DNA of 64,000 bases from an uncultured Candidatus Binatia bacterium (GTDB lineage: Bacteria; Desulfobacterota; Binatia; Bin18): assembly GCA_965214605.1 (NCBI GenBank), contig OZ243961.1:4064001-4128000 (forward strand), written 5' to 3'. A program made the translations under genes and the position numbers. Each line of letters opens with the position of its first letter. Positions within the stretch are counted from its first letter, which is position 1. Of the stretch, positions 1 through 64,000 are shown piece by piece. A model generated the notes under the pieces. It was not told where the DNA came from. It did no database searches and saw only the letters and a list, made by a program, of their open reading frames with translations.

Positions 1-256
1 CGCCAACGCGACCCTGATCGAAAAGGCGCTGATGTCTGTCTGTGGCGAGCTTTCAGCCCTTGAGAACGATCAAGAGGTCTGCGGAAGGCTTTTTTTAGAG
101 CAGTTGTCCGAGGCCGCTCGCAGAGTGATTATTACCCAAGACGCCGAGTTCGCGAGGCAACATGGTCTTGAGGTAAAGCAACTCTTCTCAATAGGATCAG
201 AATACGGGCCGATACGCTCGATGAAGCAACCGGGCAACTTTATGCTCGTGCCGTAA
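1..256 (+). CDS. 3' end of a hypothetical protein entering from the left edge
   Basis: Frame is open from position 2 to TAA at 254-256; no family recognised. Confidence 0.35.
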   Translation, partial: ANATLIEKALMSVCGELSALENDQEVCGRLFLEQLSEAARRVIITQDAEFARQHGLEVKQLFSIGSEYGPIRSMKQPGNFMLVP

Positions 257-360
257 GGAGAATTTGGGATTTTCCTAGGGGGTGGCTACATATGCTTGTC
301 TATGTGAACGGCGAGTTTATAGGAATGTTCGACCTGGACAGCGTTCGCCGCCGCAACGAC

Positions 361-804
361 CCCAAGAGAGTCGGTAATCTCTCCGAACCACCGGCCGGGC
401 AGCCTCAACATCTGGGTCACCTAGCTCAGCGTACGCTGAGCTAGCTCGGTGGCGGCCGGTGAGGTCCGCCACCGCATGGCGTTGACGTTGAGGGCGGCGG
501 AGATCAGCTCGCCCACAATGCCCGGTCCAGAGCCGCTGATCCCCAAATAGGCAAAAAACGCGGGATGGTTCCAATGGGTGATACCGGGCAGGATCAGGCG
601 ATCAATATCTTGGAGAATTGTCTCTAGCGACTCCCCGTGTTGAGGAGCTGAGTCAGGTAGGGTCGCCGCCGCAATCTGACCGGGCGAGACTTGAGCCAGA
701 ACGGGCCGATCCTCGACCGTTTCGAGATAGGTGGCAACCCAGTCGACAGCCTCGTGGAGCGCACGGCGGAGTTCGGCTGGGCTCGGACCTGCAGGAGTAT
801 CCAT
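361..804 (-). pseudogene. Truncated PLP-dependent aromatic-L-amino-acid decarboxylase (group II)
   Basis: ILPGITHWNHPAFFAY and TSPAATELA motifs; TAG at 421-423 at the expected Trp position; similarity continues in frame (QMLRLPGRWFGEITD) and is then lost; the family is normally ~480 aa. Confidence 0.8.
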
Positions 805-836
805 AGTCGGCCTTGTAGTACACTACAACGTACAGG

Positions 837-860
837 GGCAGGAGCCGCACGGCTCCTGCC
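837..860. terminator. GC-rich hairpin downstream of the hsp20 pair
   Basis: ggcaggagcc-gcac-ggctcctgcc, 10-bp stem; no clear U-tract. Confidence 0.4.
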
Positions 861-891
861 TCCTGAAGCGCGATGCTGCTCTGCGGCTGCC

Positions 892-1290
892 TTAGCTGGT
901 CTGTATCGCAATACGCCTGGGTCTGACCCTCTCGGCCTTGGGCAGTTCGAGTTCCAAGACGCCGTCGGTCAGCCGTGCGTGGATTTTATCGGTATCAATG
1001 GTGTTGGACAGGTTAAAGCGACGCTGATAGTTGCCGACCCGGTACTCGGTATAGACTGGAGTCAGGTCTTGGTAGTCTCCTAAGGCAACCTGTCCCTCGA
1101 TCGACAGCACGTTTTTTTCTACGTGGACCTGGATCGAGTCCTCTTGGACACCGGGCATGTCGGCGCGCAGCCATAGGGCGTTGTCGGTCTCGAAAATATC
1201 GACGGGCGGCACATAGGTCCGGCCTGGTCGGGTCTGTTCTTCAGCTTGCACTTCTTGTTTCTCCTGTGCGGTCAATTCTTGTCTCGGCAT
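892..1290 (-). CDS. Small heat shock protein (Hsp20/alpha-crystallin)
   Basis: PPVDIFET..ADMPGV, YQRRFNL, GVLELELPK motifs; GAGGAG RBS. Confidence 0.93.
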   Translation of the reverse strand: MPRQELTAQEKQEVQAEEQTRPGRTYVPPVDIFETDNALWLRADMPGVQEDSIQVHVEKNVLSIEGQVALGDYQDLTPVYTEYRVGNYQRRFNLSNTIDTDKIHARLTDGVLELELPKAERVRPRRIAIQTS

Positions 1291-1336
1291 GGGTGTTTTC
1301 CTCCTCATCGTGTACGGCCTGAGCAGACGCTTTAGC

Positions 1337-1786
1337 TTAGGATGCCTGGATAGTGATCTGACGCGGTTTTGCTTCCGCGCGTTTGGGAATACGGATGGTC
1401 AGCATCCCTTGCGTGCACGAGGCCTTGGCCTGGTCAAGGGCCATATCGGCCGGAAATTGCAGCGATCGCGAGAATTGACCCGTGCCTCGCTCACGCCGGT
1501 GGTAGCTGGAGTTGGAGGCGGTTGAGGCATCACGTTTGCCGCTCAAGGTTAGGGTGCGGTCTTGGCTCTCAATGTGGATATCTTCCGGGGATACGCCGGG
1601 AACCTCGAAGCGGACGACATAGTTGCCTTCGGCGTCTTGCAGGACATTGACGGGCGGGAAGACGCCCCGTCCCGACAGGTCCATGTTGAAGCCTCGGGGG
1701 TTTTCGAACACACGGTCAAACTCGCGCTGTAAGCGCATGAGGGCGTTCAGGGGGTCATGTTCGGGTGAGAAACGAAAGAGTGCCAT
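1337..1786 (-). CDS. Small heat shock protein (Hsp20/alpha-crystallin)
   Basis: FPPVNV, RRERGTGQFSRSL, GMLTIRIPK motifs; AAGGAG RBS before ATG at 1786. Confidence 0.93.
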   Translation of the reverse strand: MALFRFSPEHDPLNALMRLQREFDRVFENPRGFNMDLSGRGVFPPVNVLQDAEGNYVVRFEVPGVSPEDIHIESQDRTLTLSGKRDASTASNSSYHRRERGTGQFSRSLQFPADMALDQAKASCTQGMLTIRIPKRAEAKPRQITIQAS

Positions 1787-2002
1787 GGTCAACTCCTTTC
1801 TGACTACAAATGATGTCTCTTGGTTACTGTATAGGGTCACTCCCCACTGTTTCTGTGCCAAATGTAAGGGCGTTGAAACCGAGGTCAAGGCGTGAAAAAT
1901 TTTTTTGTGGGACTCAGAAACCGCTTCGACCGCCCTTGCGATTTTACCGGCGGGCTTTTAGAAAAAGAAAAATGCGGTTCGCTATGACCTAAGGAGGCAG
2001 GC

Positions 2003-2791
2003 ATGCAGCAGCCCCTAGTCCGCTACTCTACACAACATGGAATTGCGCTTCTCGAATTTGATAATCCACCGGCCAATACGTATTCGTACGAGATGATGAC
2101 CGAGTTGGACCGGGCTATTTTACAGGCTCGGTTTGACGAGGGAATTTACGTCCTGCTGCTGCGTGGTATAGGCGACAAGTTCTTTTCGGCGGGAGCCGAT
2201 ATCGAGATGCTCAACCAGGTATCGCCCCAGTTTAAATACAACTTTTGCCTGCACGCCAACGAGACGCTCAACCGCTTGGAACGGACGCCTAAGCTGGTCA
2301 TTGCCGCGCTCAACGGTCACGCCGTCGGTGGCGGACTGGAGATTGCAATGGCGTGCGATCTGCGGCTTGCTCGGCGTGACGCGGGGCAGATTGGCTTGCC
2401 CGAGATTGCGCTGGGCGTCCTGCCCGGAACCGGTGGCTCGCAGCGCCTCACCCGCCATATTGGCAAGGCCCGGGCTTTAGAGTTCATGGCGACCGGGCGT
2501 AGGATCTCATTTGAGGAGGCCCAGGACCTGGGCTTAGTGCACGAGATCTTTGACACGCAGGACTACTTTGAGCAAGTGCTGACCTATGCGCGGCAGTTCA
2601 CTCCGCCCAATAAAGCTAGTAAAGCGGTTGGACGGATTAAGCTAGCCGTTCAGGCCGGAGGCGAAATGCCCCTGTTCGAGGCGCTCAGTTTGGAGCAAGA
2701 GTTGCAGGCCGGCCTGTTTTCGAGCGCAGATGGTCAGGAAGGGCTGCGTTCCTATATGACCAAGAGCATGCCGCAGTTTAAGGGAGTCTGA
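2003..2791 (+). CDS. Enoyl-CoA hydratase/isomerase family protein (likely BoxC-like role)
   Basis: FSAGADI, GHAVGGGLEIAMACD, PEIALGVLPGTGGSQRL crotonase motifs; sits before boxB-like and benzoate-CoA ligase genes. Confidence 0.88.
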   Translation: MQQPLVRYSTQHGIALLEFDNPPANTYSYEMMTELDRAILQARFDEGIYVLLLRGIGDKFFSAGADIEMLNQVSPQFKYNFCLHANETLNRLERTPKLVIAALNGHAVGGGLEIAMACDLRLARRDAGQIGLPEIALGVLPGTGGSQRLTRHIGKARALEFMATGRRISFEEAQDLGLVHEIFDTQDYFEQVLTYARQFTPPNKASKAVGRIKLAVQAGGEMPLFEALSLEQELQAGLFSSADGQEGLRSYMTKSMPQFKGV

Positions 2792-2843
2792 CTGAACTGG
2801 TGAAGGGAATTAGCGGCTACAAGCAGTCTGTACGGAGTATGGC

Positions 2844-3962
2844 ATGGTAACACGTATGCGAAATTTCGACGATTGGATGGACCTGTTTAAAAGCTGGCAG
2901 AAAGATATTGGGCTGGATGTCGGTGAGCTAGGTGAATATCAATGGGAGATTAAGTTTGGCCAGCTGGAGCGCGCCGAGATCGAATTCGGAGCCTACGCCG
3001 GCTCCAGGAAATGGGAAAATCTCATGGAGGTGCCCGACCAGCGGATTCGGGATGCGTTGCTCAACCTGATTCGTGTACAGGGCGATACCGAGTTCGCGTC
3101 GACCGAGCAACAGCGGGAGTTGTTTGAGAGTGCGCCGTCGGACTTTGACCGCCGGAGCCTAGCCCGCATTATCTGCGAAGAGACGCGCCACGGCTGGCAG
3201 ATGGCCTATTTGCTGGTAACCTATTTCGGTGCCAGCGGCAAGGTCGAGGCGCAGAAGCTGCTGGAGCGTCGGGCATTCAAAAAAACGCGTCTGCTGGGGG
3301 CGTTCAACGAGGATATTCGCAACTGGCTAGACATGTATGCCTTTACCGAGTTTATTGACCGGGACGGGAAGTATCAGCTCAAAATGGAGAGTTCTTCGGC
3401 TTTTGCCCCGTTTGCGCGCAGTATGGGGCCGATGCTCAAAGAAGAACAGTTTCATCTCGGGACCGGCCACAACGGCCTCAAGCGCATTTTGCGCGCTAAC
3501 AAAATTCCCGTTCCTCTCATACAGAAGTACTTCAATAAATGGATGCCGGCGGCCTATGACTTGTTTGGCACTGATCACTCCTCGTCCGCCCACTGGGCAT
3601 ATGCCTGGGGTATCAAAGGCCGCTTTGACGAAAACACTTCGGACGAGGCGGCCAATATGGAGCGGCTCAACGAGCACGCGCGTCAGCTGTTCTCCCGGGA
3701 ATGCCTCGGTCTGGTTGATAACCTCAATCTCCTCGTACCCGAGGATCAGCCCAAACTCTATATTCCAGATGTGACATTTGGTCGCCAGATTGGCGATTAT
3801 GCCAGTCAACCGTACAGTGTCCACGGAGAGTTGCTGAGTCAAGAAGCCTACACCCGGCACCTCGAAGAGGTCCTACCAACGGCTGCGGATACCGCCCTTG
3901 TTCAAGATTTAATGCGAGACGCAAGCTGGATTGAACCCAAAAAAGCTGGCGCGGATACCTAA
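2844..3962 (+). CDS. boxB: Benzoyl-CoA 2,3-epoxidase di-iron subunit, short BoxB/PaaA family
   Basis: QGDTEFASTEQQR, EETRH, DRDGKYQL, EEQFH di-iron motifs. Confidence 0.75.
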   Translation: MVTRMRNFDDWMDLFKSWQKDIGLDVGELGEYQWEIKFGQLERAEIEFGAYAGSRKWENLMEVPDQRIRDALLNLIRVQGDTEFASTEQQRELFESAPSDFDRRSLARIICEETRHGWQMAYLLVTYFGASGKVEAQKLLERRAFKKTRLLGAFNEDIRNWLDMYAFTEFIDRDGKYQLKMESSSAFAPFARSMGPMLKEEQFHLGTGHNGLKRILRANKIPVPLIQKYFNKWMPAAYDLFGTDHSSSAHWAYAWGIKGRFDENTSDEAANMERLNEHARQLFSRECLGLVDNLNLLVPEDQPKLYIPDVTFGRQIGDYASQPYSVHGELLSQEAYTRHLEEVLPTAADTALVQDLMRDASWIEPKKAGADT

Positions 3963-3967
3963 GAACA

Positions 3968-5521
3968 ATGGCTGTTCCAGAGATTCCCGAACGTTTGAAC
4001 GCCGCCGCCGTCTTTATTGACGCCCACCTCGCTCAGGGTCGTGGAGAGCGGATTGCCCTACGTTGGCGTGATCGGGCGATTAGCTATGCTGAGCTGGCGG
4101 CCAAGGTCAATCAAACCGGCAACGCCCTGTGTCGTCTCGGAGTGCGGGTCGAAGAGCGCGTGCTGTTGGTTGTCTTGGATTCGCCCGCCTTTGTATATGG
4201 CTTTTGGGGTGCGCTCAAGATCGGGGCGGTGCCGGTCCCCGTCAACACGGCGCTGCGAGCCGAGGATTACGCCTATCTGCTCGACGACAGCCGGGCGAGC
4301 ACGCTGATTGTCTCGGCCGAACTCTGGCCGATTCTTGCCCCGGTAGCACAGGCGCGCTCCATCCCTAGCATTGTTGTTGGCCCGGCTCGGGAAGGCGGTT
4401 TCGCTTTTGACGAGTTCATCGGGTCGGAAGCCGCTGCGCTTGAGCCGCAAGCGACCCACCGCGATGACGCCGCCCTGTGGCTCTATAGCTCTGGCTCGAC
4501 CGGGATGCCCAAGGGCGCCGTCCATCAGCACAGGAATCTGGTGTACTGTGCGGATACCTATGCCCGTGAGGTTTTGAGCATCGGTCCGGATGATGTCAGC
4601 CTAGCCGCGCCACGCTTGTTTTTTGCCTATGGATTGGGTGGGGGAATGAATTTTGCCCTTCGGGTTGGAGGGACAGCCGCGCTGGTATCTGAGCGGCCGA
4701 CCCCGGACGGCATGTTTCGCGCTATTAGCGAGTATAAACCAACCCTCTTTTTCGGCGTGCCAACCTTGTATGCGGCTATGCTACAAATCCCAGACGTCGA
4801 GCGTCGCTACGACCTGTCCAGTCTCCGGCTGTGTGTCTCGGCCGGCGAGCCGCTCCCCGGCGAGCTGTTTACACGTTGGAAGGCGCGCTTTGATCTTGAG
4901 ATTTTAGACGGTATCGGCACAACTGAAGCTCTACATATTTTTCTGTCCAACCGCGCTGGCCAGGTCCGCCCGGGCAGTTCAGGCCTACCGGTTGAGGGCT
5001 ATGAGGTACGGGTGATTGACGAGGGGGGACAGCCGGCTGCCCAGGGCCATATGGGCGACTTGCTAGTGGCGGGCGGAAGCCTGACTTCTGGATACTGGCG
5101 CAAGCGGGAGACCACACAGCAGGCCTTATACGGAAAGTGGTTACGGACCGGAGACACGTATTATCAAGATAGCGACGGCTATTACTGGTACTGCGGCCGA
5201 GCCGACGACATGCTAAAGGTCTCGGGCCAGTGGGTGTCGCCGACCGAGGTCGAAGGGTTGTTGTTTGAGCATGAGGCCGTGTTAGAGGCGGCAGTGGTTG
5301 GCTGGCAGGATGCTGAGCGCCTGATCAAGCCAAAAGCCTTTGTGGTTTTAAAAGACGGATGGAAGCCGTCCCCGGAGCTGGCCGCCGAGCTACAAGCGTT
5401 TGTCAAAGCCCGGACCTTACCGCATAAATATCCGCGTTGGATCAAGTTTATGGCAGAGCTGCCAAAGACCACGACTGGCAAAATCCAGCGCTATAAGCTG
5501 CGTGCCAACAAGGACGTCTAA
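3968..5521 (+). CDS. Benzoate-CoA ligase family protein
   Basis: WLYSSGSTGMPKG, LFFAYGLG, DGIGTTEALHIFLSN, PKTTTGKIQRYKLR. Confidence 0.9.
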   Translation: MAVPEIPERLNAAAVFIDAHLAQGRGERIALRWRDRAISYAELAAKVNQTGNALCRLGVRVEERVLLVVLDSPAFVYGFWGALKIGAVPVPVNTALRAEDYAYLLDDSRASTLIVSAELWPILAPVAQARSIPSIVVGPAREGGFAFDEFIGSEAAALEPQATHRDDAALWLYSSGSTGMPKGAVHQHRNLVYCADTYAREVLSIGPDDVSLAAPRLFFAYGLGGGMNFALRVGGTAALVSERPTPDGMFRAISEYKPTLFFGVPTLYAAMLQIPDVERRYDLSSLRLCVSAGEPLPGELFTRWKARFDLEILDGIGTTEALHIFLSNRAGQVRPGSSGLPVEGYEVRVIDEGGQPAAQGHMGDLLVAGGSLTSGYWRKRETTQQALYGKWLRTGDTYYQDSDGYYWYCGRADDMLKVSGQWVSPTEVEGLLFEHEAVLEAAVVGWQDAERLIKPKAFVVLKDGWKPSPELAAELQAFVKARTLPHKYPRWIKFMAELPKTTTGKIQRYKLRANKDV

Positions 5522-5537
5522 AAAGCAACGCATTGGA

Positions 5538-6263
5538 ATGGGGATGAGACAACAGCGACTGGGAACCAAGGGTGGGCCTGGGCTGGCCGGGGCGTGGCTT
5601 ATTGGCTTAGGAGTGACGAGCGTGGTAGCGCTGGCCCAGGGACGTGGGCTCACGTTACAAGAACACCAACAGACCTTGGCCCAAGCTGCGCTTATCGTGG
5701 CGGAGGAAATGTACCGGAGCGGCCAAATCGACCGGGCCGTGACCCACTGGCGCGAAGCGCTGAGCTATGACCCGAACCTGACCCAGGCCCACTATTTGCT
5801 CGGTCTGGTCCTCCGTGATCGGGGTGATCTGGAAGAGTCGCTCACCCATTTGCAGACCGCGACCAAGCTCGACCCGCACAACGCCAACGCCTTTGCCGAC
5901 CTAGGCGATACCCTGTACGAACAGGGAGATGTGGAAGGCGCTTTGCAGGCCTATAGTGCTGCCCTGCGCCTGGCGCCCGAGTCGGCTTCTCTGCACGGTA
6001 ACTATGGCTATTTACTGGTGCAGAAAGGTGATATGAACGGGGCGATCGAAGCCTGGCGGACGGCGGTTCGTCTAGACCCAGACTATCCTCCACCCTACGC
6101 CAATCTGGGTGAGGCGCTGGCCGACCAAGGACAAGCCCAAGACGCCATCGCAGCCTACCAGACCTTTCTGGAACTTGCCCCATACGCTCCCAATGCCGAG
6201 GAGGTTGGCCAACGCTTGGAAGCCTTACAGGCAGCTGGCGTGACCCAGAGGCAGGGAGACTGA
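5538..6263 (+). CDS. Tetratricopeptide repeat protein, probably exported
   Basis: N-terminal hydrophobic segment followed by about five TPR units (AHYLLG, AFADLG, YANLG). Confidence 0.85.
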   Translation: MGMRQQRLGTKGGPGLAGAWLIGLGVTSVVALAQGRGLTLQEHQQTLAQAALIVAEEMYRSGQIDRAVTHWREALSYDPNLTQAHYLLGLVLRDRGDLEESLTHLQTATKLDPHNANAFADLGDTLYEQGDVEGALQAYSAALRLAPESASLHGNYGYLLVQKGDMNGAIEAWRTAVRLDPDYPPPYANLGEALADQGQAQDAIAAYQTFLELAPYAPNAEEVGQRLEALQAAGVTQRQGD

Positions 6264-6357
6264 TCGTGGACCCTGATCCACAACACCTGCTGTTTCCTCC
6301 TTCCAGCTCGACCTAGCCAAGGGCTGCCTATGGCAGGGCGAACGGCCCATTCCTCAT

Positions 6358-6768
6358 CTAGAGATTCTTCGGAACTTTCGGTAGTGTCGGATCCAAATAA
6401 TCCCACGGCTGCGCACTCGCCGTCCAAATATCGCCCATCGGTTTGACCCAGCTGGGATCATCCAAACTGCTCGCCTTTATGCCGCAAAAGTCCGGATTGG
6501 CCGAGCCGCCGGCGAATAGCTGGCAGCCACACGTGGAGCAGAATTCCCGCCACACAGTGTTCCCGCTGTCGGCGTACGTGGTATGCCGTTGAGGCATACC
6601 ACGTTGCAACGTGACTGAGGCACGTTGGACAGCCAACACAATGGCAAAGCCGCTCCCGCTGTTCCGCTGACAATCACGACAGTGACATTGCATTGTTGCC
6701 AAGGGGTCCATCGAACACTCGTAGCGAATCGTGCCACATAAACAGCCGCCGGAGAATGGTGTAGGCAT
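6358..6768 (-). CDS. GFA (glutathione-dependent formaldehyde-activating) family protein
   Basis: GGCLCG, CHCRDCQR, FCSTCG zinc motifs. Confidence 0.92.
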   Translation of the reverse strand: MPTPFSGGCLCGTIRYECSMDPLATMQCHCRDCQRNSGSGFAIVLAVQRASVTLQRGMPQRHTTYADSGNTVWREFCSTCGCQLFAGGSANPDFCGIKASSLDDPSWVKPMGDIWTASAQPWDYLDPTLPKVPKNL

Positions 6769-7045
6769 GAAATACGCTCCTGATTAGCGGGTCTGGAGGG
6801 TCATGCTGACGCTGAGATAGGTCAAAGACGAGCCTCTGCCAAAGGGAATGGTAGCGCCGTACTAGGCGCGGGGTGTCCATAGAAAAGCTCAGTAGAACGC
6901 GGGACGCAAGCCAAAGACCAGAACGAGAACGTAAGGCCGAGAAAGTTGACGAGCGGCCTAGGGGGCTTTTGCCGGGACAGCTCGGCGTGCCCTGAGGTGT
7001 CTCCTCTAATCATCTGCGCCTCTGATTGCATACACTGTCTCCTGA

Positions 7046-7663
7046 TTACTTCTCTGTTTTCTCTTTGACCGCTACCACAATCAATAGTCGTTCTTCGTCG
7101 GTATACTGATCAACCGTCAGCCCGAACGAGCCCAAAAACGCGTGGGCTTCTTCTTGACTCGGTAGTGGCGTAATCGGATAGGGGTCGGTCTTGACCAAAC
7201 GCTCGACGTAGGCCCGGCCTTCCGGGTGGCTAATCACGACCCGGCCGCCCGACCGTAACATCCGCACGATATTGCGGAGAGCCTTGGTTTTATCGGCAAT
7301 ATTACCGTACATGCCGTTCATGAAGACCACATCGACGCACTCCGCCGGCAGGGAGAGATCGACGATATCACACTGGTGGCGCTCCGCCTCAGGATAACGT
7401 TCTGCTACCTGCTCCAACATTTTTCCGGACAAGTCACAGGCGACGAGCCGGCCGGGCCGATAGACTCGGATCTGAGGAATCAGCGCCCCGGTTCCGGTCC
7501 CGACATCCAGAATCGTCTCATCGGGTCGGATGGCCGCAGCTGCAATAATGCGTCCCATCCGTTCGACCACGTCCTGGGGCAGGGGATCCAGAAAGTAAGG
7601 ATAGGATTTATCAAAGGCCTGGCGTTGGCGATCGTTAAAAGAGGCGCGCTGTTTGTCATCCAT
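7046..7663 (-). CDS. Class I SAM-dependent methyltransferase
   Basis: ILDVGTGTG motif I; MLRSGG. Confidence 0.88.
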   Translation of the reverse strand: MDDKQRASFNDRQRQAFDKSYPYFLDPLPQDVVERMGRIIAAAAIRPDETILDVGTGTGALIPQIRVYRPGRLVACDLSGKMLEQVAERYPEAERHQCDIVDLSLPAECVDVVFMNGMYGNIADKTKALRNIVRMLRSGGRVVISHPEGRAYVERLVKTDPYPITPLPSQEEAHAFLGSFGLTVDQYTDEERLLIVVAVKEKTEK

Positions 7664-8927
7664 CTTCTCTGCCGTCCTTTCTCAAAGACATACGCCGCAT
7701 CATCCTATACAACAATGCACTGCCAAGGCCACCGCCCAACGATCCGCCTAGCGCTACGGCAAAAGCCCCTTGTAAGCTGCCGCTGGCGTCGGCCAAGCCA
7801 CCGGCAACGCTCGGCGACAGCATCGCTCCTGAGCCGGCCCCCGTGGACATCAGGGCAAAGGCGGCTGAGGAGAGGTGAACCGGTACAAAGTCGCCGGCTG
7901 AGGCGGCACATATGGTGAATGTAGCGCGGTGGGTGAGGCCAAGGAGTACGGCGGCAATCACAAAAGCGTCTGGGATGGGGTTGAGCCAGATCAGAGCTAG
8001 GCCGACCCCCTGGACCACAAAAACACACAAAAACGCCAGGCTGCGTCCGATCCAGTCCGACACACGTCCCCAGACAATCCCGCTGCCGATGCTTAACACA
8101 CCGATCAGGATGAGCAAACGTCCAACGACCGCCAGGTCAATGCCGTTCTCCTCAGACAGATAGGTACCCAGAAAGGTATTAAAGACGCCCTGTGACCAGC
8201 CCGAGCAAAACACCATAAAACTCATCAGCCACACCAGGGGATTACGGTACACCTCGAACGGCCATCTCGGACTTGGGGATGGTCCAGGAGCGGCTGACAC
8301 GGGTGGAGACGTTCGGACTGGACGTTCTCGCACATACACCAGGGCCGCCGCGCCAATCAGGACTGTGACTACGCCAAACACCGCCCAGGCATAACGCCAA
8401 CCCAGCGTCTGGTGGGTAGACGTCAGGGCTGGCACCACAACGCCGGCTACCACAAAGGCACTACTGCCACCGGCCGAGGCCAGTCCGGCAGCCAGCCCGC
8501 GGGTGCGTGAGTCAAACCATGGCCCGAGTAGACCCATGGTCGGAATAATGGCGATGCCGGTTGACGCCCCCATCAGACAGCTCGCCGCCAGCGCCATCCA
8601 GAAATGGCTCGCTCCCCCTAACAGCCACATAGACGCCCCGGCGGTCAGCGTACTCAGACCGATCAGTCGTCGGCTGCCATAGCGTGTACTCAGCATCCCG
8701 GCTATAAAGGAGCATGGTACGCGCAGCATCCAGGCCCCCGTGACCAAGAGGCCCGCCTGGGTATAAGATAAAGACAGGCTGGCCTGCATAGCTGGCAGGG
8801 TCAGGTTTGGCGCGTATTGAAGAAAACTTGTGGTCAAATTGATCAGCACTCCGATCAGCAGAATGACCCCGGCATAGCTGGTGTACCACGGAGGGCGGTC
8901 GGGTTGGGACAGTCGCGCAGAGTCCAT
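7656..8927 (-). CDS. MFS transporter
   Basis: About 12 hydrophobic segments; GRVSDWIGR motif; overlaps the methyltransferase start. Confidence 0.9.
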   Translation of the reverse strand: MDSARLSQPDRPPWYTSYAGVILLIGVLINLTTSFLQYAPNLTLPAMQASLSLSYTQAGLLVTGAWMLRVPCSFIAGMLSTRYGSRRLIGLSTLTAGASMWLLGGASHFWMALAASCLMGASTGIAIIPTMGLLGPWFDSRTRGLAAGLASAGGSSAFVVAGVVVPALTSTHQTLGWRYAWAVFGVVTVLIGAAALVYVRERPVRTSPPVSAAPGPSPSPRWPFEVYRNPLVWLMSFMVFCSGWSQGVFNTFLGTYLSEENGIDLAVVGRLLILIGVLSIGSGIVWGRVSDWIGRSLAFLCVFVVQGVGLALIWLNPIPDAFVIAAVLLGLTHRATFTICAASAGDFVPVHLSSAAFALMSTGAGSGAMLSPSVAGGLADASGSLQGAFAVALGGSLGGGLGSALLYRMMRRMSLRKDGREDG

Positions 8928-9939
8928 ACGTCGGGCTAACCTAGCCTATGTCGGCGGTGGTCACCATCCCATACCGCACAGGACGGACGTTGTCGTGCTA
9001 AAACGTTGCCCTCAGCGGTTTCGACACATTTCCTACGGCCTGATGCTGGGGGCAATCAGTCTCGTGGTGGGCTCGTGCGAACAGCTCGGTCGGGGTGGGG
9101 CAAGGACAACGGTCAGACAGGCCGATGACCTGTTTGGACCGGTTCGCTCGGTCACGGTTCTTCAGGCGGAGTTAGTGAAAAAAGACGGACAGTGGGAAAT
9201 CGGACAGCAGCGGTCGGTCCACGCCGCTAGCTACGATCGACAGGGCCGAAAAACTGAACAAACGCTGTACAACGACGACGGTACCGAGCGAGGCAGCATA
9301 CGGTTTGTTTACGACGAGAGCGGCAGACAAATCAAGGCACTGCACTTTGATACGCAGAAGCGGCTTACCGCTCGGGTGGTCTCTCAGTATGATACCGCAG
9401 GCCGGCTCGCCCAGTCGCTGACCTATACCCCGAGCCAAGAGCTGACGACCCGGACGGTCTTCAGCTACGACGCTGCGGATAGGCACATCGCCTCTCAGCA
9501 TTTTACCTCCGATGGGCGGCTTACCAGTCGGACCGTCTCGACCTACGACGCGCGGGGCAATCTGGCACAAAAACAGTGGTACCGTACCACCCGCACCCCC
9601 GTCCGGACCCGCACGGCTCGCTATGATTATCTTGGTGCGCGGGTCTCGGACAGCGTCTACGACTACGCCGTGGACGGCACCCTCAACCAACGCACCGATG
9701 TACGCTACAACCCACGCGGTCATCCCCAGCTTGAGGTCACCCACCGCCAAGACGGACGCTTTAAACGCGAGCGCTCCTTTCGCTATCTGTCCGATGCCTT
9801 TGGCAATTGGACACTCCAAACGATTCAGACTCAGGTCCTGATCGACGAGTCGCCCTCCTTTGAGCCACCCCGGGTGATCTCCCGGACGCTGAGCTATTAC
9901 GGCCGAGGGACATCTCAGGCCGTACCGAGACCACAATGA
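8881..9939 (+). CDS. YD/RHS-like repeat lipoprotein (start uncertain, probably later)
   Basis: Repeated YDxxG units about every 24 aa; lipobox-like VGSC; DLFGPVRSV and DAFGNW ends. Confidence 0.7.
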   Translation: MYHGGRSGWDSRAESIRRANLAYVGGGHHPIPHRTDVVVLKRCPQRFRHISYGLMLGAISLVVGSCEQLGRGGARTTVRQADDLFGPVRSVTVLQAELVKKDGQWEIGQQRSVHAASYDRQGRKTEQTLYNDDGTERGSIRFVYDESGRQIKALHFDTQKRLTARVVSQYDTAGRLAQSLTYTPSQELTTRTVFSYDAADRHIASQHFTSDGRLTSRTVSTYDARGNLAQKQWYRTTRTPVRTRTARYDYLGARVSDSVYDYAVDGTLNQRTDVRYNPRGHPQLEVTHRQDGRFKRERSFRYLSDAFGNWTLQTIQTQVLIDESPSFEPPRVISRTLSYYGRGTSQAVPRPQ

Positions 9940-10020
9940 GGGCCGAGTCAGCGCAAGCTCACCGGCGTACGCCGCAAACCTTTTGTCTCAAATATCCCTC
10001 TGACACCGTCCGCCCAAGAT

Positions 10021-10947
10021 ATGGATGACCTAGATTTTTCCTCTCGGCTCAACACGATTGCTGAAGACCGCAGCCATGGGGCGGCCGAGCTTGCCCATCA
10101 ATGTCTGGAGCTTATGGCCGACAGCGCCCAATCGCTGTTTGTCGCCGAGGCTGAGGCCGGGCAGGCCGTACAAGCGCTTTACCGTCGGCTGAGCGAACAG
10201 GCCCGGCAGCTCGCTGCCAGCCGTCCCAGCATGACTCCCATCCAAACCTTACTGCTGCGCTGGCAGAACCGGCTGAGCAGCCTGCCGGCAACGACGCTGG
10301 CCGAGGCCCGACGCCAATCGGCCGAAGCTGCCCGGGTCTTGGTTGAGGAATCCCGTGACGCGTTGGTCAAGGTTGCAGCCCAGGCTCGAACGCTGATTGT
10401 GGCCGGCCAAACCATTATTACCCATAGCTTGAGCTCGACCGTCCTTGAAGTCTTTCGATCTTTGCCGACCGGTCACATTCGGGCGATTGTAACCGAGTCG
10501 CGCCCCCTGTATGAGGGACGTCGGGTTGCGGCCCGTCTGTCAGACCGGAGGATTTTCACCACCCTGATTACCGATGCTCAACTTGGCCTGTTCGTGCCTC
10601 AGGCGGATATAGCCCTGGTCGGGGCGGACAGCATATTGGCCGATGGCAGTGTTATCAACAAAGCCGGAACGTATGTCTTGGCCCTCGTTGCCCAGGACCA
10701 TGGGGTGCCGGTCTATGTGTGTGCCGAAAGCTGTAAACGGCATCCGTCCCACCTACCCGAGCCTGAGCTTGAAGAGACAGACCCGGCGGAGCTGAGTCTT
10801 GAAGATACCCCACCCGGCCCGTACCTGCAGGTGCGCAATATCTATTTTGACCGAACTCCGGCTCGGCTGATCTCGGGCTGGGTCGACGAATACGGTATCC
10901 GGCTTAACGACCGTCCGGAAGGCACGGCCGGGCTCCTGGTCACTTGA
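10021..10947 (+). CDS. eIF-2B alpha/beta/delta-like (sugar-phosphate isomerase) family protein
   Basis: RPSM, THSLSSTV, ESRPLYEG, VGADSI..NKAGT, FDRTP. Confidence 0.85.
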   Translation: MDDLDFSSRLNTIAEDRSHGAAELAHQCLELMADSAQSLFVAEAEAGQAVQALYRRLSEQARQLAASRPSMTPIQTLLLRWQNRLSSLPATTLAEARRQSAEAARVLVEESRDALVKVAAQARTLIVAGQTIITHSLSSTVLEVFRSLPTGHIRAIVTESRPLYEGRRVAARLSDRRIFTTLITDAQLGLFVPQADIALVGADSILADGSVINKAGTYVLALVAQDHGVPVYVCAESCKRHPSHLPEPELEETDPAELSLEDTPPGPYLQVRNIYFDRTPARLISGWVDEYGIRLNDRPEGTAGLLVT

Positions 10948-11016
10948 CCATGTGGTCCGTTTCTGGGCATGTTCTCGGCATCAAAAAAGAGCCGTGCTTG
11001 TGCTGGGAGAACGCCT

Positions 11017-11211
11017 ATGCTGCACCTCATCCTGGGAATTGCGATGTTGCTTGGCTCTAGCCTGTGTCTGGCCTGTGGTGCATGGGATCGCAGTCAGCGC
11101 ATTTTTATTCGCGGCACACCTTTGGCCAAATACAACGCGTGTCGTGAGATCCATCGGGATTCGCCCGCAGATATCGAGAAGCTGTGTACACCCTATCTGA
11201 ATGAGAGCTAG
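11017..11211 (+). CDS. Small putative lipoprotein
   Basis: GGGAGA RBS, hydrophobic leader with LAC lipobox, two further Cys. Confidence 0.45.
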   Translation: MLHLILGIAMLLGSSLCLACGAWDRSQRIFIRGTPLAKYNACREIHRDSPADIEKLCTPYLNES

Positions 11212-11220
11212 GTTGGGAGC

Positions 11221-12045
11221 ATGTCCGGGCATAAGGGGAAGCCTCTGGTTTGGAGCCGGCCTATTTGGTCTCGGCTCACTCTCGGTCTGACCACCGTCAT
11301 GTTGGCCGCTTGCAGCACGGCCACGCCGCGCGCTCCCTTCTCTCCCAGGTTTGCCCCCCACGTTCCCAAGGTCATGGTCACCTGTGAACAGGCCAACCGT
11401 ATCGCCTACAGTATCATCAAAGACGTCGGCTATACACCGACCCAGCTCATCATAGCCACTCCAGAGCGCCAGGGATTGCTGGAGGGGACGCGTTTACGCC
11501 AGGGCGGTGAAGATATTGCCCGGGTCAGGCTGACCTGCACAGACGACGGCGTCGATGTCAAAAGCGAGTATGGGGGGTTGGCCGGTTTTGGCGCGATGAA
11601 CCAACGGTTTCCCGAGTACTTTTACGAACGTTTTATCGCCACAACGGAGATCTTATACCGTCACAAGCCGTATATTCCGCCGGATTCTGTGCAGGTGACA
11701 GTCACCCCACTCGAAGGATTTGATTCCCAACTGGAGTTTGGTCACATCGTGACCGACGTTCTCCCCATCCGGATAGAGATTGCCAATACCACCAATGAGC
11801 CATACCTCTTGGAGGCCGAACAGTTTGTGCTCCTAACTGCCGCCGGCGAACAGGTCCAGGCGCTCCAACCCAGCACAACGCCGTTTCCTGTCTCGCCCCT
11901 CAGCAGTCAAATGCTGGGTCCGGGCGCCCGCCTGACCGGTTATCTCTATTACCCGCCTGGCAGCTACACCGGCGCCCGGGGAGTATTAGTCGAAAAGAGC
12001 AGCCAGGAACGGTCTGGCTTTAACGTCTATTTTTCCAGTTTATAG
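11221..12045 (+). CDS. Hypothetical lipoprotein
   Basis: LAAC lipobox; 274-aa open frame. Confidence 0.65.
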   Translation: MSGHKGKPLVWSRPIWSRLTLGLTTVMLAACSTATPRAPFSPRFAPHVPKVMVTCEQANRIAYSIIKDVGYTPTQLIIATPERQGLLEGTRLRQGGEDIARVRLTCTDDGVDVKSEYGGLAGFGAMNQRFPEYFYERFIATTEILYRHKPYIPPDSVQVTVTPLEGFDSQLEFGHIVTDVLPIRIEIANTTNEPYLLEAEQFVLLTAAGEQVQALQPSTTPFPVSPLSSQMLGPGARLTGYLYYPPGSYTGARGVLVEKSSQERSGFNVYFSSL

Positions 12046-12067
12046 TTGATCCTATCCGCCGGGCGTC

Positions 12068-12820
12068 TCACTGTGCGATATAGCCGCCGTCCACCGGCAT
12101 GGGATGTCCAGTCACGAACGAGGCCGCATTGGAACACAACCAGACCACCGCCTCGGCAATCTCCTGGGGCTGCCCCAGGCGACCGTTGGGTTGAGCCGCC
12201 GCCATGGCGTCGATCACGCGCTCACTTGATCCTCGCAGCATGGGCGTATCAATAGGTCCCGGACAGACGGCGTTGACCCGAATATTGGATTTGGCGTATT
12301 CCAGGGCCGCGGTCTTGGTCAGACCGACTACGCCGTGTTTGCTGGCCACGTACGCCCCGGCACGCCTGAGCCCGATCAACCCGGCGTCAGAGGCAGTGTT
12401 GACAATGGCTCCGCCCCCCTGCTTGAGCATGTGGGCAATTTCGTATTTGAGACACAACCACACCCCCTTGAGATTAATCGACAGGATGCGGTCCCAGTTC
12501 TGTCCGGTATCATCGGCTACTCGTGCGGTCTGTCCGGCAATTCCGGCATTGTTGTACGCGCAGTCGAGGCGGCCATAGGTCTCAACCGTCTTGGCCACTA
12601 AAGCCTCGACCGCAGCGGTTTGGGCAACATCGGCCTTGATAAACGTCGCCTGTCCACCGGCCTGCTCTATTTGGCTGACCGTTTCTTCCCCGCCCTCAAG
12701 GGCTACATCACAGACCACCACCCGAGCTCCTTCACGTGAAAAGACCAAACACGCCTGTCTGCCAATACCCGACCCCCCGCCTGTGACTAGGGCAACTTTT
12801 CCCTCAACTAATCCCGCCAT
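12068..12820 (-). CDS. Short-chain dehydrogenase/reductase
   Basis: TGGGSGIG, NNAG, YVASK. Confidence 0.95.
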   Translation of the reverse strand: MAGLVEGKVALVTGGGSGIGRQACLVFSREGARVVVCDVALEGGEETVSQIEQAGGQATFIKADVAQTAAVEALVAKTVETYGRLDCAYNNAGIAGQTARVADDTGQNWDRILSINLKGVWLCLKYEIAHMLKQGGGAIVNTASDAGLIGLRRAGAYVASKHGVVGLTKTAALEYAKSNIRVNAVCPGPIDTPMLRGSSERVIDAMAAAQPNGRLGQPQEIAEAVVWLCSNAASFVTGHPMPVDGGYIAQ

Positions 12821-12924
12821 ACTATTCTCTCCTCTGCTGGTGAGCTTGGTTTTTCTGAGACAGGATTGTAGGGTGGATTGAGACGAAAGAAAACCCGTTG
12901 CGGAGTAGCAGTGCGAAAGTGACT

Positions 12925-13374
12925 ATGTCCACCACACACACCAGGCCGATCTTACAGAGACGGGAAGTTGTAACGGCCTTTCTCCGCTCTGCTGGGAAGA
13001 TCTTGCTCGTGCAGCGCAGCACCAAAACAGGCACCTACCAGCGGCGCTGGGCCGGCATTAGCGGCTACCTCGAAGACCCGACCCCGTTGCAGCAGGTCTT
13101 AAGGGAAATCCATGAAGAAACAGGTCTGGAAGAAACAACCGTCCACCTGGTGCGAGCCGGAAAGCCGCTCGAAATCCCAGCCCCAGAGTTGGCGACATAT
13201 TGGGTCGTCTATCCCTTTCTGTTTGATATTGATGCGCCCGACCAGATTTGCTTAGACTGGGAAAACACCGCTCTACTCTGGGTCTTACCCGAGCAGGTAT
13301 CGGCCTACCAGACGGTTCCGGGTCTTATGCAAGCCCTGGCCGCCTGTTTTGAGGAGGCCGAGGAACATCGTTGA
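12925..13374 (+). CDS. NUDIX hydrolase
   Basis: WAGISGYLE...REIHEETGL Nudix box. Confidence 0.88.
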   Translation: MSTTHTRPILQRREVVTAFLRSAGKILLVQRSTKTGTYQRRWAGISGYLEDPTPLQQVLREIHEETGLEETTVHLVRAGKPLEIPAPELATYWVVYPFLFDIDAPDQICLDWENTALLWVLPEQVSAYQTVPGLMQALAACFEEAEEHR

Positions 13375-13506
13375 CTTTGCCTGCCGTGCTGAGCGACATA
13401 TTGGGCAAATCCTTTGAGCCGTGTTTCAACAGTATACTGTTCGTCATGCTGGACAATGTTCCCTGTTTGTTCTGGGAAAGATGGAGGCACACAGAAAGGA
13501 TTGCAG

Positions 13507-13935
13507 ATGGCACTCTCACAAGAAGACACTCAACGTTTTTTGTCCGAGCCCCGTAACACCATCCTCGGCACTCTCCGTAAAGACGGCTCGCCGCAGCTGA
13601 ACCCGATGTGGTTCTCTTGGACAGGAGAGGTGTTTTATATTTCGACGACAAGGACACGTTTTAAGTATCAGCACATTCTCCGCGACCCCCGTGTGACGTT
13701 GTGTATTGATGAGGCTGAAACGCTGAAGACGCTTATCGTTGAGGGGCGGGCAACAGTGCGAGAACATGATATCTGGGAAATTACCCAGCGCATTGTTGAA
13801 AAATATGTTCAGCCCGACTACGTTGCCGCGCGTATGGCTCGCTTTCGGAGCGAGCCCCGGGTGCTGATTGTTGTCAAACCGGATAGGTGGGTGTCGTGGG
13901 ACCGGAGTGAGGAGGCGGGTTTGAAGGCGCGCTGA
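13507..13935 (+). CDS. PPOX-class (probably F420-dependent) oxidoreductase
   Basis: GTLRKDGSPQLNPMWF, K..HILRDPRVTLCID. Confidence 0.85.
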   Translation: MALSQEDTQRFLSEPRNTILGTLRKDGSPQLNPMWFSWTGEVFYISTTRTRFKYQHILRDPRVTLCIDEAETLKTLIVEGRATVREHDIWEITQRIVEKYVQPDYVAARMARFRSEPRVLIVVKPDRWVSWDRSEEAGLKAR

Positions 13936-13992
13936 GCCCGAGTCGGTCATGTCGAGCAATCTCAAGTTGGACGAGACGGGGAAACCGGCCCT

Positions 13993-14406
13993 ATGGCTAG
14001 CAAAGGCCGCAGCTTTCGGACTAGGTGGGTTAGCGGATTTGAAGTCTTGATCGGCAAGGGCGATGTCGAGAACGATCGTTTGACCTTCGCCGAGGCCGAG
14101 CCGCGCGACTTTTGGCTGCACGTGGCACAGGTGTCGGGCAGCCATGTTGTGATTCGGAATCCGGATTGTCTGAGCGACCTGCCCCGACAGGTCGTCGAGC
14201 AGGCTGCCCAACTGGCAGTCTGGTACTCCAAAGCCCGCAAGAGTCGAGGTAAGGTTGAGGTCCATGTGTGCCGCGTCTCAGATGTGAGTAAACCGAGCGG
14301 CTTTACGGCCGGAAAGGTGAGGCTCCGGCGCTGGTGGAGTGTCCGGGTCTATCCGGAAGAGCCGACGTCTGCGGCAGAAGAGACAAAAGACGAGAAACCA
14401 AGCTGA
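13993..14406 (+). CDS. Stand-alone NFACT RNA-binding (DUF814) domain protein
   Basis: IGK...ENDRLT, DFWLHV...GSHVVIR, AAQLAVWYSK. Confidence 0.85.
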   Translation: MASKGRSFRTRWVSGFEVLIGKGDVENDRLTFAEAEPRDFWLHVAQVSGSHVVIRNPDCLSDLPRQVVEQAAQLAVWYSKARKSRGKVEVHVCRVSDVSKPSGFTAGKVRLRRWWSVRVYPEEPTSAAEETKDEKPS

Positions 14407-14432
14407 GTCTGAGGACTCAGCTTACCTCGGGT

Positions 14433-15281
14433 TTAGGTCTCCTTAGAGGCAAAGAACGCGATCGTCCGAGCCTCAACGCTCTCACGGGGGGCGGCGTTGA
14501 CCGGACTGGCCGGATTCTCAAACGCGCTGTGGGCGGTAAAGCGGGCGGTACCGTCCGTTCGTGAATCGTAACACTTGAGGAGTAGAGCCTCATCGGGCTG
14601 CATATCTGAACAATAATACCAACGGTGGCCGGGGTGGTAGGAAACGGAGTAGACCTCTCCGGTCCGGTTTGGGTACTTGAGATCGGTGGCCACAAAATGG
14701 TCCTGACCGATGCTCTGGGCATCGCACACCGCCAGTGGGGTATCCTGCACTGGACCGCGAATCGGCCGCCAGACGTTGATAAAAGCAAAGCGGTGTTTGA
14801 GGCGTCCTTCGGCCTCCTGGGCGGGCAACAGGTCGCGGACGCGCTGCGGACCTGAGGCAGTGGTATAGTCGTTGTGACACGTTAGGACTGGCTCGCGGGC
14901 GCCGTCTTCTTCACGCTGTGCCCGCGGTGCGTTGCGCACGTTATGGTCAAAGACCAGCACCTTTTCGGCTCCGGTGAGGCGTTTTACCAACGCGGCGACT
15001 TCCGGGTAGTAGACGCGTTGTACCTCTTGCGCGTCGTAAAAATTGCCGACTTGGGTCTCCTGGCGGGTGAAGCTCAGCCCTTGGGCGTCGAGAGAAAATT
15101 GGTCGACAATCGGCCGGGCATCGTGAATCGGTACGGCGTGGGTGGTGTACCGGCCGTTACGCTGGGGAACGCCGGGTGGGGGAGGATAGAGATAGTAGAC
15201 AGGTTTTTCTTCCATATCGTCGGCTAGATAGTTCATCTGGGCTGTCACATACGCTAGCCCTTCTACACTGAGCTTCTCCAT
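14433..15281 (-). CDS. CmcJ/NvfI (AsaB-like) family oxidoreductase
   Basis: VFDHNVR, HNDYT, INVWRPI, PLAVCDA, HSAF, RESVEART. Confidence 0.85.
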   Translation of the reverse strand: MEKLSVEGLAYVTAQMNYLADDMEEKPVYYLYPPPPGVPQRNGRYTTHAVPIHDARPIVDQFSLDAQGLSFTRQETQVGNFYDAQEVQRVYYPEVAALVKRLTGAEKVLVFDHNVRNAPRAQREEDGAREPVLTCHNDYTTASGPQRVRDLLPAQEAEGRLKHRFAFINVWRPIRGPVQDTPLAVCDAQSIGQDHFVATDLKYPNRTGEVYSVSYHPGHRWYYCSDMQPDEALLLKCYDSRTDGTARFTAHSAFENPASPVNAAPRESVEARTIAFFASKET

Positions 15282-15422
15282 GGACGGCTCCTCCTTTGTC
15301 GGCGTGGGCAAAAAGGGTAGCGCACTCACCCCGGCTTGTACAGCCAGGGCGCTGTTCCCCGGAGCGTCTTGGGCCTGGTCTTGCGCAGGGTTTGGCACTT
15401 CAGATACACACCGAACACGCCT

Positions 15423-16082
15423 ATGACCAAACCTCCTGTGTACGAACAGATACAACTGAGCTATGAGATCACCGGCGACTTGTCGGTTGAGCTGATAGAG
15501 ATTTGCAACTGGCGGCCGGACTTTCCAGCCTGTGAGTACTGTGGCGATAATGAATACTGGAACATCGTGTGGCCGACAGGCCTGGCCGTGGCGCGCTATG
15601 TTGCCGGCCAGGTCATGCCCGAGCAAATTCGCGGCCGGCGCGTCCTGGTTGTGGGCTGTGGGGTTGGGCTGGAGAGTGTGGTGTTGGCCAAGTTGGGAGC
15701 CCGAGTGTCTGCGCTGGACCATGTGGCTGACGCGCTGTCCCTGGTTGATCTCAACTGCGCGTTAAACGGCGTGTCCGCCATTCACACGATTTGCTGCTGT
15801 TTGCACGATCCGAGTAGTCTTCAGACCCTTGGCTCCTACGATTGGATTGTGGGTGGAGATGTCCACTACGAGCCGGAGAACGCCACCTGGGTACGAGCCT
15901 TGTTGCAAACGGTCTTAGTTCCCCACGGACGGGCGGTCTTTGCCGACCCGTTTCGAGAGGGCGTAGACGAATTTTTTGACGAGTTGCCCCCGGACAGATT
16001 CCGGCTGCGGGAGCACCTCACTCAGGTTGGATGGATTCGCGACACGCAGGCCGTGCGCATCTACGATATCGTCGGTCGCTGA
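15423..16082 (+). CDS. Methyltransferase-16 / lysine methyltransferase-like protein
   Basis: YWNIVWP, VLVVGCGVGL, GGDVHYE. Confidence 0.8.
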   Translation: MTKPPVYEQIQLSYEITGDLSVELIEICNWRPDFPACEYCGDNEYWNIVWPTGLAVARYVAGQVMPEQIRGRRVLVVGCGVGLESVVLAKLGARVSALDHVADALSLVDLNCALNGVSAIHTICCCLHDPSSLQTLGSYDWIVGGDVHYEPENATWVRALLQTVLVPHGRAVFADPFREGVDEFFDELPPDRFRLREHLTQVGWIRDTQAVRIYDIVGR

Positions 16083-16085
16083 GGG

Positions 16086-17285
16086 CTATATCACTTCCTG
16101 ATCTTTGAGTTGGGCGATTTCTTGGGCTGATAAACCCAGCAGCTCTCCATAGACCAATTCGTTATGCTGTCCCAGGCTGGGACTTGGCGCATCAATGCCG
16201 AGCGGTTTGTCGTCAATCCACCACGGTGAGCCGAGTACGGTCATTCTTCCTGCGGTCGGGTGATCGATATCCTGGAGCCTCCCCCGGGCTCGAAGGTGCG
16301 GATCGGTGATAATCTCACCCACGTCTTTGACCACACCACAGGTGATAGAAGCCGCCGAACAGCGCTCCATGACGGCTTGTTTTCCGTTCCGCAGCGTCCA
16401 AGCGCTGACTAGTGCGTCAACCTCGGCAGCGTGTTTTCGGCGGTCCCGATTTGTGGCAAAACGAGGATCGTCGGCGAGCTCCGGGCAGTCCATCAGCTGG
16501 CACAGAGTACGCCAGCGCTGGTCGTCTAGAGTGAGCAGAAAGACATAGCCATCCTTAGTCGGATAGCAGTTATAGGGAGAAATGCGTCGATTGGGAGCTG
16601 CATTTCCCTCACGTTGGTAGGTGCCGTCTTGCGAGATAAAGGTTGCGATCTGAGCGATCATTGGGCCTACTGCTGCATCATACAGCGAGGTTTCGACGAG
16701 GAGTCCTTGGCCGGTCCGGTCGCGCTGGCGCAGGGCGCCAAGAACGCCGGTCGCCAAATGGATTCCACCCAAAACATCCATAACCGGCGGGCCGGCTTTC
16801 ATCGGCGGACCGTTGGGGTCGCCGGTGCTACTCATCAGGCCCGACATGGCCTGAATAATGGAATCAAAGGCTGGATAATCGCTGTAGGGGCCATTCCGTC
16901 CATAGCCGGTGCTGGCCGCATATACTAGCTGGGGATTGAGCTGTTTTAAGACTTCATAGCCGAGACCAAGTTTGTCCATAACGCCAAGGGCAAAGTTTTC
17001 GACGACCACATCGACCTGAGGGATGAGCCGCCGAAAGAGCTCTTTACCAGGCCCGGTCTTCAGGTTGAGGGTGATACTTCTCTTGTTGGAGTTCAGCATG
17101 ATGAAGGGAAAACTCTCGTGAGCGGCACCGCGAATAGGCAACAGTGAGCGGGCTCTCTCGCCCTGGCCCGGAGGTTCAAGCTTGATCACGTCTGCGCCCA
17201 GAAAGCTGAGCATCAGAGTGGCGTAAGGACCGTTGATAATATGGGTAAGGTCGAGAATGCGGACATCATCCAGGGCTTTCAGCAT
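16086..17285 (-). CDS. CaiB/BaiF family CoA-transferase
   Basis: LGADVIKLE, NSNKRSITLNLK, VVENF, AFDSIIQAMSG. Confidence 0.93.
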   Translation of the reverse strand: MLKALDDVRILDLTHIINGPYATLMLSFLGADVIKLEPPGQGERARSLLPIRGAAHESFPFIMLNSNKRSITLNLKTGPGKELFRRLIPQVDVVVENFALGVMDKLGLGYEVLKQLNPQLVYAASTGYGRNGPYSDYPAFDSIIQAMSGLMSSTGDPNGPPMKAGPPVMDVLGGIHLATGVLGALRQRDRTGQGLLVETSLYDAAVGPMIAQIATFISQDGTYQREGNAAPNRRISPYNCYPTKDGYVFLLTLDDQRWRTLCQLMDCPELADDPRFATNRDRRKHAAEVDALVSAWTLRNGKQAVMERCSAASITCGVVKDVGEIITDPHLRARGRLQDIDHPTAGRMTVLGSPWWIDDKPLGIDAPSPSLGQHNELVYGELLGLSAQEIAQLKDQEVI

Positions 17286-17764
17286 ATCTCCCTCCTTGAC
17301 AGGCGGAGTATACGCCATAGACTGGGGTCAGAGATAGCGGCCTGGTGGTGCATTCTTGTCTTGACCTAAAATTTCTGTCGTCGTCCACTACTGCAGGTGC
17401 GCCATGGGTGATGCCACCGTGCCACATCACCTCTGCCAAGTGCTGACCTGCATGGGGCAGCTCAAACCCATACACAGGCTTACGGGCAGGCAGGGCTCGT
17501 CCGGTATCTCTGGGGCGCTCTCGGGTTATGTTATGAAACTATGAAAGACGCTCAGCACGGAGACCTCCTGCCAGGCGTCTGAGACCTCATCGCTCGCGTC
17601 AGGAGCTTGCATACGCGGCGGCTTACGCGAAGTCGAGATCACGGAGGATAGCGATTGTAAGGCGTGTCGCGCTATAGGCAGGCACTCAGTACATGAGTAG
17701 AGAGAGAGGTTCGGAGAACAGGATGCTATCCGAGGGAAGGAATGCGCAGCATTGACGGGAGGCA

Positions 17765-17950
17765 TTGTTCCTCTCAGATCTGGAGCAGACAAAGGGATTT
17801 GAGTTCGACCTGGGGTACGTCGTCACCGTCAGCGATGGAGTGATTCCCAGTCCCATCACGCCAGAATAGTTTCGAGATCTGGCCAAGCTCTATGTCGCGA
17901 TGAGCCGGGCGGAGCTTCAACTCGTGCTTTCGTACTCTGTGCTCCTCTGA
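17765..17950 (+). pseudogene. Decayed SF1 (UvrD/Rep-like) helicase C-terminal fragment
   Basis: Manual translation LFLSDLEQTKGFEFD...PE*FRDLAKLYVAMSRA shows helicase motifs V and VI with an internal TAG. Confidence 0.7.
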
Positions 17951-18608
17951 CCTCTCTCTGGCCGAGAGTCTGCCGCGTTCCGGGCACTAGATAGAGCATG
18001 TTTCCTGGGAGAAGGTTTTGAATCCCGAAGTGCCCTCCCAACTCTCGAGGATTTGCGCAATCCTATGGACAAGGACCCTGCGGACGATGAGCCGCCTAGC
18101 GGTCGGGTGGCCGGAGGACAGCTTCTCTCTACGTCGGCATCCTAAGACTTTCGCCGCGGCTCATTGAAAAGCTCCACAATCTGGTAACGGGGCAACAAGA
18201 ACCTGCGTCTCATGGTGCTCCCGTTAATGGAGATCTCTCTCTAGCCGTGAGGGAGAGTCATGCCGTTCCTCAAGCAATTCGGACCAGAAGAGTTCTAAGG
18301 AGTTCAAGGGGCTCGCAAGGAGACTTTGGAGTTGCTAAACGGCACATCCTTTAGCGAATCCCAAGGGAGCGGAGCAGGACCTCTTGGCCCCGGGACCAAG
18401 CAACGGTTCTATCCGTACGGTTCTATCCGTAGTGAACTCGCTTGACATAATTTATGTCTCTCAGCTCTTGCAATACGTCGAAATTCGACGGCAACGAAGA
18501 GATGCCGAGCCCATGTTCTCTATCTCTGAACACGATCTCCAATCTGGAATCATCCCTCACGCTTGGGTCATGAAAGATCTGCGGGCGCGTGGCCCGCAGG
18601 TTGGGCTT

Positions 18609-20342
18609 CTAGGCGTGTCCGTGGCGTAGCAGCTTACCCGAGGTGTTGCCCGTACATTGCCCGTCTTCGAAGGTAGTTTGGCCGTTAACGATAATCGCCC
18701 GATAGCCTTTGGCCCGTTGCACGCGCCGCCACTCGCCTCCCGGAAAGTCGTAGGTGATTTCCCCAATCCAGTCGGGCTCTATGTCCAGCTCATCCAGGCT
18801 GTAGACCACCACGTCAGCCGCAGCTCCTTCGCGCAGGGTTCCACGGTCGCGAAAGCCTGCCGCGTGGGCTGGCAAGGCCGACAGCCGATAGTGGGCTTCT
18901 TCGAGGCTGATTTTGTGTTCGTCACGAACCAGCCAACGCAGAAAATCGGTCGTGAACGCTCCACCAGTAAAAAACTTGGTGTGCGCTCCGCCGTCGGACG
19001 CACCTGGGAAGGTAAACCGAGAATCGTTGATCATCTCGGCCGTATAGTCGGCGTTAAAGCCTCGGTTAGGACCGAGGAATTCGACGTTCAGATCACCGGC
19101 GATCGACAGGTCGAGCATGGTATCAATCGGATTTTTGCCCTCCTCTTGGGCGATCTGACCGATTGATTTGCCAACGTACTGCTCAAGCTCGGTCCGGTTA
19201 TTCGCACTCTGGACAATGAGGGTCGGGATAGCCCCGCCAACACCAGCCTGAATGACCTGTAGTTTACGGTCAGCCTCTTCGGTCTCGCGTTTGATAGCTT
19301 CACGCAGGGCTGGATTCTTCATTTTGGCCAGCTTTTCTTGCTTGGTACCGGTTGTCAGCTCCCGCCAGGCTGGGCTGGCATCGTACAGGTTCCAGTGCTC
19401 TAGGGTGAAGGCAAAGCCGGTCCGATGGGTTCCGGTCTGACCAAAAATCGGCAGACCACGCTCCCGACAGCGCTCCAGCCAATCAAGGCTGCGACGGTGC
19501 ACCTTAGGGTCTTTACGGGCCGCAACAATGACATTGTGGAGGAGCGGGCGCTGGGCAACCTCGGCCAGTTTTTCCAGAAACTTAAGGTCTTTTTTGATCT
19601 CGCCGGTCGATTGGGTGATCTGGATAAAGCCCTCAGCACGCTTGCGTAACACTTCGGCCAAATTCAGAATGTCCGCATCGTCCATAATATCGGTGACCAT
19701 TGGCGAGCCATCGTAATCGGCCTGGGTCGAATCTGGACCGAGACGTTGGATGGAAAAGCCGCACAGCCCGGCATCCATACCCTGGTCGAGCAGACGCTGC
19801 ATTTCTTGACGCTCAGCTGCAGTCGCCGGGCGGCTCTTGGCTGCATCAAGACCCATGACATAGGTCATCAGCGAGGCTGTCGGCATATATTGAATACAGT
19901 TCACGCCTTTAGGGGTGTGGTCGAGCGAGTCGAGATACTCTGGAATGGTCTCCCAATCCCAGTCCATGCCCATTTTCATCGCATCATACGGGATGGCCTC
20001 GGTCCGCGTCATGGTCAACATTGAGCGTTCGCGAAAATCCGGTTTGACCGGGGCAAAGCCAAAACCGCAATTGCCCAACACAACTGAGGTCACCCCATGC
20101 CAGCCCGAGATTGTGCAGTACGGATCCCAGCGAATCTGAGCGTCATAATGAGTATGGAGATCGACAAAGCCGGGGGCGACAATCAGACCATCGGCGTCTA
20201 TTACCTGCTTTGCCGAACCTGGAGCCCGCCCGCCAATCTGGGCGACTGTCCCATCCTTGATCCAGACATCGGCCCGGTAACGCGGTACCCGGGTACCGTC
20301 AACAACGGTCCCGCCCTTGAGCTGAATATCATATGTTGCCAT
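18609..20342 (-). CDS. N-acyl-D-amino-acid deacylase family amidohydrolase
   Basis: APGFVDLHTHYD, GNCG, SDGGAH, ADVVVY. Confidence 0.9.
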   Translation of the reverse strand: MATYDIQLKGGTVVDGTRVPRYRADVWIKDGTVAQIGGRAPGSAKQVIDADGLIVAPGFVDLHTHYDAQIRWDPYCTISGWHGVTSVVLGNCGFGFAPVKPDFRERSMLTMTRTEAIPYDAMKMGMDWDWETIPEYLDSLDHTPKGVNCIQYMPTASLMTYVMGLDAAKSRPATAAERQEMQRLLDQGMDAGLCGFSIQRLGPDSTQADYDGSPMVTDIMDDADILNLAEVLRKRAEGFIQITQSTGEIKKDLKFLEKLAEVAQRPLLHNVIVAARKDPKVHRRSLDWLERCRERGLPIFGQTGTHRTGFAFTLEHWNLYDASPAWRELTTGTKQEKLAKMKNPALREAIKRETEEADRKLQVIQAGVGGAIPTLIVQSANNRTELEQYVGKSIGQIAQEEGKNPIDTMLDLSIAGDLNVEFLGPNRGFNADYTAEMINDSRFTFPGASDGGAHTKFFTGGAFTTDFLRWLVRDEHKISLEEAHYRLSALPAHAAGFRDRGTLREGAAADVVVYSLDELDIEPDWIGEITYDFPGGEWRRVQRAKGYRAIIVNGQTTFEDGQCTGNTSGKLLRHGHA

Positions 20343-20522
20343 GCGTAATTCCTCCTCCGTACACGGGTGTTTCACATCGCTCTGCTATGAGGAGATGTTC
20401 CAGTCGACGCTGGCCTTCCTCTTATACAGGGTCGGTTCAAATCGATTGAGCTGCCCCACTCTATAGAACGGACCCGCCCGGCAAGGCAAGAGCTCTCTGC
20501 GCCGAGCCAGCTTACGCGGGGC

Positions 20523-21005
20523 TCACTCCATGCCCAACACTTTGACTTCCACTAGCCGTAGGCGCTGACGGTTTTGTTCAAACAGGCCGACGATCTTGAG
20601 CGGTGTACCGGGTGGCGACTGGGCGACTTTGGACAGCAGAGTTCGGGGACCGATCAGGTTGAAATCTATCCCTCGCTGGCCGACCTTTTGGAGAATCATT
20701 TTGGTGCTCATTTGGGGATAGTTGGGCGCCTCAATGTCCATAATCTCGTATTGGTACTGCGTGCCAAAAGAGCTAATCCCCAGGGTGACGACTTCAATGT
20801 TGCCCTCCTCGGGCTTGGTGTTCAGAAAGCCGCTCATATTGATTTCAAATGGGGTGCGCGAGTTATCGTCCCACGGGTTGCTCCCCGAGCCAACCCCCCA
20901 ACCTGGACCTTGGCCATGGACGTCGACGGTGAGGACAATACTGAGGGCTAGGCTGAAAGCCATGACTGCAACAGGTGATATGGACCACCTTGCATTTCTT
21001 GACAT
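20523..21005 (-). CDS. Hypothetical exported protein
   Basis: Signal-peptide-like N-terminus; GGAGG RBS. Confidence 0.55.
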   Translation of the reverse strand: MSRNARWSISPVAVMAFSLALSIVLTVDVHGQGPGWGVGSGSNPWDDNSRTPFEINMSGFLNTKPEEGNIEVVTLGISSFGTQYQYEIMDIEAPNYPQMSTKMILQKVGQRGIDFNLIGPRTLLSKVAQSPPGTPLKIVGLFEQNRQRLRLVEVKVLGME

Positions 21006-21065
21006 GTCGGATTCCTCCCTTCGGTCGTGGTATTGTCTACTGTTCCATACACTCCCCAAGTGCGA

Positions 21066-22172
21066 CTAACCGCTCGAAAGCATAACGCGCAGCTCCGGCC
21101 AGGACCAAGCTTGGAATTTTGCGGCTTGGGTTTTGTCTGGGCTGGGGCTCTGATGATCTTGGGGCGCCTGGTTGTGTTGAAAGTACTGGTCGCGGTCTAA
21201 TGAGCGCACCGGCAGGGTCTGAATTACCGACTCGCGCAGAATCTGGAGGGGAACCTCTACCCCGGCTTCTCCCTGGGCCCAGAGCGCGCGGTAAAATTCG
21301 GCTTGGCCGCTGACCGTCGTGTCACCGACTCCGACAATAATATCACCCGGCCTGAGGCCAGCCTGGGCCGACGGCCCCCCAGGAATCGTGCCGGAGATGA
21401 ATAAATGGCCGCCGACCTCTTCGGTAAACAGACCCAGCCAGGGACGAGGCGGCTTCGAGGTCCGGCCGGTTGCCAGCAGGGCGGGCAAAATGGGTTTCAG
21501 CCGATCGATCGGAATGAACATATTACCGGGCAGCCGCCGCTCGCCTGGTCTGCCTTGAAGCGTATTGCCGACCAACAGTGAGCCAACACCGAGCAGATGA
21601 CCGCTCGGCCCGATCAGCGCCGCTCCAGCGAAATTGGGGTGTGGCGGAGAGGTAAAAATAGCGTCTTCCAACAGATATTCCCAATAGCCGGTGAACTCTC
21701 GCCGCGCTGTGACAAGAGCCGGTCGTACGGCCTCTGCAGGACCATAGCTGGCTACTAGAACCTCGGCCCGCTCGGTCAAATCGGCCGACAGACCGAGCGG
21801 AATCGGTGAGACGGAGAGCGGGGGTGACACCCGTAACAGGCCAAAGCCGGTATCATAATCATTGCCGATGACGGTGGCCCTCATCGGCCGGCCGCTCAGG
21901 CTGGTGACGGCCACGTGTTCGGCTTCAAGCAGGATGTAGCCAACGGTCAGGACCAATCCCTCAGCGTCAATCACTACGCCGCTGGCTTCGCGCTGTGTTC
22001 CCAGAAAGCGGGATGTGCGGGCGGTCGGTGGGATATGGGCACGAATATGGACGACGGCCGACAGAGCTTCGTGAATGGGGTCGTCATTGCCCGAGCTCAG
22101 CGCGGGTGCGATGAGGAGGTCTGCAAGGAACAGGAGAGACACTGGCCAACGGAGCCGTTGAGCGATTGGCAT
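21066..22172 (-). CDS. S1C trypsin-like/PDZ protein with non-canonical catalytic residues
   Basis: SGVVID..GLVLTVGY, PNFAGAALI, RPWLG plus PDZ GLRPGDII. Confidence 0.85.
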   Translation of the reverse strand: MPIAQRLRWPVSLLFLADLLIAPALSSGNDDPIHEALSAVVHIRAHIPPTARTSRFLGTQREASGVVIDAEGLVLTVGYILLEAEHVAVTSLSGRPMRATVIGNDYDTGFGLLRVSPPLSVSPIPLGLSADLTERAEVLVASYGPAEAVRPALVTARREFTGYWEYLLEDAIFTSPPHPNFAGAALIGPSGHLLGVGSLLVGNTLQGRPGERRLPGNMFIPIDRLKPILPALLATGRTSKPPRPWLGLFTEEVGGHLFISGTIPGGPSAQAGLRPGDIIVGVGDTTVSGQAEFYRALWAQGEAGVEVPLQILRESVIQTLPVRSLDRDQYFQHNQAPQDHQSPSPDKTQAAKFQAWSWPELRVMLSSG

Positions 22173-22210
22173 AATAGAGATCCTCCTTTTCCTAGTTGTT
22201 CCGCCCCACT

Positions 22211-23224
22211 TTACGCCGAAATGACCGAAAATACATCAGCCGGCAGACTATTTTTTTCAAACGGGGCGAGTGGATAGGGGCCAAGCTGCTCGAAGCGTCC
22301 AGAATCAGGATCGTAAGCGCGTATGCTGAGGCTGATCTGAAAGCGGGCCGTGGGGGATTCGGTTCGGCTGGGCGTCAGGGTATACACGTGATACTGAGCG
22401 TTGCGTTTAGGCTTGTGACCTAAGGCGGAGGCTGAGCGAACCCCAACAACCGGAATCGCCGCCCGGTATGGTGCCGGAATATGGGTCAGGGTCGTGGTAT
22501 GTGTATGGCCGTGCAGCACCAAATCGACCCCTGACTCGGCGAGGACCTGATGGAGGGGCTGAGCGTCACGTAAACGGCGTCGCTGCGGCAAACCAGCCTC
22601 GGTGGGTGGGTGATGCATCAGGACAATCTGACAGAGGTCGCTGTGCTTGAAGTACTGAAGGAGGCGTCTGAGACGGACCTGCTGGGCCGCTCCAACCTGG
22701 CCGCTGGCGGACAGTAGGCCGGTTGGACCGACGCTCGATACTCCGAGTAAGGCGACTGATCCGCGCACCCGCAGGCTCGGAAACCCTCCCGAAGACGTGG
22801 GTCCGGTCGGAAGTGCATCTGAGCGCAGATAAGCCTGCCAATGCATCTGGAGACTGGCGGCTGAGGCGGCCGTATAAGTATCGTGATTACCCGGAATGAG
22901 GGTGACGTGCTGGGGATCGCCTAGCCGCTTGAGCCAGCGTAGGGCTGAACGCAGCTCGGTCTCAAGACCGAGGTTTGTCAGGTCTCCGGTGATCACCGTA
23001 TGATCCGGCCGCTGGCTGTGCAGGTCTGCGATGAGCGCCTCTAAGACCTTGGGGCGATACTCATAGCGGCGTCGCACAAGCCATTTGAGCCAGCCGATCG
23101 TTTGTTTGTTCAGTCGCAGCGGGAGGGAGCGAAAACGGGCTTGGGTGACGTGCAGGTCTGATAAATGGGCCAGGGTAAACGACATGCTGACGACCGTTCT
23201 GTGGGTGTATGAGTCTGTCTGCAA
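22211..23224 (-). CDS. Calcineurin-like metallophosphoesterase
   Basis: SDLH, TGDL, GNHD, HHPP, HGHTH. Confidence 0.92.
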   Translation of the reverse strand: MQTDSYTHRTVVSMSFTLAHLSDLHVTQARFRSLPLRLNKQTIGWLKWLVRRRYEYRPKVLEALIADLHSQRPDHTVITGDLTNLGLETELRSALRWLKRLGDPQHVTLIPGNHDTYTAASAASLQMHWQAYLRSDALPTGPTSSGGFPSLRVRGSVALLGVSSVGPTGLLSASGQVGAAQQVRLRRLLQYFKHSDLCQIVLMHHPPTEAGLPQRRRLRDAQPLHQVLAESGVDLVLHGHTHTTTLTHIPAPYRAAIPVVGVRSASALGHKPKRNAQYHVYTLTPSRTESPTARFQISLSIRAYDPDSGRFEQLGPYPLAPFEKNSLPADVFSVISA

Positions 23225-23267
23225 TACGTTGGCTTTGGAGCGGACGCCCGTCAGCCGCCGGGGCGGT

Positions 23268-23783
23268 TCAACCCTTCTGAAATGTGCTAGAGACGGATAA
23301 GTCGGGGCTACCGGACAAGGTTTGGTACACTACGCAGTAGCGCTCGGTCAGCTTGAGCAGGGTCGCTAGTTGCTCGGGCTCGGCGTCAGAGTCGATATCA
23401 AAGCTGAGCCGAATGCTGCTAAAACCGACCGGGACGCCCTTTGCCACCGCCAGGGTACCGCGAAAGTCCAGGTCCCCTTCGGCCCGGATCGTTGCGTCGC
23501 GCAGGCTCACGCCGATGGACGTGGCCACCGCTCCAAGCGTGACGCCGGCACAGGCGGCTAGCGCTTCCAGCAACATATCTCCCGAACAGGCAGACAGACC
23601 GTCTCCGCCTGTTGCCGGGTGAAGCCCAGCCTCAACCAAAGCCTGGCCGGTTTCAATCTTACACGTGATGTCCTGGCCCAGTCGGGCCTGGGCTTTGAGC
23701 GTCACATGGGCAGATTCCGGCCGGTCCGTATACTGCTGCTTTAGAGGTGCTTGCAGATCTCTCAGGTCTTGTCTGGTCATCAT
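23268..23783 (-). CDS. OsmC family protein
   Basis: ACSGDMLLEALAACAG ... TERYCVV. Confidence 0.9.
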   Translation of the reverse strand: MMTRQDLRDLQAPLKQQYTDRPESAHVTLKAQARLGQDITCKIETGQALVEAGLHPATGGDGLSACSGDMLLEALAACAGVTLGAVATSIGVSLRDATIRAEGDLDFRGTLAVAKGVPVGFSSIRLSFDIDSDAEPEQLATLLKLTERYCVVYQTLSGSPDLSVSSTFQKG

Positions 23784-23926
23784 CTGTTCCTCCGGACTGT
23801 GAAGGGTGTTGCTATCGTGAAAAGGTGAAAATCGCGACAGTATCGCTACTGTGGCCCAGGACTCGTCGGTCTGCCTATACCACATCTGCCGACTATGATA
23901 AGACCGCTTAGGACACGGACAAGGGT

Positions 23927-25120
23927 ATGACCAAGGCGACGAGTGGGACGCAAACTGCCATCTGGCTCCTTACCGCTCCGGATCAGCCGGAGCTCAAAAT
24001 TTGGGGTATTTCCGGCGCGGAACGCTTGCGACGGATGTGCATAGCGGCTGGCACAGCGGCCGAGCAGATCGGCGTCGGCCCTCCGGCTGCGTTCCGAGCG
24101 CAGAGCCGAGATGTCCTTATCGTGCGCGCCGATTACGTGTTTGATGAACGTCTGATCCACGCTCTACTGAACTCCTCCTCCGCCTCTAATAGTATTCTGT
24201 TCGCCTCGGCCGGCCAGCCGCTCGTTGTCGCGGCTCGAGTCGAGACACGAAACTGTAGCACGGCCCTAGCCCTGCTATCCGGAGCCGCAGCCTTGCCAAC
24301 GGTCGGCTCTCATACCGGCCTCCGCAGCTTTACGCCAAGCGATCTGGTGCCTGCCTACAATCCCGCACTCCGAAAATCCATCGCCCCTTACGTCCTCCCC
24401 ATTCAGCCGCAGCGAATTGCCGAGATTGAAGCGCATCTTTTCCGGGCGTCATACAAAGGCATCACGGATGTGGTTACCAAATGGGTCTGGCCCCGCCCGG
24501 CTCAGGCCGTCGTGCGCGTCTTGGCCTGGGCCGGCGTGCGGCCGAATGGGGTGACCAGTCTGAGCTGGGTGCTGGTAGTTCTGGCCACCTGGCTGTTTGC
24601 CATTGGCTCTTTTGGCTTCGGACTGCTGGCGGCTTGGTTGATGACCTTTCTGGATACGGTCGACGGTAAGCTGGCACGGGTCAGCCTCACCTCAAGCAAA
24701 ATCGGCCATGTGCTCGACCACGGTCTTGATCTGGTCCACCCACCTTTTTGGTACCTGGCATGGGCTCTTGGTCTGCCTCGTAGCGCGGTCTGGCTGGAAG
24801 TGGCGCTCATGGTGACCCTGCTTGGATATGTGCTGGGGCGTTTGCTGGAGGGTGTTTTTCTGCTGGTCTTTAAGATGGAAATGCACAACTGGCGGCCTAT
24901 TGATTCGTTTTTCCGAATGATCACGGCTCGGCGTAACCCGAATCTTATCGTGCTGTCTGTGGCCACGCTGGGCGGCCGCCCAGATTGGGGCTTAGTGGGG
25001 GTGGCGGTTTGGACGCTGTGTTCGATCGCGTTTCATAGCGTGCGTTTGCTCCAGGCGTGTAGCCAACTCTGGCGGGGCCAGCCACTCCGGACCTGGCAGG
25101 AATCGGAGACCACCGGGTGA
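23927..25120 (+). CDS. CDP-alcohol phosphatidyltransferase family protein (Caulobacter CpgA-like)
   Basis: LDTVDGKLAR...GHVLDHGLD motif; N-terminal degenerate nucleotidyltransferase-like region; located in a sphingolipid cluster. Confidence 0.85.
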   Translation: MTKATSGTQTAIWLLTAPDQPELKIWGISGAERLRRMCIAAGTAAEQIGVGPPAAFRAQSRDVLIVRADYVFDERLIHALLNSSSASNSILFASAGQPLVVAARVETRNCSTALALLSGAAALPTVGSHTGLRSFTPSDLVPAYNPALRKSIAPYVLPIQPQRIAEIEAHLFRASYKGITDVVTKWVWPRPAQAVVRVLAWAGVRPNGVTSLSWVLVVLATWLFAIGSFGFGLLAAWLMTFLDTVDGKLARVSLTSSKIGHVLDHGLDLVHPPFWYLAWALGLPRSAVWLEVALMVTLLGYVLGRLLEGVFLLVFKMEMHNWRPIDSFFRMITARRNPNLIVLSVATLGGRPDWGLVGVAVWTLCSIAFHSVRLLQACSQLWRGQPLRTWQESETTG

Positions 25121-25122
25121 GA

Positions 25123-25211
25123 CCCCGTCCCCCGCACGGTTGGCTCGAGTCTCCGCCGGCACCATCAAGGCGCGCATGGCATCCCCCGTCCCCCGCACGG
25201 TTGGCTCGAGT
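25123..25211. repeat. Two-copy 28-bp direct repeat with 33-bp spacer
   Basis: ccccgtcccccgcacggttggctcgagt at 25123-25150 and 25184-25211. Confidence 0.85.
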
Positions 25212-25214
25212 TTC

Positions 25215-26168
25215 ATGCGCATCGGCGTTTTGAGCAATACCCAGGCTGGCCGAAATCTTAGTCGTGCGGCCCGGCTGCGGGCGCTGTGTGAGGGGCAGTC
25301 GGATGTCGTGCACCTTGAGATAGGTCCACAGCTAGGGGTTGAAGAGGCGGTTGCGATCTTGGCCGGCCACGAGAGTGAGGTGTTGGCTGTGTGTGGCGGG
25401 GACGGCACCCTGCAGCACGTCCTGACCGCGTTGCTGAGCACCCCGACGCCTGCCCGTCTTCCCCTGATTGCTCCGCTAAAGGGCGGGCGAACCAACGCTG
25501 GGGCGCTTGATATCGGAAGTCACCCAAACCCGCTTTCCGCTCTGTCCCGCCTGATGCAAGCCGTCCGCCAGGGCAAGCTTAGGCAGAGCGTGGTGGAACG
25601 GCCGGTTTTACGCGTTGAGCTGGGGCCGGACGAGGCGGTGCAGTACGGTTTCTTTTTTGGGGTGGGGGTGATTTATCGAACCACGGAGCTGAAACACCGC
25701 CTTCTGCCCGACCGCTATTTTCAGGGGCCACTGACGTCTGGAGCGATCATTGGACTGGTAGCGCTGCGGACGCTACTGGGCTCCTCCCGCGGCGTCCTGG
25801 TCCGCGACCGCATGGACATCCAGCTTGATAGTCGATCACTTGGCTCTCGCCCCTTTTTGCTTGCTTTTGCCACGACTCTCAACTCGCTCATGAGGCTGCG
25901 TCCGTTCTGGGGGCAAGAAGAGGCGCCTATTCACTGCACCGCGATTGCGGAAGGGGCGCCGCGGAGGTTGCTGGCCCCATTCCGTATCGTCCAAGGCCGC
26001 CCACCCCAGTCTGACGGGCCGCTCGCCGGCTATGTGAGTCACAACCTGTATCAGCTCCAGGTACGGCTTGACTGTGGGATCGTCATTGATGGAGAGTTGT
26101 TTGCACCCAAAGAGGGCCGTGTGGTCCGTGTTGAAGTCGATCGGCGGCTCCAATTTGTCCGGACCTGA
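25215..26168 (+). CDS. Diacylglycerol/sphingosine kinase family protein (ceramide kinase CpgB-like)
   Basis: GGDGTL, PLKGGRTN, IDGE motifs; gene context. Confidence 0.85.
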   Translation: MRIGVLSNTQAGRNLSRAARLRALCEGQSDVVHLEIGPQLGVEEAVAILAGHESEVLAVCGGDGTLQHVLTALLSTPTPARLPLIAPLKGGRTNAGALDIGSHPNPLSALSRLMQAVRQGKLRQSVVERPVLRVELGPDEAVQYGFFFGVGVIYRTTELKHRLLPDRYFQGPLTSGAIIGLVALRTLLGSSRGVLVRDRMDIQLDSRSLGSRPFLLAFATTLNSLMRLRPFWGQEEAPIHCTAIAEGAPRRLLAPFRIVQGRPPQSDGPLAGYVSHNLYQLQVRLDCGIVIDGELFAPKEGRVVRVEVDRRLQFVRT

Positions 26169-26189
26169 AGGAACGCAACCGCACGCCTG

Positions 26190-27143
26190 ATGAGCGCCTT
26201 ACACAAAATCGTGGGCCAAGAACTCGACCAGCCCACGTTCGCGGCGGCGCGAGCCATTACCGACGAGATCCGCCGCCGCCACGGCCCTGCCGTTGCCGCT
26301 GTCCTGTTCTACGGCTCGTGTCTGCGCCAACACACGAGCCAGGGAGTATTGGATTTCTATGTTTTGGTCGATAGCTACCGGGCTGTCTTTGCCTCACGGC
26401 TATGGGCCGTCCTGAACGCTGTCCTGCCGCCAAACGTGTTTTATCTGGAGGTCGGGTGTAAACCGTACCGGGTGCGGGCCAAGTACGCGGTGGTTTCGAT
26501 GCGTGACTTTGTGTCCGGCGCCTCTCCGCGCAGTTGGCACGCGATTATCTGGGGACGCTTCTGTCAGCCGACACGGCTGATCTATTGCCGTGATGAAGCC
26601 TGCCGTGACCGCGTTGTCAGCGCGTGTGTTGAGGCCATTCTGACCCTGGTTGGGCGGATAACAGCTCTGTTGCCAGCCCGGTTTACAGTCGCTGAGCTGT
26701 GGCAACGTGGCTTTCGAGAGACGTACCGGACGGAGTTACGGGCCGAGCAACCCGCTGCCATTGAGGCCCTCTATCGCGCAGCGATTGAGCGCTACCGCCG
26801 GGTTGCCGAACACGCCTTGTACGAATTACAGCGTCGCGGGAAACTACACCTGGCCGTTTCCGAATTGGATCGGACTGGTGAATGGCAGGTGCGGATCCCG
26901 CACCGATACCGTCGCCGGAGGTGCTGGGACTGGAAGATCAGGCGTGTCTTGGCCAAAGGCCGCTACGCGCTGTGGTTGCTCAAATCTGGGCTGACATTTG
27001 ACGACTGGTTGCCCTACGCGGCGTGGAAGATCAGCCGCCAGGCCGGGCTTGCCTGGCAACCGACCGAACGCCAGCGTCGCCATCCTTTTTTATTGGGCGG
27101 CCCGGCGATTCTCAAGCTGCTGCTTCGGCGTCATCTCCGTTGA
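26190..27143 (+). CDS. Putative Tam41-like cytidylyltransferase (CpgC-like)
   Basis: FYGSCLR...LDFYVLVD nucleotidyltransferase signature, PPNVFY, AKYAV, WGRFCQP, YRTELRAE. Confidence 0.7.
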   Translation: MSALHKIVGQELDQPTFAAARAITDEIRRRHGPAVAAVLFYGSCLRQHTSQGVLDFYVLVDSYRAVFASRLWAVLNAVLPPNVFYLEVGCKPYRVRAKYAVVSMRDFVSGASPRSWHAIIWGRFCQPTRLIYCRDEACRDRVVSACVEAILTLVGRITALLPARFTVAELWQRGFRETYRTELRAEQPAAIEALYRAAIERYRRVAEHALYELQRRGKLHLAVSELDRTGEWQVRIPHRYRRRRCWDWKIRRVLAKGRYALWLLKSGLTFDDWLPYAAWKISRQAGLAWQPTERQRRHPFLLGGPAILKLLLRRHLR

Positions 27144-28229
27144 GCCGCGCCGGATGAGGGCAGAGATAGCCGATAGAATACCGCTCTGGTAGGTCTGCCG
27201 GTAGGGCGAGTCGTGGCTTAGCTCGGCCTCAAGCCGACGGTGGAGGGCCCCCAAGCTGTGGTAGGGGACAGTGGGGAGAAAGTGGTGCAGGGCGTGGTAG
27301 CGGAGACCGACCGGAGCGGCCGCAGCGGTCAGCAAGTTGAACAATGGCGTCCTTCTCATCGAGTCCTCGTTAACCTTAAGCGATCGGCCCCGGAGGGTAA
27401 TCGAGTCTAGAACCTGGTCAACCGTGGTAACGGCCCGACCTTGGTTGGCATAGCGATGGGCGGCCAGGGTTCGGACTTGGTTGACAACCAGGATGCCCGC
27501 TCCGGTCAGGAACCACTGCTCTAGCCAGGCGGGCGGAATCCAGCCCAGATAGCAACCAAGCGCAACACCCCAAAACACAGCGCCCGCTCCGACTTCTTGG
27601 ACGGCAAAGCGGGTTCGTTGCTGTTTTGAGGGCAGCGGCCGACGATAGTGGGGGTTGATGACAAGACTTGAGGCGTGGTGGATGACAAAACGACGCAACG
27701 GCGGCAGACTCGCCGCGAGCGGGCCGATCAGCCCCCAGCGTATGGCCAGCAAGGGCGGAACAAGGCTAACTTGAACAACGAACCAGATAAGTCCGAAGGG
27801 ATGAGTATGCGCCAGAGGGAGGTATTCAGGATCGTCCGGGGTCCCAAAAGTCGCCTGGCGATGGTGATTGCCGTGAGGGTCATACATGATGCTCGGAACC
27901 ATAAGCGGAAGGCCGACTAGGATGAGCCAGGCGATTTCAAAACCTGGTATGGCGCGGCGCTTGAGGTGGGCGAGTTCGTGAATAAACAGCACGGCTCGCA
28001 GCAGGGCGAGGATGGCGACGACACTATATCCCAGATGGACCACAGAACCGACCGGCGCGTATAGACTCAAGCCAAAACATCCCCAACCCAGGCCGGCTGA
28101 GGCTAGCATGTCGCTCCAATATTTCCACGGCTGAGGCTGAAAGACACTGGCAAACCGACGCCGATAGTCGGCCGCAATAAGCGGAGCAGCTGCGGTCCTT
28201 GGGAGGCTGACAGGGGCGGGCTCAGACAT
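27090..28229 (-). CDS. Membrane fatty-acid desaturase family protein
   Basis: Three His boxes HELAH, HGNHH, HALHH. Confidence 0.9.
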   Translation of the reverse strand: MSEPAPVSLPRTAAAPLIAADYRRRFASVFQPQPWKYWSDMLASAGLGWGCFGLSLYAPVGSVVHLGYSVVAILALLRAVLFIHELAHLKRRAIPGFEIAWLILVGLPLMVPSIMYDPHGNHHRQATFGTPDDPEYLPLAHTHPFGLIWFVVQVSLVPPLLAIRWGLIGPLAASLPPLRRFVIHHASSLVINPHYRRPLPSKQQRTRFAVQEVGAGAVFWGVALGCYLGWIPPAWLEQWFLTGAGILVVNQVRTLAAHRYANQGRAVTTVDQVLDSITLRGRSLKVNEDSMRRTPLFNLLTAAAAPVGLRYHALHHFLPTVPYHSLGALHRRLEAELSHDSPYRQTYQSGILSAISALIRRGSTEMTPKQQLENRRAAQ

Positions 28230-28466
28230 GCGGTTGGTGTCCTGCTTTGTGGGCCGATTCGGATCGACCGTTATTGAGGAAGACTAAAGAGGTCTCCGTC
28301 AGAGTGTCAAGAGGCGGGGCTGCGTGGACGGCCGGGAGGAGTTTGGAAGACGGTGGAATTTTCGTCCGGTGTCGGTGTCACTTGGTAAACGTCTTGGAAT
28401 CTGGTATCTAGCGACGATCGTGTTGAATCTCTGGATACATGGGTGAGCCGAACACAGCGGACAGCT

Positions 28467-29456
28467 ATGGCCCCGGGCAACCGGGTCTTGATTACAGGGG
28501 GGACGGGTTTTGTTGGTTCCCACCTGCTCGAAACCCTCGCTCCACATCCGTTCCGTTTGCGGGCTCTGGTCCGTAAGGCGGACGATGCGGCACGGCTGAG
28601 TGCACGCGGTGTGGAGTGTATTCGGGGCGATATGAGCGACACGGCAGCTCTGACTCGGGCCGTTGCCGATGTTGACGTGGTCTTTCATATCGCTGCGGTC
28701 ACCAAAGCACCAACTGGAGCCGTCTATGAGCGGGTCAATGGGCAGGGAACACGAGCGCTGATTGCGGCTATCCGGGCTACTCCATCGTGTCCACGCCGGT
28801 TTGTCTATCTCAGCTCCTTGGCTGCGGTTGGCCCGGCCAGAGACGGCAAGCCGGTTCGTGTGGACGATCAGCCCCGGCCACTAACGGCCTATGGGCGCAG
28901 CAAGTTAGCCGGAGAGCTGGCCTGCCGTGCGCTGATGAATGAGACCGAGGTCGTTATCCTGCGTGCGCCGGTGGTGTACGGACCGCGAGACCGAGACTTT
29001 TTCCTGCTGTTTCAACTGGCTATGCGGGGGATCTTGCTGATGCCCAGAGGGGTCGAGGGTCTTCTGCAGCTCATCCATGTCCATGATCTGGTAGATGCCT
29101 TGATTCGAGCCGCCACTCTTGCCAAGGTGGCGGGGATCTATCATATTGCCGAAGCGCGCTCCTATAGCCGGGCAGAACTTGTAGTCGGGATCGCGCGCGC
29201 ACTCAGGCGGCCGGTCCGCACGGTGCGCGTGCCTCACTGGTTGGTGCGGCTCGCCGCTAGCTGCAGTGAGTTGGGCGCGACGATGAGAGGGCGGACGACA
29301 ATCTTTAATCGGGATAAGGTTCAGGAGCTGTTGGCACCTGGCTGGTTGTGTGAAACCGCAGCCGCTCGACAGGACTTGTCCTTTGAGGCGCGCATACCCT
29401 TATCTGAAGGTTTGACATGCACGGTCGCATGGTATCGAGAACAGGGCTGGCTGTAG
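28467..29456 (+). CDS. NAD-dependent epimerase/reductase, probable ceramide reductase (CerR-like)
   Basis: TGGTGFVG, SSLAA, YGRSK; immediately upstream of spt. Confidence 0.8.
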   Translation: MAPGNRVLITGGTGFVGSHLLETLAPHPFRLRALVRKADDAARLSARGVECIRGDMSDTAALTRAVADVDVVFHIAAVTKAPTGAVYERVNGQGTRALIAAIRATPSCPRRFVYLSSLAAVGPARDGKPVRVDDQPRPLTAYGRSKLAGELACRALMNETEVVILRAPVVYGPRDRDFFLLFQLAMRGILLMPRGVEGLLQLIHVHDLVDALIRAATLAKVAGIYHIAEARSYSRAELVVGIARALRRPVRTVRVPHWLVRLAASCSELGATMRGRTTIFNRDKVQELLAPGWLCETAAARQDLSFEARIPLSEGLTCTVAWYREQGWL

Positions 29457-29548
29457 GAGCAAGGTATGAACCGAGGGAAGGGACGGAGCTGTCCGATGCA
29501 GCTCGTTGTTGGGAATTTTGAGTCTGTTACTGGAGAGGGGGGGGTTGG

Positions 29549-30745
29549 ATGAAACTGTTGGACAAGTGCGCTCGCTTTACACGGGCTCGGGAAGCGCAGG
29601 CCGGAGGATATTATCCTTTTTTTCTCCCCATTGAAGCTTCTGACGGGACAGAAGCAACGGTAAACGGCGAACCCAAGATCATGATGGGTTCGAATAATTA
29701 TTTGGGACTGACCCATCACCCAAAGGTCATTGAAGCGGCGGCCGACACCTTACAGCGCTACGGGAGTGGCTGTACTGGGAGTCGTTTTCTGAACGGCACG
29801 CTTGACCTGCACGAACAACTCGAAGATCGTTTGGCCCGATTTCTCAACAAAGAAGCGGCCCTGGTGTTTAGTACTGGCTATCAGACCAATCTGGGCGTGG
29901 TGGCCGGTTTGATAGGACGTGGCGATTATCTGTATCTGGATAAGCTCAATCACGCGAGTTTGGTTGATAGCGCCCGCCTGGCCTACGGCACGGTGTGTCG
30001 CTACCCGCATGAAGATCTGGGGATTTTAGAACAACAGCTGGCTCGGAGCGCGGGTGATGCTGGAAAGCTCATTGTCACCGACGGTGTCTTCTCTATGGAT
30101 GGCGATATTGTTGCACTCCCCGAGCTCGTCCGTCTGTCCGAGCAGTATGAGAGCGACATCCTAGTTGATGACGCCCACGGTTTTGGCGTGCTGGGCGATC
30201 GGGGTGCCGGGACTGCCGAACACTACCGACTCGAAGACCAAGTCATGCTGATTGTGGCCACGTTTTCAAAATCCCTGGCTTCTATCGGTGGCGTGGTGGC
30301 CGGACCTGAGCTGGTTATTCATTACCTCAAGCACCATGCCCGCTCCTTGATTTTTAGTGCCAGTATGCCGCCGGCTTCTGTGGCGACGGTCTTGGCTGCC
30401 CTTGATGTGATTGAGGCTGAGCCCGAGCGACGTGAGGCATTGTGGCGCAACACCCGCCGGATGCAGGACGGGCTGAAAAGCCTAGGCTATGATATCGGAG
30501 TCAGCGAAACCCCGATCATTCCTGTTGTCACCGGCCAGCCGATTGAGACCTGGCTGCTGTGGAAATCGCTCTACGACGGCGGGATTTTTACCAATCCGGT
30601 CATTCCCCCGGCTGTGCCCGACCATTCCTGTCGGGTGCGGATCTCTATGATGGCGACGCACACCGACGAACAGATTGATTTTGTGCTCGACGCCTTTGAG
30701 CGTGGCCGCCATCAGTTGGGTATTCGCAGTCAGATGGCGGTCTAA
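29549..30745 (+). CDS. spt: Serine palmitoyltransferase (alpha-oxoamine synthase)
   Basis: YPFFLPI, GSNNYLGL, GSRFLNGT, DDAH, TFSKS, SLIFSASMPP; flanked by CerR- and bCerS-like genes. Confidence 0.8.
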   Translation: MKLLDKCARFTRAREAQAGGYYPFFLPIEASDGTEATVNGEPKIMMGSNNYLGLTHHPKVIEAAADTLQRYGSGCTGSRFLNGTLDLHEQLEDRLARFLNKEAALVFSTGYQTNLGVVAGLIGRGDYLYLDKLNHASLVDSARLAYGTVCRYPHEDLGILEQQLARSAGDAGKLIVTDGVFSMDGDIVALPELVRLSEQYESDILVDDAHGFGVLGDRGAGTAEHYRLEDQVMLIVATFSKSLASIGGVVAGPELVIHYLKHHARSLIFSASMPPASVATVLAALDVIEAEPERREALWRNTRRMQDGLKSLGYDIGVSETPIIPVVTGQPIETWLLWKSLYDGGIFTNPVIPPAVPDHSCRVRISMMATHTDEQIDFVLDAFERGRHQLGIRSQMAV

Positions 30746-30751
30746 ACCGCC

Positions 30752-31903
30752 TTGGGCCAAGCTTTGAGCGATCGGGACCAGCAAAGGGTGCGGGTGGTTC
30801 CAGTTCGGCGACGCTCAGCGCACCGCTCTTTTCTGAATCTTCCCCACCGTCTATATCGCCATGAGCCGGCCTGGGTTCCTCCCTTACTGCTTGATCTCAA
30901 GGAGCTGCTGAACCCTGACAAACACCCCTTCCATCAACACGCTGAGGTCGAGTATTTTCTCGCTCTGCGGGCCAAAGAAGCGGTCGGCCGTATCGCCGCT
31001 ATTGTGAACCACCAATACGTCTCGTTCCATAAGCGGCCAGTTGGCTTTTTTGGGTTCTTCGAGAGTGTGCACGATCCGGCCGTTGCTTCAGCTTTGCTGC
31101 GCGTTGCCGAGGGCTGGATCGCCGAACGGGGGATGACCCATATCCACGGTCCGATGAATTTCTCGACCAATGAGATGTGCGGGCTGCTCGTTGACGGCTT
31201 TGAACACCCACCGATGCTGATGATGCCCTACAATCCGGGGTACTACGCGGGGCTGATTGAAGCCGCTGGCTATCACAAGGCAAAAGACTTGCTCGCCTAT
31301 CTGATCGATGTCCGTACCGATGCCACTCCGCCCGCTCGTTTGGTGCGTGGGGTTGAGCGTTTACAAAGGGCGCAGCAGGTGACTATTCGTTCGCTTGATC
31401 CGCGACGTTTTGAGACCGAGATCGTCCACCTGTTTACCCTCTACCAACAGGCGTGGCAACATAACTGGGGCTTTGTCCCGGTCACCCAAGCCGAGCTCGA
31501 GCATTTTGTTAAACAGATGCGTCGGATTGCCGATCCGCGGCTGTGTTTAATTGCTGAGCTTGAGGGTCAGCCGGTTGGTTTTGCCCTGGCCCTGCCGGAT
31601 TATAATCAGGTCTTACGGCGGACGAATGGGCGTCTGTTACCGTTTGGCTGGCTGAAGCTGCTGTGGTATCGACGCTCGGTGAATGCGATTCGGATTTTGC
31701 TGCTAGGCCTCAAGCCGGGTGTCCGCCTCAGGGGTCTGGATGCCATGCTGTATCTCAAATTCTGGGAGGAAGCGCCCAAGAACGGTTATCCGTATGTGGA
31801 ATGCTCATGGATTCTTGAGGATAACTGGCCGATGATCCGTGGCCTGGAACGGATGGGGGCTGAGCGCTATAAGACGTATCGGGTCTACGAAAAGGTCTTG
31901 TGA
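30752..31903 (+). CDS. GNAT-fold N-acyltransferase, bacterial ceramide synthase (bCerS-like)
   Basis: WVPPL, GRIAA, GFFGFFE, MPYNP.YY, NWGFVP, ALPDYN, SWILEDN. Confidence 0.8.
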   Translation: MGQALSDRDQQRVRVVPVRRRSAHRSFLNLPHRLYRHEPAWVPPLLLDLKELLNPDKHPFHQHAEVEYFLALRAKEAVGRIAAIVNHQYVSFHKRPVGFFGFFESVHDPAVASALLRVAEGWIAERGMTHIHGPMNFSTNEMCGLLVDGFEHPPMLMMPYNPGYYAGLIEAAGYHKAKDLLAYLIDVRTDATPPARLVRGVERLQRAQQVTIRSLDPRRFETEIVHLFTLYQQAWQHNWGFVPVTQAELEHFVKQMRRIADPRLCLIAELEGQPVGFALALPDYNQVLRRTNGRLLPFGWLKLLWYRRSVNAIRILLLGLKPGVRLRGLDAMLYLKFWEEAPKNGYPYVECSWILEDNWPMIRGLERMGAERYKTYRVYEKVL

Positions 31904-33041
31904 GTACCTTCGATAAGGGACAAAACAGTATGTTTTGATCTGGGGCTGGCACGGCATTGATATGGATCGCATTATCGACGCTGGTCCGGCCAAAGACAAG
32001 ATTTCTGCTGTACTGGCCTCTCACTTTGTCCCCAGTCGCCGAGGCCGCCTGGTTGCGGACCGGAGATGAGTTGGATCGGTGTGCTCAAGGGGATGCGGCT
32101 AAGGCATATCCCTGCCGGCATTGAGGTGGTCAACAATACTAATGAGACACAGAATTTCATATTTCCATGCTGGCACACGGACTTTCGGCTCGAGCCTGAA
32201 GAAAAAAAGTTGTGGGTGTGTCGATCGTGCTGCATAGGTCGGGCTAGCGGAGCGGAACTCAACATGAGGCTGAAGCGTTTGGCCCGTCAGCTTCACCAGT
32301 GTGACTAGCATGCCTACAATGCTGTCAGCTATGGCCCACAGGTGGCGGGAGGGCCGGGGCCCGATTACTTTGCCGGCAATAGTCTCGCCCCTGGTCTCGC
32401 CGACCGTCGCAATCTCGGCTTCGGCCAGGGCTTCGCCAGCCTCGGGCTTCCCTGAGCGGCTTGGTAGATGTCGAAGTGAGAGGACCACCACGCTTCAAGC
32501 GGCCCGGCCCGTCAATGGCAAGGGTCCGAACCCTTCTTCTCCCCGTCATTCCACTTGTGGAGTAATGATCACGATGGGGATATCTTTAACGCTCGTCATT
32601 TCTAGATGGCGGGTAGCCTGATTCCACGGCCGGGAAAATTTGGGATCTGACACTTGCACTCCTATCAGAAACTCCTTCCCTGCGGTCATTGCATTTGGTC
32701 GTTCCGTTGAAGGTGCTCTCCGCAAACAAGACCTCATCCTAGGCTTTGACGGAGTCCCATCCCCTGTCTCGTTAAAGGCGCTCACAGAGCTGTTGTTCTC
32801 ATCATCACTACACATGCCTGTCTCTCTCTGGGAAAACCCATAGGAGGAGAAAAGAGGGACTCCAGCGTGGAAGCGGACTATAACGTCTCCCTGAGCCTCG
32901 CACTTCCAGCCGTGGATTACCAAAAGATTCCCGACAGTTTGGCTCCGTTGCTCAGGACATCAAGGGCAGACTAGGGCGGAAACCAGAGCCAAGGCCAGGC
33001 CCAACAAGCAAGATACGGTGCAGAAAAGATATGAACGCCTC

Positions 33042-33878
33042 CTACCCGCCTCGACAAGCGGTATGACCAACCGCATAGAGAGCTTGAGGTCTGTACTGAG
33101 CTTGACTGAGAGAGCGAACGATGTGAGAAACTTGGTCTACAAACAGCGAGAAGGTCGAGATCGCAGCGGACGACGGGAGGGTAATCTTAATTCCGATGGT
33201 CTCGCCTTCTATGACAGGGGACCACAGCCGGGCGTCTTGCGCAAAAGACTCGTCCGTCGCAGACAGCTCGTCGGCCTGAGAAGTAAAATCGTGCTGCGTC
33301 AGGGGAGCAAAGCGTTGACTGTGGTCAGCCGGACTAAAGAAGCGCAGCTCTGCTCCGGGATCCAAGCTGGCGTAGACCGCAACCCGCAATGCCGAGGCTC
33401 TGGGCGAGGTCACACTGAGGGCGCTGACCAGCCTCCCATCACTCAGAGTGGTCCACTGCAAACGGGGTCCTAGATCACCCTGATAGGTGGAGGGAATTTT
33501 CCGGCCAAAGCCGATTTGTGGCGGCTGATTCTCCTGCTGCTCTGTCCATGCCGTCCGCTCGGAGTTGGTGACCTCTGGCAAAGTAATGCGGAGGGTAGTT
33601 GGGCTGGAGAGGAGCGGCTGAGTTTGATGAATGTGAGGTGTGTCGTCCACTGTATCGGGTGGACGGAAGGCGCGATCGGCACTAATTTCTTGTGCCTGAC
33701 CTGTTGCTAAAAGACAGAAGAGGAGAACGACAGCGATAAAGAGGGCGGCAGAGGTACAGTCCAGGATCCGCGGGATGCTTTGGAGAAGATGGCTCAGGGA
33801 TCCATTTTTCCTCTTTTGCCCGCTTGGATGCAGTAAAGACGCCAAGGCTGTTCGCTCCTTGTCGCTCAGAGAAGCCAT
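33042..33878 (-). pseudogene. N-terminal fragment of a lysyl-endopeptidase-like secreted protease; catalytic domain missing
   Basis: Signal peptide plus QIGFGR, VTSPRASALRV, LWSPVIEGETI propeptide motifs; stops where the catalytic domain would begin. Confidence 0.55.
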
Positions 33879-34142
33879 AGTCTATCCCTTCTTCCTGATC
33901 TAAGCGCGCAGGGTAGACAAAGCAGCTAATCGATTATGTGTCAAGGTTGATCTGGCAGCCCCCTGCCGACGGATAGGCACCCCCCTAGCTGCCTCCTTCA
34001 CCCGCGCTCAGTGCCAGCGGCTCAATCGAACCAGGAGGGCTCTCCTACCGGCTCATGGTGCGGAAAGTCAAGCCGCCCTTCGACCTTTTTTCCTTGCGCC
34101 CGCAGTCCAAACCACGTACACAAGAGGTTAGGAGGGCTGCCT

Positions 34143-34616
34143 ATGGAGGAATTGGATAGCTATCAGGCTCGTCGAGAAAATCTCAAACAGCGGTATTTGC
34201 CGCACGGGGAAGCCTCGGTCGGCACGGTCCCGACCGCTGGGGTCGATCATCTGGCCTTGATCTGTTCAGACCTAGAAGCCACGATTGAGTTTTACACCAC
34301 AGTGTTGGGCATGCGGCTGACCAAGATTATGGTAAACCGGGATGAGCCAAGCTCGACCCATATCTTCTTGGATATGGGTGGCGGTAATCAGCTAGCCTTT
34401 TTTGACTTTCCGAAGAAGGGGCCAGTCCGGACCACCCGGGGAGTGGGCAGCATGCATCATGTGGCGCTGAAGGCGAGTCCCGAACAGTACCGGAAGATTG
34501 TGGCCGCTTTAAAAGCCAAAGGGGCGGCCTATTCGCTGCATGGCTCCGAACAGTCGGGCTCTGTCTATGTCCGTGATCCCGATCAGATTCTGGTCGAGAT
34601 CACGACCGGATATTAA
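34143..34616 (+). CDS. VOC/glyoxalase family protein
   Basis: DHLAL, FYTTVLGM, HHVAL, SVYVRDPD..LVEI. Confidence 0.9.
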   Translation: MEELDSYQARRENLKQRYLPHGEASVGTVPTAGVDHLALICSDLEATIEFYTTVLGMRLTKIMVNRDEPSSTHIFLDMGGGNQLAFFDFPKKGPVRTTRGVGSMHHVALKASPEQYRKIVAALKAKGAAYSLHGSEQSGSVYVRDPDQILVEITTGY

Positions 34617-34627
34617 CCCATGCCCCA

Positions 34628-35302
34628 CTACGGCTGATTGGCGGCTAGGCTGTTAATAATGTCGACCGGCTCAAGCCGGTGGGTATAATCGGCATCAACG
34701 TAGGCCAATTGGATGACACCGTCCTGGCCTATGATATAGGTGGCTGGGATGGGCAACTCGTACGACGGATCGCCGTTGAAATCCGGCAGCTTGGCCCCGA
34801 TCTGATCGTACAGCGGACGTAGTTCGTCGACTAGGGCAAAAACTAGTCCGAAACTCCGGGCTGTCCGATTGCCGACATCGCTTAAAACCTCAAAGGGGAG
34901 GTCGTTCTTTTCGGCCATGGTCAAAGAGTTGTCCGGCGTCTGGGGAGAGACGGCGAGGACCGAGGCTCCGTAGGCTTGCATTGCGGCGAGGTGTTTCTTG
35001 TAAGCCTGCAACTGCAGGTTACAGTAAGGTCACCAATTGCCCCGGTAAAAAGCGAGGACGACTGGACCTTCACGCAGCAGACTGGATAGGCTGACCTGTT
35101 CGCCACGCACGTTTGGCAGACTGAAATCAGGTGCCGTGTCGCCAACCGTCAGGGCGCGGCTGGCAATGCCGGTTTTGACCAAATCTTCGGTAGTACGCTG
35201 GAGCGTACTCAGAATTTCGGCCGGGATTTTGGGCAGCATCTCTTTCTGAAACGCCTCGATGGCTTGCTTGAGCTCTTGGTTGATTCCAGTTGAGCTATCC
35301 AT
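34628..35302 (-). CDS. AhpC/TSA peroxiredoxin-like selenoprotein (Sec91, UxxC)
   Basis: Two track ORFs are in one frame, joined by TGA at 35030-35032 in FYRGNW-U-PYC (family motif FYRGxWCPYC); SECIS-like hairpin follows. Confidence 0.88.
34999..35023 (-). promoter_or_regulatory. Putative bacterial SECIS element
   Basis: TGTAA-CCTGC-AGTT-GCAGG-C-TTACA hairpin beginning 7 nt after the TGA; GTT at +18..+20. Confidence 0.7.
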
Positions 35303-35573
35303 GGTCTGGCCCTCCTCTGTCGTTTATGAATGAGATGGCGCGCTTATATATCCTGATGACCGCAAAAGCAAGCTGAGCGAGGACGGGCTGTAGGGGCGTT
35401 TCAGCCGCGCGCTGTGTCGAACCGGAAGACGGGCTGGGCCGGGGACTGAGGGAAGGTCTTTTGAAGGAGCGTCTCTTCTTTCCCAGATGCTCATCCTCGT
35501 TCACCTTGGTTGACCAAACGTACCAAGTAGGTATCAATACGGAGGCGGACAATACATACGGAGGAGAGAGGTT

Positions 35574-37298
35574 ATGCAGGACGTTTTGATGCGGTGGATT
35601 TGTCAAGCCAGTCTGGCGGTCGCGCTGCTGGTGGCGCTCAGTGTCGGTGCGGTGGCCGACCAACACGCCGAATCGGATGAGGGTCTGGCGTCGGTGACCA
35701 ATGAGCGACTGCTCAAAGGAACGCTGAATGGGAGCGACTGGCTGATGTACGGCGGCAATTATGAAAGCTGGCGGTTCAGCCCGCTGACCGATATTGACCG
35801 CCACAATGTCAAAAAGCTCCAGGCCGCCTGGGTTTTTCAGACAGGTATTCCGGCCCAGCTCCAAGCCTCTCCGGTAGTGGCGGACGGGGTGCTGTATCTG
35901 ACCGCGGCCTACAACAGTTTGTTTGCCATCGACGCAGTGAGCGGCGAGATGCTGTGGAGATATGATCATCCGCTCCCAAAGGACATGCGGATCTGCTGCG
36001 GTCCGGGCAACCGGGGTCCCGCCATTGCCGGTGATCTGCTCTACATGGGCACCCTAGATGCCCGGGTGCTGGCGCTCAATCGCAAGACTGGCAAAGTGGT
36101 ATGGAATATCGAGGTGGATAATTATCGCAATGGCTTTAGCGTGACCGCCGCTCCGCTGGTGGTCAAAGATAAGATCATTGTCGGCATCGCCGGTGGCGAG
36201 TATGGCGTTCGGGGCTATCTGGACGCCTATGATGCCAAGACAGGTGAGCTGGTATGGCGTCGTTACACCATTCCCAATATGGGCGAGGCGGGGAATGAGA
36301 CTTGGGAGGGCGATTCCTGGAAGCAGGGTGGTGGGCCGACCTGGGTGACCGGATCCTACGATCCAGAAGCCGATTTACTGTATTGGGCAACCGGTAACCC
36401 GGCACCGGACTGGAACGGAGACAACCGTGAGGGCGATAATCTGTACACCAACTGTGTGCTGGCTCTGGACCCGGATACCGGCCAGCTGAAGTGGTATTTC
36501 CAATTCACACCACACGACATCTGGGATTATGACGGCAATACCGGCATGTTTCTCCTTGATGTCCAACGCGGGACAGAAACCGTCAAGGCCCTAGCGCAGC
36601 CGAACCGGAATGGCTTTTTGTACGTTCTTGACCGCCACAGCGGGAAATTTTTGCACGGCGCACGCTACGTTGAGCAGCTGAACTGGGCCAAGGGGCTTAA
36701 TGAAAACGGCCGGCCACAGGTTGACCCCAAATACGTCCCAATGAAGGGTGGTAACCCTGAGCTGATCTGCCCCGGCAATGTTGGAGGCCAGAATGGCTCC
36801 TATGCTGCGGCCTACAGCCCCACAGCACACGCGATCTTTGTGCCGACGATTGAGAGCTGCGGTAAGATGGAAAAAGCTACCGCGATGTTTATCCAGGGCG
36901 TTCCGTTTTGGGGTGGCGGCCCTGGAGAGACGCAGGGCGATCTGGGCACCGCCTATGGCCATGTCTCGGCTATTGATCCGACGAGCGGCCAGGTCAAGTG
37001 GCGCTATAAAGACAAATATCCGATGGTTGGCGGCGCATTGGCGACGGCTGGCGGTCTAGTGTTTACTGGTAATCAACAGGGCTATGCTCTGGCCTTGGAC
37101 GACACGACCGGTGAGCTGCTGTGGAAGTTCCAAACTGGCTCGACGGTACGTGGTCAGCCAATCACGTATAAAATCGGCGGACGCCAATATGTGGCAATCC
37201 CAAGCGGGGCGGGCGGTCTGGTTGTCAGCATTGTTGGCGAGAATCCCAATATCAGCAAGGGGAGCGCGCTGTTGGTGTTTGCCCTGCCCGAGGGCTAG
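35574..37298 (+). CDS. PQQ-dependent alcohol dehydrogenase (type I), candidate lanthanide-binding
   Basis: Signal peptide, vicinal CC, GGEYG, TGNPAP, HDIWDYD, repeated W-docking motifs. Confidence 0.9.
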   Translation: MQDVLMRWICQASLAVALLVALSVGAVADQHAESDEGLASVTNERLLKGTLNGSDWLMYGGNYESWRFSPLTDIDRHNVKKLQAAWVFQTGIPAQLQASPVVADGVLYLTAAYNSLFAIDAVSGEMLWRYDHPLPKDMRICCGPGNRGPAIAGDLLYMGTLDARVLALNRKTGKVVWNIEVDNYRNGFSVTAAPLVVKDKIIVGIAGGEYGVRGYLDAYDAKTGELVWRRYTIPNMGEAGNETWEGDSWKQGGGPTWVTGSYDPEADLLYWATGNPAPDWNGDNREGDNLYTNCVLALDPDTGQLKWYFQFTPHDIWDYDGNTGMFLLDVQRGTETVKALAQPNRNGFLYVLDRHSGKFLHGARYVEQLNWAKGLNENGRPQVDPKYVPMKGGNPELICPGNVGGQNGSYAAAYSPTAHAIFVPTIESCGKMEKATAMFIQGVPFWGGGPGETQGDLGTAYGHVSAIDPTSGQVKWRYKDKYPMVGGALATAGGLVFTGNQQGYALALDDTTGELLWKFQTGSTVRGQPITYKIGGRQYVAIPSGAGGLVVSIVGENPNISKGSALLVFALPEG

Positions 37299-37356
37299 AA
37301 TCCAGGATATCCTCGAAGGATGGGGCGGGCCGCCTTCGGACGGCACCTGCTGCCGA

Positions 37357-38472
37357 TCAGCTCTGGGCGGCGCTCTGCCACGCCCGCCCCATTGCATCTG
37401 CCGCTAAAATCGCGTCTGCAACCATATCAGGGCTGACCTCAAACGGTTCGTTATGGATGGTCTCACCCTCGGCCGTGGCCCGGGCGGCAACCTGGGCGAG
37501 CTGCTCACGCGGCATGTCGGCCCCAAGACCGATCTCGTCCAGCGTGATGGGCAGACCGACCTGGCTGCAGAAGTGCAGAACGGGATCGATCACCGCGCGT
37601 GGCTTGCCTTCCATCACCAGCTGGGTCATCAGGCCGTAGGCCACCTTTTCTCCGTGATAGTACGGGTGGGTCTGAGCGGCTTCGGTCAGGCCGTTGTGTA
37701 CAGCGTGGGCGGCCGCCAGTCCAGACGATTCAAAGCCCAGACCGGACAACAGGGTGTTGGCCTCAACGAGACGTTCCAAGGCTGGATTGACGACATTATT
37801 TTCGACCGCCCGCAGAGCATCCGGTCCGTCTTCGACCAGGATGTTGTAACATAGTTCGGCCAGCTTCTCGGCGCTCCGGGTTGAGGCGCCACCGCGCATA
37901 TTTTGAATATGGCCTGCAACACAGGTCTTGGCTTCAAACCAGGTGGCCAGGGCATCCCCCATACCGGCGACTAGCAGGCGGGGTGGAGCCTGAGCCACCA
38001 CGTGCGTATCAACCAGCACCAGATCGGGATTCTTGCGGTAAAAACGGTATTCCTGAAAGACGCCCTGCTCGGTGTAGATAACCGACAGCGCACTACACGG
38101 TGCGTCGCTTGAGGCAATGGTCGGACAGTTGACCACCGGTAGGTTGAGGTCATCGGCCGCCGCCCGTGCGGCATCCAGCACTTTTCCACCGCCCGCGCCA
38201 ATCACCACCTGACTTTTGTTGTCCCGGGCGCTTTGCTTAATCCGTTCAATCTCGGGATATGAGCACTCGCCACCAAACTGATGTACAGCGTGACGAAGCC
38301 CGGCTTGGCTTAAATGCTGCTGCCAGACTTCGGACAGCAGCCGAATCGCGCTCCTTCCAGCAACAATCAGGGCCGGGCCCGCGAGCCCAATTCGTTGCAT
38401 TTCCGTGCCCAGTTGAGCGGTGGCGTTTTTTCCTTGGACGTAATGGCTTGGCGCCGAAAAGACCGAAAGCAT
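37357..38472 (-). CDS. gldA: Glycerol dehydrogenase (NAD/Zn)
   Basis: GGGKVLD, PTIASSDAPCSALSVIY, GMGDALATWFEA, GLAAAHAVHNG, HGEKVAYG. Confidence 0.9.
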   Translation of the reverse strand: MLSVFSAPSHYVQGKNATAQLGTEMQRIGLAGPALIVAGRSAIRLLSEVWQQHLSQAGLRHAVHQFGGECSYPEIERIKQSARDNKSQVVIGAGGGKVLDAARAAADDLNLPVVNCPTIASSDAPCSALSVIYTEQGVFQEYRFYRKNPDLVLVDTHVVAQAPPRLLVAGMGDALATWFEAKTCVAGHIQNMRGGASTRSAEKLAELCYNILVEDGPDALRAVENNVVNPALERLVEANTLLSGLGFESSGLAAAHAVHNGLTEAAQTHPYYHGEKVAYGLMTQLVMEGKPRAVIDPVLHFCSQVGLPITLDEIGLGADMPREQLAQVAARATAEGETIHNEPFEVSPDMVADAILAADAMGRAWQSAAQS

Positions 38473-38583
38473 AGCCGCCTCCTTGAGGTACGGGTCCTTA
38501 GTATACAGCCAGTCCCGGACAGTATAGACAAAGACTGGTCGGTGCGGCAAGCGAGGAAAAAAGGAAGACGGACTCGAATGCAT

Positions 38584-39438
38584 ATGAGGCAACACCTCTT
38601 ACAACTACAACGCGGCTCGGGGCGGTGGCTGTGGTGTATTGTCTGGCTCGTTGCCACCACGTGCCAGCCCGACCCTCCTGAACTCGGCAGCTATGCCTAT
38701 GGACGGCATGTCGTTGACTGTACGCCGGGAACCCGTCCGGGGCTGGCCGGCGTCCAGGATGACGAACGGTCGGCCAAGGGTATCAGCTATAATGTCCGCA
38801 CCCCGGCCAATTACGACCCACGCGTTGCCCATCCCCTGCTGATGGTCTACGCCCCGGCCGGGGTCAATCGGTTTGGCAGCGAGTCCTTGACCGATCTGAC
38901 CAAAGCGGCCACCCAGGCCGGTTTCATTATCGCCTATGCGAATCGTCGCCGTCTGTCGATCAAGGTCATTGAAGAGCTGGGGACGATTCCTGATCTGATT
39001 GCCGAAAAGTGGTGTGTTGATCCAAGGCGAATTTTTCTGACAGGCCACTCCGACGGAGGAACGGTTGCTGTTGCGCTGGCCGTCTTAGAACAAACGCAGC
39101 ATATCCCGACCGCAATCGCGCCAAGCGCGGCCGGATTCACAGCCCAGGATCTTGCCGCCTTTGCCTGCCCGGCTCCGCTGTCAGTGATGGTGATGCACGG
39201 CGCTGAGGATCGACATTTCCCCGGCTATGGCCAACAGATTGCAGACTGGTGGGCGGTCTGTAACCGCTGTGGGAGACGAGCGAGCCCACGCCGGGCTGAT
39301 GGGTGTCGCAGCTATCCTAACTGCGCCGGTGGTGTGAGGACGGTGTACTGTGAGGGAACAGGCTCCCACCTGGAGTGGCCCGGCTTCAATCCACAGCTCC
39401 TAGCCTTCTTCACTGGACTCAGCCAATATCGCCCATAA
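38584..39438 (+). CDS. PHB-depolymerase/esterase family exported alpha/beta hydrolase
   Basis: GHSDG nucleophile elbow, MHGAED, GSHLEWP; N-terminal leader. Confidence 0.8.
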   Translation: MRQHLLQLQRGSGRWLWCIVWLVATTCQPDPPELGSYAYGRHVVDCTPGTRPGLAGVQDDERSAKGISYNVRTPANYDPRVAHPLLMVYAPAGVNRFGSESLTDLTKAATQAGFIIAYANRRRLSIKVIEELGTIPDLIAEKWCVDPRRIFLTGHSDGGTVAVALAVLEQTQHIPTAIAPSAAGFTAQDLAAFACPAPLSVMVMHGAEDRHFPGYGQQIADWWAVCNRCGRRASPRRADGCRSYPNCAGGVRTVYCEGTGSHLEWPGFNPQLLAFFTGLSQYRP

Positions 39439-39583
39439 CCCGCTAAAATATAAGGATATTTTTTATCTCTGGGCAACGCTTGACATCCAGCCTGGTTTTA
39501 TTCCATATAAGAGGAACTCCGCACGGGTGGGGCCCAACATGGGTGAACTGAGAGCCGACAGTCTCAGTGGCGGATGCAATTAG

Positions 39584-40168
39584 ATGAACTGTACGAGAAA
39601 GACTGGATGGGTCAGGATGGCGTTGGCAACGCTTGGCGCGGCCCTACTGCTGGTTGGAACGCCAGCTGAGGCGCATCGAGACCGTGGACCAAACGACGCG
39701 TGTCGGCGAGAGATTGGAGCTTCGCTTCTGCACATAACGCTGTATCAGACCCAGTTCGATCCGGTTGCCGAGTACTGCGAAGAAGTCCCACGGGCGGGCA
39801 AGGCACTCATGGTTGTCGATGTGACCCCGGGCCAATTACGGGCAGTCCCCCTTGGGCTCGAAATTATCGCCACCAACGAATCGGGTCAGTCGCAGGCCGT
39901 GGTGTCGGTAGCGCCTCGGATTTATGAGCGCGGCGTGATGAATACAGAGGTGGTCTTTGTCAAGGACAAGGAGTATGTTGCCCAGGTGATGGTCGAGCTG
40001 GAAGAGGGCAAAGCGCCACAACTCCTGGCCTTTCCCATTCAGGTCGCGTCGTGGTATAAGGCAATGATGGTGCCGGGGCTGATTGTGGGTGGGGTGCTCA
40101 TCTTTGTGCTCATTTCAGTCTTCCGCTATACAATTGTCTCCCGGCAGCACAGCGAGGCGTTGGCCTAA
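39584..40168 (+). CDS. PmoD/AmoD-like copper-binding membrane-anchored protein
   Basis: Signal AEA|H, D.C......LHITLYQ......YCEEVP..G...VVD pattern, C-terminal TM helix; first gene of the CuMMO operon. Confidence 0.75.
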   Translation: MNCTRKTGWVRMALATLGAALLLVGTPAEAHRDRGPNDACRREIGASLLHITLYQTQFDPVAEYCEEVPRAGKALMVVDVTPGQLRAVPLGLEIIATNESGQSQAVVSVAPRIYERGVMNTEVVFVKDKEYVAQVMVELEEGKAPQLLAFPIQVASWYKAMMVPGLIVGGVLIFVLISVFRYTIVSRQHSEALA

Positions 40169-40216
40169 AAGAGGCATACATTAGGAGAGTGCGTCAACAA
40201 GCACAGGAGGAATACG

Positions 40217-41056
40217 ATGGCTCAGGCACAAGCGATGTCGGTATCAAGGGGATCCGGTGATGGGGCGACGATGAATCCGACCGACTGGTCGGTCGGTTGG
40301 AAACCGCTGTTCTGGGGGTGTGGGTTGGTCATGGGGGCCAACATTTTTCTGTGGTTCTGGAACTACTGGTATATGTTTACGGCCGGGCTGAACTCTGCTA
40401 GCTGGGAGTTCACGCTGTACTACCGTACGCTGTTCTGGGCGGAGTTGATCATTATCGGCGCATTCGCCGGAATCTGGCTGGGTTGGTTGATCCGGACCGG
40501 TCGAGAAATAGAGGGCCAGCCGGTTGCGCGGTCCGAACAGGTCCGGCGGATTGCTATTTTGTGGAGCCTGGTCGGCGTGACCAGCCTGTCGGTTTATCTG
40601 GAGGCCAGCTTCTGGCCAAATTGGGACGGTTCATGGCATCAAACCATGGTACGCGACACCGCGCTCACCCCAACCCACATTCCGATGTTTTATTTCTTTT
40701 TTCCACTGACCGTTGTGTTGGCCGTGGGGACCTATCTGTATGGGCGCTACCGCATTCCGAGTCTGTATGGCCGAGACAAAGGGTTTCCATGGTCGTTTGC
40801 CCTGCTGATTGCGGCGGCAGCGCTGGAATGTATGGCGGTCGCGGCCAACGAATGGGGCCATAGTCTGTGGATCTCCGAGGAGATTTTCTCGGTGCCTTTT
40901 CACTGGCCGTTTGTGATCTACGGCTGGCTGGCCAGCGGGATGTTCGCCGTCTGGGGAGAAACCATCGTCCACCTCTTCGAGATTGAGAAAGCTGAAGAAG
41001 AGGATGAGACTGACTCCCCGTCCCAGCCGGTAGAGCAACCCGTGTCTGCCGACTAA
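40217..41056 (+). CDS. pmoC: Copper membrane monooxygenase subunit C (divergent PmoC/AmoC)
   Basis: DGSWHQTMVRDTALTPTH and NEWGH...EEIF..PFHW motifs; AGGAGG RBS. Confidence 0.92.
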   Translation: MAQAQAMSVSRGSGDGATMNPTDWSVGWKPLFWGCGLVMGANIFLWFWNYWYMFTAGLNSASWEFTLYYRTLFWAELIIIGAFAGIWLGWLIRTGREIEGQPVARSEQVRRIAILWSLVGVTSLSVYLEASFWPNWDGSWHQTMVRDTALTPTHIPMFYFFFPLTVVLAVGTYLYGRYRIPSLYGRDKGFPWSFALLIAAAALECMAVAANEWGHSLWISEEIFSVPFHWPFVIYGWLASGMFAVWGETIVHLFEIEKAEEEDETDSPSQPVEQPVSAD

Positions 41057-41076
41057 TCGCCCCGTTCACCGTAGTT

Positions 41077-41106
41077 CGGTGTGGGATCGGCTGAACTCCC
41101 ACACCG
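41077..41106 (+). promoter_or_regulatory. Stem-loop between pmoC and pmoA
   Basis: cggtgtggga-N10-tcccacaccg perfect 10-bp stem followed by cttt. Confidence 0.6.
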
Positions 41107-41142
41107 CTTTATCTCAAGACCTCGCACAGAGAGGCAGCAGGC

Positions 41143-41946
41143 ATGGCAGACGCACCAGCTACAGTGACAGACCTGACGGCCGAGGCCGAACGCCAAAAAC
41201 GGCTCGAGCTTAAGGCCCTGTTGGAAAAAAAGTATAAATGGATCGATTGGAAGTGGGACCTGATCTTCTGGGTCACGGCCATCTTTGTCGTTGCTGGAGC
41301 GGCAGATATTACCAAACAGCTGTTTGCCGGTGACTGGGACTTCTGGACCGACTGGAAAGATCCCCAGTGGTGGCCGGTGGTCACCGCTTTTGCCACGATC
41401 ATCATTCCGTCTGCCCTACAGTATATCCAGTGGGTGGCGTGGCGCTTCCCCACCGGGGCAACCTACACTGCGTGTTGCATGTTTTTGGCAGCCTGGGTGG
41501 GGCGTTACTTCCAGTGGAATGTGGCCGAAACCTATCCTATGAACTTTGTGTGGCCGATCTCTATCGTCGGGGCAGGTATCCTGATGGACTGGACTCTGAT
41601 GAAAACCAAGAGTTTCATCCTCACCTCCCTCATTGGTGCACATGTCTGGGCCATTGCGGTGTGGGCCTATAATTATATTCCCCTGTCACCCTTCCTCCAA
41701 CCCGCCCACTTCATGGATCATGTCGTGACGGTCTCCGATGTCCAGGGTATTGCCTATATTCGATCGCAGACGCCGGAATATTTGCGTCTAATTGAGCGTG
41801 GTGCGCTGCGCAGCTTCCTGGGCGAAACCCAGTACGTGTCTCTGGTATTTGGCGGCACGGTCGCCTTTGCTGGGTATTGGATCGGCCAGTTCATCGGTCG
41901 CTACCTAGCGGTCTGGCCGATTAGGCGCTACTTAAAAACGCTGTGA
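41143..41946 (+). CDS. pmoA: Copper membrane monooxygenase subunit A (divergent PmoA/AmoA)
   Basis: AGDWDFWTDWKD, PTGAT, YPMNFVWP, YIRSQTPEYLRLIERGALRSF. Confidence 0.93.
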   Translation: MADAPATVTDLTAEAERQKRLELKALLEKKYKWIDWKWDLIFWVTAIFVVAGAADITKQLFAGDWDFWTDWKDPQWWPVVTAFATIIIPSALQYIQWVAWRFPTGATYTACCMFLAAWVGRYFQWNVAETYPMNFVWPISIVGAGILMDWTLMKTKSFILTSLIGAHVWAIAVWAYNYIPLSPFLQPAHFMDHVVTVSDVQGIAYIRSQTPEYLRLIERGALRSFLGETQYVSLVFGGTVAFAGYWIGQFIGRYLAVWPIRRYLKTL

Positions 41947-41953
41947 GGTCGCT

Positions 41954-42235
41954 ATGCTAAGCACAACGCAATGGAGCAAAGTCGCAGGTGCTAGCCTGGC
42001 CGCCCTGCTCGCAACGCCGTCACTCGGACACGCCCATGGCATAGGACTGGACGAAATGGCCCCTCCTGTAGTAACGGCAATCCTGCTTGGTCTGGCGTGT
42101 TACTGGCTGATGGTGCTGTGGCCCGCCGGGAGACACACTAAGCTCCCGTCGTTTGAGACGCCGGTCAGCGAAAAGATTCGGATCAAACAGAAGCCGCGCC
42201 TGCGGGTGGTGGAGAGGAGACTGGTCGATGACTAA
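41954..42235 (+). CDS. Small membrane protein inserted between pmoA and pmoB
   Basis: GAGG RBS, signal peptide ending GHA|HG, one TM helix, basic tail; overlaps the pmoB start. Confidence 0.6.
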   Translation: MLSTTQWSKVAGASLAALLATPSLGHAHGIGLDEMAPPVVTAILLGLACYWLMVLWPAGRHTKLPSFETPVSEKIRIKQKPRLRVVERRLVDD

Positions 42236-43487
42236 GTGGGCGACCGGGCAGGTCCTGCTTGGCCTGATGCTTTTCGGCTGGACTGCCGTGATCGGTGTTC
42301 CTCAATGTTTTGCCCATGGCGAGGCCGCAGATGAGCCTTTCCTGAAAAACCTAACAACCGCGTTTTTCGACGTGTCGGTGTCTCCGACCGAAATTCAGGT
42401 CGGCGAGCCGGTCACTATCACCGGTAAGGTCCAGATCCTGGAGACCTGGCCGCACACGCTCTACCCCCCGGAAATCGCCTCTATCATGCCGGTGGTCCCC
42501 GGACCGGTGTTTCTGCTCAAGGAGCGAACAGTCAACGGGGAATCCTCAATCGGTTCGTTTTTTGTTGAAAAGGGTGGAATTTACGAGTTCCGCATGGTGC
42601 TCATCGGCAAAGAACCCGGCGAATGGCATGTACATCCTGGGATTGCCATCCATGGAACCGGAACGCTCATCGGCCCGGCTGAATGGGTCAACGTAGCGCC
42701 TAGCACAACCCCACTCGAATTTCCGGTGACCCTGCTGAGCGGTGAGACCATTGAACTGAGTAGTTACGGCGGAAGCTTCGTTGTCTGGTGGTCATTTCTC
42801 GGCTTTGGACTGGGTCTTGTCTGGATGTTGTATTGGACCCTGACCAAGAGAACCGTCACAAACCTAGCCGTGACCCTCCAGATTCCCCCTAACGATGACG
42901 CGCCTGATCTGGGTCTCATTACCCCACGTGACCATATGTGGATGAACGTGATCGCCGGGGCTGCGCTCATCATGCTGGTAGCCGGCTGGACCTATGCAAC
43001 GACGAGCTATCCGGTCAGATGGCCGCAACAGACCGACTGGTTCACGCCAGAATTGATCTCACCGGGACCGAAAATGGCCGAGGTGCGGGCTACCGGGGCG
43101 ACGTTTGATGAGGGGACCGAGACGCTAGAGATGGACGTCCGGGTCACGAACGTTGACGACAGCCCGATCACAGTGAAGAAATACACGATGGCAATGGCCA
43201 GCTTTGTCAACGGTGGCGAACAAGAACAGGCCGCCGCGGGACCGCGCGATTTTGTCGGGACCCTCAACGTCGCCCCCAACGTTCCGATCGAACCGGGCCA
43301 GACTCAAGAGCTGAGTCTCAGCATTTCGAGCGCCTTGTTCGGCACCGAACGCCTGATTCCGCTCAGCGCCCCGCAGCAATATATCGCCGGTGTCTTCCAG
43401 TTTGAGAACTCAGACGGCGAGCAGGAGTTGGTCACGGTCCGCTCAGGCCTCATCCCAACCCGCTTCACCCCCCAGTATCTGCCCTAG
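42228..43487 (+). CDS. pmoB: Copper membrane monooxygenase subunit B (divergent PmoB/AmoB)
   Basis: Signal FA|HGEAADEPFL, WHVHP....GTGTLIGPAEW, two TM helices, C-terminal cupredoxin-like domain; GAGGAG RBS before ATG 42228. Confidence 0.92.
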   Translation: MTKWATGQVLLGLMLFGWTAVIGVPQCFAHGEAADEPFLKNLTTAFFDVSVSPTEIQVGEPVTITGKVQILETWPHTLYPPEIASIMPVVPGPVFLLKERTVNGESSIGSFFVEKGGIYEFRMVLIGKEPGEWHVHPGIAIHGTGTLIGPAEWVNVAPSTTPLEFPVTLLSGETIELSSYGGSFVVWWSFLGFGLGLVWMLYWTLTKRTVTNLAVTLQIPPNDDAPDLGLITPRDHMWMNVIAGAALIMLVAGWTYATTSYPVRWPQQTDWFTPELISPGPKMAEVRATGATFDEGTETLEMDVRVTNVDDSPITVKKYTMAMASFVNGGEQEQAAAGPRDFVGTLNVAPNVPIEPGQTQELSLSISSALFGTERLIPLSAPQQYIAGVFQFENSDGEQELVTVRSGLIPTRFTPQYLP

Positions 43488-43516
43488 GCCCACCGGTCGG
43501 GGAGGTCTGCATATCG

Positions 43517-44107
43517 GTGTGGATCGGCATCTTCCTGTCACTTATCTGGCCGACTGTGCTCCTCCTCGCACCGCTCCCACTGTGGGCGCACGGCGGGGTT
43601 GGGATTGAGCAAGACACGTGTGTCGAGCGAGCTGGTCCATCGTTGATTCATTTTGTTGCTTATCAACCCGAGCTGAGTCCAAGCCAAGAGTTCTGTACCC
43701 GCTTGCCCCAGGTCGGGAGCACGATCCTTGTTTTTGATTTGATTGACGAGGTCGTCCGCAAACGTCCGGCAAGTCTGCGGGTAGTAGAAACCGGTACTAC
43801 GGCTGAGCCCCGTACCCTGCTCCATATTCCGGCTCAAACATATCTGAATGGGGTGCTCAACGCCGAGCTCACATTTGACGAGCCGGGCCACTACGCGGCA
43901 GTGGTGACGCTGGAGAATCCGTATCAGCAGATCACATTTCCGTTTCGCGTTGGACGGTGGTCGGTTCAGCTCCTGGTGGTGCTCAGCGGCCTCGTTTGTG
44001 GCGCGCTTGGCGGCTATTTCTTCTTCCGGGGCAAAAAGAAGCCGCCGCAGCTTAGGCGGTTGAAAAGCTACCCCCCCTTTTCCTACTCGTCATCTCCCCA
44101 TACATAG
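43517..44107 (+). CDS. Second PmoD/AmoD-like protein
   Basis: WA|HGGVGIEQDTC.....IHFVAYQP.....EFC..LP..G...VFDL; C-terminal TM helix. Confidence 0.78.
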   Translation: MWIGIFLSLIWPTVLLLAPLPLWAHGGVGIEQDTCVERAGPSLIHFVAYQPELSPSQEFCTRLPQVGSTILVFDLIDEVVRKRPASLRVVETGTTAEPRTLLHIPAQTYLNGVLNAELTFDEPGHYAAVVTLENPYQQITFPFRVGRWSVQLLVVLSGLVCGALGGYFFFRGKKKPPQLRRLKSYPPFSYSSSPHT

Positions 44108-44108
44108 A

Positions 44109-45821
44109 GTGCTTATGTCTCCGTCTCGTCTTCTGAAAGTGTCGATGCTGGTCCTGGTCCTGCTTGGCGCTGCGGTGTTTTTGCTGCCGCGTTCTTGGCT
44201 GCCGCAGACTGTCCAAGATTTGCTATATGCATCTTTCGGAGAATCCCCGTATCGACGTCCGCCGGACACTACAGACATAGAACTCGGCCTGGCTGAGCCG
44301 TTCTGCCCGGATCTTCACCCAGACTGGCGCCAACAGCAGGTCGTGGCCGGTATCACGATTGAGGAATCACTGGTGTGTGAGCCGGACAATCCGGCTGAGG
44401 TGGCCGCCTTTGTCAGAGGCACCAACAATGTACCGCTGGCAGTCCTCATGCAAACCCGGCTGACCCCAACGACGGTGGTCAAAGACGAGGACCGGGATGG
44501 AGACGGTGACCCTGACGTGATTCATATCCGTCTTGAAGTTGCCGAACTCAACGGTCGTTCGCCGGATATTCCGGATCCCTTTCCGCGCTATGCCATCGCT
44601 CCTGGAGTGCAGCCTGGGCTATGGGTCTTTGCTCCTAAAACACGCGGTATGGCGACCGAAAACTTTGACACCGACGTGGCCAACCCCAGCCTGCGTGCTC
44701 CGGCTCCAGTCATTCGTGTGGAACAGGGCGACCGCCTCCGGCTGACATTGGAAAACACCCATTATTTGCCCCATACAATCCATCTACACGGAGTCGATCA
44801 CCCCTTTGTCGACAGCAATGGCGAGGGCAATGATGGCGTCCCTATCGCCAGTGAACAACCCGTGCTTCCGGGCCAAAGTCGGACCTATGATCTGACTCCG
44901 CGCCAGACCGGCACTATGTTTTATCACTGCCATGTACAACCTAACGTCCATATTTTGATGGGCTTACAGGGGATGTTTGTGGTTGAGGAAAATCTGCCCA
45001 ACAATTGGGTACAGACGCTCAACCCAGGCGCCGGACGGGTGCGTTTTCCTTCGCAAGGTGTCCGCCGGACGTACGACCGCGAGTATGATCTGCACTACCA
45101 AGACCTGGATCACACTCTGCACGAGGTGATTCAAACGGCCAATGACCCCCGGCTGGTGGCCGAGGCCACCAGCCGCCGCTACGATATTACCGATCAGACG
45201 CCCGATTATTTTGTCCTTAACGGCCGTTCGTTTCCGTATACCATTCGGGAGTCCCTGGTGGTCGTCAAAACTAACCAGGACGTGAAACTGCGCGTGCTGA
45301 ACGGAGGGGCAGAGGGGATTGCTCTGCACACCCACGGCCACAAAATCAGGATTACCCATTACGACGGTGTGGAGCATAATCCGGCCGCCCAGATTACCCG
45401 CGATGTAGTCTGGCTAGGTCCCGCCCAACGGCTTGATTTACACCTGCGGACGGTCAACGATGGGCTCCACAACTACGGACCGGGCGTGTGGTTGTTGCAC
45501 GACCACAAAGAGAAAGGCGTGACCACAAACGGCATCAATCCGGGCGGTAATATCAGCGCGATTGTGTACGAATCTTTCTTGGCCGAAGCCGGCTGGCCGA
45601 AGACACAGGGCATGGACTGGACGCCATTTTTCAGCCAGGCCTACTATCAGAAGAAAGTCCCGGTCTGGAGCACCCTCGACGACTCGAGTCTGCTCGGTCA
45701 AGCCGCCAGCCGGACCCCGGGTTGGGGCCGTGCAGCGCTTCTTGGGCTGCTAAGCGGGCTCCTGCTCGGCGGGCTGGCGGCTCGGCTGCGCTCTGTGTTT
45801 CAACGTCCACCAAGGGGCTAG
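44109..45821 (+). CDS. Membrane-anchored multicopper oxidase
   Basis: HTIHLHG, YHCH....H..MG, HTHGH, LHDH copper motifs; N- and C-terminal hydrophobic anchors. Confidence 0.88.
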   Translation: MLMSPSRLLKVSMLVLVLLGAAVFLLPRSWLPQTVQDLLYASFGESPYRRPPDTTDIELGLAEPFCPDLHPDWRQQQVVAGITIEESLVCEPDNPAEVAAFVRGTNNVPLAVLMQTRLTPTTVVKDEDRDGDGDPDVIHIRLEVAELNGRSPDIPDPFPRYAIAPGVQPGLWVFAPKTRGMATENFDTDVANPSLRAPAPVIRVEQGDRLRLTLENTHYLPHTIHLHGVDHPFVDSNGEGNDGVPIASEQPVLPGQSRTYDLTPRQTGTMFYHCHVQPNVHILMGLQGMFVVEENLPNNWVQTLNPGAGRVRFPSQGVRRTYDREYDLHYQDLDHTLHEVIQTANDPRLVAEATSRRYDITDQTPDYFVLNGRSFPYTIRESLVVVKTNQDVKLRVLNGGAEGIALHTHGHKIRITHYDGVEHNPAAQITRDVVWLGPAQRLDLHLRTVNDGLHNYGPGVWLLHDHKEKGVTTNGINPGGNISAIVYESFLAEAGWPKTQGMDWTPFFSQAYYQKKVPVWSTLDDSSLLGQAASRTPGWGRAALLGLLSGLLLGGLAARLRSVFQRPPRG

Positions 45822-45824
45822 CCT

Positions 45825-46688
45825 GTGGTGATCTTTTTCCTGGCTGTGTTTGCTGTCTGCGTATTTCCTGCGCTGGGTTTGAGCCAAGAAACCGCGCCAC
45901 GCGCGCCTCAGGTCCACACCGATCACCGAATGGATGCTGAGCCGCATGCCGATCACCGAATGGATGCTGAGCCGCATGCCGATCACCGAATGGATGCTGA
46001 GCCGCATGCCGATCACCGAATGGATGCTGAGCCGCATGCCGATCACCGAATGGATGCTGAGCCGCATGCCGATCACCAAGTCCATGAGCATCACGCTATG
46101 CGGCTGGACGCCTCAGGTATGGTTATGAATGAAAACACCGACGAACTGCCGCGAGGCTGTCCACGCATCGCTGGCGAACAACATATCACCGTCCGCGCCG
46201 GTAAGGAATTTGCGCGGGATTTTTCAGGCACGATGTTCACCTATGACCAGCGAGAGTGGGCGGTCGAACCGTGTACACAGCTCACCGTCAGCCTGATCAA
46301 TACCGATGAGGTTCGCCACCAATGGATGTTGCATGGTCTGCCCCGCTATCTGTATGACCAGGGTATGTTCACCCTGGAGGTCGCGGGAAAAGGTCAGAAA
46401 ACCGCCAGCTTTATCGTGCCGCCGGGAAGCAAGACGTATCTGGTCCATTGTGACGTGCCACACCATATGGAAAAAGGGATGAAAGCCCAGTTAAAGGTCG
46501 GTGGTGGGGATGGCGATTTGCCGAGTATCCCGGGGATTACCGGCCCCCGCCTGGAAGATCCCTATCTGTTTGAGTGGGGGTGGACAGGAATAGGGTTGAC
46601 CCTTGTTGGCGGGCTGCTTGGTCTAGTCCTAGCCAGCAGAGGACCGGGTCTGCTGCGACAGGTGCGGGTGAAACAAATACGCAAGTGA
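45825..46688 (+). CDS. Cupredoxin-domain protein with His/Met-rich N-terminal repeat
   Basis: Signal peptide, (DHRMDAEPHA)x5, RHQWM, HCDVPHHMEKGM type-1 Cu motif, C-terminal TM helix. Confidence 0.85.
   Translation: MVIFFLAVFAVCVFPALGLSQETAPRAPQVHTDHRMDAEPHADHRMDAEPHADHRMDAEPHADHRMDAEPHADHRMDAEPHADHQVHEHHAMRLDASGMVMNENTDELPRGCPRIAGEQHITVRAGKEFARDFSGTMFTYDQREWAVEPCTQLTVSLINTDEVRHQWMLHGLPRYLYDQGMFTLEVAGKGQKTASFIVPPGSKTYLVHCDVPHHMEKGMKAQLKVGGGDGDLPSIPGITGPRLEDPYLFEWGWTGIGLTLVGGLLGLVLASRGPGLLRQVRVKQIRK
45919..46077. repeat. Perfect 30-bp tandem repeat, about 5.3 copies, in frame
   Basis: gatcaccgaatggatgctgagccgcatgcc x5 from 45921. Confidence 0.97.
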
Positions 46689-46707
46689 AATTAAAAAGGA
46701 GGCCGTT

Positions 46708-47568
46708 ATGAAAGTAGGAATCTTTGAGTTCGCCATCGACCGGTCCGTCGATCCAGCCCTTGTGGCCAAGCGGACCGAGGAGCTGGGCTTCGCCTCGTAC
46801 TGGGTCCCGGAGCATCCGATTATTCCGATACAGACCACCTCACCCTATCCGGGCGCTGAGGACGGGATTATTCCGGACGAGTATGGGCGCATTCTCGACC
46901 CATTCGTGGCCCTGGCCAGGGCTTCGGCAGTCACTCGCACAATTGAGTTGGGGACCGGCATTTGCCTTATTCCTGAGCGGAATCCGCTGCTACTAGCCAA
47001 AGAAGTAGCGACCCTGGATAAGCTGTCGGGCGGCCGTTTTATTCTGGGGATTGGCGCCGGCTGGCTCAGAGAAGAAACCGAGATCATGGGCGGGGATTTT
47101 GCTCATCGCTGGAGCCAGACCAGGGACGGAGTCTTGGCTATGAAGGAGCTGTGGACCCAAGATGAAGCCGAGTATCACGGGAAGTTCTACGACTTTCCGG
47201 CCGTGCGATCTTTCCCCAAGCCGGTCCGGAAACCGCATCCACCGGTGTATATGGGTGGCTCGTCGAAGTATGTGTTCAAGCGTGTGGTGGAGTGGGGCGA
47301 CGGCTGGATGCCGGTCCTGTCGCCGCTCGAAGACATTAAGGCTGGTCGCCAACGCCTGAATGAGATGGCCGAACAGGTGGGCCGTGATCCCAAGTCTATC
47401 CAGGTGCTGGCCTTTGGTTTTCCCGGCAAATATCGGACCCGCCAGGAACTGGCCGAACTCCAGGACGCAGGCGTCGATCATGTCACCATCTGGCTGCAGG
47501 AGTGTGACAACGGTGAGGCCGCCGCGCTGGCCGAGTTGGACGGCCTGGCCAAAGAGGCCCTGGCGTAG
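46708..47568 (+). CDS. LLM-class F420-dependent oxidoreductase
   Basis: WVPEH, LDPFVAL, LGTGI, LDKLSGGRFILGIGAGW. Confidence 0.92.
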   Translation: MKVGIFEFAIDRSVDPALVAKRTEELGFASYWVPEHPIIPIQTTSPYPGAEDGIIPDEYGRILDPFVALARASAVTRTIELGTGICLIPERNPLLLAKEVATLDKLSGGRFILGIGAGWLREETEIMGGDFAHRWSQTRDGVLAMKELWTQDEAEYHGKFYDFPAVRSFPKPVRKPHPPVYMGGSSKYVFKRVVEWGDGWMPVLSPLEDIKAGRQRLNEMAEQVGRDPKSIQVLAFGFPGKYRTRQELAELQDAGVDHVTIWLQECDNGEAAALAELDGLAKEALA

Positions 47569-49314
47569 CACACTTCTCAGTCCTTCTAGACCAGCCGCAC
47601 TGGGGAGAAACCGTTTGTCAGCGACTTGGCCGACCTCTTGGAGTCTTCTTGCCGCAAGGAGTCTCGGGACCGTCATCGCTTGTGTCCCTCTGCCAAGAGC
47701 GATGCCGGCCCGCACCTAAGGAAGAAGCGGCCCTCGCAAGGCTGGGTGAGAACGTTGTCTGAGCCTCTTACGCTCGCCGATAGGCATCCCCCATCCTAAG
47801 AGAACCTGCAGCAGCAAGGCCAGGGCGAGTAAAGCTTTTATCTGGCTTTAGGCCCGAGGTTTTTCAATTCCATGGCAGAGCTCGCTTTCCAATCTGTCGT
47901 ATCGGCTGTTTGATGCCCTCTAGTGCAGGCTTGCGCGCGGACACGGCCGTCACGTCGCAAAGGAGCCTATTGATGGTTGCTTCGGAGTCCCTTTATTGGG
48001 TCTTCAGTCTATCCGCCTGTTGTTGGGCTTAGTGCATCACCATGCGTTCGTGCAGTTTTTTCCGTAGGGGGACGATTTCGCGACCGCGCTGCGGATTGTT
48101 CTCGTGTCGACTGAGGAATTCATGAACGCTTGCAATATTGGCTCTTTGGTGTCGGTTGAGTCCTGCTAGATCTCCCGGTGTCTGTCTTGAGGTATTACTG
48201 AGCCTGCTAGATAGCCTCTTCGACCATCTGAGCTTGGGGCTTGCTAGGGTTCACACTGTTCAGCACCTCAAAGATGAGCTCGAAGTAGACAACGAATCCT
48301 ACCGGCCGTGATAATGATGTACCGGAAGGCTCTGCAGCGGCGAAAAAGTCGTTCCTCTTCATCGCGTTCCTTATACTTCTCGGGGCCAGCCGTCCCAGGG
48401 GGTGATTGCGCTTCGGCGGCACGATCGGAAACGTCCCGAACTCCCCCCCGCGATACCGAGTCACCGCGTCCGCAATAGGGGCGCGGTCCATCACCCCATA
48501 GTCGTCCACAGCGGAGTCCGGGCCAGCAGCTTACGACCCTCAGGCGCAGTGCCGGCCGGCCTGGGCGACACCGCAACACTGACGGCCAAATCAGCATCCA
48601 CAACAGGTCCCGCGGCACTTGTCGATGGTTTGCAGCCCATTTTTTACGTCCCCACCCCGGCCGCATGTCCTGGCTCTCCACACCACTTCCAGAGCCCTGC
48701 TCTAGCCCGTACAAAATCGCTGACAGTCCTGTCCGAGTGTCTACCTTGACGTTCCTCCGCTGAGGTGGGAGCAGCTCTATGTTCTCTCACATTGCTGCTG
48801 GGGAGGGGTCTCGGCGCTGAACCTAGCTCCTGTGGAGAATAGGATCCCCGGTCCTGGGCGCGAACGCAAACCGGATGGATCGCGACGCGGGCGGGATAAG
48901 ATATTGGGCCTATCCATGGCGCTTCTGGATTCCGCTCCATCCGGTCGCCTCAGCTTAGTCTACGGTCATAAGTTGGGGCCCTTGATCCCTTCGTGGCTCT
49001 TGCCAGGGTCGTACGCGACTTCTGCCGTCTAGCGGCTCAGCACCGCCCTTCCCTTTTTCAAAAATGAATTTCTGATGGTGTCAAATCAACGCCGAGACCA
49101 CTTGCTCCGCACTGCAAGCCCCGCTCCAACCATCGCCGAGGTGCATCATATCGTGGGCGGGGTGGCCTGCCAGAGGTTGCAGCCTATTCCCCCCAAAGCG
49201 TGACACAAGAGAGTGACCTCTCCCATTTTATGCCCTTGACATAGCCCGGCGGTGGGATAGATGAGAGGAGGACGAAGCGGGTTGTATCCGTTTCTCGCCA
49301 AAGGAGCCGTGACC

Positions 49315-49629
49315 ATGATCTATGAACTACGGACGTATCAGCTCGCGTTTGGCGGGCTGCCGGAATATCTGGAGGTGGCCAAAACAATGATTCTGCCCGG
49401 CGTTGCCGAGCATGGCCTTAAGCCGGTCGGATTTTGGTACACCGAGGTTGGTCAGCTCAACGAAGTCTGCCATCTGTGGGCCTATCAGGATTTGAACGAA
49501 CGCCAGGAGAAATGGGCTAAATGGGCGCGCGACCCTCGTCGCGCCGAGGTCGGCAAACGTCTGCGGGGAGTCATTCTCAGCCAGACCAATAAGATCTTAT
49601 CTCCGACTGAGTTTTCGGCCCTGCAATAA
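49315..49629 (+). CDS. NIPSNAP family protein
   Basis: MIYELRTY, GFWYTEVG.LN...HLWAY, L.PTEFS. Confidence 0.9.
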   Translation: MIYELRTYQLAFGGLPEYLEVAKTMILPGVAEHGLKPVGFWYTEVGQLNEVCHLWAYQDLNERQEKWAKWARDPRRAEVGKRLRGVILSQTNKILSPTEFSALQ

Positions 49630-49637
49630 GCCTACAG

Positions 49638-50021
49638 ATGGAAGCCCGCCTTGTGCTGAGAGATTGTCACTCTGCCTCGGGTCTGGGCGGTTTGCGGGTC
49701 TGGCGCCTGAGTCTGCCGCTCTCGTTGTTTGTCAGTCTGACCTGTCAGCCGCTGCCACCGCCCGATGTGTTTATCGGTTATGGGGAGGTGAAGCAGGTTG
49801 TTCACCACGATCAACGGGTGGTGATTGCGCATGAGGCGATCCCCGATTTTTTTCCGGCAAAAACGAGCAGTTTTGCCCTCCGCTCACCAGCCCTGGCCGA
49901 CGCCTGCGTACCTGGACAGCGCGTCCGCTTCACGCTGGAACGCACCCCGCAGACCCTCTATCTGATAGCGGTCCAAAACGTTCCCCTGGTCGCGCCGCCG
50001 GTAGAGCCTGACACCGATTGA
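49638..50021 (+). CDS. CusF-like copper-binding periplasmic protein (degenerate)
   Basis: GEV......VVIAHEAIPDFFPAKT..F ... GQRVRFTL; the usual Met ligands are absent. Confidence 0.55.
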   Translation: MEARLVLRDCHSASGLGGLRVWRLSLPLSLFVSLTCQPLPPPDVFIGYGEVKQVVHHDQRVVIAHEAIPDFFPAKTSSFALRSPALADACVPGQRVRFTLERTPQTLYLIAVQNVPLVAPPVEPDTD

Positions 50022-50031
50022 ACAAAATACC

Positions 50032-51195
50032 GTGAAAATCGCCTACTTTGACGCTTTCTCCGGGATCAGTGGAGACATGACGGTTGGCGCCTTTCTGCAG
50101 CTCGGTGTATCGCTTGACGCCCTACGGCATGAGCTGAATACGCTTGACCTGACCGGCTATCGGCTCCGTCAGACCGTCCGCCAGCGTAGCGGTATTCAGG
50201 CCACGAAATTCGAGGTTGAGGTCCACCAGGTGCAGGGAGAACGCAGTGCTCGATCCATTACTGATATGCTCCGGACGGGTGGTCTCGTCCCCCAAGTCCG
50301 GGATACAGCGTTGCGTATTTTTGACGTCTTAGCCCGAGCCGAGAGCCACATCCACGGCGTTCCACCTGAAGAGGTGCATTTTCATGAAGTCGGGGCGGTC
50401 GACTCGATTGTCGACATTGTCGGAATCGCATTTGGTCTCCACACCCTCGGTATTGAACAGGTGTATGTCTCACCCCTCCCAATGGGTAGCGGGGTGGTGG
50501 CGTCACGGCATGGCCTCTTGCCCGTTCCTGGGCCAGCCACGCTTGAGCTCCTCAAGGGTTTCCCGGTGTGTTTAGCCGACGGCCAGAGTGAGCTGGTAAC
50601 GCCGACCGGGGCGGCAATCCTTGCTGCGGTCGCCCAGCCCGGAACCGTTCCTGCCGTACAGATTGAGGCGGTCGGGTATGGAGCTGGAGAGAGGGAACTG
50701 AGTGATCGTCCGAATCTACTCCGGGTGATCCTTGGCCACACCCACCAGCCGCCTCGGACCGATCAGCTGCTAGTCTTGGAAACAAATATCGACGATCTTA
50801 ATCCCGAGTTCTATGAGCATATCATGGAGCGCGTGCTGAGCGCGGGGGCGCGCGATGTCTTTTTATGTCCCATTCATATGAAGAAGAATCGCCCCGGGAT
50901 TCTGCTGTGGGTGTTGTGTGAGGCCGCAGACCGGGAACGCCTGAGCGGGCTGCTCTTTGCCGAGACCTCAACCTTGGGGATTCGCGTCTATCCGGTTGAG
51001 CGGTTGGCGCTGCGACGTGAACACACCAGCCTTGAGACCCCCTATGGGCGGATAGGCCTCAAGCTGGCACATCGACCGGATGGGCGCATCCACATCGCTC
51101 CCGAGTATGAAGACTGCAAACGTTGTGCGCGGGAGCACGACGTGCCGCTCAGCGTGGTGTATGAGGCAGCCCTGCACTTGGCACGGGAGGGATAG
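50032..51195 (+). CDS. larC: Nickel pincer cofactor biosynthesis protein LarC
   Basis: SGISGDM, HFHEVGAVDSIVD, ELVTPTGAA, ETNIDD, MKKNRPG, PEYEDC. Confidence 0.95.
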   Translation: MKIAYFDAFSGISGDMTVGAFLQLGVSLDALRHELNTLDLTGYRLRQTVRQRSGIQATKFEVEVHQVQGERSARSITDMLRTGGLVPQVRDTALRIFDVLARAESHIHGVPPEEVHFHEVGAVDSIVDIVGIAFGLHTLGIEQVYVSPLPMGSGVVASRHGLLPVPGPATLELLKGFPVCLADGQSELVTPTGAAILAAVAQPGTVPAVQIEAVGYGAGERELSDRPNLLRVILGHTHQPPRTDQLLVLETNIDDLNPEFYEHIMERVLSAGARDVFLCPIHMKKNRPGILLWVLCEAADRERLSGLLFAETSTLGIRVYPVERLALRREHTSLETPYGRIGLKLAHRPDGRIHIAPEYEDCKRCAREHDVPLSVVYEAALHLAREG

Positions 51196-52003
51196 AAGTG
51201 GGAGGAGCCGCCCCTGCAATCGTGAACTTGACCGCTCTTGAAGTCTTCCGTTCAGGTGGCGGGTGTGGAATGCGCGTTAGGTGGAAGCCTGACAAAGATC
51301 ATGGCCACAATTCAGTTTAAAGGGGCGAGTTGGTAAGATCACGATGAGCTGGTGCTTATAGAGACGCGCTGTCTTCTTTCTCTGATGAGAGAGCCCTGCT
51401 TTTCGATCTCGACGCGGAGATGTCTCTTGCGCAAGCGGCCGTCTTCAATAGGGCTGCGTTTCAGAGCCAGGGTTTCAAGGGGGACTCATATACTGAACGC
51501 CCCTTAGTAGTTTGGGGCTTGATACCTTGGCGGCTCCCCAAATCTCCTTGTTAGGAGTTCTCTGTCCTTCATCCTCTAAGGGAAGGGCGCTGTCGGCTCG
51601 ACACACAGAGATTCGATTTCCCCCACCTGTCTCACCCATAGATTTGAGGCATAGACATAAACGCCTCGTTTCGTTCGTGTTGAGGAGGTTGTATCGAGCC
51701 TCTCGTTACTGTTGCGGACTAGATTTTCGCACGATCAAGACGCTTGATTCTGAATACCTTCGTGATGTCTACTTGACCAAATCTCGCCTCATACTTGTTG
51801 CACCGAAAGAATTTACGGTGTCGATCCGCGTTGCTGACCGAACTGACTCGTCATATATAGTGTGGTCTTTCAGAGCTGGTATGAGAAATCTATAGAAAAT
51901 CGAAAGATCATTAATGAAGAGGGGAGTCCAAACAATTAGAGGAGAAGGCAGGTATGTGTTCTGTCGTAGTTGCGTTAAGTCTATTTTCCCCCATAAAAAA
52001 GAC

Positions 52004-52453
52004 CTACCGTACGAGGTCGGCCAGCACTTCGGTCGGGTGTGAGCGGGCACTGACGCTGGCGTAAACACGCTCAATCTTTCCGTTCTCGTCAATCAGATAG
52101 CTGATCCGTTTGGCATAGCCGGCTTTGGCATCCTCGCACGCGCCGTAAGCCAGACCGAGGGAGCGTTGGGTATCGCATAACAGTGAGAACGGGAAGTCGA
52201 ACTTTTGGGCAAAGGCCGCGTTGTCGGCCACGTTATCAAAGCTCACCCCTAGGACCTCGACGTTCTGGTCTTGAAACGCGGCGTGTTGATCGCGGAACCC
52301 GCGACCCTCGGTGGTTCAACCGGGTGTGTCGGCTTTGGGATAGAACCATAACAACACCTTTTTGCCACGGAGACTTGCCAGGCTGAGTTCCTGACCGCGA
52401 TGGGTCAGGACGCTGAAGGCTGGGGCGCTATCGCCGGGCTGTAGCATCGACAT
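52004..52453 (-). CDS. bcp: BCP/PrxQ peroxiredoxin, selenocysteine-containing (Sec46)
   Basis: AGGAGG RBS and ATG at 52453; FYPKADTPG-U-TTE with TGA at 52316-52318 replacing the peroxidatic Cys; frame continues to TAG at 52004. Confidence 0.88.
52288..52306 (-). promoter_or_regulatory. Putative bacterial SECIS element
   Basis: GGTCGCGG-GTT-CCGCGATC hairpin; GTT at +18..+20 after the TGA. Confidence 0.7.
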
Positions 52454-52505
52454 ACAAGACCTCCTTTGTCGGACGCGAAGACAACAGGCACTCCGAGTTT
52501 CCCCG

Positions 52506-54422
52506 TCAGGAAATACGGAGGAGGGCTGCTTGGTTTATCTCGATGGTCGCGTGTTTTTTCAAATGCTGCAGAAAGGCCTGGCTCATCTCGGCTCGTCTGC
52601 GCTCGGTGAATTCTTGCCGCAGACTGTCTTTTTCTCGCTCGAACTCTGCCATACTGGCCGGGATATATTCGATCCGCTCTACCACAAACATATTCCCGCC
52701 CCACGTATAAACGGCAGGGGCAATCGGGTCTTCGTCGGTCAGCCGAAAGACGGCTTTTTTCAGGTCTGCGAGGCTCCCGATCTTTGGAATATAACTCCCC
52801 TGGCGGGTAAATTCTCCGGTCTCTTCTATCTCCAAGCCTTCCTCTTCGGCCAGCGCGTCTAGAGAGTTGTTCTGCTTGACGCGCGCCAGCCAGTCTTCGG
52901 CTTTTTGCCTGGCTAACGCCTCGGCCTGTTCTGTCTGGTAGCGCCCTCTAACCTCCTCTTCCACCGTGCTAAAGTCCGGAATTTGCGACGGCCGTTTCTC
53001 GCGGGGGAGAACGAGGTAGGTTGTCTCACCCGCTTCGACGGGCGGGCTAGCCTGGTTGAGCTCGGTGTTAAAGGCGGCCACCAAGATCTGTGGCTGATGG
53101 CTGAGGTTGGGCAGCGTTTCGTTCCGGCCGACCCACGGACTCTCGACTAGCTGCAAGCCACGGGCCTCAGCGATGTCGGCTAGAGAGACGTTCGCCCCAA
53201 GCCGCCGTCGGTCTTCCTGGATGGCCCGCCGGACACGTTCTTGGCTCTCCTGGGCCATGAGTTCCCGCTGAATCTCGTCGCTCACCTCGTCGAGCAGACG
53301 TATCTGGGCAGGCTGTCTATCCTCTAGCTGAATAATGTGGAAGCCCAACTGGGTTTCGACCGGCTCGCTTACCTCACCAATATCGAGGCTAAACGCCGCG
53401 TCCTCGAATGGCTTGACCATCGTGCCACGACCGAAGTAGCCCAAATCACCACCCTTGGCACCGGTCGGCGTATCGTCAGAGTGCTCTTGGGCTAGCGTGG
53501 CGAAGTCTGCGCCGTCGCGGATCTGTTCGAGCAGCGCGCTCGCCACCGCCTGAACCACAGTCTTCTCTTCTTCGCTTGCGTTCGGATCGAGACTTAACAG
53601 GATGTGTCGTGCCCTGACCTGTTCCGGTGTGACGAAGCGAGTATCCTTTTCTCGTTGATAGACGGCTTCGATGTCTTGGGCCGAAACCGTGACGTCCGAA
53701 CTAAAGTGATCATGCGGGTAGGCGAGGTAGGCAAAGCGGATTCGTTCCGGCTGTCGAAAAGACTCTCTGTGAGTTTCGTAGAAGTTCTGCAGATCGTCGC
53801 TTTCGACCGACACCTCATCAAGCAGCGTCGCCGAGGCTATTTTGACGAACCGGAGATTGACCTTGTCCTGACGCGAGGCGAAGAGCTCTTGCAGCTCACC
53901 CTCCGAAATCTGGACCGTACTGAACATGAAGTCCTGGAACTTTTTGGTCAGCAGTTGGGTTCGCTGGTCGTCTTCAAACTCGCGGGGCGTCATCCGAAAG
54001 CTGCGCAACACCTGTCGATAGCGCTCAGGGCTAAACGAGCCGTAGGCCTGGAAGGCAGGCAGTTCGGCGATCGAGGCACGGACCTCATCGTCACTGACCG
54101 TCATCCCGATCCGCCGCGCCTCGGCCGCCATAAGCCGTACGTCGATCAACTGTTGGAGGGTCTGGTTTTTGAGGTTCAGGGTTTGGACTAATTCCGAACT
54201 CCAATTCTCCTTGTAAATGTTGCGATATGCCATCTGAACATTTTCGTAGGCGCGCCGAAAGTCCCGGACCGATATTGGACGGTCATCGACCGTGGCGACC
54301 GCATCGATAGCCTGGCCCTCATTCTGACCCCCGACTCCCCAGAAAATGAAGACTAGAGCGATGATGCCAAACAGGATTTTAATCCCAATTGAGCGAGTCC
54401 GTCGTCGCATGAAATCCAGCAT
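52506..54422 (-). CDS. ppiD: PpiD-like SurA-N/parvulin peptidyl-prolyl isomerase
   Basis: N-terminal TM anchor, ARHIL, GGDLGYF, PFEDAAF, VETQLGFHII. Confidence 0.88.
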   Translation of the reverse strand: MLDFMRRRTRSIGIKILFGIIALVFIFWGVGGQNEGQAIDAVATVDDRPISVRDFRRAYENVQMAYRNIYKENWSSELVQTLNLKNQTLQQLIDVRLMAAEARRIGMTVSDDEVRASIAELPAFQAYGSFSPERYRQVLRSFRMTPREFEDDQRTQLLTKKFQDFMFSTVQISEGELQELFASRQDKVNLRFVKIASATLLDEVSVESDDLQNFYETHRESFRQPERIRFAYLAYPHDHFSSDVTVSAQDIEAVYQREKDTRFVTPEQVRARHILLSLDPNASEEEKTVVQAVASALLEQIRDGADFATLAQEHSDDTPTGAKGGDLGYFGRGTMVKPFEDAAFSLDIGEVSEPVETQLGFHIIQLEDRQPAQIRLLDEVSDEIQRELMAQESQERVRRAIQEDRRRLGANVSLADIAEARGLQLVESPWVGRNETLPNLSHQPQILVAAFNTELNQASPPVEAGETTYLVLPREKRPSQIPDFSTVEEEVRGRYQTEQAEALARQKAEDWLARVKQNNSLDALAEEEGLEIEETGEFTRQGSYIPKIGSLADLKKAVFRLTDEDPIAPAVYTWGGNMFVVERIEYIPASMAEFEREKDSLRQEFTERRRAEMSQAFLQHLKKHATIEINQAALLRIS

Positions 54423-54644
54423 AGGCAGCTGTCTCCTTTGTACTCTCTATGCTCTACATATAATACAGCGTTATGATTTGTCTATGCGTGTCGAAGCAAC
54501 TCGATCTGCCGAGCTAGACTCTGCAAAGACCGCTTACAGAAAAATACCTTATACGAGACAGACTTGCTCTGAGGAGCCGATTTTGCTAATAACTCCATCT
54601 TAGGCCTCTTGCTTTTTAATAAGGTTATCGTATTAAGGAATTAA

Positions 54645-55676
<1,032 letters not shown>

Positions 55677-55714
55677 CTCCCAGACACAGCTCCTAATTTA
55701 CTGAGCAATCTGTT

Positions 55715-56545
55715 ATGCACGCTTGGCTCCGTCAGCGCAAGGTTCTTTTGTCGTGCGTATTCTTTCTGACCATTTCTGTGGTGTTGGCCGTGCTCAATGT
55801 TCGCGCTCCGTCTCGGCCTGATCCGGCTGGCGCACTTTTACTTGAGGCCATGCTCCCGCTTCAGCTTGGTGTGACGGCGATCGGCCGCGGCATTGAGCAG
55901 GTCTGGGATCAATACTTCGATCTGCGCTCCGTTCGTCGGGAGAACGAGACGCTCCGCCAACGGGTGGTAGAACTAGAGCAGCGCGTTCAGCGATCGACCG
56001 AAATGGACTTGGCTAACCAACGCCTCCGCCGTCTCCTCGACCTCCGGGCCGAAACCGAGGTCCCGATGGTTGGGGCACGGGTGGTTGGCCGCAGCCCTGG
56101 GCCGTGGGTCGCCCGTCTTGTGCTTGATAAAGGCACGCAAAATGGTATGAGGAAAGACTTGGCCGTGCTGGTTCCCGCGGGGGCGGTGGGACGGATCGTC
56201 TTTACCACCGCCCATACCGCACGGGTCCTGCTCGCCTCTGATCCGAGCAGCAGCATTGACGCTGTTGTACAGCGGACGCGTGAGCGAGGCGTTGTTGTTG
56301 GGACCGGGAATGGATGGGCAAGACTCAAGTATATACCTCAGGGAGCCGACATGAGAGTCGGTGATGTGTTGGTGGCCTCTGGGCTAGAAGGCATATTTCC
56401 CAAAGGTTATCCTCTTGGCAGTATCTTCCGGATTGGAACGAAGGGCGGAGAGATGTTTGAAGATGTGGAGGTCCGGCTGAATGTTGAATTTGCCAAGCTG
56501 GAAGAGGTTCTGGTCACCACTAGCGGTCCCCAATACACTCAATAG
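55715..56545 (+). CDS. mreC: Rod shape-determining protein MreC
   Basis: TM helix plus coiled coil, LDKG, SGLEGIFPKG; operon position. Confidence 0.95.
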   Translation: MHAWLRQRKVLLSCVFFLTISVVLAVLNVRAPSRPDPAGALLLEAMLPLQLGVTAIGRGIEQVWDQYFDLRSVRRENETLRQRVVELEQRVQRSTEMDLANQRLRRLLDLRAETEVPMVGARVVGRSPGPWVARLVLDKGTQNGMRKDLAVLVPAGAVGRIVFTTAHTARVLLASDPSSSIDAVVQRTRERGVVVGTGNGWARLKYIPQGADMRVGDVLVASGLEGIFPKGYPLGSIFRIGTKGGEMFEDVEVRLNVEFAKLEEVLVTTSGPQYTQ

Positions 56546-57044
56546 TGAAGCTTCGGCTCGGGTTCTCGCCCGTTCTCTCGGGGCCTTGGTACTGACCGGC
56601 CTAGGCGCCATTGTCTTACAGGTCAGTGTCTTCCTCCGCTTTTCGATTGGCCCCGATCTTCTCTTAATTCTGTCCGTCTATATCGGGATCTACTATCCTT
56701 CAGTCGGCGGAGCGGCAGCCGTTTTTTTCCTGGGTTATCTGTTTGACAGTAGCTCGGGCACGCCGGGTGGGGGACACGCGTGTGCCTTGAGCGTGGTGTT
56801 TGCGGCCGTTGTCCTTGTGTCTCACCGTCTGTGGCTGAATAATCCCGTGTCTGTCCTCAGTCTGGTCTTGCTGGCGGTCGGTTTGAAAACCCTCACCCTG
56901 TTCAGTCTCAGCCGGCTGGGATCGTTCGTCCTTGAGGCCCCTCGGCTGATGTTCAGTGCTGTGGTGTGGGATGCGGCGCTGACTATGCTGCTGACCCCGC
57001 TTGTATTTACTCTGCTGTACCGCCCCCAGGGGGCAGATCGGTAA
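56481..57044 (+). CDS. mreD: Rod shape-determining protein MreD (start uncertain)
   Basis: Hydrophobic, PDLLL and GYLFD..SG motifs; operon position. Confidence 0.85.
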   Translation: MLNLPSWKRFWSPLAVPNTLNSEASARVLARSLGALVLTGLGAIVLQVSVFLRFSIGPDLLLILSVYIGIYYPSVGGAAAVFFLGYLFDSSSGTPGGGHACALSVVFAAVVLVSHRLWLNNPVSVLSLVLLAVGLKTLTLFSLSRLGSFVLEAPRLMFSAVVWDAALTMLLTPLVFTLLYRPQGADR

Positions 57045-57050
57045 AGAACA

Positions 57051-58868
57051 ATGGCTGGCCCTTCCGACCTGCTTGACACCCCCGACATAGCCGCATCTCG
57101 TCTAAGTACGTTGGGCATCGCCATGTGCAGCCTGCTGGTCATGCTGCTCGCTCGCCTATGGTTTCTTCAATTGGAAGAGGGTGTGAACTTCCGGGAGCGG
57201 TCTGAGCGCAATCGGCTGCGCTTCCAGCGCATCGCTGCGGTTCGGGGCAAGCTGTACGATCGTCTGGGGCGGTCGCTGGCCGATAACCAACCCTCTTTCG
57301 ATGTTGTGTTGAGACCCGAATATATTCCCGACGTGGACCAGGCTCTCGCCGTACTCGCCGGCTATCTGCCTGACAGCCATCTCTTGCCTGCCGAGCGCCG
57401 TTTGCTCCACGACCCGCATCGTCCTACCGGCGCGGGGATCGTCGTAGCGCAGGACGTTGACTGGCCGACCATGTTAGCGGTTGAGTCCCATCTCTACGAC
57501 ATGCCCGGGATCAGTATTGAAGCCCGTTCCAAGCGCGCCTACTCCAGAGGGAATTTGGCGGCCCACCTTTTGGGATATGTCGGTGAGGTCAGTCAGCGTG
57601 AATTAGACCAGTCGACCGATTATCGACGTGGCGATATCGTCGGAAAGTTTGGAGTCGAAAAGACCTGGGACAAGGCCCTGCGGGGGCGGAGCGGTGGGCG
57701 GCAGGTTGAGGTCAACGCTAGCGGGAGACACCTGAGGACGATTGAAGATGTGCCGACACAGCCTGGTCATAACCTCATTCTCACCATCAACGTTGACCTG
57801 CAACAAGAGGCTGAAGATGCGCTGGGTGGAAGGCCCGGTGCAGTTGTTGCCATAGACGTGTCTAACGGTGAGGTGCTGGCCTTAGCGAGCGCCCCGACTT
57901 TTGATCCTAACGTTTTTGCCCGCGGGGTCCGAGGCGAAGAGTGGAATGTGTTACGCGCTGACCCGCTCCATCCGATGACAAACAGAGCCGTTCAAGGTCA
58001 GTACCCACCGGCCTCCACCTTCAAGCTGATCAGTGCCATCGCCGCCCTTTCAGAGGGGGTGGTGACTCCCGACACGCAGGTCTATTGCCCAGGCTCCTTG
58101 CGGGTAGGAGGGCGCCGGTTCCGGTGCTGGCGGCAACGAGGACACGGCAGCGTGGATCTCCGCCGGGCACTGGCGGAGTCGTGCGATGTGTATTTCTATC
58201 AGGTTGGCCGTCAACTCGGCATTCAGCGTCTTGCCACTTACGCGCGTCGTTTTGGTTTGGATGAACCGCTCGGGATCGGACTTGCCTATGAAGCCCCTGG
58301 GATTATTCCAGACCCGACCTGGAAGCAAAGACAGATTGGTGAACCTTGGTATCTGGGAGAGACCATTTCAGTCGTAATCGGCCAGGGATACGTCACTACA
58401 ACGCCGCTGCAAATGGTCGCGGTGGCCGCTGCAGTGGCCAACGGCGGGACTGTCTACCGTCCGCATGTGGTCAAACAGGTCATTGCCACCGATGGACAGG
58501 TGGTCGAGAGCCAGACCCCACATATCGTCAGTCGGACTGGAATAGCCGCTGAGTATTTACAGGTGATCACCGAAGGGATGGTCGACGTCGTCCATCAATC
58601 CTACGGCACCGGCCGGCGGGCCCAGGTATCAGGCGTCCGTGTTGCCGGAAAGACGGGTACGGCCCAGGTCATCAGCGGCCGCGGCGGAGGCAGTCAGCAG
58701 ATTGCCCGCCGCTTTCGAGATCACGCCTGGTTTGTAGCCTTCGCACCTGCCGACGCACCCCAGATAGCGGTGGTCTGTCTGCTTGAACACGCTGCCTCTG
58801 GGGGAGGGAAGGTCGCCGCTCCTGTGGTCCAGAAAGTTCTCAGCGCGTATTTCTCCTTGGTTCAGTAA
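57051..58868 (+). CDS. mrdA: Penicillin-binding protein 2
   Basis: RGKLYDR, STFK, SCD, KTGTAQ. Confidence 0.96.
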   Translation: MAGPSDLLDTPDIAASRLSTLGIAMCSLLVMLLARLWFLQLEEGVNFRERSERNRLRFQRIAAVRGKLYDRLGRSLADNQPSFDVVLRPEYIPDVDQALAVLAGYLPDSHLLPAERRLLHDPHRPTGAGIVVAQDVDWPTMLAVESHLYDMPGISIEARSKRAYSRGNLAAHLLGYVGEVSQRELDQSTDYRRGDIVGKFGVEKTWDKALRGRSGGRQVEVNASGRHLRTIEDVPTQPGHNLILTINVDLQQEAEDALGGRPGAVVAIDVSNGEVLALASAPTFDPNVFARGVRGEEWNVLRADPLHPMTNRAVQGQYPPASTFKLISAIAALSEGVVTPDTQVYCPGSLRVGGRRFRCWRQRGHGSVDLRRALAESCDVYFYQVGRQLGIQRLATYARRFGLDEPLGIGLAYEAPGIIPDPTWKQRQIGEPWYLGETISVVIGQGYVTTTPLQMVAVAAAVANGGTVYRPHVVKQVIATDGQVVESQTPHIVSRTGIAAEYLQVITEGMVDVVHQSYGTGRRAQVSGVRVAGKTGTAQVISGRGGGSQQIARRFRDHAWFVAFAPADAPQIAVVCLLEHAASGGGKVAAPVVQKVLSAYFSLVQ

Positions 58869-58887
58869 CGGAAGTAAGGAGGGGGAG

Positions 58888-59988
58888 GTGTTCGACCGGC
58901 GGCTTATCACCCATTTTGAATGGCTGCTGTTCTTGTTGACACTCCTGCTGCTTGGTATTGGCGCGCTAGCGGTGTACAGCGCCACCTATACTGGTGGATC
59001 GCAGCTGAGCCCCACATTTGTCCGTCAGATGATATGGCTCGGGGTCGGCTGTGTTGGCATGGCGGTCGGGATTGGCATTGATTATCACCGCTTTGAAACA
59101 TGGGCCTATCCGCTGTATGCGGGCGCTTTCGTACTCCTGGCGCTCGTATTGCTGGTCGGCTCTGTCGGGGGCGGGGCGCAGCGTTGGCTTGTTTTTGGTC
59201 CGGTGTCCCTTCAGCCGTCCGAGTTCACAAAAATCGCCCTCCTGCTGGTTATCGCCCGATTTTTTCAGCGCTATGCGCCGCAGGACGGCTATGGCCTGCT
59301 TGATCTGTGCTACCCCGCGTTCCTGGTCCTCATTCCAGCCACTCTAGTCCTCCTGCAACCCAACCTTGGCACGGTCATCTTGTACGCCTTCCTCTTTGTC
59401 AGCCTGACCTTTGCCGCGGGACTGCGTTGGGGTTCGCTGACACTATTGGGCGCGCTCCTAGGCGCGCTTCTAGGGCTGTTGTGGTGCTTCGCGATGCAAC
59501 CGTACCAAAAAGAGCGGGTTGTATCGTTTCTCGATCCGGGTCGTGATCCGTTAGGGACGGGCTACCACTTGGCGCAGTCCACGATCTCGGTCGGCTCAGG
59601 GATGTTCTGGGGCAAAGGCTTTTTGCAGAGCACCCAGAATCGGCTCGATTTTCTGCCGGAGACCCATACCGATTTTGTGTTTGCCGTGTTTGCCGAAGAA
59701 TGGGGCTTTGTCGGAGCGGTTGGGCTCATCGGGCTGTACGGGCTGATGCTGCTTCGGCTGCTGGTCATTGCCCGGCGAGCCCGGGACCGTTTTGGCTCGC
59801 TGATTGCGGTTGGGGCGGCAGCGCTCATATTTTGGCCGACCCTGTTTAATGTCGGGATGAATATCGGGGTCCTGCCGGTAGTCGGTATCCCCTTGCCTTT
59901 AGTCAGCTATGGCGGGTCGTCCCTGTTAACCATCATGATCGCAATTGGCCTGGCCCTCAATGTGAGTACCAGGCGAGCGATTTTCTGA
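58888..59988 (+). CDS. rodA: Rod shape-determining protein RodA
   Basis: QPSEFTK, LPETHTDF..AEEWG, GIPLPLVSYGGSS. Confidence 0.96.
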   Translation: MFDRRLITHFEWLLFLLTLLLLGIGALAVYSATYTGGSQLSPTFVRQMIWLGVGCVGMAVGIGIDYHRFETWAYPLYAGAFVLLALVLLVGSVGGGAQRWLVFGPVSLQPSEFTKIALLLVIARFFQRYAPQDGYGLLDLCYPAFLVLIPATLVLLQPNLGTVILYAFLFVSLTFAAGLRWGSLTLLGALLGALLGLLWCFAMQPYQKERVVSFLDPGRDPLGTGYHLAQSTISVGSGMFWGKGFLQSTQNRLDFLPETHTDFVFAVFAEEWGFVGAVGLIGLYGLMLLRLLVIARRARDRFGSLIAVGAAALIFWPTLFNVGMNIGVLPVVGIPLPLVSYGGSSLLTIMIAIGLALNVSTRRAIF

Positions 59989-60312
59989 TTAGACGAGATT
60001 TTTAATCGCCGCTTCGAGTCTGGCCTGTGGCACGGCTCCCACAATCTGCTCTTGGAGTTCTCCGCCCTTGAATAGGATCAGGTTCGGAATACCCCGGACA
60101 TTGTAGTTGGCAGGGGTTTTGGGGTTGTCGTCCACGTTCAGCTTGACGACTTTGAGTTTCCCGTCGTACTTCCCGGCCAGGGCTTCGACGGTCGGGGCTA
60201 TAGCTTTGCACGGCCCACACCAGGGTGCCCACAGGTCGAGGAGAACCGGCAGCTCGGATTGTAGAACTTCGGTATCGAAATTCTGGTCGGAAACGTTCGT
60301 CACATTAGCCAT
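59989..60312 (-). CDS. trxA: Thioredoxin
   Basis: WAPWCGPCK; AGGAGG RBS before ATG 60312. Confidence 0.96.
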   Translation of the reverse strand: MANVTNVSDQNFDTEVLQSELPVLLDLWAPWCGPCKAIAPTVEALAGKYDGKLKVVKLNVDDNPKTPANYNVRGIPNLILFKGGELQEQIVGAVPQARLEAAIKNLV

Positions 60313-60345
60313 AGGCTTCCTCCTTAGGGTTACAGCGTCGTTTTT

Positions 60346-60438
60346 AGATACCAAAAATATATGCAGTTTTTGCCCAAGGGCAAGCGTCTTGGGCAATGCC
60401 ATTGCGTCGTCGCCTCTAGAGATACCAAAAAATATATG
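60346..60438. repeat. 19-bp direct repeats flanking a 9-N9-9 inverted repeat upstream of trxA
   Basis: agataccaaaaatatatgc at 60346-60364 and 60420-60438; ttgcccaag-N9-cttgggcaa at 60370-60396. Confidence 0.75.
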
Positions 60439-61120
60439 CTGAACCTAGTCCTATGCTGAGAAATTTGAGGTTGGATACAAAGAGAGGAAAAAGGTCGACC
60501 TGACCACCCGGACTCAGAGAGAAGTCCAACTATGCCGTCCTAATAGCTCGCTTTCCATTTCACGAGACGTCTCTCGCGGGTTTGTGGCGCTGGCCTGTAT
60601 GTGTATCACCTCCCGCACGGTCGGGATACCGATCAGACCCACCACTGTCTGGGTGTTCAGCGAAGGATGGGGAGACGTGTAGTATCAAACACGCCCTGTT
60701 GGCCCAAGAGTAAGAGCTCTCGGTTGCCTTAGCACTCGGCATCTACTACATGACTAGGGGCAAGACTCACGGTGTTGAGCCGGCGCTAGACTGCTATAGT
60801 CTGGGCGGCATTCCTGAGGCCCATTGTCATCTGCGCTACACCGACCACCCGAACCCGTATCAGGGTGACACCAGAGCGGGGTCCATTGAGGGTCACAGAA
60901 GAGAGTATCGCTTCCGAACAGATTGGCAGCTTCAGAGTTTTATGACATCAGCAGTTTTAATACGCTTGGATAACGACCGACGCCCCAGGCCGGCCCTGAA
61001 GCTTCTGAGGACAGATGGAGAAGTCGTGATCAGTGTCTTGCCGCGCCCGTCCAGAGACTCGGTCACACCGTCCCGTTGGCCTCTTGACTCCCTGCCCAGA
61101 GCCCTCTAGGGGAGGATGCT

Positions 61121-62125
61121 ATGCGTGTGTTGGTGACCGGAGCGTCCGGTTTTGTGGGCGGAATTGTCGCCCGTGCCTTGGTCCAGGCCGGACACGAAGT
61201 GCGGGCTCTGACCCGGCCTCAGGCTGACTGTCGTCTGCTGGCCGATTTGCCTGTAACAACCGTCGCAGGTGATGTCCGTAACCTTGATGCAGTCCGTCGG
61301 GCAACGGCCGGCTGTTCCCAGGTGTACCATGTCGCGGCGCTCTACAAGCTGTGGGTACGCCGTCAGCGAGATATGTATGAGAGCAACGTGACCGGAACCG
61401 AGAACGTTCTTCGGGCGGCAGAGGACCTTGGCGTGGAGAGGATCGTGTATACCAGCTCTGTGGCGACTCTGGGCTGTGCCGGGGATGGAAGCTTAGGCCG
61501 AGAGGACACGCCGGTGTCTCTGGCTGATATGCTCGGCCACTATAAGCGTAGTAAGTTTCTGGCCGAACAAGTCGCACTGAAATACGCCCGACGGGGAGTC
61601 CCGGTTGTCATTGTTAATCCGAGTACACCAGTTGGTATCGGCGACCTCAAACCGACACCAACCGGACGGATGATCGTCGATTTTTTGAACGGTCGGATAC
61701 CGGGCTATGTTGATACCGGTCTCAATTTGGTCGATGTCGAAGATGTTGCACAAGGTCATCTGTTGGCGGCCGAGAAAGGTCGTATTGGTGAGAAATATAT
61801 TCTAGGTCACGAGAATCTGACGCTCCGGCAGATCTTCGGACTGCTATCCGAGCTGACCGGTCAACCTGTTCCTAGGTTTAAGGTTCCGTATCCGCTGGCG
61901 CTTGGGGCAGCCTACGGAGATGCGGCGCTGGCGCGTCTCATTCCTGGCCGTGAGCCCTCAATTCCTCCGGTTGGAGTCAAATTGAGCAAAAAAAAGATGT
62001 TTTTTGATGCTACCAAGGCAATCCAGGAGCTGGGGTTGCCACAAACTCCGGTCCGTGAGGCGCTGCGCAAAGCGGTATCCTGGTTTCGACAGTTTGGCTA
62101 CATCAAAAAAGAGGTTGAGGCATAG
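61121..62125 (+). CDS. hpnA: Hopanoid-associated sugar epimerase HpnA
   Basis: TGASGFVG, YTSSVATLG, GHYKRSK, KPTPTG...VDTGLNLVDV. Confidence 0.9.
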   Translation: MRVLVTGASGFVGGIVARALVQAGHEVRALTRPQADCRLLADLPVTTVAGDVRNLDAVRRATAGCSQVYHVAALYKLWVRRQRDMYESNVTGTENVLRAAEDLGVERIVYTSSVATLGCAGDGSLGREDTPVSLADMLGHYKRSKFLAEQVALKYARRGVPVVIVNPSTPVGIGDLKPTPTGRMIVDFLNGRIPGYVDTGLNLVDVEDVAQGHLLAAEKGRIGEKYILGHENLTLRQIFGLLSELTGQPVPRFKVPYPLALGAAYGDAALARLIPGREPSIPPVGVKLSKKKMFFDATKAIQELGLPQTPVREALRKAVSWFRQFGYIKKEVEA

Positions 62126-62134
62126 AGCGGGGCG

Positions 62135-63371
62135 TTGGATATTTTCCTCTTGTTGGGCGCTGTCTCGGTTCTTGTGTGGCTTGGCATCCTCCTCCATCCC
62201 GCTCGTCCATGGGATTTTCAGCTGGTCGGTGAGGATAAGTCGGCTGATTGTGAGGACGCGCAATCAGATCGCTGGCCGTCCGTCTGTGTTCTGGTGCCGG
62301 CTCGCAACGAAGCCGAGGTCCTACCTCCACACCCTGCCTGCTCTGCTGCAACAGGACTATCCCGGTCACCTGACGATTCTTGTTGTTGATGAGCGTTCGG
62401 ACGATGCGAGCAGTGAGGTCGCCTGTCAGATGGGCCATCGGCTCGACACCTCACACCAACTGGTCGTCGTGTCTGGCGCTCCGCTCCCGCCCGGTTGGGT
62501 CGGAAAAGTCTGGGGACTTGAGCAGGGCGCGGCCGCCTGCGGTCTGGGCAGTCCTGGGACCGCAAGCTTATACTCTCAGCGGCGAAATTTTCTGCCGCGT
62601 CCCGACTATGTCTTGTTGACAGATGCCGATATTTACCACGCTCCACGTTCTGTCTGGCGACTAGTTGCAGAGAGCGAGCGGGGAGGGCTGGCCCTCAACA
62701 GTCGAATGGCTCGTCTGCGGTGCGTGTCCAGGACCGAACGCCTGCTGATTCCCCCCTTTGTCTTTTTCTTTGGTCTGTTGTATCCGATGCGGTGGGTGAA
62801 CAGCCCACGCCACCGGGTTGCCGCTGCGGCTGGCGGGTGTGTGCTGCTGACGGCCACTGGTTTGGAAAAAATCGGTGGTTTTGCCAGTATCAAAGGCGAG
62901 ATTATTGACGACCTGAATTTGGCCCTCCGTATCAAACGCGTCCCCTTGGCAGTACGCTTGAGCCTGAGTCGAACCGAGGTCACCAGTTTACGGGTGTATA
63001 ATGAACTCCGCACAATCTGGACCATGGTACGCCGGACCGCCTTTACCGAGCTGCGCTACTCGGCTCTGCGTCTTCTTGGCACCTTCGTTGGTTTAGGGCT
63101 GCTGTTTGTACTGCCCCCGGTGTGGTGCGTGGGCGGGCTAGGCCTAGCGCTGTGGACTGGAGCGGACACGCGAGCCCTCTTGCTCAGCCTCGAGGGCAGC
63201 GTCGCCCTAGTGCTCAGCGTTATTGTCTACTGGCCAGCTATTCGTTTCTTTGAGTTACCCCGTTACTGGGTATGGACGCTGCCACTGGCAGGGAGCTTAT
63301 ACGGAGCGATGACGGTCGATTCAGCCTTGCACTATTGGACTGGCAGGCGGATCGGCTGGCGGGATAACTAG
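62135..63371 (+). pseudogene. hpnB: Hopanoid glycosyltransferase HpnB with a single-base frameshift near 62327 (real or sequencing error)
   Basis: VPARNEAEVLP in one frame continues as HTLPALLQQDYPG, GWVGK, LTDADI, AAAAGGC, IIDD, WTMVRRTA in another. Confidence 0.8.
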
Positions 63372-63439
63372 TGTTATGATGGGGTGTCAAGGTTGAGGCC
63401 TGCTTGGCGTGAACCACACTCTAGCCTTAGACTCTCCCT

Positions 63440-64000
63440 ATGCAAAATACTCTTCCCCTGGCCGTTTTTACCGCCCTCTCCTGGGAGAGCGCCGCTGTGC
63501 GAGCCGCCCTACGTCAGCTCAGACGTGAAGACAAGCGGGTGTGGCGGGGAATGGCGGGCCAACGAGAGGTGGTAGTCATGGCCGGAGGGATCGGTCCGCG
63601 CCGGACACAGCGCGCGCTTGAGCGATTCCGCCATACGCCCCTGTCAGCCGTGTTGTCGGTCGGCTGTGCCGGTGCCCTGCGAGCAGACCTCGTTTCGGGC
63701 CAACTCGTGCTGGCGCCCGATGTTCGGATGTATGCGGCCACCGGCTCACAGTCGCAACTCGACCGCTTTCCCACCCATCCCGGTTTTTTGAGTCAAGCAC
63801 GGGCCGGAGCCGCGCGCGCCAGAATTTCTGTAGTGGACGGACCTCTCTTGAGCAGCCCGCGGGTACTGCTCAGCAGCCAGGAGAAAGCTCACTACGGCAG
63901 ACACACCCGGGCGGTTGCGGTAGAGATGGAAAGCGGCGTACATGCCACGTTTGCTCAGGCCCGGGATCTCCCTTTTTTGCCTTTACGGGTGATCCTCGAC
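63440..64000 (+). CDS. Nucleoside phosphorylase family protein, HpnG-like (runs off the window)
   Basis: Manual translation: FTALSWE, GGIG, SVGCAGAL, AVEMES, LRVILD; hopanoid context. Confidence 0.8.
   Translation, partial: MQNTLPLAVFTALSWESAAVRAALRQLRREDKRVWRGMAGQREVVVMAGGIGPRRTQRALERFRHTPLSAVLSVGCAGALRADLVSGQLVLAPDVRMYAATGSQSQLDRFPTHPGFLSQARAGAARARISVVDGPLLSSPRVLLSSQEKAHYGRHTRAVAVEMESGVHATFAQARDLPFLPLRVILD

Follow-up and report, generated by a model that had tools for sequence, protein, structure and literature searches.

A Copper Membrane Monooxygenase Locus of Candidatus Binatia with a GldA-Type Dehydrogenase in Place of GMC, and Its Possible Role in Acetone Oxidation

Gene Content and Organization

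The window, a 64,000-nucleotide stretch from an uncultured Candidatus Binatia bacterium (contig OZ243961.1, positions 4,064,001 to 4,128,000), encodes a copper membrane monooxygenase (CuMMO) near several dehydrogenases and copper proteins. All genes named in an earlier sequence-only reading were confirmed by ORF and profile searches, with open frames. A VOC/glyoxalase-fold protein (34143..34616, plus strand; PF00903, 54 bits) is followed by an AhpC/TSA peroxiredoxin-like protein, probably a selenoprotein (34628..35302, minus strand; PF00578 on both halves), an exported PQQ alcohol dehydrogenase (PQQ-ADH; 35574..37298, plus strand; TIGR03075, 594 bits against a cut-off of 480), a GldA-type NAD-dependent diol/ketol dehydrogenase (37357..38472, minus strand; PRK09423, 493.8 bits against a cut-off of 336), and a PHB-depolymerase-like serine hydrolase, or esterase, with a hydrophobic N-terminus (38578..39438, plus strand; NF050058, 48.5 bits, below the cut-off). 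The VOC, PQQ-ADH, GldA, and esterase genes are thus present upstream of the CuMMO as the reading had it, but the probable selenoprotein gene intervenes. Because gldA is read in the opposite direction, pointing away from the esterase-CuMMO run and toward PQQ-ADH, these upstream genes do not all belong to one operon.

The plus-strand run continues with a PmoD-like protein (copy 1, 39584..40168; 28% identity to copy 2, E 1e-17), PmoC (40217..41056; PF04896), PmoA (41143..41946; PF02461), a small conserved ORF, x (41954..42235; matched in 27/27 loci), PmoB with its His brace (42228..43487; PF04744), and a second PmoD homologue (copy 2, 43517..44107). An accessory module closes the run at 46688: a multicopper oxidase (44109..45821; PF07732/PF07731) and an exported His-rich protein (45825..46688) that gave no match in a Pfam search and carries a cupredoxin-like C-terminal Cys/His/Met motif. 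A gene for an F420-dependent LLM oxidoreductase (46708..47568, plus strand; TIGR03619) starts 19 bp after the copper protein gene and is co-conserved in two genera.

The peroxiredoxin-like gene contains an in-frame UGA within a UxxC motif; the TGA is kept in 7/7 loci of the same genus, which rules out a split pseudogene, and a tRNA-Sec is encoded in the genome. A promoter scan was uninformative (4 sites against 6.7 expected). The GC content of the cluster (0.56-0.60) matches that of the remaining window, its GC3 of 0.59-0.70 compares with 0.64-0.65 for three control genes outside it, and 51 of the 54 genomes of the family have a PmoA-family gene, so the locus is not the catabolic island it had been taken for.

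The Copper Monooxygenase and Its Lineage

The C, A, and B subunits together identify the enzyme as a CuMMO, each scoring above its Pfam cut-off. Alignment to 3RGB shows that the His brace of PmoB (H30/H134/H136) is kept, and alignment to 3CHX and 3RFR with a motif census shows the same for the PmoC metal ligands D137/H141/H154 and N211/H215/H229; we take these metal sites to be those named CuB, CuC, and CuD. Two residues ahead of D137, a clade-specific N stands where E is usual. The second PmoD copy is homologous to the solved PmoD 6CPD (E 8e-14), and the first is linked to it through the second.

PmoA falls in a clade of Binatia, Actinomycetota, Bacillota, and Dormibacterota on the hydrocarbon-monooxygenase side of the tree. 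A 100/99 split places it with the HmoA of Mycolicibacterium and Rhodococcus and apart from alpha-PmoA, PxmA, and TUSC-like sequences, in a tree built without AmoA and gamma-PmoA references. The models for pMMO and AMO (TIGR03078-80 and NF041557/640/641) score far under their cut-offs (PmoA 162 against 318 and 193 against 290 bits), in agreement with the earlier view of a non-methane, non-ammonia enzyme. No kinship with the verrucomicrobial PmoCAB3 emerged: PmoA is 32% identical to the Methylacidiphilum copy that we label PmoA3 (from a cluster holding strain Yel, said to have only pmoCAB3 complete), the two lie on opposite sides of the split and are not sisters in the free tree, although a joint clade is not rejected on PmoA alone (p-AU 0.066).

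With a Binatia host, a C-A-x-B gene order, and a position on the actinobacterial HMO side (in a tree without SAR324 and Nocardioides references), the locus belongs to the Actinobacteria/SAR324-type of Binatota. It is the published Ca. Binatia pmoC-A-x-B CuMMO (Murphy et al. 2021, PMC8262859), with which it also shares pmoD, the His brace, and a XoxF in the genome, and the lineage is therefore not unstudied, as had been supposed. The accessible part of that paper describes the C-A-x-B layout, proposes short alkanes or methane as substrate with short hydrocarbons favored for this group, gives AcmA/AcmB as its own acetone route, and is silent on GMC, GldA, and acetol. What is new here is the replacement of GMC by GldA in a Binatia family.

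The CuMMOs of Mycolicibacterium chubuense (HmoCAB) and of Rhodococcus plasmids lie on the same broad side of the CuMMO tree but differ from the present enzyme: PmoA identity to HmoA-type enzymes is just 41-45%, they form a separate 100/100 clade, pmoD has no match, and their neighbors are Mdo, aldehyde dehydrogenase, or acyl-CoA ligase genes rather than GMC or GldA.

Dehydrogenase Partners

The PQQ-ADH has the Cys-Cys, Glu, Asn, and catalytic Asp motifs and an extra Asp two residues on, which we take to mark lanthanide enzymes. Its best PDB match is 6ZCV, presumably PedH, and it is predicted from these motifs to be a lanthanide enzyme of the PedH/ExaF-like type rather than a XoxF. It occurs at 20/27 CuMMO loci (most from one genus) and is orthologous (100 SH-aLRT) to a sister-genus copy downstream of the CuMMO, so its linkage survived a rearrangement. 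Its subfamily was found in 21/21 family genomes searched, whatever their GldA/GMC state. The sequence-only reading saw no methanol dehydrogenase; this holds for the window, but a XoxF-like enzyme is encoded elsewhere in the genome, adjoining a xoxJ-like gene.

GldA passes the PRK09423 cut-off without reaching the narrower models NF047954 and NF053832, and its structural matches are PDB glycerol dehydrogenases. It is present at 19/27 CuMMO loci (most from one genus), so that the proposed synteny holds for GldA and PQQ-ADH; the VOC gene is linked at just 3/27 loci, and the esterase also accompanies distant CuMMOs. The genome has no GMC orthologue, although relatives have one. Across the family, GldA occurs in 39 and GMC in 10 of 55 genomes, never both; a census of 401 genomes of the class found GldA (at least 80% identity) in 39, GMC in 44, and no genome with both. 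One or the other was present in 79/88 PmoA-positive genomes of this census against 4/313 PmoA-negative ones. GldA at this identity was confined to PmoA-positive genomes (39/39), and all contigs inspected for it, bar a single short one, have it next to a CuMMO gene. No CuMMO gene was present in the retrieved stretches around the next-closest Binatia GldAs (60-71%; L208-L211), and plasmid matches were all below 60% identity. Zn-ADH was found in 8/11 GMC genomes against 0/15 GldA genomes searched.

On a 34-row CAB tree, with rows picked for having one or the other state, GldA and GMC switch at least 7 times; good branch support is limited to four independent pairs (sign test p=0.125). These distributions suggest that GldA is an alternative to the GMC (plus Zn-ADH) module of relatives. 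GldA cannot carry out GMC's own reaction, primary-alcohol oxidation, but acetol is accepted by both types of enzyme, and reduction of acetol and methylglyoxal is documented for the E. coli GldA, with a Km for acetol in the mM range (PMC5697356, PMC3245452). That GldA occupies the place of an acetol-dehydrogenase-like gene suggests a pathway for acetone or another three-carbon compound.

The Cassette of Relatives

In other genera and families, 34 of 40 clade loci have a GMC large subunit (at least 70% identity) within about 10 kb; of the rest, three have GldA, two an amidohydrolase-DUF59-ZnADH cassette, and one, on a short contig, none of these. GMC, GldA, and the cassette were found at 0/16 loci of other CuMMO types. 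The full cassette (GMC large and small subunits, cytochrome c, Zn-ADH, amidohydrolase, and DUF59) is also that of diiron propane/acetone clusters (Prm/Mim and the Methylocella Msil_1641 region), presumably group 5; the oxygenase here is instead a copper membrane enzyme, and in the window GldA and PQQ-ADH replace the cassette. The Binatia-clade GMC is 73-78% identical to GMCs beside diiron clusters of propane-monooxygenase order, a neighborhood seen in all three plasmid loci opened from 119 matches, and the amidohydrolase and DUF59 genes of such clusters occur in 15/80 metagenome loci of the clade.

Deletion of the GMC in Methylocella silvestris causes acetol to accumulate and abolishes growth on acetone (PMC7364539), the GmcAB of the Methylacidiphilum pmoCAB3 cluster was purified as an acetol dehydrogenase (10.64898/2026.06.11.731722), and the amidohydrolase and Adh1 are members of the acetone-induced Mim cluster (PMC7176365). 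The Binatia GMC was aligned to a Methylocella tundrae homologue, the assayed Msil_1641 and GmcA themselves being outside the comparison; like the Methylocella enzyme, it lacks the Cu-4Fe-4S motif of the SolV AceDH. The pmoCAB3 system (PMC8630023, PMC12235487, 10.64898/2026.06.11.731722), whose PMO3 showed no alkane turnover (PMC8630023), resembles the present one in its divergent CuMMO with pmoD and, among our relatives, in a two-subunit Tat-exported GMC and, in some genomes, a nearby VOC-fold gene. It differs in that the window has GldA and PQQ-ADH, with no clustered gmcAB, canonical gloA, lactate dehydrogenase, or PEP synthase.

Predicted Pathway and Alternatives

The CuMMO most likely acts, judging from its gene partners, as a copper counterpart of the propane/acetone diiron monooxygenases. 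From the intact enzyme, its clade, and its partners we infer, at about even chances, a route in which it would form acetol by hydroxylating acetone or a comparable short ketone, with PQQ-ADH and GldA leading on to lactate; that the route runs through acetol, as first proposed for this locus, is the best reading, with support that comes mainly from relatives. In these, a periplasmic GMC of the acetol dehydrogenase type and Zn-ADH would process the C3 intermediates. In the window organism this may fall to the lanthanide PQQ-ADH in the periplasm and GldA in the cytoplasm, in one of two ways: acetol could be oxidized to methylglyoxal by PQQ-ADH and then converted to lactaldehyde or lactate by GldA or the housekeeping GloA/GloB, or it could be reduced with NADH to 1,2-propanediol by GldA and then oxidized to lactaldehyde and lactate by PQQ-ADH. 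Lactate would reach pyruvate via unlinked GlcDEF-like or FMN hydroxy-acid dehydrogenases. GloA, GloB, a GlcDEF-like set, and a PPDK-family gene are encoded elsewhere in the genome; lactate dehydrogenase candidates mostly score under NCBIfam cut-offs, and a search for LUD-domain lactate genes, which matched 9/14 controls, gave nothing in five genomes.

Propane is the main rival to acetone, although rather unlikely. A short-alkane (propane/butane) monooxygenase working subterminally would yield 2-propanol and then acetone, perhaps acting on acetone as well, as group-5 diiron enzymes do, and the dehydrogenases would take the resulting alcohols and ketols. The cassette also serves propane monooxygenases, so acetone cannot be separated from propane by it, and the shared side of the tree with HmoA, the preference of Murphy et al. 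for short hydrocarbons, and the action of PedH-type enzymes on secondary alcohols (PMC8427195) agree with this reading. The low identity to HmoA and the different neighbors of plasmid HMO loci argue against it, an acetol-processing partner would still require a source of acetol, and no acetone carboxylase was found, by a search silent in the controls too. An improbable alternative starts from diols, the enzyme forming an epoxide from propene or ethene, or hydroxylating 2-propanol, to give 1,2-propanediol or ethylene glycol; the VOC protein would perhaps hydrolyze the epoxide, GldA convert diol to ketol, and PQQ-ADH oxidize further. Vicinal diols are the usual substrates of GldA, which replaces Zn-ADH as cleanly as it does GMC; the VOC gene lies directly after pmoB in two other genera, and its product has weak matches, far under cut-offs, to epoxide-opening Fos enzymes. 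Yet in most genomes the VOC gene lacks linkage to the CuMMO, an NAD-linked dehydrogenase is missing from many GMC loci, the SolV AceDH shows no activity with 1,2-propanediol, and diol dehydratase gave no match, with controls again silent.

Still less probable is that the upstream genes are passengers, with GldA serving glycerol/dihydroxyacetone housekeeping and the linkage being inherited synteny. Two sister genera do supply most of the GldA loci, the GldA and CAB trees broadly agree, and independent GldA/GMC pairs are few; against this stand the confinement of GldA to PmoA-positive genomes, its position beside the CuMMO, its exclusion of GMC in the family, and the absence of DhaK from the genome by a search that matched 4/14 controls. 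A methane or ammonia monooxygenase is very improbable given its model scores and tree position, despite the xoxF and xoxJ-like genes and an esterase/oxidase/PmoD module common to methanotroph- and nitrifier-type organisms; hao had no match in the genome, in a search that matched 0/14 controls.

For the acetone reading, we tentatively extend the proposal to the multi-phylum clade as a whole (Binatia, Actinomycetota, Bacillota, and Dormibacterota), as a second copper acetone monooxygenase of independent origin, set in the accessory cassette of diiron propane/acetone monooxygenases. In the Binatia family studied here, the acetol step would have been repeatedly swapped between the periplasmic GMC and GldA/lanthanide-ADH; the latter may bypass methylglyoxal. 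We found no publication linking this CuMMO clade to acetol or GldA, most subscription journals being outside the search. Genes of this common lineage are currently read as a potential for methane or alkane oxidation, and the neighborhood evidence narrows the substrate to C3 chemistry through acetol. If the acetone reading is right, acetone hydroxylation by copper enzymes would extend beyond hot-spring Verrucomicrobia, these bacteria would be an overlooked acetone sink, and many "pmoA/HMO-like" survey matches would be ketone oxidizers. Testing this would be inexpensive, as two of the partners are soluble enzymes and a mutant lends itself to complementation.

Accessory Genes

The VOC protein had been cast as the glyoxalase of the pathway, which is doubtful: it reaches 24.9 bits against the TIGR00068 cut-off of 120, and a genuine gloA (161.6 bits) sits elsewhere in the genome. 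Its gene is present in 44/54 family genomes, often distant from the CuMMO, where its neighbors vary by genus and give no pathway clue. Atlas look-ups of the VOC protein and the esterase returned generic families only. The esterase, proposed as a supplier of 2-propanol from esters, is disfavored in that role, because a distant CuMMO type has it as a neighbor as well, at 3/16 loci (L112, L113, and L120), and it has named homologues from Methylococcales and Nitrospira; it is a general CuMMO accessory gene. The multicopper oxidase is likewise found beside distant CuMMOs, and the His-rich copper protein is co-conserved with CuMMO loci.

Copper Monooxygenase Locus

The copper membrane monooxygenase (CuMMO) and the neighbors named in the sequence-only reading are all present and intact. 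The locus begins with VOC (plus strand), a peroxiredoxin-like gene (minus), PQQ-ADH (plus), and gldA (minus), followed by a plus-strand run of esterase, pmoD-like gene, pmoC, pmoA, small ORF x, pmoB, pmoD, multicopper oxidase, His-rich copper protein, and F420-dependent LLM gene. gldA does lie upstream of the CuMMO genes, but it is divergent from their run and does not belong to it. Alignment shows that metal ligands are retained in PmoB (H30, H134, and H136) and PmoC (D137, H141, and H154; N211, H215, and H229). Within PmoC residues 133–137 (window 40217–41056), nearly all clade members have Asn two residues ahead of the metal-binding Asp, a position occupied by Glu in the remaining CuMMOs compared; this Asn is a candidate substrate-pocket signature. 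The copper protein (window 45825–46688) has an N-terminal six-fold His/Asp/Met-rich decapeptide repeat, shorter in relatives.

The locus had been proposed to be a catabolic island. Its GC and GC3 are the same as those of its surroundings, and PmoA-family genes, counted across all CuMMO types, are present in 51 of the 54 genomes of the family and in 88 of the 401 of the class, so the CuMMO is a core trait rather than an island. Nor is the lineage unstudied: PmoB matches comprise 27 genome loci (23 titled Ca. Binatia or Binatota), and Murphy et al. 2021 (PMC8262859) report, from orders Bin18 and Binatales, CuMMOs that are arranged CAxB and accompanied by pmoD; the majority fall within an Actinobacteria/SAR324 clade. 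The same authors tie Bin18, presumably the order of the window's genome, to sponges. In a recent CuMMO phylogeny paper, Binatota appear as one of the HMO-carrying groups (PMC12533140).

In a 53-row PmoA tree, the window's PmoA falls in a clade of 21 rows (support 100/100) with Caldinitratiruptor (72% identity), Lentzea (66%), Carbonactinospora (64%), and Dormibacterota and Egibacteraceae sequences. A 100/99 split places this clade with Mycolicibacterium and Rhodococcus HmoA (41–45% identity) and, on the opposite side, alphaproteobacterial PmoA, PxmA, Binatia sequences that we label TUSC-like, and a Methylacidiphilum copy taken as PmoA3 (32% identity to the window's PmoA). Constraining the clade together with PmoA3 is not rejected (p-AU 0.066), so a separate origin is only likely. 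A collection protein of 514 aa (P0129), known from one record, is an apparent PmoC-PmoA fusion.

Partner Genes

Within about 10 kb of the CuMMO in 27 loci, most of them supplied by one genus, GldA occurs in 19, PQQ-ADH in 20, and esterase in 22, in keeping with the proposed linkage; the VOC gene, at 3/27, drops out. It is found in 44 of 54 family genomes, mostly unlinked to CuMMO, and its suggested glyoxalase role is doubtful: it does not qualify as a canonical glyoxalase I, and gloA and gloB sit elsewhere in the genome. In the window's genus PQQ-ADH precedes the CuMMO genes; in the sister genus an orthologous copy follows them. The esterase, cast previously as a substrate supplier, adjoins a CuMMO of a distant type at 3 of 16 loci (as do the oxidase, copper protein, and PmoD). 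Homologs of it are assigned to Methylococcales and Nitrospira, so a putative role as a CuMMO accessory gene suits it better.

Other members of the clade are surrounded by a diiron-type cassette, a new observation. Among 40 same-clade loci from other genera or families, 34 encode the large subunit of GMC (a two-subunit acetol-dehydrogenase-like oxidoreductase). A Tat-exported small subunit accompanies it in nearly every case, and Zn-ADH, cytochrome c, and SCO are frequent neighbors. Of the remaining loci, three have GldA, two amidohydrolase-DUF59-ZnADH, and one, on a short contig, none. None of these three partner types was found in 16 loci of other CuMMO types. The GMCs are 73–78% identical to GMCs encoded beside the diiron monooxygenase clusters of Bradyrhizobium, Methylocella tundrae, and Azospirillum (all three loci inspected, from 119 matches), and Zn-ADH lies inside such a cluster in one of two further loci inspected. 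From gene order, we take these clusters to be group-5 propane/acetone enzymes. Their amidohydrolase and DUF59 genes occur in 15 of 80 metagenome loci of the clade, which are mostly short. The acetone-induced Mim cluster is described as including amidohydrolase and Adh1 (PMC7176365), and deletion of the M. silvestris GMC is reported to cause acetol build-up and loss of growth on acetone or 2-propanol (PMC7364539). The pmoCAB3 cluster includes GmcAB (PMC8630023, PMC12235487), reported after purification to be an acetol dehydrogenase inactive on 1,2-propanediol and 2-propanol (10.64898/2026.06.11.731722). The Binatia GMC shares a three-Cys motif with its proteobacterial homologs but lacks the Cu-4Fe-4S motif of that GmcAB.

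GldA at 80% identity or more is present in 39 of 401 class genomes, all in the window's family and PmoA-positive (a count leaving out 21 genomes with weaker matches of 40–71%); GMC is present in 44 (40 PmoA-positive), and no genome of the 401 has both. The family itself (n = 55) divides into 39 with GldA, 10 with GMC, and six with neither, these six being 65–87% complete. Zn-ADH is present in 8 of 11 GMC genomes and 0 of 15 GldA genomes searched. The state switches at least seven times on a 34-row CAB tree whose rows were picked for having one state; well-supported branches yield only four independent pairs, all opposite (p = 0.125). The GldAs linked to CuMMOs group in a single clade, a pattern consistent with one acquisition and subsequent reciprocal loss. 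This GldA/PQQ-ADH replacement and its exclusivity with GMC and Zn-ADH are new; our literature search found no link between the window's CuMMO clade and acetol or GldA. CuMMO action on acetone is itself known from Verrucomicrobia (PMC8630023, PMC12235487).

Proposed Pathway

Escherichia coli GldA is reported to form 1,2-propanediol from acetol, and lactaldehyde from methylglyoxal, by reduction (PMC5697356, PMC3245452), so acetol would be a substrate common to GldA and GMC. Dihydroxyacetone kinase was not found in the window's genome, which counts against a glycerol role for GldA. We consider it an even call that the CuMMO is an acetone-to-acetol enzyme with PQQ-ADH and GldA downstream. It would hydroxylate acetone in an O2- and copper-dependent reaction; PQQ-ADH might then convert acetol to methylglyoxal, with clean-up by GldA or GloA/B, or GldA might reduce acetol to 1,2-propanediol for oxidation by PQQ-ADH to lactaldehyde and lactate. 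The 1,2-propanediol route has been named as possible for acetol (PMC7176365). Enzymes of the PedH type are reported to act on diols and on alcohols, whether primary or secondary (PMC8427195). Elsewhere, the genome has GlcDEF-like, FMN hydroxy-acid dehydrogenase, LarA-family, and PPDK-family genes, mostly below equivalog cut-offs; the LarA-family isomerase (G000:C1:3430086–3431660, in the window's own genome) is away from the cluster and larC (window 50032–51195) close to it.

A propane-type monooxygenase is a possible though doubtful alternative: the HmoA side of the PmoA split and the presumed propane/acetone diiron clusters are compatible with it. A diol route is improbable; the purified GmcAB is inactive on 1,2-propanediol. 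That the upstream genes are passengers is a little less probable again; the GldA/GMC exclusivity speaks against it and the small number of independent pairs for it. A methane or ammonia monooxygenase is very unlikely. As the sequence-only reading expected, the enzyme stands apart from alphaproteobacterial PmoA and PxmA, in a tree that has no AmoA or gamma-PmoA references. Methanol dehydrogenase genes are indeed missing from the window, but an XoxF-like enzyme adjoining a xoxJ-like gene is encoded elsewhere, so their absence carries no weight.

Other Features of the Genome

Many family genomes have two CuMMO types. In the second operon here (G000:C1:~374.6–376.7 kb; locus stretch L001 8646–10654; ~40% PmoA identity), which is intact in several relatives, a ~0.9-kb deletion has taken out the bulk of pmoA and the beginning of pmoB. 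A soluble diiron monooxygenase operon (G000:C1:477.8–481.3 kb) presumably resembles toluene monooxygenases. PQQ biosynthesis-like genes, two paralogs of the window's PQQ-ADH, and an alternative-complex-III-like operon, as read from sequence, lie together (G000:C1:3827–3845 kb).

The peroxiredoxin-like AhpC/TSA protein (window 34628–35302, minus strand) is a probable selenoprotein; an in-frame UGA in its UxxC motif is retained in 7/7 own-genus loci, and tRNA-Sec is found at G000:C1:3624480. The LLM gene (window 46708–47568) is closely linked in two genera at 80–97% identity, and the genome has more than 100 LLM-like matches. A lipid-modifying cluster (window 23927–31903) encodes a CDP-alcohol phosphatidyltransferase, DAG kinase-like protein, desaturase, epimerase, PLP aminotransferase, and GNAT protein, and we take it to resemble sphingolipid-type synthesis.

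Follow-up and report, generated by a model that had tools for sequence, protein, structure and literature searches.

A divergent CuMMO operon of Candidatus Binatia with intact copper-site ligands and a clade-wide signature of remodelled residues

A copper membrane monooxygenase (CuMMO) with three intact subunits is encoded in the genome of an uncultured Candidatus Binatia bacterium. All the accepted copper sites (CuB, CuC and CuD) keep their ligands, and these are under strong purifying selection. The remodelled residues that set this enzyme apart are not a one-off: they are fixed throughout a deep, strongly supported clade and serve as its signature. The operon lies within a 64,000-nucleotide window (the whole stretch of DNA that was analysed), where its genes are co-directional and tightly spaced in the order pmoD-pmoC-pmoA-x-pmoB-pmoD-MCO-cupredoxin. 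Upstream of these lie a divergent GldA gene and, farther out, a PQQ alcohol dehydrogenase gene. The features are as follows:

34011-34616: glyoxalase/VOC-family gene
35574-37298, plus strand: PQQ-dependent alcohol dehydrogenase (PQQ-ADH) of the ethanol-dehydrogenase (PedE/PedH-like) type, TIGR03075
37357-38595, minus strand: GldA-type glycerol/1,2-propanediol dehydrogenase, NF006941
39584-40168, plus strand: pmoD-1, PmoD/AmoD-family periplasmic copper protein, by profile and structure match to 6CPD
40217-41056, plus strand: pmoC, Pfam AmoC 146.6 bits, E 1e-42
41143-41946, plus strand: pmoA, Pfam AMO 182.9 bits, E 1.2e-53
41954-42235, plus strand: x, small membrane protein of 93 aa, conserved ORF between pmoA and pmoB
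42228-43487, plus strand: pmoB (the ORF also opens at TTG 42153), Pfam Monooxygenase_B 261.7 bits, E 1.7e-77
43517-44107, plus strand: pmoD-2, second PmoD-family paralogue, by identity to pmoD-1 and a shared profile
44109-45821, plus strand: multicopper oxidase (MCO), 570 aa, Pfam Cu-oxidase_3, Cu-oxidase_2 and Cu-oxidase
45825-46688, plus strand: membrane-anchored cupredoxin-like protein, weak Pfam Cu-oxidase_2, E 3.7e-4

The original prediction of a divergent CuMMO at 40217-43487 held up, as pmoC, pmoA and pmoB are contiguous plus-strand genes that score above the Pfam gathering scores for AmoC, AMO and Monooxygenase_B (26.7, 27.5 and 22.7 bits, respectively). None of the three reaches the pMMO equivalog cut-offs (TIGR03078/03079/03080; C 138.7 versus 280.6, A 162 versus 318.15, B 203.1 versus 394.9) or those for bacterial AMO (NF041641/NF041557/NF041640; C 158.5 versus 319, A 192.6 versus 290, B 268.2 versus 336), the NCBIfam models for subunit A being CH4_NH3mon_ox_A (162 versus 318) and AmoA_BACT (192.6 versus 290).

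Alignment of PmoC to chains of 3CHX, 3RFR and 4PHZ, read with what we take to be the CuC/CuD ligand numbering of the Bath enzyme, showed that the CuC ligands D137, H141 and H154 and the CuD ligands N211, H215 and H229 are all kept, in agreement with the original prediction. In the same alignment asfwpNWDgswH...tptHIPMFY falls against asfftEQDgtwH...tpsHIIEFY, which bears out the predicted changes of EQD to NWD and of HIIEFY to HIPMFY, and aaNEWGH...pfHwp falls against glNEWGH...plHwg. These ligands and the clade signature (P134-N135-W136-D137 and H154-I-P-M157-F-Y) are invariant in 72/72 Binatia-type sequences, where counts for PmoC, PmoA and PmoB comprise the window plus loci with coverage of at least 85%. 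Across the wider clade, the patterns N-x-D and H-I-x-M-F were found in 43/43 informative non-Binatia-like loci. In PmoB, for which ATG 42228 is the likely start, the CuB ligands H30, H134 and H136 (H55, H159 and H161 when counted from the alternative TTG 42153) align with H33, H137 and H139 of 3RGB_A (cfaHGE with saHGE, geWHVHpg with gdWHVHtm). All three histidines are present in 70/70 PmoB sequences, and the CuB His brace is thus retained as predicted. A putative signal peptide would be cleaved just before the first of them, between QCFA and HGE; where the Bath enzyme has its bis-His site, this PmoB has F and Q instead.

For PmoA, alignment to M. capsulatus Bath (1YEW_B) places agaaDITKQlfaGDWDFW against vgsyHIHAMltmGDWDFW and flAAWvgR against llGEWinR, confirming the reading of DITKQ for HxHxM and of AAW for GEW. 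In place of the HxHxM stretch stands the clade signature A53-A-D55-I-T57-K58; A117 takes the position of the GEW Glu and G120 that of Asn103, and R121 is kept. Both D55 and T57 occur in 78/78 Binatia-type sequences, and D55 is found in 78 out of 80 metagenome loci. The PmoA residues that are lost are those of the disputed 'CuE/tricopper' site, which is outside the accepted copper sites: according to the accessible part of PMC12576850, His38, Met42, Glu100 and Asn103 (Bath numbering) constitute the 'CuE' trinuclear site of Chan, and quantum refinement does not support copper there. Because CuB, CuC and CuD are intact and the lost PmoA residues belong to CuE, nature has knocked out none of the accepted metal sites in this enzyme, and the suggestion that it offers a natural test of which metal sites are essential therefore fails.

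Some of the substitutions also occur in enzymes of other specificity and some do not. The HIIEFY Glu is Leu in HmoC of M. chubuense NBB4 and Rhodococcus WAY2 and Val in PxmC; similarly, the GEW Glu is Gln in HmoA and Thr in PxmA. Of the four changes, the two that remove the Glu of GEW and the Glu of HIIEFY are thus common to the actinobacterial hydrocarbon monooxygenase (HMO) and Pxm in these alignments, and only the PmoC Glu to Asn change (EQD to N-x-D) and the PmoA His to Asp change (AADITK) are specific to the clade.

In our PmoA tree, which held one Pxm sequence and one named Methylacidiphilum PmoA (P0260), no named proteobacterial PmoA, and an HMO clade without named Nocardioides CF8 or SAR324 sequences, the Binatia-type clade received support of 100/100 on a stem of 0.8 substitutions per site. 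The M. chubuense NBB4 HMO clade is separate and likewise supported at 100/100, and with 40-42% identity to NBB4 we rejected membership in HmoCAB/BmoCAB. A sister relation to HMO is left unsettled by this tree (86/92 on the deciding split), which counts against a C2-C4 substrate. Within the Binatia-type clade there are also sequences of Actinomycetota, Dormibacterota and Caldinitratiruptor. The operon is most closely related to those of Ca. Binatia MAGs, which reach 96% PmoA identity and have flanking genes in common with it, and PmoA identity is 74-96% across 80 loci, nearly all of them titled Binatia, Binataceae or Deltaproteobacteria MAGs. By its close PmoA identity and CAxB order, the operon belongs, at the level of the whole lineage rather than of its TUSC or other published subclade, to the published 'Binatia / putative pmoA Binatales' lineage, the 'Actinobacteria/SAR324-type' of Murphy 2021. 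The description 'highly divergent' is accordingly right as to divergence but overstates novelty, as the lineage is already in print (PMC8262859; 10.64898/2026.02.02.703227; PMC11264602). In the accessible parts of these three sources, published trees place Binatia CuMMO sequences beside butane/hydrocarbon monooxygenases.

A fourth conserved ORF within the predicted interval, x (41954-42235), had been overlooked. Its stop overlaps the pmoB ATG by 8 nt, and its product has a signal peptide, a single TM helix and, at the C-terminus, a basic tail, with no Pfam or NCBIfam family above threshold. By tblastn, 75 of 80 genome loci have an x homologue in the pmoA-pmoB interval, and the ORF was recovered in 73; residues A27, H28, P37, P38, Y50, W56 and P57 are invariant in 48/48 sequences. 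Cleavage between GHA and HG would yield a mature protein of ~66 aa with an N-terminal His, and x is probably a supernumerary (fourth) transmembrane subunit.

The flanking pmoD genes also encode proteins with a predicted N-terminal His. The pmoD-1 product has a signal peptide, a predicted mature N-terminus at His31, a cupredoxin-like domain with the motif C40-x7-L-x-H50-x14-C65 and a C-terminal TM helix. A profile of 30 homologues, in which H31, D38, C40, L48, H50 and C65 are invariant, matches PDB 6CPD (PmoD) with E 8.8e-19, and the AF2 model (pLDDT 85.2; helices 7-24 and 157-193) has 6cpd_A as its best Foldseek match (E 5e-9, TM 0.75). The pmoD-2 product, which is 28% identical to pmoD-1 (E 7e-22) and falls inside the same profile, has a predicted mature N-terminus between LWA and HGG and a C-terminal TM helix. 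Homologues of pmoD lie upstream of pmoC in 45 loci and downstream of pmoB in 19. Both paralogues match PmoD/AmoD (6CPD; PMC6189053, accessible part) in having a signal peptide, a C-terminal TM helix and a cupredoxin-like domain whose two Cys (C40 and C65) are invariant, and differ in their invariant predicted N-terminal His, invariant Asp38 and Cx7LxH in place of Cx7MxH. Since the CuA-forming subclass is defined, in the same part of that source (Fisher et al. 2018), by Cx7MxHxnC, and L48 is invariant here, they fall outside that subclass.

The MCO has two-domain MCOs (2ZWN, 3G5W) as its best PDB matches and was present in 22/22 of the closest loci (at least 12 kb) and 0/38 of the others. The cupredoxin-like gene was likewise found in 22/22 closest loci; its product carries a C-x2-P-H-x4-M type-1 copper-like motif and five perfect HADHRMDAEP repeats (DNA 45919-46077; period 30, 5.3 copies, 100% matches), and along its Cys/His/Met stretch it weakly matches the blue copper protein 6KOL (E 0.52). 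Upstream, the PQQ-ADH (17/22 closest loci) scores 594 bits against a TIGR03075 cut-off of 480 and contains a D-Y-D motif, which we take to be a lanthanide signature. Its best PDB matches are the quinoprotein ethanol dehydrogenase 6ZCV/6ZCW (433/429 bits, versus 282-345 for XoxF/MxaF).

We tentatively favour a working CuMMO that acts on a C2-C4 compound other than methane or ammonia, most likely a short-chain alkane or alkene. We read the substrate in this way because of a weak phylogenetic proximity to HMO, which oxidises C2-C4 alkanes and ethylene and whose C-subunit ligands are essential (PMC4678205; PMC13058606, accessible parts), together with the neighbouring genes; a PQQ-ADH nearer to ethanol dehydrogenase than to XoxF/MxaF, in a genome lacking a match to Fae or Mch, counts for it. 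That the substrate differs, as originally proposed, is plausible, but the residues themselves do not show it. As in other CuMMOs, the enzyme would form a membrane (CAB)3 trimer and use electrons drawn from the quinol pool to activate O2 at the CuC/CuD centre of PmoC, hydroxylating a small hydrophobic molecule whose alcohol product may then be oxidised in the periplasm by the adjoining PedH-like PQQ dehydrogenase. PmoA Asp55, Thr57 and Lys58 and PmoC Asn135 replace the His/Met/Glu hydrophilic patch of pMMO and, to judge from sequence, may form a structural polar network at the PmoA-PmoC interface rather than a metal site. The PmoD paralogues, MCO and cupredoxin would probably serve copper supply or electron transfer.

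Acetone or another ketone is a close rival to a C2-C4 hydrocarbon, although we consider a ketone (acetone/butanone) monooxygenase resembling PMO3 somewhat doubtful. Under that scheme, 2-propanol would be converted to acetone by the PQQ-ADH and acetone to acetol by the CuMMO, with acetol passing to GldA or, in soil Binataceae, to a GMC oxidoreductase. In the accessible part of PMC8630023, the PMO3 CuMMO has as its gene neighbours pmoD, lactate dehydrogenase, glyoxalase I and an acetol dehydrogenase of the GMC oxidoreductase type, and the operon here is flanked by PmoD genes and has a glyoxalase/VOC-family gene nearby. GldA matches glycerol/1,2-propanediol dehydrogenase models (NF006941, 493 bits versus a cut-off of 336) and PDB glycerol dehydrogenases (best score 372 bits). 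The PDB alignments begin at residue 42-45, and translation probably starts some 41 codons into the ORF. GldA is present in 18/22 of the closest loci (at least 12 kb), a 522-aa GMC oxidoreductase is found near the operon in 32 of the 38 remaining loci (the other Binatia group, soil Binataceae), and one or the other lies within 6.5 kb of the operon in 51/60 loci of at least 12 kb. Because GldA and GMC act on diols or hydroxy-ketones, not simple alcohols, they fit a ketone better than a C2-C4 hydrocarbon. However, both are broad families, the search for acetol dehydrogenase orthology gave only Binataceae matches, the window's own genome has no match to that GMC with this query, and the VOC gene is 7 kb away and below every NCBIfam cut-off. 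Our literature search found nothing tying a Binatia CuMMO to acetone. Moreover, Methylacidiphilum P0260, one of three paralogues, is only 32% identical to the window PmoA and sits across the tree on a long branch, so any likeness to PMO3 would probably be convergent. An extension that we regard as rather unlikely is that the AADITK / N-x-D clade is a new CuMMO class, independent of PMO3, that hydroxylates not hydrocarbons but small oxygenates, namely acetone or ketones related to it, and that its Binatia branch has four subunits, with x beside PmoC and its N-terminal His at the periplasmic face. If the four-subunit reading is true, the x His, along with the two His-first PmoD paralogues, could bind or deliver copper.

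The published reading for sponge Binatota, a particulate methane monooxygenase in a methanotroph, is in our estimation quite unlikely. Methane is left open for this type in the accessible part of Murphy et al. (PMC8262859), and Ramirez et al. reported pmoA transcription in sponge Binatota and termed them a methane sink (PMC9999580), which counts against a C2-C4 substrate. The CuB, CuC and CuD ligands are all there, and, besides the PQQ-ADH of the locus, the genome encodes four others that pass the family cut-off and may be methanol dehydrogenases (five in all, of the methanol/ethanol family), which likewise counts against a C2-C4 substrate. Against methane, the proteins score far under the pMMO equivalog cut-offs, the PmoA hydrophilic patch is replaced, the clade stands apart from the Pxm sequence and P0260 in a tree that includes no named proteobacterial PmoA, the adjacent alcohol dehydrogenase is of the ethanol type, and Fae and Mch have no match in the 99.99% complete genome. 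Furthermore, the accessible part of a Danish survey preprint (10.64898/2026.02.02.703227) describes methane-processing modules as incomplete in Binatia MAGs with such genes and puts the genes among hydrocarbon monooxygenases. Ammonia oxidation is highly improbable: bacterial AmoA/B/C are the best-scoring NCBIfam models and the operon MCO resembles the two-domain MCO of N. europaea (3G5W), yet every Amo model is far below its cut-off and the accessible parts of the publications surveyed contain no report of nitrification by Binatia.

Compared with known systems, the window enzyme has the same fold by sequence as pMMO of M. capsulatus Bath and Methylocystis/Methylosinus (1YEW, 3RGB, 7S4H, 3CHX, 3RFR, 4PHZ; E 1e-28 to 1e-56), with the same subunit set and identical CuB, CuC and CuD ligands. 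Relative to pMMO, it has Asp, Thr, Gln, Ala and Gly at PmoA His38, His40, Met42, Glu100 and Asn103, respectively; in its PmoC, Asn-Trp precedes the CuC Asp where pMMO has Glu-Gln, and Met takes the place of the HIIEFY Glu; and it lacks the bis-His site. HmoCAB of Mycolicibacterium chubuense NBB4 and Rhodococcus sp. WAY2 resembles it in CAB order, in retention of the CuB and CuC/CuD ligands and in lacking the GEW Glu (Gln) and HIIEFY Glu (Leu), at identities of 40-45% for PmoA, 35-38% for PmoC and 31% for PmoB. HMO retains the PmoC Glu (EED/EQD) and one PmoA His and Met (YHLNQM), whereas the window enzyme does not, and the NBB4 and WAY2 loci, with annotated pmoA-pmoB gaps of 4-26 bases, contain no x-like match. 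Methylacidiphilum PMO3 (pmoCAB3, an acetone monooxygenase) is, in the accessible part of PMC8630023, likewise a divergent CuMMO beside pmoD and C3 hydroxy-ketone/diol dehydrogenases; its partners are GmcAB and lactate dehydrogenase, in contrast to GldA and PQQ-ADH here. Like the supernumerary helices reported for pMMO of Methylocystis sp. Rockwell (23 aa) and AMO of N. europaea (46 aa), both in PMC11725843, x is small, single-pass and tied to a CuMMO, in its case genetically; in contrast to them, it is encoded within the operon, is longer (~66 aa mature), carries a signal peptide that would be cleaved and has an invariant His as its predicted mature N-terminus. Finally, the Binatota/Binatia MAG operons (PMC8262859; 10.64898/2026.02.02.703227, 'Putative pmoA Binatales'; PMC11264602, Slate River MAGs) are, as far as the accessible parts of these sources go, of the same lineage and CAxB order. 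Those parts, supplements aside, do not describe AADITK in PmoA or N-x-D / H-I-x-M-F in PmoC as signatures, nor what characterises protein x, the presence of two PmoD paralogues or the two neighbourhood types; a hypothetical gene x, pmoD and equivalents of PmoB His33/137/139 are conserved in the published operons as they are here.

Nine tightly spaced genes on the + strand (39584-47568) include those for the three subunits of a copper membrane monooxygenase (CuMMO), together with a small open frame, x, between the second and third:

40217-41056, + strand: pmoC, Pfam AmoC at 146.6 bits
41143-41946, + strand: pmoA, Pfam AMO at 182.9 bits
41954-42235, + strand: x, a 93-residue small membrane protein
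ORF from TTG 42153, likely start ATG 42228, + strand: pmoB, Monooxygenase_B at 261.7 bits

The likely pmoB start, ATG 42228, yields a normal signal peptide, ending in QCFA and followed by His. PmoC, PmoA and PmoB matched their Pfam families, and all six NCBIfam equivalog models for pMMO and bacterial AMO were missed by a wide margin, indicating that the enzyme is a real but divergent CuMMO. It is the only copy in the genome that contains the window (G000; 4.37 Mb, 9 contigs, 99.99% complete). A decaying relic is ruled out by the intact reading frames and by ligand and signature residues that are invariant in about 70-78 homologues. A sigma-70 consensus scan of 38500-48300 yielded 3 promoter-like sites where 4.0 were expected and put none of them ahead of the operon, and a terminator consensus scan of the same interval gave terminator-like sites scattered within genes.

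The original prediction described an active-site neighbourhood altered around conserved metal ligands, and each of the residue changes that it listed was borne out. In alignments with solved PmoC structures of Methylosinus and Methylocystis, the CuC Asp stretch reads P-N-W-D...H in place of E-Q-D...H, and the third CuC ligand lies within H-I-P-M-F-Y rather than HIIEFY; the CuD ligands, in N-E-W-G-H and the next His, are unchanged, such that PmoC keeps both sets of ligands. PmoA has lost HxHxM (A-A-D-I-T-K-Q versus S-Y-H-I-H-A-M in the Bath enzyme) as well as the GEW Glu (A-A-W-V-G-R versus G-E-W-I-N-R). In PmoB the CuB His brace is retained as the N-terminal His and an H-V-H pair, whereas the bis-His residues of Bath PmoB are Phe and Gln. 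To count these residues we used the window and every locus with coverage of at least 85%: P-N-W-D and H-I-P-M-F-Y were invariant (72/72 PmoC), as were D55 and T57 of PmoA (78/78) and the three CuB His of PmoB (70/70). Among 80 metagenome loci picked to favour non-Binatia members of the clade, the PmoC signature loosens to N-x-D (x being Q, S, A or E) and H-I-(P/I/V)-M-F, a pattern present in all 43 informative PmoC sequences of the less similar group. The CuC and CuD ligands were all retained in the informative metagenome PmoC, and D55 was found in 78 of the 80 PmoA. The substitutions in the window are a clade-wide signature and no one-off.

A word-indexed protein search recovered 203 relatives, the top match at 87% identity, with Caldinitratiruptor, Carbonactinospora, Lentzea, Dormibacterota and Actinomycetes MAGs as named relatives at 61-72%. 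With each species represented by one genome, a scan detected 486 encoding stretches; the best 80 of these 486, at 74-96% PmoA identity, come from MAGs that are nearly all labelled Candidatus Binatia, Binataceae or 'Deltaproteobacteria', which assigns the window to a Binatia bacterium. A maximum-likelihood PmoA tree was inferred from 114 rows: the window clade supplied 44, a search with HmoA of the M. chubuense NBB4 hydrocarbon monooxygenase (HMO) 49 and 50% clusters 20 representatives, with PxmA as the remaining row. Fragments and fused proteins, falling outside 225-320 residues, were omitted. The representatives search gave mostly fragments, with about 20 usable full-length sequences, of which three bear MAG titles only and one is named to organism (Methylacidiphilum); the tree is thus one without named proteobacterial PmoA/AmoA, archaeal AmoA, Nocardioides CF8, SAR324 or TUSC sequences. 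Within this sampling, the window clade is supported at 100/100 on a stem of 0.8 substitutions per site, and a clade of NBB4 HmoA and Rhodococcus WAY2 is likewise at 100/100. Their mutual relation, at 86/92, is not settled by the tree; identity to the NBB4 HMO is 40-42% for PmoA, 38% for PmoC and 31% for PmoB. We also observed a second, very different CuMMO PmoA type (proteins P0233 and P0380-P0393; 247 residues, 37% identity to that of the window), and single relatives may carry both types, G000 having only one.

The cluster adds a member to a CuMMO lineage that is in print but uncharacterised. Murphy et al. 2021 (PMC8262859) place Binatota CuMMOs in two clades, TUSC and 'Actinobacteria/SAR324', and report gene orders CAB, CAxB and CAxxB, pmoD in 5/11 genomes and conserved PmoB histidines; they leave methane versus gaseous alkanes undecided. 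A Danish survey preprint (10.64898/2026.02.02.703227) groups 'Putative pmoA Binatales' and TUSC with hydrocarbon monooxygenases and describes incomplete methane-processing modules. Binatia-type genes have been placed closer to proposed butane monooxygenases (PMC11264602), and HMO-bearing phyla include Binatota (PMC12533140).

With regard to accessory genes, x occupies the position between pmoA and pmoB with a tblastn match in 75 of the best 80 loci (ORF recovered in 73), and its 3' end and the pmoB start share 8 nt. The protein appears to have a signal peptide with predicted cleavage at A-x-A|H-G, one transmembrane helix and a basic tail, and residues A27, H28, P37, P38, Y50, W56 and P57 are invariant in 48/48 sequences. 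Among 51 loci of non-Binatia clade members with both pmoA and pmoB, 42 have a gap of 55 nt or less between these genes, leaving no room for x; a further seven have a gap of 244-296 nt, and at least three of the seven contain an x-like ORF. Because single-helix supernumerary subunits adjoin PmoC and AmoC in native-membrane cryoEM (PMC11725843), x is, by analogy, a reasonable candidate for a fourth CuMMO subunit. A complex prediction of PmoC, PmoA, PmoB and mature x scored 0.21 (mark 0.32), which has no bearing on binding either way. At one related Binatia locus (L047:7266-8891), x and pmoB share a single 541-residue open frame with no stop between them, which, barring an assembly error, would amount to a natural fusion of x with PmoB.

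The products of pmoD-1 and pmoD-2, which flank the core genes, are paralogues of about 195 residues (28% identity, E 7e-22) and belong to the PmoD/AmoD family: a 30-sequence profile matches PDB 6CPD (E 8.8e-19), and 6CPD is the top Foldseek match (TM 0.75) of an AF2 model of pmoD-1 (pLDDT 85.2). These matches rule out a new family and supersede an atlas search with pmoD-1, which had yielded only clusters labelled 'hypothetical protein' and a faint pointer to YtkA (0.89). Both proteins carry the motif C-x7-L-x-H-x14-C and so lack the Met found instead in the CuA-forming subclass (PMC6189053); they also have an invariant His as predicted mature N-terminus. In soil Binataceae, L039:4277-5530 and similar ORFs upstream of pmoC (loci L034-L055) place a PmoD-like region in a longer, 417-residue ORF with a SCO1/SenC domain at residues 260-388. 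Downstream of the core genes lie a multicopper oxidase and then a cupredoxin-like protein in which HADHRMDAEP is perfectly repeated five times, encoded by a 30-bp tandem repeat (45919-46077; 5.3 copies, 100% matches); this His/Asp/Met-rich stretch could bind metal. About 2 kb beyond the cluster (49261-51195) are genes for NIPSNAP, a CusF-like periplasmic copper-binding protein and LarC-type nickel insertion, and the CusF gene may be part of the copper-handling theme of the cluster.

We compared the neighbourhoods of 60 loci of at least 12 kb, which fall into two types. The 22 loci closest to the window have the multicopper oxidase and cupredoxin (22/22), the upstream PmoD (22/22), GldA (18/22) and a PQQ-ADH (17/22). 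The other 38 have no member of this set; they encode a 522-residue GMC oxidoreductase (32/38) and Sco1 (34/38). In a homologue search with the Binataceae GMC oxidoreductase, aimed at orthology with the acetol dehydrogenase of Methylacidiphilum or Methylocella, the 120 matches listed were filled by Binataceae-type proteins at 77-93% identity. Upstream of pmoD-1, an esterase-like ORF with a GHSDGG motif (38314-39438, + strand), conserved in the closest loci, weakly resembles short-chain PHA depolymerase (46.9 bits; cut-off 150). As annotated it begins within an overlap with gldA, and its true start therefore probably lies further downstream. On the - strand, an AhpC/TSA peroxiredoxin is spread over two adjacent ORFs (34628-35011 and 35030-35302), one with Pfam positions 1-37 and the other with 45-122, which suggests a frameshift, an interruption of the gene or a sequencing error.

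The original prediction took the residue pattern to imply a different substrate; the pattern is confirmed, and the interpretation is supported in part. Gene content argues against a dedicated methanotroph and leaves the substrate unsettled: Fae and Mch had no match in G000, although four PQQ-ADHs besides that of the window are above cut-off there, and the window PQQ-ADH reaches 433 bits with quinoprotein ethanol dehydrogenase of the P. putida type versus 282-345 bits with XoxF and MxaF. The proximity to HMO and the ethanol-type dehydrogenase favour a C2-C4 hydrocarbon. A ketone stays a close rival, since the recurrent diol/hydroxy-ketone dehydrogenases (GldA, which passed the glycerol dehydrogenase model, or GMC oxidoreductase, in 51/60 loci) resemble the acetone cluster of Methylacidiphilum PMO3 (PMC8630023).

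Soil, sediment and sponge surveys count Binatia CuMMO genes as 'pmoA' and base methane-sink inferences on them, and in one sponge Binatota transcription of the gene was interpreted as methane oxidation (PMC9999580). Should the enzyme act on C2-C4 hydrocarbons or ketones, these methane-sink inferences would be wrong. AADITK in PmoA, and N-x-D with H-I-x-M-F in PmoC, with CuB, CuC and CuD ligands all kept, serve as markers against true pmoA. Because Carbonactinospora, Caldinitratiruptor and Lentzea members of the clade are in culture, the substrate question is directly testable, and through x and the paired PmoD genes the new question of supernumerary CuMMO subunits and copper delivery becomes open to genetics. 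The searches turned up no published account of the clade-wide residue signature, the His-first x, the paired PmoD genes or the two neighbourhood types; the literature searched held no description of AADITK or N-x-D (supplements, namely Murphy Fig. S1 and bioRxiv, may hold relevant alignments), and, supplements aside, none of x properties or of a CuMMO-acetone link for Binatia.

The lost PmoA residues bear on Chan's proposed 'CuE' site (7EV9 contains a model of it), which in Bath PmoA is lined by His38, Met42, Glu100, Asn103 and Arg104 (PMC12576850). Window PmoA keeps only the Arg104 equivalent, as R121. Quantum refinement did not support copper at this site (PMC12576850); current structural work favours CuC/CuD of subunit C as the active site (PMC11725843, PMC13058606), and in HMO mutagenesis of the C-subunit ligands abolished activity (PMC13058606). 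All accepted copper sites are intact in the window CuMMO, which is therefore no natural knock-out of any of them, and the anticipated natural test of which metal sites are essential falls away for the accepted sites. The window clade only strengthens the case that CuMMOs can do without the CuE residues and still be kept under selection.

The substitutions are shared with characterised enzymes in part. The HIIEFY Glu is Leu in both HmoC sequences (NBB4, WAY2) and Val in PxmC, and at the GEW Glu both HmoA and the Methylacidiphilum representative have Gln, PxmA having Thr, so that changes at these two positions are common outside pMMO/AMO. In contrast, HMO and Pxm retain the PmoC Glu (EED/EQD) and the first PmoA His; Asn and Asp, respectively, occupy these positions in the window clade only, among the enzymes compared.
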